The notes beneath the pieces are model-generated. The model made no database searches. It was given only the letters and a program-made list of their open reading frames with translations, and was not told the origin of the DNA. The translations under genes were made by a program, and so were the position numbers. DNA of 64,000 bases from Callorhinchus milii (taxonomy: Eukaryota): contig NW_024704742.1 in NCBI RefSeq assembly GCF_018977255.1, positions 115,508,001 to 115,572,000 of the forward strand, read 5' to 3'. Each line of letters starts with the position of its first letter. The stretch's first letter is position 1. Shown here piece by piece: positions 1 through 64,000 of this stretch.

Positions 1-3000
1 AGCTTTAAGTTAAAATACAGCCTCTGCCCACTCACTCTGGCTTCCTGCATCCTGACTGAGCTGATTCTCTTTTCAGCTGTGCAGACCATCACTACTACCA
101 AACATAATGATGTATATCTCTGTGAGGTGTAGACTGCTTGATCTAATGTTACTATATACCAAATACAATACGCTATGCACCTAAATTACATCTCGATCAA
201 CAATATACAATGTGGAGCGTGATAAAACGAGCAGTTAAGCATTTTGCGGGTGTAATTCTGACTTGTTTAATATAGTGAAAAGCTGTTTGTGTATTTAAAT
301 CTGTGTTTGGTGGTGAATGGCTGCAATTACGGCAGCAATGTGCAGTATAAAAATGGGCTTGGGATACCGATTCACACTTCTGGAAAATCATTTGTGCTAC
401 ATTGAACATATGGCATTGAAACAACGTGGAGGATAGCTAACACTGTCACTAAACATACAACATAACTGAAGCAATAAATATTGCAATCATTGGATATACA
501 ATTTAAAAGGAGGAATGGGTACTTGTAATACAATGATGGCAAACCAATGTTGTCTGCATTGTCTTAAAATAAATTTGCCATCTAGTGATAACTGCAGATT
601 GACCTTGCTGCCCTGAACATCAATCAAAAGCAATCAGGGTCACAGTGTAGCAGTCCTGATGTCTACAGCCTACAGCAACCTTAGCTACCAGTCAGCTTCA
701 TGACTGGGTCTTCTGTATGAATAAGCACACTTTCCATCACATTTACCAGGTTATTAAAAGGTTATAAACCAGTTTTTTTCCTTGTTGGTGGCTATCCAGT
801 AAATCACTGCTCGAGGCTATTCACAAAGCTTTTTTAACCAATTCAAAAATAAATTTTGAATAAGAGACTCCACCAAATGGATGCCCAGTCATTTATACTT
901 TATGTCCTTGGCTTTGGATCATGATGGGAGTCTCATTTGTCATCCACCCCTTAAATTAAAAGGAATATGCCAGCATCAGTAAAATATGTGAAAGATTGGT
1001 CTAGAGGCAACTCACTGCTCCAGAGAAGTAGTCTCGTGCCTTTCAGATGTGTATAATTTACTGCAGATGGCACAGTATAGAGAGGCTTTGTACACAGACT
1101 GGCAGCAAAGAGTTACACCTGTGATTCCCCACAAGTTTCAGCTCAAAACTGCGTCATCACTGGGAAATTCTCATTGAGTAGGAAACGGAAGGAGAAAGTG
1201 TGGGAGAAGCAGAGAGAAAGAGAGAAGGGAGGGTCAGTAATCCAGCCTGTTCTTGAGCAAGTTCAACTGTATGTCTACCACTGGTGACAAGCATTTATAA
1301 TTTGAAATCCTATTATAAATGCACACCTAGGTGACAGCAGATTTATCAACAAGGAGAAAATAAGCCTTAAAGCATGAACAAAGAAGGTCTCTGACTTTGT
1401 CCTCTCAACTGTGAAAAGTATATATTGTGCGGGAAGGGGTAAACATTGGAAGGGGAAAAATAAAAAAAAGTTAATAATAAGATTCAGTATTTTCTTCTTA
1501 ATTCGTATAAACAAAACTGTGCAGCAATATCCTGGAGTTGGTTGCCCACAGAAAATCCAGTTCAAGAGGATTATGTGGTCTATAGTTCACTCACATTTTG
1601 GAGTACTGTAAGCCAGGATTTGCCAGCCTCTTTGAACTCCGAGGCTCATCAAACGCTCCTGTGCCAGGATTCCAGGGCAAGTAGGTAGATTCAGTAGTTA
1701 GAGAACCAGCATTTCTATCTTCTATAAAACTAGGCAGAGATTTATTGGGACTCTTTTTGTAAGCATTACATCAAATCAAAAGTGCCACACTTATATTTCA
1801 TCTTCAGAGTTTCGATCATGTCTGACTTATCAGTCAGATGAACTGTTAAGAATTGCAATACATTATATATATCAGCCATTTGAACAATGATTTGCATCTT
1901 TATTTTCCAGCGCCTTGGGATGTCCTCCCGACGTGAAAGGCGCTATACAAATGTAATTTTATTGTTGTTCTTCTTCATTTCGTTGGTTACTCTCACTCTG
2001 ATAGATCAGTTGTGGCCAATCTTTTTGGTCAGCCAACAAAATAATTTTTCTTGATTGCACTTATGACATAAATCAAGAAACATTCAATCAAGAAAAACCT
2101 GGAAACACACTACCGATCGAACATGGACTTACCTAGACTAGTGCAAATGTTTTTTTTGGGGGGGACTTCTTGACGACGCCACAGGCCGTAGTTTGGTCGG
2201 CACTGTGACAGATCAATTGTGATATGAGTGAAGTGAACTAGCATTGCACTGTGCCACTGGGTTAAGTAACAATTCACCATATTTACTGTGCAAGACAAAC
2301 AAACAATGGACAGTCATATTGTACCCCTCTGTATGCCTGCTTCTGTTGGTGGCTCGTTCAGGACGAGGTACATAGGGTCTCCTTGGAAATGAAATAGTCT
2401 GCAGGAAGCTCTGCAGTACTCCTGTCAAAGTTAATGACAGCCCAACCCGCCTGGCTCATTGGTAGGACTTGGGAGTAGCAGACCAGTCATGCGGGCAGGG
2501 ATTCTTCCTACTTGTCCTCCTGTTAACTCTGAGAGCCAAAGCTCTAACAGGTAGGATGGTCCTATCTTGACAAGCAGCAGGCAGCTTCCTAGAGTTTTTC
2601 GATGCCAAGTTATGTGGTTTTAGATGGTTAAATTCCAGTAATCCCCAGTGTCCACTATGGAGTCACCACAATTTGGTTCTAGCCAACCTGTGCCTAAAAC
2701 TCTCTGGAATGAGGTAAGCAGGATAAGTCCCTTCTGGGAAAAAGTGAGCACTTCATTCCAAACAAGGAATTTTTCCATGTGTTGGTGGCATGCTTGGAGG
2801 TCTCAAGTTTGGTTTGGATACTTTTAAGCATAGTGATGAGTTTCCGCATTTGGCAGACACCCAGCTGTTAAAAAAAACCTTAGACCAATGTTTTTACTGT
2901 CTATTATATCTTAGTGTTTCCTCCTCATGCATGGAGATTTATTATGCTTAATAATAAAGAAAAATGCTACTGCAGCCAAGTTAGACTAAGATTAGCTCCT

Positions 3001-4443
3001 CGAGTCATAGTCACTCTTTCTTTCCGCCTTCTTGCACGCTTGGACAAATCTTCAAGATGTGAAATCCTTCATGGTCTGACTGAAGGAATTAGAAGCTACG
3101 GATTTCCTGTGTGTAGCTGAGGTTGCTTTTGAAGGAGATTTTCTTTCTTTTTTAAATCTCAAAACATACACACAAAACACAGAGATGACAACCGTGTGAG
3201 AGAACAAGATTGATTTCCCTTCATGTTTGCAAGATTGAAGCAACACAACGGATATGGTTGTTATGAACAATGAAGAAATGAATTATTGCCTTGCAACTCA
3301 CTGTGAAGCAGATCACTGCTTATTTTGAAAAACATTTTTGAATTGTCTTTACTCTGATCTAATTATATAAGGCAGCAGGAGAGGCCTAGTCACAGTGTTA
3401 TACCCGAAACAGGTAGAAGGAGACAAGATATTCCTCTTGGTAATTTGGTAATCCTGACTTTTTTGTAAAACCAATCTAAACAGAATGTATTGAAGTGGAA
3501 TCAGTGGAGGTTTCCAGAATTCTTAGAACATAGAACGCATCAAAAAAAAGTCATAATGTGGCTGGGAAAGTGGTGGTTCACAATAGGTTTCATTCATAGC
3601 GACTCAAGATCAGTCAAAGGAGAATCCTACTGATAACTGGCAGCTCATCACAGCCAACCAAGGATCCCATTCCTTAGCAGTGAAGGTAAATTGTGGGGTT
3701 CCTGTCCTCCCGATGTGAAAGGCGTTGTACAAATGTAATTATGTTGTTGTTGTTCCTGAAAGTCATCTGTGATGTATTACTGGTATCTGGCAGGCCTCCC
3801 CATGAGTGAACGAGTCTCTGTAAATAAATCCGGTTGCAAACTGCTGCTTTTATAACCCCACATTCAGCAAAACACAATCAACTTTCCCACGTGCATCCTT
3901 GGTACCTAATCTTTCAAGCATCAGCTCTCATGTGCCAACCCTAATTCAATCACCAAAGATTTGAAATTGTGTTTCTTGCAAATAGTCACTAAACGTGATA
4001 GCACATCGGGTAGAGTATAGTCAAAATATCAGGGCAGAGAGAATATATGTGGAAGATTGATTGTGTTTTGCTGAATGCGAGGTTCATAAAAGCAGCGGTT
4101 GGGCAAGCTTAAAGGAAAAGCTGCCACCTTAACTGTTCCTTTCATATATACACACAGTTCAAAGTGAGCAACAGCGAGAGGAGAAGGAATCATTAAAAAC
4201 AGAATGTTTATGTTAGCTGCACTTATTGATTACAAATTGAAATTAACCAACATTACATGTTTCTTTGCAATTGCAAACCATGCTGAAGATAGCACACATG
4301 AGGTTCTAAGCATTGAACTCAATATCTCATCACCCAAGTGAACACACTCAATCAATTACCAGTTTTCAACCGGCAGATAAGCAGAAGTAACCAATTTATT
4401 TTAGAGGGGGGAGAGGGACTTAGAAGAGAGGAGTTGGAAAGAG

Positions 4444-5730
4444 AACAACAACAACCACTTGGATTTATATAGCATCCTCCACGCCGGACAGCGTCTCAGA
4501 GCGCTTCACAGTAACGGATCCCGGGACCGAGCCAGGGGGAGGGGGAGGAAGGTGACCAAAGGCGCGGTTGAAAGAAAAGGTCTTCAGCAGAGACCTTTAA
4601 ATAGCAAGGGAGGGAGCGAGGCGAAGGGAGTGAGGAAGGGAGTTCCAGAGCCTTGGGGCATAGTGGCTGAAGGCACGGCCGCCGAGGGTGGAGCGGAGGA
4701 TTCGGGGGACAAGGAGGAGGCCAGACTCGGAGGAATGAAGGCAACGGGTACTGTTTTGAGGAGAGTAGGTCAGAGAGGTAGGGGGGTGCAGAGGAGTGGA
4801 GGGATTTGAATACAAGGCTGAGGATCTTGAAGTCGATCCTCTCTGGGATAGGCAGCCAGTGCAGTCTGGCAAGGACTGGGGTGATCAGGGAGCGGAGTTT
4901 AGTGCGGGTGAGAATGCGGGCAGCAGAGTTTTGAATGATCTAGATTTTATGGATGGTAGTGGATGGGAGACCGGTGAGGAGGGCGTTAGAATAGTCCAGC
5001 CAACAGGTGACAAAGGCATGGACCAGGGTTTCAGCGGCGTTTGGGAGAGGTATTGGCGGAGACGGGCGTCGGAGGTGGAAGAAAGCGGTGCTGGTGAGGG
5101 ACCGGATGTGGTTGGGTAGGTGGAGGAGGTGAGAGCCGTGAGATTTTAGACGTTGACGAGAGCCAAACATTATGGCTTCCGTCTTGTCAACGTTCAGCTG
5201 AAGGAAATTTGCACTCACCAGCCCCTGAGATCTGACAGGCAGGCTGACAGAACATCAGGGGACTGGGGGTCGCAAAGAAAGGTGGGAAAATAGAGTTGGG
5301 TGTCATCCGCGTACATGTGGAAATGTACCCCATGTCTGCGGATGACATCCCCAAGAAGAAGCATGTAGATTAGAAAGAGGAGGGGCCAAGGACGGATCCT
5401 TGGGGTACCCCATAGGTGACCGGGTGAGAGCGGCAGGAGAAGCCATTTGTGCAGATGTACTGCTGGCGGTTTATGAGGTAGGACTCGAACCAGGTGAGTG
5501 CGGTCCCACTGAGGTGGATGACAGAGGAAAGGCAGTGGAGGAGGATGGCGTGATCGACTGTGTCGAACGCGGTGGAGAGGTCCAGGAGGACAAGGAGGCA
5601 GAGGGAGCCCTGGACACAGATAGAGAGGATGTCGTTTGTGGCTTTCACAAGCGCAGTCTCTGTACTGTGGGCAGGGCGGAAACCGGACTGGAGGGGCTCG
5701 AAGAGGGAGTGGGAAAGAGGGAAGGGAGGA
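4444..5730 (-). mobile_element. L2-clade LINE, 5'-truncated (RT C-terminus, 3'UTR, GTT tail)
   Basis: [26 protein letters not shown] and [10 protein letters not shown] in broken frames; (AAC)n tail at 4444. Confidence 0.93.
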
Positions 5731-7099
5731 CACTTCAGAGATTTAAGATTCCACCTACCTTTAGCCTAAAAGGCCATTTTATCTTAAAATTCAAGATCAT
5801 ACAGAAGTGTGGAAACTCTTAAATTCACGTTCAATTTGGAAGTCAATTCTGCAACAAAAGAATCTTCCACAATTATGACTGGATTTAAGAATTTTCCACA
5901 ATTCTGTACAATTTTGCTCTTACCCAATGGACACTAGGCTCTGACAGTTGAAGCATATTACAGAACACAGCCTGCTTACATGCATTTTAAACTGGAAGAT
6001 GAGTCGCTTTAAAAAAGAACAATGAAAGAGGTCTTGTTCACAATGACACCATACATCTACGATAGAAAAGAAAACTACATTTTCTCAGATATTGTGAATA
6101 ATGTGTAATAATATCGTGCCTAGTAATAGCACAATACATTTCCAGAGGCTACAGCACAATTTGATTTATCAGCTAAACATATAACCATGTAACATCTAAT
6201 CAAAGCTGTCTTGCAATTCCCTGGCAGCTGAACATCATCCGATTCATAGGAAGCCTCGGTACATTTGAACCTTTAGCGATTTTACTAACAGTACTAACAT
6301 GAGTGCCCCTCCTTCCCCCAACTATTTATTCAATACGGCACAAAATAAATATCAGCAACTCGAGGTTTTAAATATTTTATGCAGATTTTAAATGTAAATG
6401 ATGGCAATTGCAGATTTTATAGCGTGGAGAAGAAATAGCATTGAACTGTGTCGTCAATAAAGTGAAATCGCCCAGCAATACATGATAGGCTGGGTATGCT
6501 GAGCAGACTGATGGGGTGAGTGGTTGCTATGGTGAGTCAGTGATGAAATTTCCTCCACTGCTATGCTAAGTGCTAAATGCAGCTGCAATGGAGTCCCATT
6601 CAGATCAGTTGCATTGCACCAAAACCTGCTTTGATGTCGAAACTTCTGAAATGACACTGCTCGTTCTCTTTTTTTTAACAGGATTACAAGTTATTAGTGA
6701 ACATAAACTCTTCTGCTGTGAGGTATGAGCTCAATACACAAGATAATAATAATAATCCTTGCATTTGATATAGCGCCTTATCACATCGTTGAAACGTCTC
6801 AAAACGCTTCACAGAATATACTGTAAAGTGGAGTGACAGTGTATTTAAGAACGAAACGCAGCAGCCAATTGCCCACAGCATTGGCCCACAAATAGTTGTG
6901 GATTGAGTGACAAAATAATATATGAAAGTGACTTTAAATGTATTTAATAATACAGCGACTTTAAATGTCTCTAATAATTATGTATTCGAGTCAGGCCAAG
7001 AAGTTGGCATAGCTTCAGCTTGGCCTAATAAATGTTTGACCTGCTCTCATTATCAAAATTATAATGCAGGTTTGGGTAAGATAAATAGTGGGATACTAT

Positions 7100-7390
7100 T
7101 ACCACTGATCAGTAAATAAGAGGCATAAATTTAAGATTTTATCACAAATACAAGAACTTTTTTTCACACAAAGGATTATCAGGACTTGGAATGTTCTAAC
7201 AAAAATAGAGGTTGAAGCAGGATCTATAATAGCTTTCAAAAGACAAATGGACAAATATTTGAAAAGAAAAATATAAAAGAAATTTTTTGGGGGGAGGGGA
7301 GAAAGGCACGGGATTGAATTTAACTGGCTAGTTCTTTCAGAAAACCAGCACAGCCACAATGGGCCAAATGACCTCCTTCTATGTTGTAAA
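7100..7390 (+). mobile_element. CR1 LINE 3' end
   Basis: TTTTTCACACAAAGG...TGGAAT...TTTCAAAAGACAAATGGACAAATATTTG...GGGCCAAATGACCTCCTTCT. Similar pieces at about 46640-46900, 51240-51375, 55660-55860 and 61920-62025. Confidence 0.75.
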
Positions 7391-9071
7391 ATTTGCTGAT
7401 GCTAGACTTTGCAGCACAATGATTACATTTCCTGCAAGTTATATTTCTTTACTTCATTTTATATCATTTAAAGAGAATCATTGAGATTACGTTTTTCTGA
7501 TTTAGGATGAAATTCATTTCCCCTGTAAAGATTTTGCAAAACACTCACTGGAGTGGAGATTAAACATTGTAACATTTATGTTTATAAAGCATTATTTTTC
7601 TGTAGTTCCAGTGTGAATTAAGCTTCTGCATTAAGTTAACTCTGATCTGTACTACAATTTCAATCCCTTTTTGGTTGCCAAAAATTGTAGCTTGGAGATT
7701 CTTTTTCCTCCCATTTTTCAGACTAGATGTTAAATCTTGTAATCCCTCAAGAAAAAAATAATTGCTGTGCGCAATTGGCTGCTGCATTTCGCCCGCAAAT
7801 ATACAGTCTACTCACTTTGCAGTATATTCTTTGAAGCACTTTGATACATCTAGAAGATGTGAAAAAGCGCTATATTAAATGCAAGAATTATTATTATTAA
7901 ACTGAGATTCCATCTGCCTCCTCTTTACATAGATTCTACAGAAACCATGATACTTCTCAAAAAAGGGAGTTTCCCCAAATCTCCTTGCCAACAACAACAA
8001 CTTGCACTTATATAGCACCCTTCATGCAGGGTAGCGTCTCAGAGCACTTACTCTCATCCAGAATAATTGGTTCTGGACAATTGTCCAGAATAATTGGTTG
8101 TTGGCTGATTGTGAAGCCTTGCTGAGTGCAAAATAGTGGATGATTTTGTCTACAAAAAACAGTCACTGCACTTGACAGTAATTACTTGTGAAGCATTTTG
8201 AGATGTTGATAAGGTGCTATAAGAACGCAACCTCTTCAACACCTTGTTTTTAAAAGCAATGTTAGTACTAATTCGATGCAGTAATGTGTAGGAGACAGGG
8301 GGAAGAATGTTGGAGGAAGTATTGTATAGTACCAGATAGCTATGGCAAGTCTGGTTCAGACCAATGCATCTCTCTTTCAGCTAAACTCTGCCACTGCCGA
8401 TTAGTGACTTTTTCATTTAAAGACGTGTCTGCCTTGAGTTTGCCCTGGATACAAATGTCATCTTCGTCTCCACTGCCAGCAGACCTTTGCAGATAGAAGA
8501 GATAACAACACAGAAGCAGAAATGACACATTGGAAATGGCAGGTATAGCAGGACTGGATGCAAATGCTCCTGACAGGCAAAAGTAACCATCCTCTCATTT
8601 GCTTTCCGTGTGAGTTCTTGTTGGTCCACAAGACAAAGTCAAATAGGAGTTTTTGGTAGCAAATGACTTTCAAATAATTATTTCTTTCAAGTTCTGTGCG
8701 AACTTAAAAAGCTGATTGCTAAATAGTGTAATCTTTTACTCTATGACCAAGATTTTCCAAAGATTTCCATTTTTAGCGAAAGGTAAAGATTAGATCCCAA
8801 AGATTAACTTGTTGTCGGTTGGCCACAAGGCAGCACAGACAGGAGTGGGATGAGAATAAACACCAGGCAGTATGAGACAAAACAAGCTCAATCTATATTT
8901 TAGTACAGCTATTTTGTTAGTGACATAGCCATGTGACCAGTAACTGAACAAAGAAACCTCAATCATAGTTGCCACTGTAACAGTAATAAACAGTGCTGAA
9001 TGTCTCATGATCTATTTGGGTCAGACACCAGGAAGTATTTCTTTACACAGATTAGTAATTTTATCACTTAC

Positions 9072-9130
9072 TTGTAAAGGTAATACTCTGCCTGGTCCAC
9101 CTCTTCCCTTGAAGAAATGTTGTCAACAAA
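9072..9130 (-). CDS. MRPS27: MRPS27 coding exon 4; downstream exons apparently lie left of the window
   Basis: ctctccag|...|gtaagt; 59 nt; [19 protein letters not shown](K), compare recalled human [20 protein letters not shown]. No exon 5 (FRHSPNCWYLR-like) found in 1-9071. Confidence 0.95.
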
Positions 9131-10252
9131 CTGGAGAGGTAAAGCAAAGGGAGAATTCAGGTTTAACGTAGATAATAATAATAATCCTTGCATTTGATAT
9201 AGAGCCTTAGCATGTCACTGAGACATTTCAAACGCTTCAAAGGATTTTACTATAAAGTGTGATGACTTCATTCTGATATTCCGTTGCCAAGCACATCAAC
9301 TTGGAACCAGCTCAGCCTCAAGGAAGATAGCAACTAAATTGCATCCCTATGAGGGATCACGTTTATCTGCAATGGGAAGATCCAAAGGGAAATAAAAGGA
9401 CCATATTCTGCACGGAAGGATCATATATTACTTTTAAGTACAGGCCTGCAGCCTTGTGAAGGGTGACCAATCAACAATCCTAAATCAAACAACTCATTTG
9501 CCATTGTGTCACCAATCGCTGCAGATAACTGATTATTAGGCTGTCTTTTTAAGCAACAGCAGAAACATCACTCCCCTCACACAGGAGACTCAAATGTTAC
9601 TTCTCTGCAGTTTCTCCCACAAAGCCGCTGTGGTGTTCTGAAAGTGTGCACTGCTTTTTGATCAAACACCTTGACAAGAATTTTGTGCCGTCTAATGGAA
9701 TGAGTCTGTGGACAGTATTTCAAGACAGAGCTGGGCTTGGAAATTTTCCAGTTTCCCTCTCCACAAAAAATGCAATTCATGGGGTGGGAGTGTGGGGTGT
9801 GGGGAGAGACAGGGGGGAAGAGAAATTCTATCTGGGTCTACATTTATTCAATTTTCAGTGAGTACAGAATTTGCTAAATTCAGTCTTCATTTTGAAGCTG
9901 TTTTTCTGCATTTTCTGTTCATTTTTTNCAGTGGAGCTGCTCGTTTTTTCTTTGTTAAAATATTTTGTTCAATGTAAATGTCACACTTTAAGAGGTTGAA
10001 TTCTGCACTAAAAATAAACACTATTATAATATAGATATCACAAGACTGAAGCACTGTCTTTAAACTGGCTTACATTAGGGTTACAGGATCCCAAACAGCA
10101 TTCCATTAAAAAAAACAATTTAAATATGGAAAGGGTATACAGAGATAGAAATCACAGAGGTCATTTTCCAGAGTAGATTTTATGCAGCTCTCAAGATATA
10201 CAGATCCTAAGGTCATTAATGATATATGAATCATGTCTTATGTTTGTCTTAC

Positions 10253-10323
10253 CCGTGATATTGTTAAAGAGCTGACAGGAAGTTTCTTCTCATACGTTTG
10301 GTCCATTAGTGCAGCTAATTCCG
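10253..10323 (-). CDS. MRPS27: MRPS27 coding exon 3
   Basis: aattag|...|gtaag; 71 nt; (A)[23 protein letters not shown], compare recalled human [23 protein letters not shown]. Confidence 0.95.
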
Positions 10324-11884
10324 CTAATTTAAAAAAAAAGCAGTCGCGTTTAATTATATGCTCCCGTAAAATAATAAATCAGATGCAGACATTGGTTTAA
10401 TAAAACACAATAAAGCATGTCCTTTGATGACAAACAGTAGCTACCAACTTCATTAAAATCTCCACTGATATTCTACAAATTGTATATAGCAACAGCCAAA
10501 TGATACAGAATTTGGTGATGCTTATAACTAACTTACAATACCGGACAGGTACTATCACTGTCTTATTGGAATGATTTTATTATTTTATTGTGTAACCCCC
10601 CCCCCCAATGAGAGGCACTAACTCTTGCTGGGTTGGGGTGTGATGGTATGAGTGTTTGTCTCTGTCTGATATATCGCTCCAAGTGGCCATTTCTCACATG
10701 TAAATCGAAATACTGAATGTCCACAAGCTCCTGTGGCTTTGGGAGCCGTAGGGTAGAAGGAACCAAACCCAGCCAGATCCCTGTCCTTACCCAACACTTA
10801 GCCATACGTACTTCCCAGCAAGGGTCAACAGCAATGAGCATCAAGAACCCAGGCTAAGTGTTCATCTTCCTAGCCTGGGAGAAATGGGAGAAGGAAAGGG
10901 AGCTGAGATCAACCATCATACTCCTAGTTACCCTGCCTGAGATCAATTACTTCAGCACAGACCAGAATTTAACCCGGGGATGAGGGGGGGTGGGGGGGGA
11001 CTGAATTTGCAAATTCATCGATCTTCTATACTTTTTATCCTTTTGCTTCTAGCAAGTTCTGAAAGTTCATTAGTTCCCATTAAACAAGGCAATCAATATT
11101 GCTGTAACATAATTTAAAAATCATTCACAAGTGAACTTGTTTGTTCTATTTGTTTGCTGACACTCTAAGAGTGGAATTGCTCAATCAACACTTTCCATAT
11201 AGAAACAATAGGCCATTGGTCCATCAAATCTGCTTCACCATACTCACTTTATTAGTTCATGACAGCTATTTATCTTTTCAATTCCATTTCCTTGCCATTT
11301 CTTCAGTATTCTTAATTGCAAAGTACTGTGCATATTTATTGCCTACCTGCATATATACCTTTGCAGAATATCTGCACACTCTCACAACCCTTTGAGTTAA
11401 ACTGTTTCTTCTTTGATTTTACTTGTAACCATCAGAACTCTCATTTTAAGATCTGTCCCCCTTTTCCTTGATATGTCTAGCACAGAGAAAAGTTGTGATT
11501 TTTTTTGATAAACGCATTTTGATCAAATCACCCTTTAAGCTCTGCAGATCTTTGGGACGTACTCCCGATGTGAAATGTAATTTTGTTGTTGTTGCAGTTG
11601 TACAACAACAACTTATATTTATATAACTTCCTTCACGTGGGATAATGTCTTGCAGCGCTTCAAAAATATAACCATGTTTATTCAGCCTGTCATCATAGCT
11701 AAACTAAACTCCTTCATCCTTGGTATCATCCTGGTGAACAGTCACTGCTCATTAAAATTAAACCTCCTCCAAGGCAATTATATCTTTCTTAAAACATGAC
11801 TACCAACAACCCCATCCAATAATCCAAATTAACTCTGATCAAATCTCAGTATAACTGCGGTAGTATTTCCATGATTTTATATTA

Positions 11885-12122
11885 TAGAGGCCTTCAGTCT
11901 CTCTGCCCCACCTTCTGGAACTCCATTCCAGTTCCTTCGCCTTGCTCCCTCCCTTGCCTCCTTCAAGATGCATCTCAAGACTCTCCTCTTCAACCACTCC
12001 TTCGACCACACTCCTACCCTTAACCTCCATGCCCTTCACCCCTCCTGATCCCCTGCTCGGGTCCAGCGCTTTGGGACGTCCTCCCAACATGAAAGGCACT
12101 ATACAAATGTAATTTGTTGTTA
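11885..12122 (+). mobile_element. L2 3' end
   Basis: Ends GGGACGTCCTCCCAACATGAAAGGCACTATACAAATGTAATTTGTTGTT, the same tail as other copies. Confidence 0.85.
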
Positions 12123-12934
12123 TATACCTTTTGTAATAAAGCACATCATCCCTTTCTGATTGTTTGTATACTTGGTCTCCTTAAATTCCTTTGTTCATCT
12201 TTCACTACATAATATTGGAAAGTAAGCCAAACATACTTCACAGTTACAACTGAACGTAACAAGCTGTCCAATTCTGGACACTCAGAAATGTTACAACAAT
12301 AGAGTAAATCTAGACATAGGTAGAATATCTATTCTTATATCCTACAATCGTTTTTTAACAATTGGAAAAAATACACAAGATAAAAATAAACCTATCGGAG
12401 ATCTGGCACAAAACCATTTGGTAAATGGCTTCTCATGGCTTGTCATATTTTTAAATCATCCAAACTCTGGGTCTAAAATATAGTGAACGCAAGATAGAAC
12501 AGTCAATTTAAAACCTATAGATGTTTCAACATAGCATTCAATGATTTGGAATAAAAATTGAGACAAATGCAGCTGGACCTCAAAAGGCTGTGAGTGGACT
12601 TGATTTTCATCCCTTTAACAAGGGCTTGTGCAAGAGTTTATCTTTGTGATCTTTAATATCACAGCAACACCACTTCTGTTCTTCCCAGACCGAGAAAACA
12701 GTTGAACAGTTAATTCAATTACAATGAATTAATTTGAAATCAAATTTTCAGAGTACTGTGTATTCTGAAAGATGTGCAGTAGCACAAACAGAAAATCATA
12801 TGGACTACACAATTTATGTAACCATTCCACACTGCCACCTGCTGTGCCTCCAAAGCTTTTCAAACTACACAAAAATAGATAGAACCTAAGTCAGGCAAAA
12901 ATCACGGTTGTATTGTATGTACATCAACGTGTTT

Positions 12935-13032
12935 CAGTTTTAAATGCTATTAGGCTATCAGAACTATAAATTCCTGGGTTTCACAGTTTTAAATGCTATT
13001 AGGCTATCAGATCTATAAATTCCTGGGTTTCA
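12935..13032. repeat. 49-bp tandem duplication (2 copies, 1 mismatch)
   Basis: CAGTTTTAAATGCTATTAGGCTATCAGA(A/T)CTATAAATTCCTGGGTTTCA at 12935 and 12984. Confidence 0.95.
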
Positions 13033-13809
13033 GGAATACCTTTAAAATGCATATTGTGGAACTAGCATTTGTACAGTTGTTCGTTCTATTTCTATTATTT
13101 ATTTTCATGTTCAATCACCATTAAAGAATACGATGAAAAGCCACTGCGACCTTTCTGGCAATTACCTACAAGATCAAATGGAAAGTGATTAAGCATTTGA
13201 CAACTTCACTGCCATAGTCTCAGCACGACAATTCTGTTATTCATTTTCAACACAAAAAATGCTGGCACTCATGATAATTTGTTTCCTCTTATGGGCAAGG
13301 CAAGCAAATTCAGTTAAAAAAAATCTTAAAATTTTAAAGTACAAAACGTATGCTAAATCAGATTAATACTGCTCACTTTAAGAGAAATTTAAATAAAATT
13401 GCAATGTTAAAACAATCTCGGTACATGCACCAATACATTAAAATAGGGAGCCATTCACTGCTGGAACTCTTTCAGAATTGATTCTTCCCTTCATTTAATT
13501 TTCTCTCAAAGCCTCATTGGGGTTGAGCAGGTGAACAAATCCTTCAATACCACTGACCTAGTTAGGAGTTGGAAGAGAGAAACACAGTCTTAGAATTTCT
13601 CTCACTCAAAGTCAGCGCCTCAAACCACCCCCAGATGAGATTAGAAACTGGGAAAGCCATCCCAGAGTTAACTAGGTTGGAGAAGAAAGCCACCAACATG
13701 CAGAAACCTCCTGTGGAGGCAAGTGGAAAACATGGCATTTGGTACGTTTCTAATATGAGATGTAATCTACCCTTTTATGTTCATTAGTTATACATCACAT
13801 ACCATGGGT

Positions 13810-14661
13810 AACAACAATAACGTGCATTTATATAGCACCCTCCATGCAGGATAGCGTCTCAGAGCGCTTAATAGTGGCGGAGCCTGACTCCGAGCTAGGG
13901 AGGTGGTCGAAGAGGAAGATTTTCAGGTGGGTCTTGAAAAAGGGGAGAAAGTGGGGCAAGATAGAGGGATTGAGGGAGAGTGTTCCAGAATTTTGGGGCT
14001 TACTGGCTGAAAGCGCGACTCTGATGGAGGGGTGGAGGGTGCAAAGGACGAGCAGGAGGCCGGTGCTAGTCAAGCAGAGGCACCAGGTGGTGGATTCGGG
14101 AGTGAGGAGGGTGGAGAGGTAGGGAGGTGCCAGGGAGTGAATGGATTTGAACATGAGTGTGAGGATCTTCAAGTCGATCCGTTCGGTGATGGGGAGCGAG
14201 TGGAGTCTGACCAGAACTGGTGAGATGTGGGTACGGAGTTTGGTCCGAATCAGTATGTGGGCGGCAGAGTTCTGAATGAGCTGGATCTTGTGAATGGTGG
14301 AGCTGGAGAGACCGGGGAGTAGTGTGTTGGAGTAATCCAAGCGGGAGGTGACAAACGCATGCACGAGGGTTTCACCTTCATTGGGATAAGGTACAGTCAG
14401 AGGCGGGCAATATGGGGGAGGTGGAAGAAGGAGGTCCTGGTCAGTGACTGGGTGTGGGGGAGGAAGGACAGCTGGAGATCGAACTGGACGCTTAGGTTGC
14501 GGACTGGTTCGGTGAGTCTGAGTGAGAGCCCAGGGAGGTTGAGGAGTTTAGATCCGCAGGAGTGAAGGAGTTGACTGGAGCCAAGGAGTATGGCTTCCGT
14601 CTTGTCCATATTCAGCTGCGGGAAGCTTACACTCATCCGGGCCCTGATATCTGACAGACAA
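13810..14661 (-). mobile_element. L2 LINE fragment with 3' tail
   Basis: QLNMDKTEAILLGS and HAFVTSRLDYSN in the ORF track. Confidence 0.92.
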
Positions 14662-17301
14662 GCTAATAAGGGTAAGAATGCAAGCCATCAATATCTCCTT
14701 GGAGGCAGGAGAAACTCAATCCAAACTTAGAGAGAAACAAAGGACGTAAACTAAACCACATGGCTCTTGAGAGGAAAGATTCAGGGTTAAGGATCGGATA
14801 AAAAATAATCATATAGCGTTTACTGGAGAAAAGTACTGAATTTGATTTACTTGTACCTTTGTCTCAACAACTGCTGACAGAATAATACAATCAGACCACT
14901 GGGGATTGGATAGCCACTGAAGATTAAGGAAAGTGCATCTTGTGTTGTGGTATTGAGTCGTGCATAACATTTGAAAACACAGAGGAATGAAGACTGGAAT
15001 ATTTTATGTTGAACATTTCCAGTAGAAATGAAGAAAACTGACACTCTTATGAACTCAAGACAGTGGCCTCATTATATCACATTTCTGTCTAACGCAGATT
15101 CAGTTATAACATGGTTAGACTGTAGACCCTCTTCACCTCGCATATGTGCAGCTGGCCTGCTTGCTTCCCACACATTAGCTGGCTCTTGCCCTAAAATGGT
15201 CGACTTCCCGGCGATTAGCTTGCCACCGACATCAATTTCTGTACGCTGTGTGTCTCTTCACAAAGCGTGATCCCTTTGGTCAAAGTGTAATCACTGCAAA
15301 TAACTTTTCACTGTGAATTGATAGTTCTCTCTTTTTAAAACCACATTTGAAATTTCTAATATGATGAGATTAATTCATTTCTGGCACAAATCGTGCATGC
15401 TTCAAACAGCAGCTAATTGTGAGTTTGGAGGTTTTTTCACATATCCAGCTAAATTGTCACAGTCCTGCTCACAAAAGCCCATAGCAACCTGGAGACGTCA
15501 TACTGATCAGACTGTGTGTGGGCATTAAGGTCAGACATCTCTGGAACACAATGAATAGTTGCATTGGTTCAATAGAAAAACATTTCCAAAGGCAAAATAA
15601 CTAAACTGTATAATTTTGGTTATCAGAGCATTTTAGAAGCAAAAACACTGGTGTCTTTGACATCCCTGTTTAAAACGTGGGAATCCTCAAACATTTAAAA
15701 AATGTTGCAGACCTTTGTAAGTGCAAATCATGCATGTTTGATATGGAAGGAGTCTTTTTTTTTCTTTTTTGTCTGCCATTTAGTAACTCTGACCTCCACC
15801 CAAATAAGATTTTCCTTTTTTCATCTCATTGATTGCTATGAACTAAGAAAATAGTGGAGCAGACTCGATAAGGGAAATGGAAGTCGATCATTGTAGGCAA
15901 GAATCAGTGAGGGAAAAGGTCAGCTGCTATATCTTTTTTCTTTCTTTCTTGGTCTAAATTTATTACTTCCTAGGTTGCCAAGAAAAGTAATACAATATAG
16001 TTTACTCTTTTTTTGTTCTGACATCAGTCATTCCTTTCCGGTTTGTTTTGCTTCACAAATATTCTACTGTTCTTCTGTATACCGTTGTTGAACCTTCTAA
16101 TAATAGGGAAGCCTGAAAATCCAGGGGAAATATGTTTCAATGTTACCATGAGTTTGATAATCTTCTTTAATACTCTGGCTTAGTTGATAGTTCTGTATAA
16201 ACCCTCTGGGTCAGAACGTTGTAGGTTTGAACCTTACACCAAGACTTATAGTCAATGCTGACATTCCAACAACAACAACTTGCATTTACATAGCGCCCTT
16301 TTTGCAGGATAGCATCTCGGGAGTATTAATAATAATCATAATAATCCTTGCATTTGATATAGTACCTTATCACGTTTTCGGGTCATCTTAAAGACTTCAT
16401 AGAATATACTGTAGAGTGCAATGACTGTATATTTTTGTGGGTGAAATGCGGCAGCCAATTGCACATAGCAGTGCACCAGTTGTGGATTGAGTGACAAAAT
16501 TATTATTTTTTTTTAACCCGCACCCTCCCCATCCCTTCAAATCTCCCTAAACACCTCCCGATATTTGCAAACTGAAAGCCCACAAACGGGTCGGTGGTTG
16601 GTAATACTAATGACACAAATAGGGAGTGTTGAACAATGGTGTAGCTTGACGTCAAGTTGGGGAGAAATTGGGGGTGACCGTAAACATGGTCAAAGAAAAA
16701 AGTCTTCAGTATGTAGATAGGCAAACAGAGGGCAAGGCAGAGGGATTGAGGCAGAGGTTCAGGGCATAGTAGCATTGTTGCATCAGATGAGATATTAAAT
16801 TGAGGTTTGATTGACATTAATTGCTCTATTCAAAGAGCCGGCACAAACTCAATGGGCCGAATGGCCTCTTTTTGTGCTGTACAATTCTATGATTCTATGA
16901 TTGTTTAGGTAGGTTGATTGTACTATTTCAAAGAAGATCAGGGAGTTTTGGTCAATATTCTTTTCTCATTTAAAATCTCCAATAAACAGATTAATTGATC
17001 CTTCATCTCACTGCTGTTTGCAGGATGTTATTGTCACAGATTAGTGGCTCTATTAGTCTACGTAACAATAGTCCCTGAATTTCTCAGTAACTCAATTTGC
17101 AAAGCACTTCAAGATAATCTGATAGGATAAAGTGCTATATAAATCGCAAATATCATTAATACAAGTACATCTAACATTTAACCATACAACCAAGCCTCAG
17201 TGTTGGAAAAGAAGGAAAGAGGGAATCCAGAATAGATTTGTATTAATTTCTAAAACCCAGCTTGACATCCAAAGGAAATGTTTGAAGATTTATTCACATA
17301 C

Positions 17302-17382
17302 CTAAATTCTGAGGATCTACTTTCCTCTGTTCCCATTTTTGAGTATCGAGATAGGCTGCAGACAGGAGACATCTTTTTGTTA
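17302..17382 (-). CDS. MRPS27: MRPS27 coding exon 2
   Basis: ttttccag|...|gtatgt; 81 nt; (V)TKRCLLSAAYLDTQKWEQRKVDPQNL, compare recalled human [21 protein letters not shown]. Confidence 0.93.
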
Positions 17383-18244
17383 CTGGAAAATAAATGAGTT
17401 TTTCAAAAGAATAAGTACTGCATTATGAATGTTTATTATATATTATATAAGTCTATTAATGATAAATAGGAATACAATTCTAGATTGTTTAATAAAATTT
17501 GGGATGTCCTCCCGACGTGAAAAGCGCTATATCAAATGCAAGGATTATTATTATTATTATTATTAAAATACTGTAGTGTTATTTCTGATGCAAAATAGAG
17601 AGGTATGACTTTTAGTACATGTGTCAAGACACCCAGCTGACCCCAAAAAAGTTAATACATGTGACTTTTCTTCACATCTTGAAACAAATAGCTGACAGAT
17701 CTATTTAACTTACATGCACATCATTTATCAGTACCGAAAGATGCACTGCTATGATGTCACTGTGGGCTCACTCTCAACAAGCTCTTGAAATCTCATGCAC
17801 TAGGTTGCATGAGTAACTACGAGCAACATTTATGTTGTATTCTGAATAAACTGTAGTATCTAAACTACTGATCCACATGGTCTCTCAGACAGGTCTTCTG
17901 GAAATTGTGAGAGGTGACTAAGGAGACATTTATTGGAATCTCGTTTTTCCAATGACAAAATGGCCAGCAGAGGTCTGCTATCTCCCAGAATAACAGTGAT
18001 CTGACAATGTTGCTCGGCACTATTTAATTTGGCTAGGCATAGTTGACATCTGAGTAGTTTGGCTTTCAAATTAAAATGCTCACAATTTGTATAACGTGCT
18101 AGTAGGGCATCATAGGCCCTACAGATCAGAAGATTCCAGGTTCAAAGCCCAGTTAGCTGATCTTAGTCACTCCGGCAGTTGGGACTACTCCAGAGGCCAA
18201 TGCTAAAGTGTCCTGTGATATCTTCCGCAGCTGAATAACCTACT

Positions 18245-19741
18245 AACTCCTATTATCGGCCCATTTCCAACCTCCCCTTTCTCTCCAAGGTCCTGGAAAG
18301 AGTTGTCGCCTCCCAACTGCGCTCTTTCCTTTCCACCCATTCTCTTTTCGAACCCCTTCAGTCAGGTTTCCGTGCTGCCCATAGCACAGAAACTGCCCTG
18401 GTCAAGGTCACCAATGATATCCTGACCATCTGTGACCAGGGCTCCCTCTGCCTCCTCGTCCTCCTCGACCTATCGGCAGCATTCGATACGGTCGACCACG
18501 CTATCCTACTCCACCGCTTGTCCTCCCACCTCAACCTTCAAGGCACTGTCCTTGAATGGTTTAGGTCGTACCTTTCTCACCGTCTTCACTTTCTCTCAAC
18601 GAATGGCTTCTCCTCCACCCCCCGCACTGTCTCATGTGGTGTCCCTCAGGGCTCTGTCCTCGGTCCCCTCCTCTTCACCCTCTATATGCTCCCCCTTGGT
18701 GACATCATCCGCAGACATGGAGTTAACTTCCACATGTATGCGGATGACACCCAACTCTACCTTTCCTCCTCTACTCTCAACTCCACGACCACCGATGTCC
18801 TGACAGCTGCCTGTCCGACATCGAGTCCTGGACGAGAGACAACTTTCTTCAGCTCAACGTGCGAAAAACCGAGGCCCTCCTGATTGGCTCACGTCAGCGC
18901 CTCCGCACCTCAGGCGCTGACACCATCAGCATCCAAGGCTGCACTCTCCACCTCTCAAAGCCAGTCAGGAACCTCGGCGTTTTGTTCGACCCTGAGCTGT
19001 CCTTTCTCCCTCACATCCGCACCACAACTGGCACCGCCTTCCATCACCTCCGGAACATCGCCAGACTACGGCACTACCTCACCCCTCACGCTGCTGAAAC
19101 CCTGGTTCACGCCTTTGTCACCTCAAGGCTGGACTATGGGAACTCTCTCCTCGCCGGCCTTCCCGCACCTCCCTCCACAAGCTGCAGGTCATTCAGAACT
19201 CTGCAGCTCGTGTACTGTCCCGCACCAGGCTTCGGGACCACATCACTCCCACCCTCGCTCGCCTCCACTGGCTCCCCATCCCCCAGAGGATTGAATTCAA
19301 GATCCTCATCCTCACCTACAAGGCCATTCACGGCCTTGCTCCCTCCTACCTCTCTAACCTACTATCCCCCTACCTACCTGCCCGTACCCTCCGTTCCTCT
19401 GGCTCCGGTCTGCTCCACATCCCCCGCCCCAACCGCCCTACCATCGGTGGTCGGGCCTTCAGCCTCTCAGCCCCGAGGCTCTGGAACTCTATCCCCCAGT
19501 GCCTTCGCCGCCTCCTCCCTTTCCTCCTTCAAGGCCGGTCTCAAAACCTTTCTCTTTGACCGTGCCTTCAGCTCCCCTCTCGACTCTCTACCCCCTCCTC
19601 GCTCCCTCCCTCCCTTCCCCTCACCCTGACCATTTCCCCCCCTGCTCGGGTCATGACCCAACTGTGCAGCGCCTTGGGACGTCCTCCCGACGTGAAAGGC
19701 GCTCTATAAATGGAATCTTGTTGTTGTTGTCTTGTTGTTGT
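18245..19741 (+). mobile_element. L2 LINE, 5'-truncated, relatively young
   Basis: [15 protein letters not shown] through YADDTQLY and FVTSRLDY with few frameshifts; (GTT)n tail. Confidence 0.95.
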
Positions 19742-20676
19742 CAAGCAGTGTGAATAATGGCCACTTGGAGGGATACCAGAGTGTCCAGTAGCAAAGGACC
19801 ATACCCAGGTAGAAGGAACAAGCAGTCAAACATATTTGAAAGAGGAAGCAAAACTAAAGAAAAGAAACATAGGCTGAGATACCAACACTTTTCCCTTCTC
19901 AGTCTGGGATGTTGCTGCACAGGACTGTCTGAGAAACCTCTGGGTCGATTATCCAATTCTTTAATATTTTGGGCCCAATGTTTTCAAAGCTGAATTTAAA
20001 ATGTGTCCACAATATAACATACATGTTAGTTACTACCGGTTTTAGTTACCCATGCAATCAATTGCATGATATTTCAAAGTTTGTTGAGAGAGTGTCTGCT
20101 ATGCCATCACAGCAGGACAGTGATCTATACTGAAATACTGTAATTGAAGGCGTGAAAATGAAATGCATCTGTCAGGCTTTTGTTTCCTGATGCAAAACAA
20201 CAACAACTTGCATTCATACAATAATAATCTTTGCATTTGATATTCCACCTTATCATGTCTTCGAGACATCTCAAAGCGCTTCACAAGATATACTGTAAGG
20301 TGCAGTGACTGTGTTTTGTGGGCGAAATGCGGCAGCCAACTGTGCACAGGAGTGTCCCACAAACAGTCGTGGATTGAGTGACCAAATTATTATTCGTACT
20401 ATATTTTTTTGGAGGGATTATTACCCCCGGAAAGCGATCCGCCAATCAACTAAAAAACGGGTTCCTACTTACTGCTAACAGGGGTGTGGGGGGGGATATA
20501 CAATATACATAATATGACACCCCTTACTCAGGGTAGGGTCCTAGAGCAGAAAAGGTGGAAACAAACATATGTACTAAATGAAAGCCATACTGCGCTTTCT
20601 AACATGAAATAATACAGCCAGCTGAAAGCTACAGCATTTAGCAAATCTATTACCATATCTAGTTCCAAGAATTTCA

Positions 20677-22620
20677 GTGTGTGGGTGTGTGTGTGTGGGG
20701 GTGTGTGTGTGTGGGGGTGTGTGTGTGGTGTGTGTGTGTGTGTGGGGGTGTGTGTGTGTGGGGGGGTGTGTGTGTGGGGGGGTGTGTGTGTGTGGGGGTG
20801 TGTGTGTGTGTGTGGGGGTGTGTGTGTGTGGGGGGTGTGTGTGTGTGTGTGGTGTGTGTGTGTGTGTGTGTGGGGTGTGTGTGTGGTGGGTGTGTGTGTG
20901 TGTGGGTGTGTGTGTGTGTGGGTGTGGGTGTGTGTGGGTGTGTGTGTGGGTGTGTGGGTGTGTGTGGGTGTGTGTGTGTGTGGGTGTGTGTGTGGGTGGG
21001 TGTGTGTGTGGGTGGGTGTGTGTGTGGGTGGGTGTGTGTGTGTGTGGGGTGTGTGTGTGTGTGGGGGGGGTGTGTGTGTGTGTGGGTGTGTGGTGTGTGG
21101 GGTGTGTGGGTGTGTGTGTGGGTGTGTGGGTGTGTGGGTGTGTGTGGGTGTGTGGGGGGTGTGTGTGTGTGGGTGTGTGTGTGTGTGGGGTGTGTGTGTG
21201 TGTGGGGGTGTGTGTGTGTGTGTGGGTGTGTGTGTGTGTGTGGGGTGTGTGTGTGTGTGGGTGGGTGTGTGTGTGTGTGGGTGTGTGTGTGTGGGGGGTG
21301 TGTGTGTGTGTGGGTGTGTGTGTGTGTGGGGGTGTGTGGGTGTGTGTGTGTGTGGGTGTGTGTGTGTGTGGGTGTGTGGGTGTGTGGGGTGTGTGTGTGG
21401 GGTGTGTGTGGGTGGGTGTGTGTGTGTGTGGGTGTGTGTGGGTGTGGGTGTGTGTGTGTGTGGGTGGGGTGTGTGTGTGTGTGGGTGTGTGTGTGTGGGG
21501 TGGTGTGTGTGTGTGGTGGTGTGGGTGTGTGTGTGGGTGTGTGTGGGTGTGTGTGTGTGTGGGTGTGGGGTGTGTGTGTGTGTGTGGGTGGGTGTGTGTG
21601 TGTGTGGGGTGTGTGTGTGTACCTGACGGGGGGCTGTGGGGTGTGTGTGTGTGGGGGTGTGTGTGACTGTACGGGGGTGTGTGTGACTGTACGGGGGTGT
21701 GTGTGACTGTACCTGACGGGAGGCCGCGGGGTGTGTGGGTGTGTGAGGGTGTGTGTGTGTGTGGGTGTGAGAGGGTGTGTACCTGACGGGTGTGGGTGTG
21801 TGTGTACCTGACGGGGGGCCGCGGGTGTGGGTGTGTGTGTACCTGACGGGGGCCGCGGGGTGTGGGTGTGTGTGTACCTGACGGGGGGCCGCGGGGTGTG
21901 TGTGGGGGGGGGGGGGGCTGTGGGGTGTGTGTGTGGGGGGGGGGGGGGGCTGTGGGGTGTGTGTGTGTGGGTGTGACTGTACCTGACGGGAGGCCGCGGG
22001 GTGTGGGTGTGTGTACCTGACGGGGGGCGCGGGGTGTGGGTGTGTGTGTACCTGACGGGGGGCCGCGGGGTGTGGGTGTGTGTGTACCTGACGGGAGGCC
22101 GCGGGGTGTGTGTGTGGGGGGGGGGGGGGGGGGGGGGGGGGGGCTGTGGGGTGTGTGTGTGGGGGGGGGGGGGGGCTGTGGGGTGTGTGTGTGTGGGTGT
22201 GACTGTACCTGACGGGAGGCCGCGGGGTGTGGGGTGTGTGTGAGTGGGGTGTGTGAGGGTGTGAGTGTGGGGGGGGCTGTGGTGTGTGTGTGTGTACCTG
22301 ACGGGAGGCCGCGGGGTGTGTGTGTGAGGGTGTGTGGTGTGTGTGGGTGTGTGTGTGATGGGTGTGTGTGTGTGTGTACCTGACGGGAGGCCGCGGGGTG
22401 TGTGTGTGTGGGTGTGTGTGTGTGGGGGGGTGTGTGTGAGGGTGTGTGTGGGTGTGTGTGTGTACCTGACGGGAGGCCGCGGTGTGTGTGTGTGTGTGGG
22501 GGGGGTGTGTGTGAGGGTGTGTGTGTGTGTGTGTACCTGACGGGAGGCCGCGGGGTGTGTGTGTGTGTGTGGGTGTGTGTACCTGACGGGAGGCCGCGGG
22601 GTGTGGGTGTGTGTGTGTGT
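20677..22620. repeat. Degenerate (GT)n/G-run simple repeat; right half is a minisatellite carrying GTACCTGACGGGAGGCCGCGGGG
   Basis: Almost pure G/T from 20677 to 21620, then 16 extra copies of the ACCTGACGGG core separated by GT tracts and poly-G runs. Confidence 0.97.
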
Positions 22621-22624
22621 GTAC

Positions 22625-22685
22625 CTGACGGGAGGCCGCGGGTTGGGGTCAGCACGAGCCTCAGCCTCAGACAGAGGGCCGCCAT
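22625..22685 (-). CDS. MRPS27: MRPS27 coding exon 1 (mitochondrial targeting peptide)
   Basis: ATG at 22685 in CCAACATGGCGGC context; MAALCLRLRLVLTPTRGLPS+1 nt, then CAG|GTAC donor; 61 nt, phase 1, joins exon 2 in frame. Confidence 0.85.
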
Positions 22686-22884
22686 GTTGGACACCACCAA
22701 CACCCGGGACAGAGGGGGGGTACCAGGGCCTCACTAACAGCGCTCCATTTAAACCACGACTTCTCATCGGGAAATCGTTTATCATTTTACACCTTTTTTC
22801 TGTTTTTTCTTTAAAAAAGAAGCGCTGTTCCCGAGTGCCCCATCATCCGGGTATGTGTGACACCTCTCCCCCCTCTCTCTCGTA
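22686..22884. promoter_or_regulatory. Bidirectional promoter/5'UTRs shared by MRPS27 and PTCD2
   Basis: 199 bp between divergent ATGs (22685 minus, 22885 plus); locally CpG-rich; YY1-like CAACATGGCGGC over the MRPS27 start and GAATGGCGGC at the second PTCD2 ATG; ETS-like ACCCGGATG on the minus strand near 22843-22851. Confidence 0.8.
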
Positions 22885-22981
22885 ATGGTACTGTCCGGGG
22901 ACAGAATGGCGGCAATTGTGACGCGCGGCGGCGGCGTTCTTTTTCAGAACCTCAGGAGCGGCGCGTTCCACAGACACAGCC
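22885..22981 (+). CDS. PTCD2: PTCD2 coding exon 1 (alternative start ATG at 22906)
   Basis: MVLSGDRMAAIVTRGGGVLFQNLRSGAFHRHS+1 nt, donor C|GTGAGT; resembles recalled human MVRDSMAAAF; 97 nt, phase 1 matches exon 2. Confidence 0.8.
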
Positions 22982-22993
22982 GTGAGTCCATCA

Positions 22994-25900
22994 GCACCAA
23001 CACCACAGCCCCACACACAGCCCCACACACCCCCACACACACCACACACAGCCCCACACACACACAGCCCCACACACACACAGCCCCACACACACACAGC
23101 ACCACACACACACACACCACAGCCCCACACACCAACACACCAACACCACAGCCCCACACACCCACAGCACCACACACCCACAGCCCCACAGCACCACACA
23201 CACACAGCCCCACACACACCACACACAGCCCCACACACACACAGCCCACACACACACAGCCCCACACACACACAGCCCCACACACCCACACACCCACAGC
23301 ACCACACACACACAGCCCCACACACACACACAGCCCCACACACCACACACACACACACACACACAGCCCCACACACACACACCACACACACACACACACA
23401 CAGCCCCACACACCAACACCACACACCAACACCACAGCCCCACACACACACACACCAACACCACAGCCCCACACACACCCACAACACCACACACCCACAG
23501 CACCACACACCAACACCACACACCAACACCACAGCCCCACACACCCACAACACCACAGCACCACACACCCACAGCCCCACACACCCACAGCCCCACACAC
23601 CCACAGCCCCACACACCAACACCACACACCCACACACACAGCCCCACAGCCCCACACCCACACAGCACCACAGCCCCACACACACACCCACAGCCCCACA
23701 CACACACACCACAGCCCCACACACCAACACCACACACCAACACCACAGCCCCACACACCAACACCACACACCAACACCACAGCCCCACACACCAACACCA
23801 CAGCCCCACACACCAACACCACACACCAACACCACAGCCCCACACACCCACAGCACCACACACCAACACCACAGCCCCACACACCCACAGCACCACACAC
23901 CAACACCACAGCCCCACACACACACACCAACACCACAGCCCCACACACCAACACCACACACCCACACACACACCCCCACAGCCCCACACACACACCCACA
24001 GCCCCACACACCCCCCACAGCCCCACACACCCCCCACAGCCCCACACACACAGCACCACAGCCCCACACACCCCCCACAGCCCCACACACAGCACCACAG
24101 CCCCACACACACACCCACAGCCCCACAGCCCCACACACAGCACCACAGCCCCACACACAGCACCACAGCCCCACACACACACACCACAGCCCCACACACA
24201 CACCCACAGCCCCACAGCCCCACACACAGCACCACAGCCCCACACACAACACCACAGCCCCACACCACACACACCAACACCACAGCACCACACACACAGC
24301 CCCACAGCCCCACAGCCCCCACACACCCCCCACACAGCCCCCACACAGCACCACAGCCCCCACACAGCCCCACACAGCCCCACACACCCCCCACACAGCC
24401 CCACACACCCCCCACACAGCCCCACACACCCCCCACACAGCCCCACACACCCCCCACACAGCCCCACACACCCCCACACAGCACCACAGCCCCACACCCC
24501 ACAGCCCCACACACCCCACACACACAGCACCACACACCCCCACACAGCACCACAGCCCCCACACACCCCCACAGCCCCACACAGCACCACAGCCCCACAC
24601 ACCCCCACACAGCACCACAGCCCCCACACACCCCCACAGCCCCACACAGCACCACAGCCCCACACACCCCCCACACAGCTCCCACAGCCCCACACAGCAC
24701 CACAGCCCCACACAGCACCACAGCCCCACACAGCACCACGGCACCACACCCCCCACACACCCAGCACCACACCCCCCACACACCCCCCACACACCCACAC
24801 ACACCCCACAGCCCCCACACACCCCCCACACAGCACCACAGCCCCACACACCACAGCCTCACACACCACAGCCCCACACACACAGCACCACACACCCCCC
24901 ACACAGCACCACAGCCCCCACACACACCCCACAGCCCCACACAGCACCACAGCCCCACACCCCCCCCACACAGCACCACAGCCCCCACACACCCCCCACA
25001 GCCCCACACAGCACCACAGCCCCACACACCCCCCACACAGCACCACAGCCCCCACACACCCCCCACAGCCCCCACACACCCCCCACAGCCCCACACAGCA
25101 CCACAGCCCCACACACCCCCCACACAGCACCACAGCCCCCACACACCCCCCACAGCCCCCACACACCCCCACAGCCCCACACAGCACCACAGCCCCACAC
25201 ACCCCCCACACAGCACCACAGCCCCCCACACAGCACCACACCCCCCCACACACAGCACCACACCCCACACACACCCCACACAGCACCACACCCCCCCCAC
25301 ACACAGCACCACACCCCCCCCCCACACACAGCACCACACCCCCCACACACCCCCCACACACACCCCCCACAGCACCACACACTCCACACAGCACCACAGC
25401 CCCCACACAGCACGACAGCCCCCACACACACAGCACCACACCCCACACACACCCCACAGCCCCACACAGCACCACAGCCCCCACACACCCCACACACCCC
25501 CACAGCCCCACACCCCACACACACAGCACCCACACCCCCCACACACACAGCACCACACCCCCCCCCCACACAGCACCACACCCCCCACACACACAGCACC
25601 ACAGCCCCACACACCCCACAGCCCTCACACAGCACCACAGCCCCCACACAACCCCCACAGCTCCACACCCCCCACACATCCCCACAGCCCACACCCCCAC
25701 ACATCCCCCACACCCCCCACAGCCCCACCCCCCACAGCCCCACACACACCCCACACCGCCCCACAGCCCCACACCCCCACACATCCCCCACACACCCCAC
25801 AGCCCCACACCCCACACAGCACCACAGCCCCACACCGCCCCACAGCCCCACACCCTCCACAGCCCCACACACCCCACACCCCCCCCACAGCCCCACCCCC

Positions 25901-26455
25901 CCACAGCCCCACCCCCCCACAGCCCACACCCCCCACAGCCCACCCCCCCCACAGCCCCACCCCCACAGCCCCAAACACACCCCACACACCCCCACAGCCC
26001 CACCCCCCCCACAGCCCCACCCCCCCACAGCCCCACACCCCCCACAGCCCCACACACCCACAGCCCCACCCCCCCCACAGCCACACCCCCCCCACAGCCC
26101 CACACCCCCACAGCCCCACACCCCCACAGCCCCACACACCCCACAGCCCCACACACACCCCACACCCCCCCACAGCCACACCCCCCACAGCCCCACACCC
26201 CCACAGCCCCACACCCCCCACAGCCCCACACCCCCCACAGCCCCACACCCCCCACAGCCCCACAGCCCCCACAGCCCCGCACACACCCCCCACAGCCCCA
26301 CACACCCCCACAGCCCTCACACAGCCCCCCACAGCCCTCACACAGCCCCACACACCCCCACACACCCCCACAGCCCCCACACAGCACCACACCCCCCCAC
26401 AGCCCCCACAGCCCCACACACACCCCCCACACCTGCCACAGGACCCCCCACAGCA
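22994..26455. repeat. CA/C-rich minisatellite-like block (CACAGCCCCACACAC, CAGCACCAC, CCAACACCAC units)
   Basis: About 3.5 kb almost devoid of T, in PTCD2 intron 1. Confidence 0.97.
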
Positions 26456-26830
26456 CCCACTCTCACCCTGTACCACCTACTGTAACCCTGTACCACCCAC
26501 TATCACGCTGCACAGCACCCACCCTCACGCTGCACAGCACCCACCCTCACGCTGCACAGCACCCACCCTCACGCTGCACAGCACCCACCCTCACCCTGCA
26601 CAGCACCCACCCTCACCCTGTACCACCCACCGTCACCCTGCACACCACCTACCGTCACCCTGTACCAGCCACTGTCACCCTGTACCACCCACTATCACCC
26701 AGCACAGCACCCACCGTCACCCTGCACAGCACCCACCCTCACCCTGCACACCACCCACCGTCACCCTGTACCACCCACTGTCACCCTGTACCACCCACTA
26801 TCACCCAGAACAGCACCCACTATCACCGTG
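26456..26830. repeat. 20-22 bp minisatellite (CACCCTGTACCACCCACTGT / CACGCTGCACAGCACCCACCCT)
   Basis: Tandem variant units visible directly at the end of the CA block. Confidence 0.85.
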
Positions 26831-26849
26831 TAATATTAACTCAACTATC

Positions 26850-28598
26850 CTTTCGTGCCCCAGATCCGTGCCTTGACCCGCTCTGCCTTCCCCCACATCA
26901 TCGCCCGGCTCCGCCACTGTCTCACATCGCAGGCCCCCAAAACCCTCATACATGCATTCATTACATCGAGGTTTGACTGCAAACTCCCTACTTGTCGGCT
27001 GCCCCAACTCCTCTCTCCATAGGCTCCAGATGATCCAGAACTCAGCAGCCCATTTCCCGCACTAGGCTCCATGACTGGATCACCCCCATCCTTGCCCGAC
27101 TCCACTGGCTTCCCATCACACAGAGGATACAATGCAAGATCCTGGTCCTCACCTTCAAAGCCCTCCATGGTGTTGCTCCCCCCAACCTCTGCGACCTCCT
27201 AACCCCCTACCGTCCTGCCCACTCCCTCCACTCAACGGGCTCCAGCCTGCTTCACGTCCCCCACCTCGTCCACCCCACCATTGGCGGGTGGGCCTTCTTC
27301 CACTTTCACAGTGGCCACTCTCACTGTCCTACAGCACGGAAACAGCTCTGGGCAAAGTCACTAATGACTTTCTGAACATCTGTGGTCAGGGCTCCCTCTG
27401 CCTCCTCGTCCTCCTCGACCTCTCTGCCGCCTTCGACACTGTCGACCACTCCATCCTCACACACCGCCTCTCCTCTTTACTCAATCTTCGCGGACCTGCC
27501 CTTGCCTTGTTCGATTCCTATCCCTCTCACTGTCTCCACGTTTTTGCCTCTAACGGTTTCTCCTCCAGCCCCCACACTGTCACGTCTGGCGTCCCCCAGG
27601 GCTCTGTCCTTGGCCCTCTCCTCTGTAATATCTACATGCTCCCCCTTGGTGACATCATCCGCAGACATGGGGTCAACTTCCACATGTATGCGGATGACAC
27701 CCAACTCTATCTTTCTGCCTCCACCCACAACTCCAGGACCACTGCTGTCCTGACAGACTGCCTGTCGGACACCAAGTCCTGGATGAGGACAAATTTCCTA
27801 CAGTTGAATGTAAACAAGACTGAGGTCCTCCCGATTGGCTCGCGCCAGCGCCTTAGCACCTCAGGCTCTGGCAACATCAACCTCCATGGTTGCACACTAC
27901 ATCTCACCAAGCCAGACAGGAACCTCGGTGTCTTGTTTGACCCTCAACTGTCTTTTCTGTCCCACATTCAAGCCATGACCCTTCCCTCACCTCCATAACA
28001 TCACCCGACTCCACCGCTACCTCACCCCTCAGGCCGCTGAAACTCTTGTTCATACCTTCATCACCTCCAGGCTCGACTATGCAAACGCCCTACTTGTCGG
28101 CCTTCCCAACTCCTCCCTCCACAGGCTGCAGATAATCCAGAACTCTGCAGCCCATGTCCTCTCCCGCACCAAACTCTGTGACCCCATCTCCCCCACTCTC
28201 GCCCGACTCCATTGGCTCCCTATCCTTCCGAGGATCCAGTTCAAGATCCTGGTCCTCACACACAGATCCCTACCTAGGCGACCTCCTAATCTCCTACTAA
28301 CCCGCTCGTTCCCTCCGCTCAGCCGGCTCTGGCCTGCTCCATGTCCCCCGGCCCACCATTGGCGGGAGAGCCTTCAGCCATTCTGCCCCCAACCTCTGGA
28401 ATTCCATCCCCCAGTCACTCCACCTCCTTCAAGTCCCGCCTCAAAACCCTCCTCTTTGACCATGCCATCAGCCACCTCCCTTCCCTTCCCCTCTCCCCCC
28501 TGACCCCAGCTCAGGTCTGAAATGCTGTACACTGTCCAACGCCTTGGGACGTCCTTCCTACATGAAAGGCGCAATACAAATGTAATCTTCTTGTTGTA
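26850..28598 (+). mobile_element. Two adjacent L2 fragments (about 26850-27310 and 27320-28598)
   Basis: RT motifs in the 27132-27998 ORF; the RLD-region sequence occurs twice; L2 tail near 28590. Confidence 0.9.
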
Positions 28599-28604
28599 GA
28601 AAAG

Positions 28605-29230
28605 GTTTTACATAAAATAAAGTTAGGTAGAAAGGTTGTTGAAGCAGAGAGTAGAGCTAAAAGGTTGTTTTTTTTAGTTGGAGGAAGATGGTTAGTTGTG
28701 TGTCACTGGGCTCGGCCTCTAATTTTCTCCATATATATATCATTGACCTTGACTTGAATATAGGGAGTGCAGTATCTAAAGTGTGCAGGTGATACCAAGC
28801 TAGGAAGTTCAGTCTAGTGAATAGAGATGAGGATGGAAAGGCTGCAGGATGATTTCAGCAGATTAGCATAATGGGCTGATCAGTGGCAAATGAACTTTAA
28901 AGAAGTGAATTGCAAGAAGGGAGAAGTTAATCCCATTGATAGGGGAGACAGTGAATAGGAGACATTGTTATAAAATAGCCACAAAAACAGCGAAAGGAGA
29001 ATTTAGGAGAATATTTTTCACCCAGAGAATTGTTGGGATGTGAAATGTCCTGCTGAGTAGGGTGATTGGTGGCAGAGGCTTTCAAGAGGGAAGTAGATAA
29101 ACGCATGCTGTAAGGGAAATGGGAATAATGTGAGGCGATGGGATTAAATTGATCTCCTGGTATGTGAGCCAGTGCAGACATATTGGGCTCAATGACGTTC
29201 CCCTGCGCTATAGATTTCTATGTTTCTAAA
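28605..29230 (+). mobile_element. Old, degenerate CR1 LINE 3' fragment
   Basis: GATACCAAGCTAGG, TGGGCTGATCAGTGGCAAATGAACTTTAA, TTTTTCACCCAGAGAATTGTT and a CR1-type 3' tail. Confidence 0.75.
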
Positions 29231-29344
29231 TTGTATATAATGTCTGTTTTACATCATAGTCAGGTTCCTTATGCAAACAGTGTACTGCATTACTGCCGAC
29301 TGTGGTTTTTAATTTATATCTACTGTTTCTACTTTTACCTGCAG

Positions 29345-29437
29345 CAAAAAGATATCTACTGTCTGATAATGTGATTCAGCTGCTAGAGTTCCAAAGAAGG
29401 AAAATTGTTGTTGCCAATCAGATTCATGTTAGTCGAG
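29345..29437 (+). CDS. PTCD2: PTCD2 exon 2
   Basis: cctgcag|...|gtaag; 93 nt; KRYLLSDNVIQLLEFQRRKIVVANQIHVSR, compare human [24 protein letters not shown]. Confidence 0.93.
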
Positions 29438-30094
29438 GTAAGATGCATCAACGTTTTGTCTTATGAAAGACTATAGCACTGTGAGGAGGCAATGACAGTG
29501 TTAAGATGGTCCTTGAAAACCTCACTGTAATTGCCACAGATCTGATAGTTGGTGAGGCTATTTGTTTAAAGGGGACATTGGTATCTAATCAAATGCAATA
29601 ATTCATTGATTTAGCCCACTGTTTGCTTGAGAGAGCAGCTTAGGCAAGATTATAATCATAGTGTAATTCTACCACTAACAATCTCTGAATAGACGTGCAT
29701 TAAAATAATTATTGCTTTTTTAAAGTTGCCGATAAGATGACATTCCACTAAATGCTGCGCTTTATATGTACCGAGCGGTCTGGTTTGGTGTTTGCACTCT
29801 TCTGGTGTCTGACTCATTTGCCTAGACAACAAATCTTACAGAAAGATGCACCTTCCAGAGACTTTTGTTCTTAGAGGTTTTATTTAGAGTCTTTCCCTTC
29901 TCTCTGGATATGAAGTAAATTAGGAACAATCCGTGATGTTGAGGACTTGTACTTGCTTTGTTGTAAATAGTGGGCTGCAACAGCAGGTTAGCCCTTTTTC
30001 TGGACTTTGTTCTGTTTTTATACATCTGACTTGGAGACAGAATGAAGAGTGCTGAGCCTGCAATGCATTTTAAGAACTGGAAGTTTTTTTTCAG

Positions 30095-30224
30095 ATCAGT
30101 ACTTCAAAATGATAGAGGAAAAACTGGAAAAGGATCAATTAATTCTCAAGAATGATTTGAAAGTGTTATTACATTTGTGCCAGACGCTGGCAGATGTAGA
30201 AATAGCAAAGAAAACCATTTATAG
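30095..30224 (+). CDS. PTCD2: PTCD2 exon 3
   Basis: tttttcag|...|gtatgt; 130 nt; DQYFKMIEEKLEKDQLILKNDLKVLLHLCQTLADVEIAKKTIYR. Confidence 0.95.
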
Positions 30225-30717
30225 GTATGTTTCTGAGAATTTTAAACCTGTTGTTGAAATATGTATTTCATTGACTGTTCTAAGTGTTTCCATTTTATAT
30301 CTAGAATACTTGAGTAATTATTTTCTTGCTCGTTCCCCTTCCCTCCCCCCCACACAGACTCCTTCTAAAATAATGTTGTTTGGCCAACAAAGTCTGTGGT
30401 TAAAGCAATTTTAACAAATTAAATGTAGTCAATTTCTATTTTTATTACCATTGCATTCATTATGGTAATGAAATACATTGAAAGTTACAGGGTGAGCATA
30501 AAGCATAATCTCTGACGTACAAATATAATTTTTCCTAACTGACCAATGGGATAACCACTTCAGTGGTACAGTAGATCTCTATTCACCATCTTCTTACTGG
30601 ATTATAGAAAATAATAGAGATCATCAGTAATTACTGACCTTGAGATTCATTCATCTTTAATTGAGAATCAGGCCAACAACCTTAATTGGTTGGGACCAAA
30701 GTTTCTGATTTTGAGTT

Positions 30718-31410
30718 ATTTTCTGTCTTTTCTTCCGCACATCCAAGCCATGACCCGCTCTGCCTTCCCTCACCTCCGTAACATCGCCCGACTCCGCCAC
30801 TACCTCACCCCTCAGGCCGCTGAAACTCTTGTTCATGCCTTCATCACCTCCAGGCTCGACTATGCAAACTTCCTGCTTGTCGGCCTTCCCAACTCCTCCC
30901 TCCACAGGCTGCAGATAATCCAGAACTCAGCAGCCCATGTCCTCTCCTGCACCAAACTCCATGACTCCATCTCCCCCATTCTTGACCAACTCCATTGGCT
31001 CTCTATCCTTCAGAGGATCCAGTTCAAAATCCTGATCCTCACCTACAAATCCCGATCTCTGTGGCCTCCTAACCCCCTACCAACCCGCCCGCTCCCTCCA
31101 CTCAGCCTGCTCTGGCCTGCTCCACGTCCCCCGACACACCCGCCCCACCATTGGCGGGAGAGCCTTCAGCCACTCTGCTCCCAACCTCTGGAATTCCTTG
31201 CCCCAATCACTCCGCCTCGGTCCCTCCTTAGCCTCCTTCAAGTCCTGCCTCAAATCTTCGACCATACCATTGGTCGCCCCCCTTCCCCTCCCCTCCCTTC
31301 TTCCCCTGACCCCAGCTCTGGTCTGAAATGCTGTACGCTGTCCAGCGCCTTGGGACATCCTCCCGACGTGAAAGGCGCTATACAAATGTAATCTTGTTGT
31401 TGTTGTTGTT
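30718..31410 (+). mobile_element. L2 3' fragment
   Basis: HLRNIARLRHYLTPQAAETLVHAFITSRLDY; (GTT)n tail. Confidence 0.92.
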
Positions 31411-31601
31411 ATGTCCACTTCTCTTTCTTCTCGAAATAAGAAAAATAATATTCCACAAAGACTTGTGTTATGCTATGCAGGGTAGTCCCATTTGGGTAAG
31501 AAATGATGTAACTACAAAAAAGGAGTTGGCAGAAACCGTATGATACATTTTGTGCAAGTCAGTGATCAAGAACCATATTTTATTTTGTATCCTGCTCACA
31601 G

Positions 31602-31719
31602 GTACCACTCTGAAAACAGAAATATGGCATTTGGGGAATTTAAGTTTGGACCTCTGTTTGTACGACTATGCTATGAGTTGGGTCTAGAAGAAACAGTAGA
31701 AGAGATTGTGAAAGATCAG
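31602..31719 (+). CDS. PTCD2: PTCD2 exon 4
   Basis: cacag|...|gtaac; 118 nt; [39 protein letters not shown]. Confidence 0.96.
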
Positions 31720-31989
31720 GTAACTCTTTTCAATCTCAGCAATATGTTAAAAACAGTTCAGAGTCTTGCTTTTCATTGCTGAAACATTGATGCTTGAGAC
31801 CAGTTGGAGTAATTTGGACCCACTGGTAGATTTATGCCCCTTCACCTGGGCCACTGTCCTAAGATCCTCCTGGTTCTTCGGCTGTTTTGGGGACTTGTAC
31901 TCAATTGTGGATTTTGCGTCTGCTTCGTGTTTGTGGCAGTCAGTTAGGTGCAGGGCTTCCGACAACTTTTCTGGTTGGTCGGGCTGGGA

Positions 31990-32180
31990 TGGCTAGTTAC
32001 CAGTGACCCGGCCTTCCTCTCTTGTTCGGCTCTTCCTCTGGCACTTTTTGGTTTGGATACACACATGGGTGTACTTTTGGCTGTGTTTGGTGGGCCAGAT
32101 GTTTTTGCATGGGGCTTGCATCCGACAAACTGTCGGGGTTTGAGGATGGATCATCGGTCCCAAAAGGTTGGGAACCACTG
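31990..32180. mobile_element. Possible hAT (Charlie-like) DNA transposon end
   Basis: Terminal AAAAGGTTGGGAACCACTG resembles hAT-Charlie inverted-repeat ends; partner end not identified and the left boundary is approximate. Confidence 0.35.
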
Positions 32181-35100
32181 CTCTAGGGGATTATTATTAA
32201 TAATAATAGTATAACAATAATAATCATTAGACTTGATATAATATCTTTAATGTTAGGAGCACTTCTGTCACTGCCCTGTGGAACTCCATTCCGCAGTCCC
32301 TCTGCCTCGGCCCCTCCCTTGCCTCCATCAAGACCTGTCTCAAGACCCTCCTCTTTGACCGTGCCTTCGGTCATCTTCCTTCCCCTCCTGGCCTCCCCGA
32401 TCCCGACCCCCAGCTCGGGTCCGAAACACTGATTGTCCAGCACCTTGGGTTGTCCTCCTGACGTGAAAGGTGCTATACAAATGTAATTTTGTTGTATTGT
32501 TTGTTGTACTATAAGGTATAGTGACTTGTGTATTTTGCAGCCAATTTGCTCACAGCAATGTCCGACAAACAGCCACGAAATGAATAACCAATTTTATCTG
32601 GCAAATTTTTAGCCAAGACACAATAAAAAATCCCTTCTCGTTTTCACTATTGTCATGGGAGGTTTACCGTCCACCTGAACAGGAAGAATTGGTTTGATGT
32701 CTCATCTGAAGGATGGTGCCTTCAAAATGCAGCACACCCTCAGGACTACATTAGAGTGTCAGCCTAGACTAAACAAGTTATTTCAAAGTCGCGATGTAGG
32801 GCTTGAACCCACAGCCTTCTAGGTCAGAGGCACGAGTGCTACCTAATGAGACAGTGGGGAATTATTCAGGGTTCACTACATTGTGAGCGCGGCTGTTCTT
32901 AAATGAGACAGTAATTTAACTAATGTCTCATCTGCCTGTTTTTAGATTGATGTTAAAGATATCATGACACCATTAAAAAGAGAAGGGACTTTCTTCCGAA
33001 GCCTGACCAAAGATTCTGCTGATTATTTGGTATTTCACCCAACTCATGTTTGTTTGTGGGACATTGCCGATGCAAATAGCTGCCTACAAAATAAAGCACT
33101 AAACGGTTGCATTGCTTGAAAGTAGTTGCTTGTGAAGCATTTTATCTTGTTTCCATGTGATAAGGCATCATAAAAATGCAACTTACTTCCTTCCTTCCTT
33201 CCTTCCTTTGTCTCTGAGTGAGAAACCCGTGTTCCCTTTCTTCCATCGTCCCCTTGTTCCCCTTCTCCAAGATACTGTATTTTGGTTCCTACTAAAACAC
33301 TTTTATTCGCTCTACATATTTGGTCTTCCACGATAAGTATGCCTCTTAACAACATTCCCTTGTTTTCTCTCACTGGCCAGAAGAAGGTGAGGAACAGTGT
33401 TGGCTACATCCCATGGCATTAATACTCCTAGAAATACATAGAGCAATGGGTCAGCCAAAGGCCACAAATGAAAGGGAGGTGGGCTGCAAAGGCATTCAGG
33501 CTGTATTATGAGCGCCACTGCCCGAGAACAATAAGAGTATTGTAGGAAGAGGAATGCAGCACAGTTCAGCAATGTCCTTTTCATTTCGCATTCAGGACCC
33601 ACAAAGCGTTTTCAATCTCCCACTTGCCGTGGTGCTGAACTTGTTTCCTCCTCCTCCCTGCTGTAACCACAATGAGTCCCACTTCATTGGAAATCTCATG
33701 CTAAAATCCTGCAAGAGTAGTACATTCGTGCTTTGAATGCAATTCATATTTATTGGAGGGAGAGAGCTGCAGAGAAGTGGGAACTTTTAATCTTATTAAA
33801 CTTGTTCAGTTGATCATAATTTTGAATGCCTTTGAACTAATTTGAGCAAATTTATCTTGAGCAATCTCGTGCCCAGAAGTATCTCATGATATCAAAGTGC
33901 TTCATAATGTATTTAACTAGCAGAACAGCTGCTCGGCTCAAAAATGATTCGCACTTTTGAATTAATTTGTTAAGCTCTGTTTGTCTTTCTGTATTGATTT
34001 GCATGGGATAAACAGTGGATGAGTAATCCTCCGTATGTTTCATTTCCAATTAAGCTGGGTGCCTCTTTGCAGTAAAACATTGACATCTGGGAGAATTGAT
34101 TCAATAGCTTTTACTTGGATGGAGGTTATTGACGATTCCGGATATTTTGTTCGTCATAAAAGGGTCACAATTGAGTGGCCTTGTGTACTTTGTTTGATTT
34201 TTATTACATAACCAGTGTATCATGGACCTTTTTAGCATATGTTCTTGCACTGCCTGGCATCATGGCACAATGCTGCTGTATGTTAATTAAATATTTTCTT
34301 ACCCCCAACAAACCAAGGTTGCATTAAGTTATATTGGATTTCTGCCAAGACCTTTTCTAATATCCAAACTTTGGTGAACCGCACTGATAAAAACTCTTCT
34401 ACAAAAGAAGGTGTGGAGCAGAGACCATTCAGTCCTTAAAGATAATAAAAATAAGCTTTGCATTTGATATAGTGCCTCATCACATTGTTGAGACATCTCA
34501 AAGTGCTTCACAGGATTTTATTGTGAATTGTGGGGACTGCTTTTTTAGGCAAACGTTCTGCATTCATTGGATTGCACTGCATAGAGTTGCAATTCTCTGA
34601 TTTCCTAGTCCTATCTGGATTTCATCTTAGAGAATGGTTTTCCATTTGATAACTACTCCAGCAGTGGATGTGAATTTCTAATGCAAAATCCCGTTGTAAA
34701 CTCACACTGCCAAGGTACGTAAATTTCCAGACCTGCAGAGAGAGTTTGTGTCACCAAGTCACAACTCTCCCCAACCCCCTTCCAAAAACTCCAGTAAAAT
34801 AAATTTGCCCAATTGAGATTATCCACTAAGTGGCAGCTCAGTCCATAATTGAAGAAAGAATTTCTGTCTTATTATTCTGATTAATGTCAAGATATACTCA
34901 TTTCTACTTTGTCGGTGCTCATTATTTCAAACACACAATTAGCTTCTGGTACCCACCATTTTGCCAAAGAGAGTAAGCTTTTTCTCCTTGACTATTCTCA
35001 CACAGTGGTGCAGGTCCGTGAGTTGCATTTGATGCTCTCCACTGCAGCAATTTCTCATTGACCAAAACTGAATGCTGGTCTCCTAATGTACTCCATAAGA

Positions 35101-35673
35101 GATGCTAGGAGATGCATAATGAGTTACAAGATATGTTTCATCGAGCACTTCTGATAGCATCATTCACTGTGAGAGTGGACTTAAGCAATTTGTGTATGTG
35201 AGTGGAAATCCAAGATAGCTGCTTTAAACTCTACTAGCTATTATCTATTCTTCATAATGTATACCAATTGTTTATTAGTTTTTTGTTTTTACTGGTTCTT
35301 ATCCAAATAGTATGCTGAACAAACTAGAAGCATTCAATTCTAAAGTAATTATATTGCCACAGGAATTGACTCATATTACATGTATCCATATATATGTTTA
35401 TATAGGCTGCATACCTGATTATTTTGGCATTTATTACTTTGGCATTAGGAAATTCTTGGTTCACAGTTATACAACCTCTAAGGATTGCAATTGTCTATTC
35501 ACTTATTCAAAACGTAAGATTTTGTTTGTTTTTCACAACCGTTTAATTTTGTTCAGAAATTTCCGAAATTAAATGGGCGGTGATAAATGCAGGTTATACA
35601 GTATATACTGTAATTTGTGTGTATTTTACTGTATTATGGAAATGGATTCATTGGACTTTTTTTTGCCCCCAAG

Positions 35674-35752
35674 AATCTGAAGGGTTTTTTCTCTGACTCA
35701 ACCTCATTCAACATTGCAATGGACATGCTGTTTACGAAGGGCAGCTATGAAA
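35674..35752 (+). CDS. PTCD2: PTCD2 exon 5
   Basis: ccccaag|...|gtaagt; 79 nt; [26 protein letters not shown] (PPR motif start). Confidence 0.95.
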
Positions 35753-37052
35753 GTAAGTGAGCTTTGATAGGTGCTGACACTGCCATCCAAAAATCACTCC
35801 AGTGGTGCCTCTACTGTGTGACCACCAGAGGTGTAATGAGCCTTTTCTCCAGAGAATTACTTGTACAATACGCAGTCACAACTTCTTGGCTCAGACACAA
35901 GATTTCATCAGAGCAGGACTCTTGTGGCTCTACGTGACATACAGGGCTTTCCCTGGAGAAAATTTATACGGCAGAGATGCTTTTGACCTCATTCTGCAGT
36001 TGGAGTTATGTTTAGACCCCAGTGTGAAATGAATACTTCACAGTATATATACAATGTTGATTTTTGCATGAATCAACTATAGATTTTTTAAAAAAATAAG
36101 AAACCACTATCAGGAAAAAGCACTGATCAAAAATAAACAGTGGAAAATTTTATGTCCATACTAACATCTTTGGGAGAGAACTTCCACCTCGGTCTAGACT
36201 TAGATTTTGTTTTCTTCATATTCTAAGTGCTTAGTAGTTTATACGTTCTGAGACGCTAGCCCACGTGAAGGGTGCTTTATAAATGCAAGTTGTTGTTATT
36301 TTAGAATGTACACATTTTGGACATTTTTTCAGTTGCTTAATTTTAAAGTTGGTTTGAAGGAACTTACAGAAAACTAGCTTCTAAATTGAGGCTAAATTTG
36401 CCAAAATTTGCATGCTCCAAAATGCAAAGTAAAAAGTCTTTGATTAAACTCAGATGTCATTTCTCCTCTGAGTTTTTATATTGAGAATGCAAAGAGAAAA
36501 TGCCTTCTCTTATTGAAAACTGTCATTGGATCTTTAATTCCCACATGGATTGGAAGATGGAACCGCAGTTTAACTTCTCATCTGATGGATGGCACCTCTT
36601 GCAGTGCTCCTTGAGCAATGTAACCTTAGTCTGTACTGTGAGCTCAAACCTGATGTGGGCTTTCAACCCACATTATTTTGATGAAGTGCTACCAGCTGAG
36701 CCAAGCTGTAAATGCCAGGAATGTAAGAGTTTAAATTGAAGTGTAAAGGTGTTTTAAATTAACACTTATTTGATATGAAAATTAATTGATTTCAACAAAT
36801 TGTGTGCGTACCATGAAAGGGTATGAAGAAAACTTGAGGAATTGGGATTAGAGTTCATGGCTACTTTGAGGAGTTTGTTCTGGGAAAGGATGGATGGTCA
36901 AGTGACCACCCGTGTCGCATGATCTGTGATTTTATTGTACTGTAATTGATTTGAAAATACTCGTCAATTATTTTCAGAATAATTAAGTAAAGTGCTTATG
37001 CAGTCGTTAATGAGTTTATTCTAATTTTATTAAATTTATGTGATTTGGAAAG

Positions 37053-37144
37053 GTGCTCTGGGAGTTCTATTGGAAATGAAGAATCAAGGAATAAAATTCA
37101 ATAATGACACTTACACATTGGCATTTGCTATCTGCTACAAACTG
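37053..37144 (+). CDS. PTCD2: PTCD2 exon 6
   Basis: ggaaag|...|gtaagt; 92 nt; [31 protein letters not shown]. Confidence 0.95.
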
Positions 37145-37256
37145 GTAAGTAATTAATTGGCAATGCATTAGCCAGTGGTTCAAATCTATGTATTGTGTTT
37201 TATAAGTAGAAATCTGATTTGTTAGAAGGTGCCTAAATATCATTGTTGTTAATGTT

Positions 37257-37633
37257 GTGGAGTCCTGTGGCTCATTGGTTAAAGCACACGTCTCGCAAGC
37301 GAGAGAACTGGGTTTGATTCCCGGCCTGGTGAAATGTTGGGCAAGTTTACTTACTCCATACTCCTCTATTTACCTAGCAGTCAATAGGTTGTTAGTCGAT
37401 TGGCGGATCGCTTTTCCAGGGGTAAAAAATTCCTTCAAAAAAAAATAATGAATTGGTCAGTTCAATGCGCGACTGTTCGTGGGGCACTGCTGTGTGCAAA
37501 TGGCTGCAGCGTTTCGCCCATAAATATACAATCAATTCACTTTACAGTATATTCTGTGAAGCACTGAGACGTCTCGAAGACACGATAAGGCGTTATATAA
37601 AATGCAAGGATTATTATTAGTAGTAGTATTATT
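37257..37633 (+). mobile_element. Related SINE subfamily with a longer middle segment
   Basis: GTGGAGTCCTGTGGCTCATTGGTTA head, same core and (ATT)n tail. Similar minus-strand copies at 20200-20490 and 52563-53114. Confidence 0.85.
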
Positions 37634-38444
37634 AAGTGTATTAGCACAATTGACACAAATTCTAACCCACTTTTCAGAAGGATTATTCAGTGATGCTCTG
37701 GGTTCCTCTGGAACCTGCAACATCTCAGAACATTGCACCTATGTGCCTGGGTGTCTGCAGTGGCACTTAATGTTTTGAAGGAAACCAAAGCGCCCAGTGT
37801 GTGTGTATGTATGTATGTGTATTGTGCTGTGGGTCTAGTAACCGGGGTGAGGAAGGGGAGTTGAGAGGTTGGCCTCTAGAGAGTACAAGTTAAGAGTTCA
37901 CGATGGCTTTTGAGACACTGCACAAACCACATGTTTTCCTGATGCTGACTGAACACAACTTAATTTATCTACTTGGGATCCGTGGAACCGCAATTGGGGA
38001 TATCAATCACACCTTAATCATGTTGTCTGGTCTAGGACCAGCACCAGAGCTCATACTTTTAATGACATGAAAAAGCAAGGAGTATACTATTGAGGGCTGC
38101 ATCTTCCAGAGGAAAATTGTGTAAAAATTCTCCCGGGTACACAAAAAAGTATACTGAAACCCCATTTTTTTCTCATCTTGAGGCTTATTTGAGGTGTGTT
38201 AATTTAAGACTAGTCCTCTAGTTGTATATTCAGCGCCCAAGTTAAACACCCTACTTGCATGGAGTTTCTCCTTGATGCCTCAAGTCCTGTTTTCTCCAAT
38301 TAAAACACGTTCAGTTCTGGTACATCTGTATGTTTGCTCGCTGTCGTGCTGTCCCACCTAAGAGGCATAGCTCCCTGTGTAGATCTGTTTTTTCTTTGGA
38401 CTCCAAATTTGTTTCCTCATAAAAATATTATGGTTTTCACACAG

Positions 38445-38558
38445 AACACTGCTGAATCGTTCAAGATCTGTACCATGCTGCTTGAGGAGTCGTTAGAAAA
38501 AGGAAACCTCATCCCTCGGCATGCATACTGCTTCGCTGTGGCTCTTGCAATCAACCAG
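38445..38558 (+). CDS. PTCD2: PTCD2 exon 7
   Basis: cacacag|...|gtatt; 114 nt; NTAESFKICTMLLEESLEKGNLIPRHAYCFAVALAINQ. Confidence 0.95.
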
Positions 38559-38676
38559 GTATTTTTTTTTACGCAGTCCAGTTGCAATGAAAGTGTAAAC
38601 GGATAATGGGACTTTTTAATCCAGAGTTGCATGTACAGTGTAGTTCCATTTTCTTCAATGAATAGTTGAATAGTCT

Positions 38677-38810
38677 TCAAAACACAAAATACTGCAGATG
38701 CTGGAATCTGAAACAAAAACAGAGAGCTGGGAAAACTCAGCAGGTCAGGCAGCATCTTTGGAGAACGAAAAGTGAGTCAACGTTTCGGGTCTATGACCCT
38801 TTGTCAGACG
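38677..38810 (-). mobile_element. Second copy of the same Penelope-type repeat
   Basis: Minus strand GTCTGACAAAGGGTCATAGACCCGAAACGTTGACTCACTTTT...AGATGCTGCCTGACCTGCTGAGT, homologous to 50518-50614. Confidence 0.7.
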
Positions 38811-41522
38811 ATGTTGATTCACTAACTAATTTTATTTGGGGTATTATTGGCCGGGACACCGGAGAGAAAAACTCTTTTCTCTTAGTGGCATGGGATCTTT
38901 AATGTCCACCTGAACAGGCAGACCGGGTCTTGGTTTAATTTCTCACCTGAAGGACAGCACCTACAACAATGGAGCACATCCTTCCCTAAAAGCTGATCTT
39001 TTTCACATGGGGATCTCTGCAGGAATGGCACTTTACATCCCCAGTTGTTCTTTAAGCTACAGTATTCCCATGCAGAGGTGCTTTTTCAGCCTCAATATGT
39101 GTTTTCCTCTGTTTCTATGTTTAAAGTACATTGATGCCCCTCACTACAAAAACAAATTTTTTGGGGACAATGAAGTAATCAGATTCAGATTACTTTTCAG
39201 ATTCTCTGATAGTTCAGCAAATTTATCCAGTGAGTAACTGAAGTATGTAGACCGGGGAAGGTTCGAGGGTCAATTCCTGGACTGTACTGTTTTTTTTGGG
39301 GGGGGTCAGCTGGGTGTCTGGCACATGCGCAAACCCATCACTTAAAAGTATCCAAACCAAACTGAGATTTCCATGCCTCCCACCTACACATGATAATTCC
39401 AGAGACAGATTGTTGAAATGGAATGTGCACTCTCCCTGTTTACCTAATTCCTGAAAGTACTAGGCACAGGGTAAAAGTTGGATTAAGGAGAAAAATATCA
39501 TCCAGAATTCTTGCTCCTGATCACTAACTGGAGATGCATATACTTGGGACATCAGAAGAAGGCAATGTTGATCTGGGATGTTGAGCTCTCAGAGCAAATA
39601 ACCTACTAATGTTTACTGCCAAGACTGACACATATGACTAGTGGCCACTTGGGAAAGACACCAGAAAGGGCCTGTGAATTTATACCACAGTAGAAGAAGA
39701 AAAAATAGTTTAAAAACCTTAAGGAAAAGAGAGGAATTTGTTTGTAAAAAAAAAAGCTTTTCATAAAGAGCCTGGAGCAGATAGTGACATAAAAAGATCT
39801 GTTTGGAATTTAGCAAAGGACCTATTAGTATTTGAACAGATTTACCATGTTCCATTGAACATCCTGAACACAAGATTAGCCTAACCTCTCTTATTGCAGA
39901 GTGCTTAACCAGCTTCCATAGGAGTAATTGTGAACCAAGAACTTAAAAAGGAATTTGCATTTTATAGCACCTTATCATGTTCAAAATGATTCGAAGTGTT
40001 TCACAGATAATTTTTCTCAAGAGAAGAGAGTGCTTCTTTTGTAGGCAAATGTGACAGCTGTAAGTGCAAGTGACTAGTAAGTGACTAGTAAGTGCAACAA
40101 ACATCTTACGTACATCCGTGAGATGAATGATTAATTAATCTGGAGGATTGCAATTTTTGTACATTCAAAATTCAGTATCTTGTAAATGTGTTTGCCCTGC
40201 TTTGCTTATAATTGTCAAAGTTTTATTCTTGGTAATGTGACACCTAAGAAGTCATATCAGTTTGTGCAGAGTATCTGGTCATGCCCAGTGAAACAATCCA
40301 AAGGTCAGATAGCAGACAGTGAGCAATATTGATAGGGAAAAGAACATAACAATTAAATGCAAATTGATCACAGCAGGAGGATAAAGTCACTGACACAATC
40401 ACTGCCTGGCATGTACTGTGCAAGAGAAGAGCCACTGCACAATATGTTAATCTGTATTGATTTTCAAAATTTTGCAGTAAGCAATCACTTAACCGGTGAC
40501 ATTGGGAGTGGGAGGTTGAGGGACCAGTGCAGAATTGCTTTCTTCTGACTCCTGTTTGTGACCTAAATTAGAGTATGTGCAAAGCTTTGGATGAATGGCA
40601 GTAATAGGGTTTAACAACTCTTTTAGATGAAGGTTGTGCACATTTTACTGACACCATGATGTGAGGCCTGAAATACACAGTAATGGTGCAACAGTAGACA
40701 TTTTCACTCTCCAAACGTCCCCATGATTTATTCTTGGGAGGTTTGTGCTCAGTACAGTGGCTCTGCCTCCCAGGAAATATAAATCTAATGGGGACACTGG
40801 GAAAGTGAAAAGGTCTGCTGTTGCACCATTTTGCGCTCATCCTTTGAGGAACGGAGCGATGTAGCTGATGCTGTTCTGAATCTCTCCCTGATTTATTCAT
40901 GGGGGAAAGATGCAGCTGAGTACAGGAATACCAAATCCTCTGTTGGTTGGGATCAATATAGACAGCACTACCGATCTAAGGAGGTTGATCTGACCTAAAC
41001 GGCGAATGGAGAAACTGGAATATGGGTCTACCTTGAGCTCTTGGTCACTAAGCTCTGACCAGGAGCGGCTTGCCCACTGTCTCCAGCTCAGGTGCCCATT
41101 CAGCTGGGTAAAGCACTTTGACACATGAAAAGCATTGTATAAATGTAAATTGTACGGCATTTTCTATCTGGAGAATTGTTGGCCACTACTAGGAACAACT
41201 CCTTTCTCTTATTGAATATTGCATTTAACATCCATCTGAACTGGCCACCGCATCTCGATTTAATGTCTGATCCACAGGATGTTACAAATCCAATTTGAAA
41301 GATTTATGAGGAAATGCAGTTTCTTTGATTTGAAATTATATTCTGCTTTTTGAAACCTTCTCAGTATGACTGAAAGGGTCTGAAGTACATAATAATAATA
41401 ATAATATTAAGTACTTTTTGTTGAACACTTATTGTTGGAAGCGTGACTGCGGTATACGAGATCTGCCATGAAGATTTGCTTTGGAGCAGCTAACGTTTTC
41501 TTCCCTCTTTAATATTTTTTAG

Positions 41523-41597
41523 AATGATGTGACAAAAGGACAGTCTATTTTTTCGCACATCTTGAATGCAGACAACAAAATCTGTTGTAACCTTCAT
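41523..41597 (+). CDS. PTCD2: PTCD2 exon 8
   Basis: tttttag|...|gtaagt; 75 nt; NDVTKGQSIFSHILNADNKICCNLH. Confidence 0.92.
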
Positions 41598-42402
41598 GTA
41601 AGTCCTTCTCTGTTAATTGTATTAATCTGAGCACTAGTTATACTGAATGTATTGGTTCAGGTCAGAAAAAAATGGCTTGGACAACAGGATGTAGTGTTTG
41701 GCTTCTTCCTTCTTGCAGCAGGACTGGTGCTAACAGCAGGCTCGCTCCAAAGTAAATGAAGCATTTCTCTGAAGCTAAACCCGTGCTGCACCAAACTTGG
41801 TGAAAAAAGAATGAAACAATGTTCTCATTACAGTTTTAAGACCTCAAGACTCAAGACCTTCTTGTTCAACCACACCTTTGTTCACCCTCCTACCCCCACC
41901 CTCCCTGCCTCCACCCCTTGTTACCCTCCACCCCTCCTATTCCCAACACCCAGCTCAGTTGCAAATTCTTGACTGTCCAGGGCCTTGGGATGTCCTCCCG
42001 ACATAATTTGTTGTTTTAAAAAAAAGGTTCAAACTGTCCTACTCTCCTACCACCACCACCACCACCATCAAATCATTAGTGATAAGAAAACATGGAACAA
42101 TAAAAGCCCATTTGGCCCTTCAGGCCTGCTCCTCTCACAGACTACACAGCAAACTATACTGTGGACTACACCAAATGTCCTGGGAGGACAATTCTCTATA
42201 ACACTTTCTTCCCCCACTCTTAAATCCCCAGCCACTGGTCCCAGAATCAACCATGTCACTTTTCTCTGAATGCTCATTAGTTTCCTGTGTGAAGGTCAAG
42301 TGCCCAATACTGCACCAGTGATCAATGTCAGGTTAGAATAATGTATTTCTCATTGAATATCCTGAGGGCTGTGTGTAATGGATCTGTCCTACATTTCTTC
42401 AG

Positions 42403-42516
42403 ATCCTCATACTGGCGATGTCAGGAGCACAACAGGAGTTATGCTCAGTGTTAGAATCTGCGGTTATAAGCTATGTCTCTCCATTTGTGAAGAAGATGGA
42501 ATTTTCACAAGAATTG
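42403..42516 (+). CDS. PTCD2: PTCD2 exon 9
   Basis: ttcttcag|...|gtaggt; 114 nt; ILILAMSGAQQELCSVLESAVISYVSPFVKKMEFSQEL. Confidence 0.9.
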
Positions 42517-43324
42517 GTAGGTATGAATATGATGTGCCTGAGTAACTAGATTAGTTCACAGATATGCGTTTCCTGGAAGGAATGTCCCCAAATAAGTCTA
42601 TGTGGGTCAGCATAATGTAACTGTTACCCATGTTTTTCTTTAAAGTTTCTCCGAAGAATTTTTAAATGCTTATTTGACTGCCGTGGGGATGATCTCTTAT
42701 CCAAACGTACCTTATGTGTACAGTGTTTAGAGAACCCTGTGTTTGAAAGAATTTGACCTACTTTAACAACACTGACTCCACTCTTTGTGTATTTGGAGTT
42801 TGCTACATGTATCATCCAAAGCTGTAGGTGCAAATCAACAAGCAAGCAGTGTGCAGAATGGGTGGCATGATCTCCTGTGGCTCTGTACTACTGTCCCTCT
42901 TCCCCCTCCGCACTCCTTCCTCTAAAGTTAAAAGTATTGCTCTGCGCTCTGAATATATTAATGTTGCAATCAGTGATTTTCAACACCTTACTATGAGGTG
43001 CTGACCACTCCAGTTACACAAATAAAAATACCTCCAAATCATTTGCTTAATTCTTTTTCTTATGTGTCAAAGTTATCCTCAATTACACCAAAAATGTAAG
43101 AGATACCAAGATAACACTTACATTATTAAATTGCTCTCTTGTTTCAAGCGCTCCAAGACGCTACCCCTTGTGGAGAGCTCTACATAAATGCAAGTTGTTG
43201 TTTTGGTAGTGTTCATTTCTTGTATTATAGATGCCACCTAACATATGTGGTGCATTAAAATTTACGTTCTGTTAAACGTGGCTCATAGCACCGATTTGTA
43301 ACTCTTATTCTGTCTTCCATTAAG

Positions 43325-43549
43325 CTGGGTGCAGTACGTGAAACCTTGGAAAATGATCCAAAGCTTCAGAACTCATTTGAGGATGTCTATGAAATGCTGA
43401 CAAAGTCTGGACAGATCACAGCCCTGACCCTCGATGAGATGCTTTGTCAAGCACCAAATGGAAAGAAACAACTTAATCTTCTGCTGGGTCAGAGGAAGAT
43501 CAGTCGCCGGACCTTCAAACCCCTGCAGTCAGCCTTGTTTGCTGAGTAG
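43325..43549 (+). CDS. PTCD2: PTCD2 exon 10 (last coding exon)
   Basis: cattaag|LGAVRETLENDPKL...GQRKISRRTFKPLQSALFAE*; matches recalled human C-terminus RRTFQPLSQSLLAE. The ten exons sum to 1137 nt = 378 aa plus stop, with consistent phases. Confidence 0.96.
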   Translation: MGAVRETLENDPKLQNSFEDVYEMLTKSGQITALTLDEMLCQAPNGKKQLNLLLGQRKISRRTFKPLQSALFAE

Positions 43550-46500
43550 CTGGTCTGCATTGCTGTGAATGGAGTACAGAACAGCTGTGTATTCTTCACA
43601 CAAGCTATTCATGTTCAGTCTATTGAAAGAACAATTTTAAAGTCTGGTTTTGCTGAAGAGTCAGACCTATAGACCAACAAAGACGTTAGTAAAATCAATG
43701 AAGAAAGGAGTGAATGAAAGAGGTTAGCAATAAGCTTTTCTTTAAGGCTACAGTTTCAATGATTGAACCAGATTCTAAGAGATAGGTGCAATTTCTCACA
43801 CAAAATGTAATGTTCCCACAGGGATAACTAGGGACATTAGCTCTTTTAAAGGTGAATGAGGACTTCCAGTTTCCAATCTCTAAATATATCATCCACCCAG
43901 CAATTATTGCTTCTCACATCAATATATTTTTAAAATCCATTAGATGTTAACTAAGATGCTAATTCATTACATGCACAGTTTCACTTAAATCAAAAATTAC
44001 ACATGCATTTGCACAGTTTTTCAAAACGACAAAAGTCTCCTGCCAGAATTGTTATAACAAACACCCTGCTTCAAGTTGATTGAATTCCAACAACTTGTAT
44101 ATTGTAAAACCCTCTAAACAGCTGACATAGTTGTCTTTTCTGTTGCTTCATTGAAGCCAAGTCTGTTTAGTTGAACAGCTTGCTTTCGTAAATAGATTAA
44201 AAGTGAAAGAAGACATTTTTATTTTCTTTAAGAAAATATCTTTCATTTTACAGCAAATCCTTCCACCTTTCATTCAATTTAAGATGCTTTTTGGACAATA
44301 GTCCCAATTTATCTTGCTGAGTGTCCCACTCAGAGGTTGAATGAGGTAATTTTTATCATTAGCTTGAACAAAAACTCACCTCAGTAACTTACTTGGAAAG
44401 ATTCTACCTGGGTTTAGATTTATTCTTTTTTCTTGGCATTTCAAAATGTCCAAAAATCTGGCAAATTGTTGAATTCAGTCTTCACTCTGAAACTAATTTT
44501 CTGCAGCTCTTAAAAGAAATTACACGAAGACTGTTTTAAAATTAAGTAAGAGTGAATTTTGATCTATGTGGAATTTCTACTCCAGTGTTATTATAGTAGA
44601 CTTCATAAATTCAGTTCCTTTCCCTTTCCTCCATTGCTTCCTTAATGGGCACATTAATTTGAACATCTGTTATAAAATATTTTTCTAAAAAAAATCCTTT
44701 CGCAGATTGCAAGCATCATCAAGCAGGGGATGTACAATGAAAGGGATAGTGTATATGCTGTAGGCGTAATGATTTATTTCTAATCTGGTAATCTCTCCAA
44801 ATCATGATCTGATCCTGTGTTTAGAAAAGTACAGGGAGGAAATATTTTGTGGTGCACAGTTTTCAGTGCATGTTTTAATCACTATTTTCTGTGACAGTCA
44901 GTGTTTGAAAGGGACTGCTGGTGTCCCTCAAATAAATGTGAAATAGCCACATCCGGATTACGGATTCAAAATAAGCTATCGTGAAAGTGCACAATAATTT
45001 GAGGCCTTTTTGAATTTGCATCAAATTTGAAAAATGCTTTGATCTCAACTCATGGGTTGGATTCAGATTGCAATCAGATAATCACACTGTTACTGTGATG
45101 GATTGCACATCTGTAAATATCCTCCTCTTGAACTACAACATCAGATTCTTTGAAAAACATCTAAATACCGTGAGGACCTTTGTCATTCAGGTTCTTTGTT
45201 GTTCGGTGACTGCAAAGGTTTACGTGTCCACAAGTAATGACTTGTAGCCTCAATAAATTGAGATTTGAAAAAAACTTCTAAGTGAAATTGGATCTGGTAT
45301 TTTTTTTAAAAATATGAGTGTTGGGAAATGGTGTACCAGCACAAAGCATATTTTAAAACTGCAGATGACTGCTAAATACCACCTGTTTATTTTGTCCTAA
45401 AAGAAAATAAAAATATAAATTATGTTTCTTTCGATCCTTTAGTTTACCAATATTGTTAATAATTGCAGTATTCAGTACTTTTGTGCATAGATATATCATT
45501 ATGTTTACAGACTCCCACATGTTAAAGAAATTAGTTGTGTTTCTTGAAAGGAGAACTAAATCCAAGTGGCTGATTTTTTACAGCTCACTGCTCTCTCCTA
45601 TTGTATTTCTTTGATGGTTTCTCTGTTGATTTTGATTCCTAATTTTACTTGCCTATTTTGAATTAGGTAGTTATTCATGACACATGTTGAAAGTGGTTGA
45701 AATAAGCAATATCAAAGTAGTCAATATTGAAGAACAACATATAAACCATTAGAAAGAAACACTTAATGCAGTTGTCAATTTCTTTAAGAAACACCTGGGA
45801 AGAAACTGCATGTGAAGCTAAATTCACTCTATTTATGTGGCATTTTAGAGCATCTAGAATTTAACATTTTTTAAATGCTGCCTTAATTTTGAAGCTGGTT
45901 TTCTCCCAAGTTTTTTTTTAAGAATTGCAGAAACTGGCTTCAAAGTTGAGACTGGATTTAACAATTTGCCAAATTCCCTCCACTCAAAAATGATACATAA
46001 ATGGAGCAAATCTAGACCCAAGTGGATTTCTCCCCAACTATGAGTACAATGACCATTAGAGTTAATTGGATATTACAAGCATAGATGGACCTTAAAACAG
46101 ATTGTAAAACAATCGGTTTTACACTGTTTCAAATTGAAATAGCATGAGAAAGTAATTTCAAAGTAATCCGATCTCTGGTTTGAATGATTCTTTTAATGCT
46201 TATGATTTATTAAGTTGTCTAAAACCAAACCAGGTTGCTGTCTTCTATTACCATTCTCAAATAACCTGTTATTCCCAAAGTGGTTACTGTACAGCGGGTA
46301 GGATTCACCATTTGGATTAAGATCAAATTTAACTAAAAAGAGAGTAAAATGGGACTGAAGTTTGTGAATTTGTTCAGTTTTTTTAAGTTCCAGTAATAAC
46401 ATTTTTGTTTATTTCAGGTAGACATATTTTCATTACTGTAAAGCGCAACAGTTTTCATAATTGCACAACGTAACATTGATGCTGTCCCAACACAGCAATG

Positions 46501-48102
46501 CTGCTTTGTTGTGAAGTAGATACAAATAAATGGATACATGAAAATGTCCTTACTAATGTATGGAAATTTTTCTCTAATGCTCAGTAAAATATTTATTCTT
46601 AAAAGAATTATTGTCCACCGAGAATATTTGTTAATTCAGTTGAGATTAGGAGGAACCTTTTCACACAGGATGGGAGGGTGCAATTTTCTGCCACAATCAG
46701 TTGTCGGAGCAGCAACAATGTGCAAATTCAAATAAAGACTGGACATATTGTTAAGAGAGAATATCGTTGAGAAATATAGAGAAAAGGCTGGGATGTAGGA
46801 CTAGGGATAGGATCCAGGATAGCATCCATGTGGAGTGTAAACACCAGCCAGACTGCATGGGCCAAATGTCCTGTTTCTGAGCTGTACATTCTATGGATCC
46901 TATTCTAATTTAGATGAAGGACTTGGAACTGTAAGGAGTATGACAGCACTTCCTCTTCTCTATGCGGTGGGTGGTTGTGGGACAACAATGACAGCAGATC
47001 CCCAACATGAAGGCTCTCCCTACGCCATCCCCACACAAGAATTATTAAATGCAAATAATCTAACGTTCACATCACCACATCAAACGTTAACGAACATTAA
47101 GGTGCTGAATGTCAGAAGTTGTCCTGTGAAGGTCCTCCTACCACCCTGAAGGCACATGGCTGTCAAATAGCTGATGAGGAACCTGAGGCTTGGGACCGCA
47201 ACTGCTGGAAGGTGTTACCTGGAGTCTGGGTTGTGGACACCCACTCACATATCCAGGATTTGTTAACCACGTTGATTTGATTTGTATGCCAAGAGGTTGG
47301 CAGCTGCTGTTTATGCTGGTCCAATTGGTGGAACCATCACTCAAATGGTTATGGATCAACGTCTAAATTGAGGTGCAGGAGTTGGGTGGGGTGGGGGCGG
47401 TGGTGTATGCAGGTCTCCTTGGAGCGGACTTGGTGGTTTTAGCTGGTTTGACACCAGCAGTACCCCAACGCACACTCTGGGGTCCCCAAACTTTGCCTCT
47501 CACCATTAATCATCATTGTTAATATCTGTAATTAGGGGAGCAGGATGTGTCCCTCCAGGAAAAAAGTGCACATTGGATTCCAGATACAAGGAATCCACCT
47601 ACTTACTGTAAGCCACCTATTGTACAATATGGGGAATTGTCAGTGCTCTGAGATGCTACCCTGCCCGAAGTTGTTGTCAATCTGGTTTGGGTGGGTTTCC
47701 GTGTATTGTCGTCATGCTGAGCAAACAATCAATAAACAGCAGTGGCGCTCTACCTCTTCTATGCTTATATGAGCAGAGTTGGTATTGGAAGACAATACAG
47801 TAGAGGAAACTACCCCAAATGTATATTCCAAATTTTAGTCTCAGATAGTAATCCATCCATGAATTCACTCTGATTAGTTGAATATTTAGGTGCAACAGTG
47901 GCTTGCTTTTCCAGCATACAGTTGGTCGAGCAATGAGTTTTGTAGGAAATACAAATGCCTCTCAAATGCCTGCAGTAATTCACGCTGTGATGGCTAAACA
48001 GCTTCTTTAATACAATCAGCAACACTGAGCAGACAAAACCCTGAGACAGGCAAAGCTTCTGCGCTTCCTGCCTTCAGATCAGATGGTAGAATCTGCAGAG
48101 AG

Positions 48103-48208
48103 ATGGCGGGTTTATTGAAGGCTCTGGCTTCACAGAGAAGCACCATCGCCTGCAGAAGCCCAGCCTGCTGCCCTGTGTCAGCCATTCACAGCGGCCAACA
48201 CAGAGGCT
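48103..48208 (+). pseudogene. IDH2-like exon 1 (transit peptide), open frame
   Basis: AGATGGCGG start; MAGLLKALASQRSTIACRSPACCPVSAIHSGQHRG+T|gtgagt, phase 1; compare human IDH2 MAGYLR...PRRHY. Confidence 0.78.
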
Positions 48209-49690
48209 GTGAGTTCATCCACAATCTCTCTTAACCTTTCGCGCTATTCTGGCTAAAAAAAACCATAAACCCATAACTTTCATTGTTTCCCGACAAGTAC
48301 AACAGAGAGAGCTTTGGGTCTCAGGGATACACATGGGATTCAGCCACTGGCTGCACATCGCCTTGTAATTCTCGAGGGAGGTTTAGCAGGAGCAGATTTC
48401 TGAGCTCCTTGCAATATTGAGTGCAAACTGTCTCATTTTTCCCAGTTAATGATTGATCATTGGTCCGTGAGGACAAAGCAGATCATTCAGTCACCCTGCG
48501 CCTTGCAGGTGATGTGGTAGTAATGAGAGCACGAGCTAAGCTATTCAGAAGGAGTGTGACACACTGAAGCCCAGCAGCCCATTGGAGGGAATGGTCCAGG
48601 TCTCTGAAGTTTAACCTTGAGTGAACTTAATGGGGAAATTATTCAAAGCATTTTAATTGAAATCCCGAGGATCCTCTAATTGCTCTGTTATTTATACAAA
48701 ATCTACGGCAATAACCTCCTCATTCAGCTGTTATTGTAGTGGGTTACCAGAAGGAAAGGAAATGGATTGTTAAATATATGTTTGATGCTAACCACAATCT
48801 CTGGACTTAAGTCAAACTTGTAATACTGTATTTCCTTTATCTTTGTTATAAATTAGCTTTTTTATTTGCTCATGACTGCCCCTGGGATCCTGATCTATAC
48901 AGTACGGCTTTGTTCTCTTAAACATGTGCTTCTCGCTGGCCGCAGTTCAGTTCCACTTCATTTCTGTAATAAACTGGGGATGGAGCTCAGAATTGGTTTA
49001 AAACACAGACTTGTTCCACAGGGGGAACAGGTATATTGGGGACTTGGTCCCAAAGCACTGATCGCTAATCCTGGATTGGCATCAGAGTGCTCAAGAAATC
49101 AGGACTTGAGGGTGGAAAAAACAGGTCAGGGGACAAAAGCTGGATGCGTACAGATTATACAAAGACATTTGTGTACAAAAATACACAGTCACTATACTTT
49201 AACCGTAAATCTCTTGAAGAGCATAGTGCTATCCTGATATGAAAAGCACTATGTCGGAGGTGAGGATTATTCTATGCTAATTGTACTTAAAGTCATATAT
49301 GAGGGAGGGGGAATCATATATGAAGCGATTTCTAATAAAATTGTTCAATGAGGAAACTAGAAGTACATCCCTGCAATCCATAGAAGCTCTGCTCTGACAC
49401 AATTCACTTCACTGATTGGGATAGCATACTTCTGATTGACAGGAGAGTGTAACAATAATAATAATAATAATCCTTGCATTTGATTTAGTGCCTTTCATAT
49501 CAGAAGGATGTGTCAAAGCGCTAACCATGATTTTCTGTAAAGGCTAGTGACTGTGTGTTTTGTAGGTGACCAATTTAAGGAATCCTGTTACAAATCATAT
49601 TATATCAGATCCACCCTCCCCCCAAGGTTTCTTACAGTAGAAGAAAAAGGGAACACAGTTGATTGACAGATGTCTCCTTCTTATCCATAG

Positions 49691-49783
49691 ATATTAAGAA
49701 GTGAATTAAAGCTGAGAATCCTATGGTTGAAATGGATGGAGATGAAATGGCCAGAGTCATTATGGGCCCTCATTAAAGAAAAG
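49691..49783 (+). pseudogene. IDH2-like exon 2 (stop and +1 frameshift)
   Basis: catag|(Y)IKK*IKAENPMVEMDGDEMARVI/WALIKEK|gtac; TGA at 49702 where IDH2 has Arg. Confidence 0.93.
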
Positions 49784-49929
49784 GTACAACTTGTCACATG
49801 CTGAACTCAAATGCACAGAAATATTTTGTGTTTTGTTACATTCATAGTGGAGATTCATTTTGAGAGCCGAGATGCAAGGACATAGCTATGAGGAGAGCCT
49901 AGAGAGGTCAGGACATTTCCCATTAGAGC

Positions 49930-50275
49930 ATTGTGTGAGTGTGTCAGCCAGGCTCAGTTGGCTCACTCTTGTTTCTGGGTCAGGAGGTTGTGGGTTTAAT
50001 CCCCACATTGAGATTTTGAATTCATGCAGTGTAGGCTGATGCTCCAGTGCAGTGCTGTGCTGTGTTGTTGGAGGTGCCATCCTTCTATTGAGATATTAAA
50101 CTTAGTCCCTTCTGCCTGTTCAGGTGGATTGGCACTATTTGAGAAGAGAAGTGAGTTTCTCTCTGTGTCCTGGTCAACAATCCCCCACATAAAATTGGTC
50201 ACTTCATGGCTGTTTGTGGGACATTGCTGAGTGGCTGCCATGTTTGCCTGCAAAATACACAACACTACAATTTAC
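49930..50275 (+). mobile_element. Older, degenerate Deu-domain SINE
   Basis: GGCTCAGTTGG...GGTTGTGGGTTTAATCCCCAC head; GCTGTTTGTGGGACATTGCTG...GGCTGCCATGTTTGCCT core. Similar relics at about 16190-17150, 32520-33180, 36500-36700 and 55980-56210. Confidence 0.65.
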
Positions 50276-50517
50276 AGTGATAGGTTACCCTGAAAGACGA
50301 TTAGGATCTTCTGATGCACAAATTGAGCCACTCCAAGTGGGGTATGTTGGTTAGATTGATGATTCTCTTTTTCTGTGGAGGCTAAGTGTCCTCATTTTTG
50401 GAAACTCCTCCATGACCAAAAAAAACTCTTTGAAAAAAATTTCACAATTTTTTCAGTGAAGGGAAAATGAGGACAACATTTCCATAAATTGCCCACCAAG
50501 GATTTCAATATTCTCTT

Positions 50518-50614
50518 TCTGATGAAAGGTCATCAACCTGAAACGTTAACTCACTTTCCTCTCTCCATAGATGCTGCCTGACCTGCTGAGTGTTCCCGGT
50601 GACTTCTGTTTTTG
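50518..50614 (+). mobile_element. 97-bp Penelope-type terminal-repeat fragment with a minimal hammerhead-like core and 15-bp TSD
   Basis: CTGATGA-A-AGGT-CATCA-ACCT-GAAAC-GTT, flanked by identical TTTCAATATTCTCTT at 50503-50517 and 50615-50629. Confidence 0.7.
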
Positions 50615-51850
50615 TTTCAATATTCTCTTAGCCGTGTATTCTTTTTAAGTGATGCTTATGTTCCTGAACTTGGATTAATCTACAGAAAGGCAAACAATTA
50701 CAAAATATACCGTTATTATAGATACATTATGGTCTAAACTCAGTGACCTTATATCTGTCTTTCAGCCTAAAATTAAAAACACATATGAATCTATACTAAT
50801 AAAGATGAAATTTCTGTGTCTGCCTGTCTGTGTGTCAATCTACATTCCATATTGGATCCTTTGGTTGCAAGCGAAGCTGCAACGGGAACAGCTACGGGTT
50901 TCACTTTATACACAATAACTAAGTACGGGAACTGGATTCAGGACCTTTGACCTTGGATTACTATAGAAAATGGAACGGCAAATGTGTTTGTTTTCTCAAT
51001 GATTTTCATGTTTTTTTGCTTTGTTTTTCTCTGTTACTTTCATCTACAGTACTATTGTCTGTGCGAATAAGATAGTTTTACATTTATCCTTTTGTATTTG
51101 TGTTTTGTTTTTCGTTTGCCTAAAAGTATATGATCACTGCACGACACAGTAAATTCTTGGAAACCTTTTGACACACCCTCCCAATGTGAAAGGTTCCATA
51201 TCAAATGCAAGGATTGATATTTTCATTATTATGTGGAACAATGAAAATATTTAAGGGATATGGGGATAAGGCAGGGTTAGGTTATTGGCTGGAGTTAGAT
51301 TAGAAGATCAGCCATGATTGAATGGCGGGGCAGGCTCGAAGGGCCAAATGGCCTACTCCTGCTCCTACATGTTATGTTAAACTGACATTCATCTTGCTTC
51401 TTTTATAATTTTCCTTTGCATGGAATTAAAATGTTTCTTTCTCCCTCTTTTTTCCTCTTTTAAAATGTTTTGGGGCTGAAACTCCACCTGGGTCTAGGTT
51501 TATTTTATTTATGAAGCATCTTGGAGCTCTCAGAATTGAGCAAATTCTGAAATACAGCCTTAATTTTGAAGCCATTTTTCTGTAAATGCTTTTAAGATCA
51601 ATGGAAAACAAACTTCAAGACTGAATTCAACAATTTGCCAATTTCTGGGCACTCCAAAATACAATACTATTAATAATATTTGCATTAGTTACAGCACTTC
51701 ATCATGTCATCGAAATCTCAGGAATTACTGTGAAGTGTAGTAAATGTGTTCCCCATATTTGCAACTGAAATTGTTTATTCAGGAATCCTGTAAAGGAATA
51801 AAGCAAATTTGGACCTGAAAGATCTGATGTTACAGTAAGTGTTAACATGG

Positions 51851-52076
51851 CCTTTTGCGTTCCCCCCCCCCCCCCCTCACCCTACCCCCCTCCTCGCTCC
51901 CTCCCTTCCCTCCCCTCACCCTGACCATTTCCCCCCTCGCTCCCTCCCTCCCTCCCCTCACCCTGACCATTTCCCCCCTGCTCGGGTCATGACCCAACTG
52001 TGCAGCGCCTTGGGACGTCCTCCTGACGTGAAAGGCGCTTTATAAATGGAATCTTGTTGTTGTTGTTGTTGTTGTT
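51851..52076 (+). mobile_element. L2 3'UTR fragment immediately upstream of the IDH2-like exon 3 acceptor
   Basis: Near-identical to 19590-19741, with an internal duplication and a (GTT)n tail. Confidence 0.9.
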
Positions 52077-52086
52077 TACGTTTCAG

Positions 52087-52251
52087 CTTATTCTACCCAA
52101 TGTTAACGTGGAACTGAAATATTTTGACCTTGGTCTCTTGAATCGAGATAAACAAATGATCGGGTCACCATCGAATCAGCACTGGCAATGCAAAAATATA
52201 GTGTTGCAGTGAAATGTGCCACTATTACACCAGATGGAGCCTGGGTTAAAG
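52087..52251 (+). pseudogene. IDH2-like exon 3 (-1 frameshift)
   Basis: tttcag|[54 protein letters not shown]|gtgc. Confidence 0.95.
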
Positions 52252-52562
52252 GTGCATATTATTTGGTGAATTCATTTTATTTGGTCACTAGATATAGTAT
52301 ATTATCAAATTGAAAACAGCTTATTCAATCTTTTTGCTTTCAACACCGAGACTGAATTTGTCCTTCTTCGTGAAGTCTGCAACTTCTACATTGATGAAGG
52401 AATAATGCAACTTAAAAATGTCTTTTGATGTTTCTTCTGTCCTACCTGGTAAAACCAGCTGTTCAACATCGCAATCTGAAGTGTGGAGAATCCAATTGCA
52501 TTTCACTCAGATGCCAGCAGGTGGCAGTGGTGTGCTTATAATTATAATTCAATCCTAACAAC

Positions 52563-53114
52563 AATAATAATCCTTGCATTTGATATAACGTCTTTTCACG
52601 TCCTCGAGGCGTCTCAAAGCACTTCACAGAATATACTGTAAAGTAAATTGACTGTATATTTTGTGGGCGAAACGCGACAGCCAATTGTGCACAACAGTGT
52701 CGCACAAACAGTCGTGGATTGAGTGACCAATTTATTATATTTTTTAAGGAATTATTAACTCCGGAAAAGCAATCTGCCAATCGACTAACAACCGGGTTTC
52801 TACTTACCGTTAGGTAAACAGGGGTGTGTCTAGTAAGGAAAATTGCCCAACGTTTCACCTGCTGGGAATTGAACCCCAGGTCTCTCACTTGCTCAAAAAA
52901 ACAAAAAACAATAATAAATTGGTCATTTTCAATCTACGACTGTTTGTGGGACATTGCTGTGCGCAATTGGCTGCCGCGTTCGCCCACAAATATACAGTCA
53001 ATTCACTTTACAGTGTGTTCTGTGAAGCACTTTGGGACGTCCTCCCGACATGAAAAGCGCTATATCAAATGCAAGGATTATTATTATTATTATTGCTCTA
53101 GCCACTGAGCTGCA
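52563..53114 (-). mobile_element. SINE interrupted by an oppositely oriented SINE 3' half (about 52893-53095)
   Basis: The minus-strand head resumes at about 53095 (GCTCTAGCCACTGAGCTGCAGGACTCCAC) after the nested copy. Confidence 0.85.
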
Positions 53115-53399
53115 GGACTCCACAATGAAGTGCTCACTGGCATGTACAATTTTATAATAATAATAAGCCTTCCATTTGATGTAGCGCCTTATCGAGTCGT
53201 CGACACCTCAAAGCACTTCACAAGATATACGGCAAAGTGGATTGACTGTATATTGTTTGTTCAAACACTGTCCGAAACACTGATTGTCCAGCACCTTGGG
53301 ACATCCTCTCAATGTGAAAGGTGGTATACAAATGTAATTTTTTTGTTGTTGTATTGTGGGTGAAATGATTTTACAATTTTACAGCACAGAAGGAAGCCC

Positions 53400-55272
53400 A
53401 AGTCAGGAGGAACGTCCCAAGGCACTAGACAATCAATGTTTTGGACCTGAGCTGGGGGTCGGGATTGGGGAGGGTGGAGAGCCGAAGGGGGAAGGAGGGT
53501 GACTGAAGGCATGGTTGAAGAGGAGAGTCTTGAGACGGGTCTAGAAGGAGGTAAGGAAGGGGGCGAGGTGGATGGACTGCGGAATGGAATTCCAGAGGGT
53601 GGGGGCAGAGTGGCAGCAGGCCCGCCCACCAATGGCGAGGCGGGGACATGAAGCAGGCCAAGAGCCCGCTGAGCGGAGGGAGCGAGCAGGATGCTAGAGT
53701 GTTAGGAGGTCGCAGAGGTAGGGGGGAGCAAGGCCATGGAGGGCTTTGAAGATGAGGACCAGGATCTTGAATTGTATCCTCTGTGTGATGGGAAGCCAGT
53801 GGAGTCAGGTGAGGATGGGTGCGATAGGGTCATGGTGCAGGAGACGACACAGGCCTGCAAAGTTCTGGATGATCTGCAGCCTATGCAGGGAGGAGTTGGA
53901 GAGGCCAACAAGCAGGGAGTGGCAGAGCCGGGCGATGTTGTGGAGGTGGGGGAAGGCAAAGCAGGACATAGCATGAATGTGGGGTAGAAAGGATAGTTGA
54001 GGGTCAAACAAGTACACCAAGGTTCCAGACCTGCTTAGTAAGGTGGATTGTGCAACCTTGGATGGTGATGCTGTCAGTGCCTGAGGTGTGGAGGTGCTGA
54101 TGAGGGCCAATCAGGAGAGCCTCGGTCTTGTTGACGTTTAACTGTAGAATGTTAATTCTCATCCAGGACTTATAATAATAATCATCCATAATAATAATAA
54201 TAATAGACTTGATGTCTGAAAGGCAGTCTGGAGTTGACGGTGGAGGCAGAGAGATAGAGTTGGGTGTCATCGGCATACATGAGGAAATTGACCCCATGTC
54301 TACGGATGATGTCACCAAGAGGGAGCATATAAATATTGACGAGAAGGGGATCAAGGACAGAACCCTGAGGAACACTGCACGAGACTTTGCGGGGGCTAGA
54401 GGAGAAGGAGTTTGTGGAGATGATGTAGAGATGGTATGAGAGGTGAGGTAGAGTCTGAACCATTCATGGATGGAACCATGAAGGTTGAGGTGAGAGGCAG
54501 TGGAGGAGGATTCAGTGGTCAATGGTATTGAAGGCAGCAGAGAGGTCAAGGAGTACGAGGAGGCAGAGGGAGCCCTGGTCACAGATGGACCGAATGTCAT
54601 TTGTCACTTTGACCAAAGCTGTTTCTGTGCTGTGGGCGGCACAGAAACTGATTGGAGGGGTTTGTGAAGGGAGTGGCGGGAGAGGAAGGAGCGATGCTGG
54701 GAAGCAACGTCTCATTCCAGGACCTTGGAAAAGAAAGGGAGGTTAGAGATGGGGTGGCAGTTTGAGAGCAGGGATGGGTACAGGGAGGGTATTTTAAGGA
54801 TTTTTGATGATGCCTGTTTTTAAAGGGGTGAGAATGGTGCCAGTGGATAGGGAGAGGTTTATGATGTCTGTGAGTCAGGGGGCAAGGTGGTGGTAAGGTA
54901 AGGAGTAGGGATGGGGTCGAGGCAGCAGGTGGTCAGTTTCATGTGGGTTATGATGGTGATGAGAGAGGAGGGAGGGATGGGTAGGGCCCTGGGTGTGAGG
55001 GGTTGACGGGGAGGGGGTAATAGACGGAAGGGCAGAGGCAGCTGAATGGATCCACTTGACTTTGGTTTCAAGCAAGTCCAGCATCTCCTCGCAGTTGGCG
55101 TCGGAGGAGAGAATGGGTGAGGCATGAGAGGGTGGGTGGAGGAGCAATTTGGTGATGGAGAAGAGGAGCCTGGGGTTGTCCTTGGTCTCCAAAATTGTCT
55201 TGGAGTAGAACAACAATTTAGCAGAGCGGTAAGATTTGATAAAGTCCAGCCAGATCTGCCGATGGACTGTTA
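53400..55272 (-). mobile_element. L2 LINE, longest fragment in the window
   Basis: Broken ORF2: [38 protein letters not shown]. Confidence 0.92.
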
Positions 55273-55324
55273 GGTTGGACACATTGTGCCCTTGTAGGTA
55301 AGAAAGCCAATCAAATGTTGATAT

Positions 55325-55617
55325 GTGGTTAGTGCACTCGCTTTGCAAGCGACAGACCTGAGTTCAATTCCAGGCACAGGGCGAAACCTTGGGCAAGTTT
55401 CCTTACTCCACACGCCTAATAATAATCCCTCCAAAACAAAAAACAATAATAAATTGGTCATTTTCAATCTATGACTGTTTGTGGGCTGTCACTTGGCTGC
55501 CACGTTCGTGCACAAATATACAGTCAATTCACTTTACAGTATATTCTGTGAAGTGTTTTGGGGCGTCTAGAAGACGTGAAAAGTGCTACATCAAATGCAA
55601 GGATTATTATTATTATG
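55325..55617 (+). mobile_element. Same SINE family, slightly 5'-truncated
   Basis: Aligns by eye with 56705-57011. Confidence 0.88.
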
Positions 55618-56392
55618 TAAAGCTAAGGGTGTGTAGTATAAATTGAGACATGTGATTATATAATATTCCCTGGCACTGGTGAGTTTACATCTGGAGTACC
55701 ACATACATCTTTAGTCTCCCTGCTTCAAAAATAGATGAGAACAGAGACCCATAGGAAATTCAAATAGATAGATATGTGGAACAAACTGCGAGCACAATTA
55801 GTCAAATGATAAACCACAAAGGGTTTCAAAAGAAACTACAAAAGTTCCTTGCAACTAAAATACTTTTACATTTACTAGTGAAATGAAGACGCGTGGTGTT
55901 TGTTCAATACAGAAAATTGAATGAATCAGATTGCGAATAACGGTTACTTTGATGATGTACCACTTTCATTTATGTAGCACCCTTCTGTTTGAAAAGAGAA
56001 GGGAGTTTCTCCTGGTGTCCTGGATAACTGCAAAATAAAAACGGTCATTCATTTCATAGCTGTTTGTAGGAGATTGCTGTGATCAAATGGGCTGCAGTGT
56101 TCACCCACAAAACATGCAGTCACTCCACTTTACAATATATCCTATAAAGGTTTGATTCACCCTCCAGACGTGAAAGGCGCAATTTCAAATGTAATGATCA
56201 TTTTATTATTATTGACCCAGGGTAACGTCTTGACGCATTTTACGTGTAATTTTGGAGCAGGAGAATGGATATTGAACATTACACTTTTTGATTTTAGAAA
56301 AATAATCTTGAACCCTTTATTGTTTGATATAATTATGTGACTGGTGAAGCAGCTTCTTAAGCTCATACTTGCCTAATGTCTTTACCTTCCAG

Positions 56393-56535
56393 TATCGAGT
56401 CATCGATTTTGTTATGGACCAGCCAGGTAATTTTAAACTGGTCTTCACACCCAAGAGCAGGAGCAAATCCCTGGAGTGGAATGTGTTTGATTTCCCTGGT
56501 GGAGGGGAGGAATGGGAATGTATAACACTGACGAG
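56393..56535 (+). pseudogene. IDH2-like exon 5 (-1 frameshift)
   Basis: ttccag|YRVIDFVMDQPGNFKLVFTPKSRSKSLEWNVFDFPGGG/GMGMYNTDE|gtaag. Confidence 0.94.
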
Positions 56536-56685
56536 GTAAGACGCTCCTCTCTGCTAAACATGTCTATGAAGGTGGAAGTTCCCAATCTACTTGTATTTAA
56601 ACTGCAGTCATCGAGGTCTGCTTTGCAGGTGGTGCTGTGTGTCAGTTCTGGAAACTGCGTCATTTACTGCAGAACCATTCGGTTT

Positions 56686-57011
56686 GTGGAGTCCTGTAGC
56701 TCAGTGGTTAGAGCACTCGCTTTGCAAGCGAGAGACCTGAGTTCAATTCCAGGCAGAGGGCGAAACCTTGGGCAAGTTTCCTTACTCCACACAGAGCCTA
56801 ATAATAATCCCTCCAAAACCAAAAACAATAATAAAAAAAATTGGTCATTTTCAATCTACGACTGTTTGTCGGACATTGCTGTGTGCAATTGGCTGCCGCG
56901 TTCGCCCACAAATATACAATCAATTCACTTTACAGTGTGTTCTGGGACCGCTTTGGGACGTCCTCCCGACGTGAAAAGCGCTATATCAAATGCAAGGATT
57001 ATTATTATTAT
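56686..57011 (+). mobile_element. Full-length tRNA(Ala)-derived SINE with a Deu-like core and an L2-type tail
   Basis: A box TAGCTCAGTGG, anticodon arm CTCGC-TTTGCAA-GCGAG, B box GAGTTCAATTCC; core GCTGTGTGCAATTGGCTGCCGCGTT; tail GGGACGTCCTCCCGACGTGAAAAGCGCTATATCAAATGCAAGG(ATT)n. Confidence 0.9.
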
Positions 57012-57417
57012 TCAGGGCCAGATTCGCAGTTTGTGTCCTTTTTTATTCTCACATGGGTTTGAGTTGAAATTATAACAAATTTTTAAAAAATCAAGGCCTA
57101 TTTAGTTTCGCACAAAAGCATCAAAGTGCTTAACAGTGGAGAGGAGGTGACCGTAAGCACCGTCAAAAATGAGGGTTTTCAGATGGGACTTGAGAAAGAC
57201 GAGAAAGGGATCAAGGCGGAGAGATTGAGGGAGAGTGTTCCACACTTAATAATGTATCAACTGAGTGTTAGTGCATTTGTAATTTCAACAACAACAGCAA
57301 ACTTGGATTTATATAGCGCCCTCCACGCCGGACGGCGTCTCAGAGCACTTGAATTTAGTTTATGAAGGTAATGCTAGTCCATTAATAACCTTTGCCCTGT
57401 TCTGCTTCTTGGCCTAG

Positions 57418-57553
57418 TCTATGACAGGATTTGCACACAGCTGATTCCAGCACGCATTAGCTAAGAAATGGTCCCTTTACATAAGTACCAAAAACACCAT
57501 TATGAAGTGATATGATGACGCTTCAAGGATATCTTCCAGAATATTTTCGAGAA
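57418..57553 (+). pseudogene. IDH2-like exon 6 (two stops, -1 frameshift)
   Basis: cctag|[43 protein letters not shown]|gtaag. Confidence 0.95.
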
Positions 57554-58372
57554 GTAAGTTTTTTTCCATATAATTCTGAGATAAGAAATCATGCCCTTGT
57601 CATCCAATGCTTTACGCTCTGTAACCTCCAATAGAAAGGGAGGGTAGGGGTAGGTCGACATGCTCTGTATCAAACACTCTCCATTTGGTTAATGCATCTC
57701 TATCAGATTCTGTAGCCTGGCTGCCTGGAGGAGAACCAGCTGCCCTTCCAGTTGGGTTCTGATGAAATGTTAAGATATCTATGGTCTCAGTCGTTGTGAC
57801 CTGAGCCCTTTTATCTACTCTACTTGCGAGTCTTTAAAGTAGCTTCTTATTCCATTAACATTCAGACATGAAAAGCAATACGAGCCACAACGTGAGTAAA
57901 AGACTCAAGTACTTTTGCCGGTATTGGGCAAGTTTCCTGGAAGATGAACTTTGCTCCTTTTGAAGTTGTCTTTCATCTGATAAATATATGCAATATTACA
58001 ATGGAGTTTCTTAACAGGATACCTTAATAATGATTTTGTGTACTCATGTGGACTCCTTCCAGCAATGGCGATGAGCTATGGAAATTATCCTTTTACGTGA
58101 TTTTACTTCCAGAACAGAATACCAGCGTGGTGCTTGTGCATGTGATGCTTTTGAGTTAAAAATAAATGGATATTGCCATGTGGTATTGACTAGATTTTAA
58201 TAAATAGTGTGAAATCCTGAGGGCAAACAGTTACAGACCACAATCCAACATCTATGGAGCTGCTACTTCCTAAAGAGAGAAGAGCTAACAATGGATGGTG
58301 CGGTACTTACATTTCTTTTTCTACTGGCAAATGACGATTCAGAGTAAAATTTTATTTTTTTCTGGTTCACAG

Positions 58373-58777
<405 letters not shown>

Positions 58778-59520
58778 GTTATAGTCTTAACCAGGCAAGC
58801 CAAATAGTGATACTGACTTCATTGGAACATTACAGTTCAGTGATTTATCTTGTGAGTCACTGAGTGGTACAGATTGGGCAGGTCCAGTTCAATCCCTGGT
58901 CTGTGCTGAGTAATCTGATCTCAGAGCAGAGCAATTGTTGTTTCACTACGATTTGTTTTGTCACCAAGGGTTGGGAACGGAATATCAGGCACCTCTGATT
59001 GCTATCGAACAACAACAACAGATTACATTCATATAGTGCTTTTCACGGTGGGAGGACGTCCCAAGGCGCCTTCCAGCAAAGGTCTCTATCTCTGCCCTTG
59101 CAGGAAAGTGTGCATATGGAGTCAGAGTAGAAATTCCACCAGAATTTAGACTTACACTGTACTTTTAACATTTCAGTGTATCCAGAATTTGGACAATTCT
59201 AAAACACAGTCTTAATTGTGAAACCAGTTTTCTGTATGTGATTTTAACAAATACATGAGTATGTTAAAACACACGTTGGGACTATGAACTCAATTAGTCT
59301 AGGCTGACACTCCAATGTAATGCTGGGGAATGAACCATTGTTGAAAGTGCTGTCCTCTTTACCCTCCTCAGCTTCCTATTCCCTCCCTCCAGCCCCCACC
59401 CCACACCCCGCTCGGTCTCCCAGCCAGATTTGTGAAGCACTTTGAGACATCCCCTGAATGTGAAAAGTTATGTGCAAATGGTTGTTATTGCCTTTTGCAT
59501 TTACAGTGTTTTGTCTATAG

Positions 59521-59633
59521 GCTTTGGTTCTCTTGGACTGATGACATCAATGCTTGTTTGTCCAGATGGAAAAACCATTGAAGCTGAGGCAGCTCACGGA
59601 GCAGTTACTCGCCAATACAGGGAGTACCAGAAG
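59521..59633 (+). pseudogene. IDH2-like exon 8 (open frame)
   Basis: ctatag|[38 protein letters not shown]|gttag; [11 protein letters not shown] is the IDH2-type wording. Confidence 0.96.
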
Positions 59634-59915
59634 GTTAGTGACCCTGCGTTTGATCAATAGATCAACAGCCACCCAGAAAGGTCCTTTGTCCACTTTATCC
59701 CTCTCCCCCCCTGCAAGCTGGCCAAGCTTTGTAACCTTATGAATCGATTGGTGCTGGAGAAAATATAGCCCACAAATATTTCCTGTAAATTTCCTCCCTC
59801 CCTGTTAATTCTTGTAAGTTCTATATTGTTGTCATTTTTATATTGTTCAGAGGACTGTGGTTTTCCAACAAATACGCATGGGTAAGGTCTGATCCTAGGA
59901 TGCAATTGAAATGGA

Positions 59916-60221
59916 TAATAATAATAATAATTCTTGCATTTGATATAGTGCTTTTCACGTCAGGAGGACGTCCCAAAGCGCTTCACAGAACACACTGTAA
60001 AGTGAATTGACTGTATATTTGTGGGCGAATGCGGCAGCCAATTGCGCACAGCAATGTCCCACAAACAGTCATAGATTGAAAATGACCAATTTATTATTGT
60101 TTTTGGTTTTGGAGGGATTATTATTAGGCATGTGGAGTGAGGAAACTTGCCCAAGGTTTCGCCCTGTCTGGAATTGAACCAGGTGTGTCGCTTGCAAAGC
60201 GAGTGCTCTAACCACTGAGCT
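59916..60221 (-). mobile_element. Same SINE family, nearly full length
   Basis: Reverse complement of the 56686 copy, including the tRNA head. Confidence 0.9.
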
Positions 60222-60825
60222 ACATAGAATAGGGTTGGGCTGAATGTTTCACAGCAAATTTGATTATCTGTGAATCTATAATGGAACACTGCACTTTTCA
60301 CCTCTTTGTTGTAATGATATTAATGGGATGTGATAGTCAAACCAGTGAGAGGCCGAACACCCTATCATTCTCTTGAGCTGTTTCTGTACTGTAGTGAAGT
60401 CCAGATGAAAGCTGGGTTTAATTCCATGCTAATTAAGGCTTTAAATAAAAAATTTCACGTCTTTCTTTACCTGCATTGATAAGTAAAGTAGAAAAAAATC
60501 TTACATTTACCTTTCACATCAGGAAGATGTCTCAAAAATTGGTCATCCATTTTGTGGCTGTTCAGGGGCATTGTCTGCAAGATGCACAGTCACTTAATTT
60601 TACAGTATACCTGTGAAACGTTCTGAGATGTTTTGATGACATAATAAGGTGCATTAGCGATATTATATTACAAGGAGTCACAGTGAAGGTTGGCACTGGA
60701 TTAAAAAAAAGTTTGAAATGGGAAACAGATGGCCTCAAATGGGTTTCCAGGTTTGAAAGAATTTCTGACTGGGATCCCTCCAGTCACTGTATCATGGTTG
60801 GTCCCAGGTGACGTCCCTGTTTCAT

Positions 60826-61676
60826 TGTCACGTCTGGCGTCCCCCAGGGCTCTGTCCTTGGCCCTCTTCTCTTTAATATCTACATGCCCCCTCCTTAGTG
60901 ACATCATCCGCAGACATGGGGTCAACTTCCACATGTATGCGGATGACACCCAACTCTTATCTTTCTACCTCCACCCTCAACTCCAGGACCACTGTTGTCC
61001 TGACAGACTGCCTGTCGGACATCAAACCCTGGATGAGGGCAAATTTCCTACAGTTGAATGTGAACAAGACTGAGGCCCTCCTGATTGGCTCGCGCCAGCG
61101 CCTCAGCACCTCAGGCTCTGTTAGCATCAACCTCCATGGTTGCACACTACAACTCACAAAGCCAGTCAAGAACCTAGGTGTCTTGTTCGACCCTCAACTG
61201 TCTTTTCTTCCCCACATCCAAGCCATGACCGCTCTGCCTTCCCTCACCTCCGTAACATCGCCCAACTCCACCACTACCTCACCCCTCAGGCCTCTGAAAC
61301 TCTTGTTCATGCCTTCATCACCTCCAGACTACCAACCCGCCCGTTCCCTCCACTCAGCTGGCTCCGGTCTGCTCCATGTCCCCCAACCCACCTGCCCCAC
61401 CATTGGCGGGAGAGCCTTTAGCCACTCTGCCTCGAACCTCTGGAATTCCATCCTCCAATCACTCCGCCTTGCCCCCTTCTTAGCCTCTTTCAAGTCCTGC
61501 CTCAAGATCCTCCTCTTCGACCATGCCATCGGTCATCCCCTTCCCCTCCCTTCCCTTCTCCCCACCTGACCCCAGCTCAGGTCTGAAATGCTGTACACTG
61601 TCCATCGCCTTGGGACATCCTCCCAACGTGAGAGGCGCTATACAAATGTAATCTACTTGTTGTTGTTATTGTTGTT
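60826..61676 (+). mobile_element. L2 fragment with an internal deletion
   Basis: HMYADDTQL and NFLQLNVNKTE; (GTT)n tail. Confidence 0.92.
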
Positions 61677-62027
61677 CATTGCTGCTCCCGTTTATTGAGT
61701 CCGGCTGAAAATAGGATATTGACCTAAGCTACACCAATAGAAATTTACAACCCTCTTGAAGCCAACAGAAATACAATATTTAGATAACCAAATGTATTCC
61801 AGAACCAACATGACATGAGTGGTGCACAAGTTGTAATATTTTAGAAATCAGCCTTAGGACCAAACTGTTGTGCTAAAGTCAGAGGGGGTTTAGCTTCACA
61901 GCCAGTCTATAAGAACTATAAAAAAAAATGTTGTAAGAGGTTATGGGAAAAGGCAGTAGAATGGGATTAAATGGATTGCTCTTTCAGAGAGGTGGCATGG
62001 ACAGAATAAGTCAAATGGTCTCCCATT

Positions 62028-62330
62028 TGGAGGTCAGAGAGGTAGGGGGGGGCAGAGGAGTGCAGGGACTTGAATACGAGGGTGAGGATCTTGAAGTCGA
62101 TCCTCTCTGGGATAGGCAGCCTATGCAGTCTGGCAAGGACTGGGGTGATCGGGGAGCGGAGTTTCGTGTGGGTGAGAATATGGGCGGCAGAGTTCTGAAT
62201 GAGTTGGATTTTATGAATGGTAGTGGATGGGAGTCCGGCGAGGAGGGAGTTGGAGTAGTCCAGCCGAGAGGTGACAAAGGCATGAACCAGAGTTTCAGCG
62301 GCTTTTCGGGAGAGATATTGACGGAATAGG
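62028..62330 (-). mobile_element. Internal L2 fragment bracketed by inverted CR1-derived arms
   Basis: AAETLVHAFVTSRLDYSNSLL...ERIDFKIL. Confidence 0.88.
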
Positions 62331-62565
62331 AGTAGCTCTCTGAGAGAGCAATCCATTTAATCCTGTTCTACTGCCTTTTCCCATAACCTCTTATAACATG
62401 TTTTTTAACCTGATCAGGCAAACAGGATCTCTAACTTCTCATTCAAAGGACAGCACTTCCACCAATGCAGTGTTCCTGCAGCTCTGCATTGGAGTATCAG
62501 CCCAGACTGTGTTCAACATCCCATTTATGATACTCTAACTGTTTCCCTTTTTCCTTTGGGACTAG

Positions 62566-62658
62566 GTTTGCCCAGACTCTGGAGCGGGTATGCGTGGACA
62601 CTGTTTGAGAGTGGGGTCATGACAAAAGACTGGCTTTGTGTATCCATGGCATTCAGAA
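62566..62658 (+). pseudogene. IDH2-like exon 10 (+1 then -1 frameshift)
   Basis: actag|FAQTLERVCVDTV/ESGVMTK(D)/LALCIHGIQ|gtac. Confidence 0.92.
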
Positions 62659-63394
62659 GTACGTAACTATTTAATGCAAAACAATGAAAAACACAACTGA
62701 ATTGAAGCGGTTCTTAAAGATGGTTATGTATTGTGTGCAAGTCTGTGTCTTCACCTTCTATTTGTGGTGGTGATAGGGGAATATTTTTTGCATGTTGTGG
62801 GCTGCTGTTTTGGGTCTGAACGCAAATTGTAGCCATATAGAATGAACACAGCAAGTTAGCTAAACACCTCTGTTGCTCTTCATGTTCCACACTTTTACGA
62901 AGGTCTCTTTCCATTCTATTCTTGATAGCTGTATTCACAGACCTGAGTCAGATCTTTCCCTTATCCAAGCTACTCTTAATTTTGTAAAAAAATCTTTATT
63001 TGTTTTATGATTTTCCTCCATCTACACCACACAAGGGAAAATAGATCAAGGACCATTTTCTGGAATCCAGTTTATCTGTACCCCCTGATATACTGGAGCA
63101 TTGGAGAAACAAATGAGGGCTGGTTTACAAGAATTGATGTGAAGTCAGATTTGGGGCAGAGGAGATTCCAGGCACCCAGCAAGAGTTTAGGCCCAGTTTT
63201 CATTTTACCCTATCCCTGAGCTCGGGTATTCAGGTAGTGGAGAGGTTAGTTTTACAGAGAGTTATTTTATAGAGCTGTAAGCACCTGCTCAGACTGGGTG
63301 TACTGTTGAGCTGTGGTAAAATGGAAAACAACTGAGTGCTAGACATTGTTGTTGAAAGTCCCTGTTAACACATTGTAATATTTTCCTCTGTTAG

Positions 63395-63479
63395 TACAAA
63401 ACCAGGCCAACACTATGTGAACACTGAAGAATTTCTGAACGTTCTGAAGAAAAACTTGAACAAGAAGCTGAGTCTGTGA
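63395..63479 (+). pseudogene. IDH2-like exon 11 (terminal)
   Basis: gttag|TKPGQHYVNTEEFLNVLKKNLNKKLSL*; compare IDH2 HFLNTTDFLDTIKSNLD. Confidence 0.88.
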
Positions 63480-63602
63480 TAATAACTGAGGAATGTGCCG
63501 CAGTTCATGCCATTCGAAGGCAATTGTTTCTACAGTGAAGACCTAGCTTGTAATATAGAATTAAGATGCCCACTACTGGGGAGGGTGTTTCTCTCAGGCA
63601 TT

Positions 63603-63608
63603 AATAAA
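63603..63608 (+). terminator. Candidate polyadenylation signal of the IDH2-like gene
   Basis: AATAAA about 125 nt after the stop, followed by GT/T-rich sequence. Confidence 0.45.
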
Positions 63609-64000
63609 AAGGGTATGAATTCGCCATCGCCTCTGACTCACTGGGGGTGTGAGATGAAATTGAGTTTATTATTGACGTTGGTTTCTCTGTTTGACCCGCG
63701 TAGTTTTGTTTAGTTTTTAATTTTATTAGCAGGTTAGCTTTCCAGCTTCTGTCCATCACAATAATTTCAGACACACTTATTTCTGCAGGACAAGAGGGCA
63801 CAGGTTCAGGGTTGTGATAGGCATGTTTAGGACAGTCACCAGGAAGTATTTCTTTACACAGCGATTGGAGTGGGTTACCCTAGGAAGTACGGTAGCAATC
63901 AGGCGAGCTGTAATTTGAAGCTATAATGGGTCAACACTAGGATGGGTAAATTCTGGAAGGTGATATCATCATCCTCATCTAAACTCTCACTAGGCACAAG

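What the first reader, a model, noticed from the sequence alone, without database searches (positions are those of the whole stretch)
48103..63479. Decaying IDH2 paralogue beside PTCD2: candidate lost 2R ohnologue
Seen: nine IDH2-type exons with introns, a transit-peptide exon and a poly(A) signal, so this is not a retrocopy. Many positions differ from IDH2 by conservative substitutions (e.g. exon 11), suggesting long independent evolution as a working gene. Known: in human, IDH2 is tail-to-tail with ZNF710 on chr15, while the chr5 block runs MAP1B-MRPS27-PTCD2-ZNF366 with no IDH gene; ZNF366/ZNF710 and MAP1B/MAP1A are paralogue pairs. Inference: this plus-strand gene sits where the IDH2 sister copy should be (tail-to-tail with ZNF366), i.e. 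a second mitochondrial NADP-IDH retained after vertebrate genome duplication and lost late in this lineage.
Basis: partly seen in the sequence, partly recalled or inferred. Interest (0 to 1): 0.9.

Follow-up and report, generated by a model that had tools for sequence, protein, structure and literature searches.

The report
Dead IDH2-like gene in elephant shark
This is the decayed remains of a second mitochondrial isocitrate dehydrogenase gene that sharks and rays still keep intact, sitting beside ZNF366 just as ordinary IDH2 sits beside ZNF710, so it records the late loss of an ancient vertebrate gene duplicate.

Summary
Window 48103-63479 (+) carries nine of the eleven IDH2-type exons, each with AG/GT splice sites, a TGA stop and an AATAAA 124 bases later. 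The gene is dead: 4 in-frame stops, 6 one-base frameshifts, a SINE inside exon 7, and no trace of exons 4 and 9.

It is neither IDH2 nor a recent copy of it. The same genome, Callorhinchus milii by an exact-string match to a UniRef model, has an intact IDH2 on C26 and an IDH1-type gene on C6. The pseudogene's closest relatives are proteins annotated "isocitrate dehydrogenase [NADP], mitochondrial-like" in 15 listed shark and ray species. It joins them in a 100/100 clade, as sister to all 12 sampled.

The gene order is MRPS27(-), PTCD2(+), pseudogene(+), ZNF366-type(-). This mirrors IDH2(-)/ZNF710-type(+) on C26, and both pairs are tail-to-tail.

The protein tree places the duplication after the hagfish split, but it cannot separate a whole-genome-duplication origin (AU p=0.058) from a duplication in the cartilaginous-fish stem (p=0.071). 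The case for an ohnologue therefore rests on synteny.

About 4-5% neutral decay suggests that constraint was lost late in the chimaera lineage. I found no paper describing this paralogue.

The parts
48103..48208 (+). Exon 1: ATG and a transit-peptide-like N-terminus (35 codons plus 1 base), followed by a GT donor
   Evidence: The beginning (MAGLLK...) resembles the Mobula IDH2-like N-terminus.
49691..49783 (+). Exon 2. TGA at 49702-04 where sharks have Arg, and one extra base at 49762.
   Evidence: The partial second copy at C1:121.07 Mb has AGA and no extra base.
52087..52251 (+). Exon 3, with one base missing near 52153. The conserved PDEARVE reads PDGAWVK.
56393..56535 (+). Exon 5, with one base missing at 56507-08. 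It is 90% identical (35 of 39 residues) to the Stegostoma IDH2-like protein.
57418..57553 (+). Exon 6. TGA at 57442-44, TGA at 57508-10, and one base missing at 57517-18.
   Evidence: A contig of run X1 is identical over 57410-57578.
58373..58777 (+). Exon 7. TAG at 58419-21. The exon is split after ...ACKNY (58490) by a SINE, and its remainder (DDDILAQ, then G and a GT donor) lies at 58756-58777. The DGDVQSD segment is not intact.
58491..58755 (.). SINE copy inserted into exon 7. It starts with an (AAC)n run, and its family has many copies in the window.
   Evidence: 19 further matches in the window, 75-100% identical
59521..59633 (+). Exon 8, the only long exon with no lesion.
   Evidence: Run X1 is identical there.
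62566..62658 (+). Exon 10. +1 at 62606 and -1 at 62631-32, with a TGA in the shifted stretch between them.
   Evidence: Run X1 is identical there.
63395..63479 (+). Exon 11 with the TGA stop at 63477-79. It is 80% identical (20 of 25 residues) to the shark IDH2-like C-terminus, against 55% to ordinary IDH2.
63603..63608 (+). AATAAA poly(A)-signal-like hexamer, 124 bases after the stop
29341..43546 (+). PTCD2, the upstream neighbour. Nine colinear exon pieces were found, and the last exon ends at 43546.
17297..17383 (-). A 5' coding exon piece of MRPS27 (Pfam MRP-S27 positions 23-51). The rest of the gene lies left of the window.

Best explanation
The feature is a unitary pseudogene. It is the chimaera (Callorhinchus milii) copy of a second mitochondrial-type NADP isocitrate dehydrogenase gene, here called IDH2-like.

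Sharks and rays keep this gene intact alongside ordinary IDH2. In the elephant shark it can no longer make an enzyme. Exon 4 is gone; in IDH2 it carries substrate-binding arginines (residue roles recalled, not tested here). The metal-binding DGDVQSD stretch is split by a SINE. The remaining exons hold four stops and six frameshifts.

The gene most likely arose together with ZNF366, when an ancestral IDH2/ZNF710-type tail-to-tail pair was duplicated as a block at or before the origin of jawed vertebrates, probably in a vertebrate whole-genome duplication. The copy was later lost in bony vertebrates, kept in elasmobranchs, and inactivated late in the chimaera line.

Shown here: the exon anatomy, the lesions, the orthology to elasmobranch IDH2-like, and the neighbours. 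Inferred: the block-duplication origin, its timing, and the date of death.
For: Identity of the genome. The UniRef model A0A4W3HPV3_CALMI (P0004) consists of strings read letter for letter from window exons plus a SINE read-through.

A distinct paralogue. The own genome gives 22 exon matches to a hagfish IDH2-type protein: 10 on C26, 6 on C6, 5 in the window and 1 in a partial copy.
- C26 maps to the annotated C. milii IDH2 protein P0298.
- The C6 exon scores best against cytoplasmic IDH1 chains.

Orthology.
- A search with P0004 puts elasmobranch 'mitochondrial-like' proteins P0121, P0123 and P0125 at ranks 2, 4 and 6, with a plant tandem artefact first and two bony-fish models between them; P0123 later proved to be ordinary IDH2.
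- Per-exon identity to P0125 is 76-91% for all exons except E10 (55%). Identity to ordinary IDH2 (P0119) is 41-79% for every stretch but one 12-residue piece of E6 at 92%.
- A whole-protein search with P0125 finds only two close clusters, of 38 and 7 members. The next hits are ordinary IDH2 at 69-85% local identity, all scoring far lower.
- Of these 45 members, 22 were listed. They come from 15 shark and ray species, and Mobula hypostoma also has ordinary IDH2.
- In the tree of 43 rows and 450 columns, the pseudogene plus 12 IDH2-like proteins form a 100/100 clade. The pseudogene is sister to all of them, as the species tree predicts.

Decay. 10 of 118 columns that are invariant in 41 intact sequences are changed in the pseudogene. 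Six intact controls show 0 or 1 changes.

Synteny.
- MRPS27 exons lie at C1:115477131-115525383, minus strand.
- PTCD2 lies at window 29341-43546, plus strand.
- A ZNF366-type exon lies at C1:115609955-115611298, minus strand.
- On C26, a ZNF710-type exon (+) at 4345295-4346728 faces IDH2 (-) at 4354050-4359919.
- The two zinc-finger genes are each other's only close relatives in this genome: 74% identity, against 50% or less for the other 100 matches, leaving aside a 34-residue partial copy beside the gene itself. They are 53% identical over 384 residues.
- The same holds in human, where ZNF710 is the closest relative of ZNF366 (PMC1693901, passages read).
Against: The protein tree does not recover the topology expected for an ohnologue. 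IDH2-like joins bony-vertebrate IDH2 (95/90, branch length 0.026) rather than standing outside all jawed-vertebrate IDH2. With the long rows removed, this node falls to 91/86 and is unresolved.

Forcing all jawed-vertebrate IDH2 together costs 5.25 lnL (AU p=0.058). This is as poor as forcing IDH2-like together with cartilaginous-fish IDH2 (5.13 lnL, p=0.071).

Other family pairs link the C1 block to C22, not to C26 where IDH2/ZNF710 lie: AP3B1_C, RasGAP_C, Xlink and ERAP1_C. For Glyco_hydro_20 only the C1 locus was found.

No bony-vertebrate or cyclostome member of the IDH2-like clade was seen, so its age rests on one neighbouring gene pair.

The position of IDH2-like in shark genomes could not be examined. 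The ZNF366 and ZNF710 labels come from an automatic atlas.
Confidence: 0.8

Rival explanations
1. IDH2-like arose by a single-gene or small segmental duplication of IDH2 in the stem of cartilaginous fishes, after their split from bony vertebrates. It only happens to lie beside ZNF366. The window still holds its pseudogene, but this would not be a genome-duplication ohnologue.
For: Members of the clade were found only in cartilaginous fishes. The AU test does not reject IDH2-like plus cartilaginous-fish IDH2 as one clade (p=0.071). The duplication falls after the hagfish split (97/87, 93/90).
Against: A chance landing would have to reproduce the same tail-to-tail arrangement beside the one gene in the genome that is the close paralogue of IDH2's own neighbour. 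The free tree does not join IDH2-like to cartilaginous-fish IDH2. The long IDH2-like stem (0.27-0.30) fits an old split.
Confidence: 0.14
2. The gene is still functional in C. milii, and the lesions are assembly errors, a defective allele, or are bypassed by alternative splicing.
For: An automatic annotation built a 206-residue protein model from parts of it (P0004). Exon 8 is clean, and all splice sites are canonical.
Against: There are eleven separate lesions plus two missing exons. The sequence over E6, the end of E7, E8, E10 and E11, lesions included, is identical in contigs of another run. The P0004 model, which carries a different source's name, contains the same exon strings and has to skip the broken parts. 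10 of 118 universally invariant residues are replaced.
Confidence: 0.03
3. It is a recent duplicate or processed retrocopy of this species' own IDH2 or IDH1.
For: None beyond family-level similarity.
Against: Introns lie at IDH2 positions. Identity is 71% to C. milii IDH2 and 62% to the IDH1-type gene, against 81% to a shark IDH2-like protein. The clade support is 100/100.
Confidence: 0.01

Closest known systems
Elasmobranch 'isocitrate dehydrogenase [NADP], mitochondrial-like' genes (for example XP_048384119.1 of Stegostoma tigrinum and XP_062905287.1 of Mobula hypostoma; automatic NCBI names)
   Same: They share an orthologous exon set and derived residues in every retained exon: IKAENP, NRDK..DRVT.ES, IDFVMDQPGNFKLVF, TIMK, KLGIWY, AQMLK and KPGQHYV.TEEFL. 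The tree joins them at 100/100.
   Different: The elasmobranch genes are open, full-length proteins of 440-452 residues. The window copy has stops, frameshifts, a SINE insertion and two lost exons.
IDH2, mitochondrial NADP isocitrate dehydrogenase (this genome: C26:4354050-4359919; solved structures 1LWD, 5I96 and others)
   Same: The family is the same (Pfam PF00180 on the hits) and so is the 11-exon plan. It has an N-terminal presequence exon and the same tail-to-tail zinc-finger neighbour type.
   Different: It is a separate paralogue, 71% identical, in a different clade and on a different chromosome. It sits beside a ZNF710-type gene rather than a ZNF366-type gene, and it is intact.
Ohnologues lost piecemeal in vertebrate lineages and caught as pseudogenes (for example sox15 in amniotes, PMC8244163, seen only in the search listing and abstract)
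   Same: A genome-duplication paralogue is retained in some lineages and has decayed in place in another.
   Different: Here the retaining lineage is elasmobranchs only. The gene is a core metabolic enzyme, and I found no paper that names it.

Membership tests
NADP-dependent isocitrate dehydrogenase, IDH2 type (Pfam PF00180 Iso_dh) | Sequence homology along the length of the protein | tested here: met
   Nine exons match IDH proteins. Identity is 81% over 343 columns to a shark IDH2-like protein.
NADP-dependent isocitrate dehydrogenase, IDH2 type (Pfam PF00180 Iso_dh) | Uninterrupted reading frame encoding the whole enzyme | tested here: not met
   There are 4 stops, 6 frameshifts and a SINE in exon 7, and exons 4 and 9 are absent. 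It is therefore a relic of the family and not a working member.
NADP-dependent isocitrate dehydrogenase, IDH2 type (Pfam PF00180 Iso_dh) | Substrate-binding arginines (human IDH2 R140, R149, R172) and metal-binding aspartates in DGDVQSD (residue roles recalled, from no call) | tested here: not met
   The exon that would carry WKSPNGTIRN...ITIGRH (P0125 residues 117-169) is missing. The DGDVQSD stretch is replaced by a SINE plus DDD. Both motifs are present in shark P0125.
Processed retrocopy | No introns, and a poly(A) tract at the 3' end | tested here: not met
   Eight intervals separate the nine retained exons, with AG/GT at all borders and at the positions used by IDH2 on C26.
Unitary pseudogene | An intact orthologue in related species and no working copy of the same orthologue in the own genome | tested here: met
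   Intact proteins are listed from 15 shark and ray species. The own genome holds only IDH2 (C26), an IDH1-type gene (C6), this locus, and a fragment of it.
Ohnologue (paralogue from vertebrate whole-genome duplication) | Paralogous neighbours in matching order and orientation at both loci | tested here: met
   IDH2-like(+)/ZNF366-type(-) on C1 and IDH2(-)/ZNF710-type(+) on C26 are both tail-to-tail. The two zinc-finger genes are each other's unique close paralogues.
Ohnologue (paralogue from vertebrate whole-genome duplication) | The duplication node lies at the vertebrate or jawed-vertebrate stem in the gene tree | tested here: inconclusive
   The node falls after the hagfish split (97/87). 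The order among IDH2-like, cartilaginous-fish IDH2 and bony-vertebrate IDH2 is unresolved (AU p=0.058 and 0.071).
Ohnologue (paralogue from vertebrate whole-genome duplication) | Both loci lie in one large multi-gene paralogon | tested here: inconclusive
   The block C1:102-118 Mb has partners of four families on C22, but IDH2/ZNF710 lie on C26. In human, all of these chr15 genes lie together and pair with 5q13-q15 (recalled, from no call).
Ohnologue (paralogue from vertebrate whole-genome duplication) | The same position of the intact gene in elasmobranch genomes | not testable with these tools
   No shark or ray genome DNA is held. Only their proteins were available.

The most novel reading that the evidence does not exclude
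Jawed vertebrates began with three NADP-IDH genes. The third, IDH2-like, was born with ZNF366 in a whole-genome duplication. It has been kept as a working second mitochondrial enzyme for more than 400 million years only in sharks and rays. It was lost early in bony vertebrates and, independently and much later, in chimaeras. The elephant shark locus would then be a dated snapshot of ohnologue death, and chimaeras a natural knockout for asking what the second enzyme does.
Probability: 0.6. Interest if true: 0.6.

Novelty: new member of a known kind. Interest (0 to 1): 0.55.

Why it matters
IDH1 and IDH2 are treated as the complete vertebrate NADP-IDH set, and both are major cancer genes. A third, old paralogue that survives only in elasmobranchs changes the family's history and offers a natural experiment. 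Sharks and rays have two mitochondrial NADP-IDHs, while chimaeras and all bony vertebrates have one.

The pseudogene fixes the ancestral position of the gene between PTCD2 and ZNF366. This shows where to look for relics in other lineages. It also flags a wrong protein model in public databases (A0A4W3HPV3).

As a case of differential ohnologue loss it is a clean example rather than a surprise. The whale shark paper counts 208 gene families lost in bony vertebrates but kept in cartilaginous fishes (PMC8455134, passages read).

Tried and rejected
Exons 4 and 9. tblastn with two shark and ray proteins at E <= 50, word size 2, found only chance-level matches between the flanking exons. No DNA-level profile search was made.

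Expression. No listed run that holds the stretch is on record as RNA. The two runs guessed to be RNA that I laid (X9, X17) gave depth of 0.1 or less in the bins of exons 5, 8 and 11 and of the unique flanks; the bins of exons 6, 7 and 10 carry repeat-driven depth. Only contigs were available and repeats swamped the tables, so this says nothing about transcription.

A relative, organism B (X12). Its contigs cover unique parts of the locus. In exon 11 they show 12 substitutions and a one-base deletion at 63398.

Earlier notes of this scan held nothing for this place.

Tree resolution. Two careful trees and two AU tests did not resolve the order of the three jawed-vertebrate groups.

Paralogon test within this genome. 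Four families pair C1 with C22 rather than C26, and the second Glyco_hydro_20 gene was not found at E <= 1e-5.

Literature. Five searches found no paper on a second mitochondrial NADP-IDH in cartilaginous fishes:
- IDH2/ohnolog/cartilaginous
- isocitrate dehydrogenase/elasmobranch/paralog
- IDH2/ZNF710/ZNF366
- chondrichthyan/ohnolog/'lost in osteichthyans'
- isocitrate dehydrogenase/shark/mitochondrial-like
The library lacks most subscription journals, and no supplements were read.

Dating with orthologous DNA was not possible, because no elasmobranch coding DNA is held.

Full report
**What is there.** The window is C1:115508001-115572000 of a 991.5-Mb genome. A UniRef entry from Callorhinchus milii (A0A4W3HPV3, P0004, 206 aa) is made of strings that occur letter for letter in window exons, followed by a read-through into a SINE at 60001-60177. 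I therefore take the genome to be C. milii.

Alignment with IDH2 proteins gives nine exon pieces on the plus strand between 48103 and 63479. I fixed their borders from the DNA:

| Exon | Window coordinates |
|---|---|
| E1 | 48103-48208 |
| E2 | 49691-49783 |
| E3 | 52087-52251 |
| E5 | 56393-56535 |
| E6 | 57418-57553 |
| E7 | 58373-58777 |
| E8 | 59521-59633 |
| E10 | 62566-62658 |
| E11 | 63395-63479 |

Every internal border is AG/GT, the stop is TGA, and an AATAAA lies at 63603. The plan matches the 11-exon structure of this genome's own IDH2 on C26.

**It is a pseudogene.** I read it against a shark relative (P0125) with a frameshift-aware alignment and checked the result by eye on the DNA.
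- E2 has TGA where sharks have Arg, and one extra base.
- E3 and E5 each lack one base.
- E6 has two TGA codons and lacks one base.
- E7 has a TAG and is split after ...ACKNY by a SINE of about 265 bases. This removes most of the DGDVQSD stretch.
- E10 has a +1 and a -1 eight codons apart.
- No trace of E4 (P0125 residues 117-169) or E9 (residues 353-384) appears at tblastn E <= 50.

Among 118 alignment columns that are invariant in 41 intact deuterostome IDH2-type proteins, the pseudogene differs at 10. Six intact controls differ at 0 or 1.

Contigs of another run carrying the same organism label are identical over E6, the end of E7, E8, E10 and E11. These lesions are therefore not errors of this assembly.

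**It is not IDH2, IDH1 or a recent copy.** A hagfish IDH2-type protein finds 22 exon matches in the genome: 10 on C26, 6 on C6, 5 in the window, and 1 at C1:121.07 Mb.
- The C26 gene is open and maps to the annotated C. milii IDH2 protein.
- The large C6 exon scores best against cytoplasmic IDH1 chains, at 188-198 bits against 177 for mitochondrial chains.
- The pseudogene is 71% identical to C. milii IDH2 and 62% identical to the IDH1-type gene.

**Intact orthologues exist in sharks and rays.** I searched the protein collection with the database's own model of the pseudogene and restricted the hits to full-length proteins. Apart from a plant tandem artefact at rank 1, proteins that NCBI names 'isocitrate dehydrogenase [NADP], mitochondrial-like' from Mobula hypostoma (rank 2) and Stegostoma tigrinum (rank 6) stood near the top; two bony-fish models and an ordinary shark IDH2 lay among them.

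They share the pseudogene's odd residues exon by exon. For example, E5 is 90% identical and E11 is 80% identical. Against an ordinary IDH2, both exons are 55% identical.

A search with the whole Stegostoma protein finds only two close clusters, of 38 and 7 members. After these the scores drop to ordinary IDH2. No bony-vertebrate or cyclostome protein falls in between among the best 120.

The 22 members listed, of 45 in the two clusters, come from 15 shark and ray species. At least one of those species (Mobula hypostoma) also has ordinary IDH2, in the cluster that also holds C. milii IDH2.

A maximum-likelihood tree (43 rows, 450 columns, LG+C20) joins the pseudogene to 12 of these proteins with 100/100 support. 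It places the pseudogene as sister to all of them, which is where a chimaera belongs. The window therefore holds the holocephalan orthologue of an elasmobranch gene, here called IDH2-like.

**Neighbours.** To the left, Pfam MRP-S27 finds MRPS27 exons on the minus strand from C1:115477131 to 115525383, which is window 17297-17383.

The last exon of a plus-strand gene at 43289-43546 matches 39 representative proteins. Of the 8 I looked up, 6 are named PTCD2. The other two carry no informative name. One of the PTCD2 proteins maps colinearly to nine pieces between 29341 and 43546.

To the right, a 448-residue open exon on the minus strand at C1:115609955-115611298 has the three nearest atlas clusters named zinc finger protein 366.

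On C26, a 478-residue exon on the plus strand at 4345295-4346728 lies 7.3 kb from the 3' end of IDH2, which is on the minus strand. Its nearest atlas clusters are named zinc finger protein 710.

The two zinc-finger proteins are 53% identical over 384 residues. In this genome each is the other's only close relative: 74% identity over a test segment, against 50% or less for the other 100 matches, leaving aside a 34-residue partial copy beside the gene itself. The same was reported for human ZNF366 and ZNF710 (PMC1693901, passages read).

**When did the paralogue arise?** The tree puts IDH2-like inside vertebrate IDH2, after the hagfish branch (97/87). Its stem is long (0.27).
- It attaches to bony-vertebrate IDH2 through a very short branch (0.026, support 95/90).
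- Without the pseudogene and the other long or partial rows, that node drops to 91/86 and is drawn open.
- Forcing the ohnologue topology costs 5.25 lnL (AU p=0.058).
- Forcing a cartilaginous-fish-specific duplication costs 5.13 lnL (p=0.071).

The proteins alone cannot decide the question. The mirrored pairing with ZNF366 and ZNF710 is the better evidence. That gene pair is shared with bony vertebrates, so a block duplication would make IDH2-like at least as old as jawed vertebrates.

Human 5q13-q15 and 15q25-q26 form a well-known paralogon (HEXB/HEXA, IQGAP2/IQGAP1, AP3B1/AP3B2, VCAN-HAPLN1/ACAN-HAPLN3). This is recalled and comes from no call.

In this genome, the matching families do have one member near the window on C1: Xlink at 113.4-113.5 Mb, Glyco_hydro_20 at 116.55 Mb, RasGAP_C at 117.4 Mb and AP3B1_C at 118.1 Mb. 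However, the partners I found lie on C22, not on C26. The large-scale picture here is therefore suggestive, not clean.

**When did it die?** Ten replaced residues in 118 invariant columns, plus stops at conserved columns, correspond to roughly 0.04-0.05 substitutions per neutral site. This assumes about 2.3 non-synonymous sites per codon (my calculation).

Six one-base indels in about 1,040 coding bases point to a similar degree of decay. That comparison rests on a recalled indel-to-substitution ratio of about 1:10.

At an assumed neutral rate of 0.3-1 x 10^-9 per site per year, this is some 40-170 million years. The rate was not measured here. The recalled age of the chimaera/elasmobranch split is about 420 million years.

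The direction of the result, late loss after a long working life, is supported. The figure itself is soft.

**A by-product.** A partial second copy lies 5.5 Mb away at C1:121070953-121075619. It covers window 46603-50126, that is the upstream region, E1, intron 1, E2 and the start of intron 2. It is on the same strand and 80-89% identical.

This copy keeps AGA (Arg) where the window has TGA, and it lacks the window's extra base in E2. It has its own TAG in E1 and a GT-to-GA change at the E2 donor site. The two E2 lesions in the window therefore arose after that duplication.

**Comparison and novelty.** The feature works like nothing, because it is a relic. It belongs by descent to the IDH2-type NADP-IDH family and fails that family's functional criteria. 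It meets the criteria for a unitary pseudogene.

The intact elasmobranch gene is in public annotation, but only under an automatic '-like' name. Five full-text searches and a look into the whale shark genome paper (passages read, no mention of IDH) found no description of it. That library misses most subscription journals, and I read no supplements.

I rate it a new member of a known kind, namely a differentially retained ohnologue with a dated pseudogene. Interest is moderate, at 0.55.

Noticed in passing
G000 C1:121070953-121075619 (loci L045, L024): A partial second copy of the pseudogene's 5' end (window 46603-50126: upstream region, E1, intron 1, E2, start of intron 2). It is on the same strand, 80-89% identical, and interrupted by SINEs. 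It keeps AGA where the window has TGA and lacks the window's +1 in E2. It has its own TAG in E1 and GT>GA at the E2 donor.
   Followed up: partly
window 20677-26827: About 6 kb of degenerate microsatellite lies between the MRPS27 exon piece at 17297-17383 and PTCD2. The left part is GT/G-rich (20677-22642) and the right part is CA/C-rich (23003-26827). GC reaches 0.69 and GC skew swings from +0.67 to -0.81. All three plus-strand frames stay open over about 4 kb.
   Followed up: partly
window 56.3-60.2 kb; UniRef A0A4W3HPV3_CALMI (P0004): The public 206-residue 'uncharacterized protein' model is stitched from pseudogene exons 5-8, skipping the broken parts, and ends in a SINE read-through at 60001-60177. 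It is an annotation artefact.
   Followed up: yes
G000 C1:115611899-115612000 (+), at the edge of L029: A 34-residue stretch 97% identical to part of the ZNF366-type exon lies about 0.6 kb beyond the upstream end of that exon's open frame, on the opposite strand. It is a small inverted partial duplicate.
   Followed up: no
window 56300-63600, run X12 (organism B): Contigs of a related organism cover the unique parts of the pseudogene at 88% likeness or more. In exon 11 they show 12 substitutions and a one-base deletion at 63398. The relative may therefore carry the locus too, possibly also broken.
   Followed up: partly
G000 C1:102-118 Mb versus C22 and C26: AP3B1_C, RasGAP_C, Xlink and ERAP1_C families each have one locus on C1 near the window and a partner on C22, while IDH2/ZNF710 sit on the 7.6-Mb C26. 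The chr15-like paralogon seems split over two small chromosomes or scaffolds in this assembly.
   Followed up: partly
window 52.5-57.1, 58.5-62.4 kb and elsewhere: The introns of the pseudogene are packed with SINE copies (for example 56687-57011, 59918-60224, 55325-55616) and with fragments carrying reverse-transcriptase-like open frames (54004-54603 minus strand, 60877-61569 plus strand).
   Followed up: no
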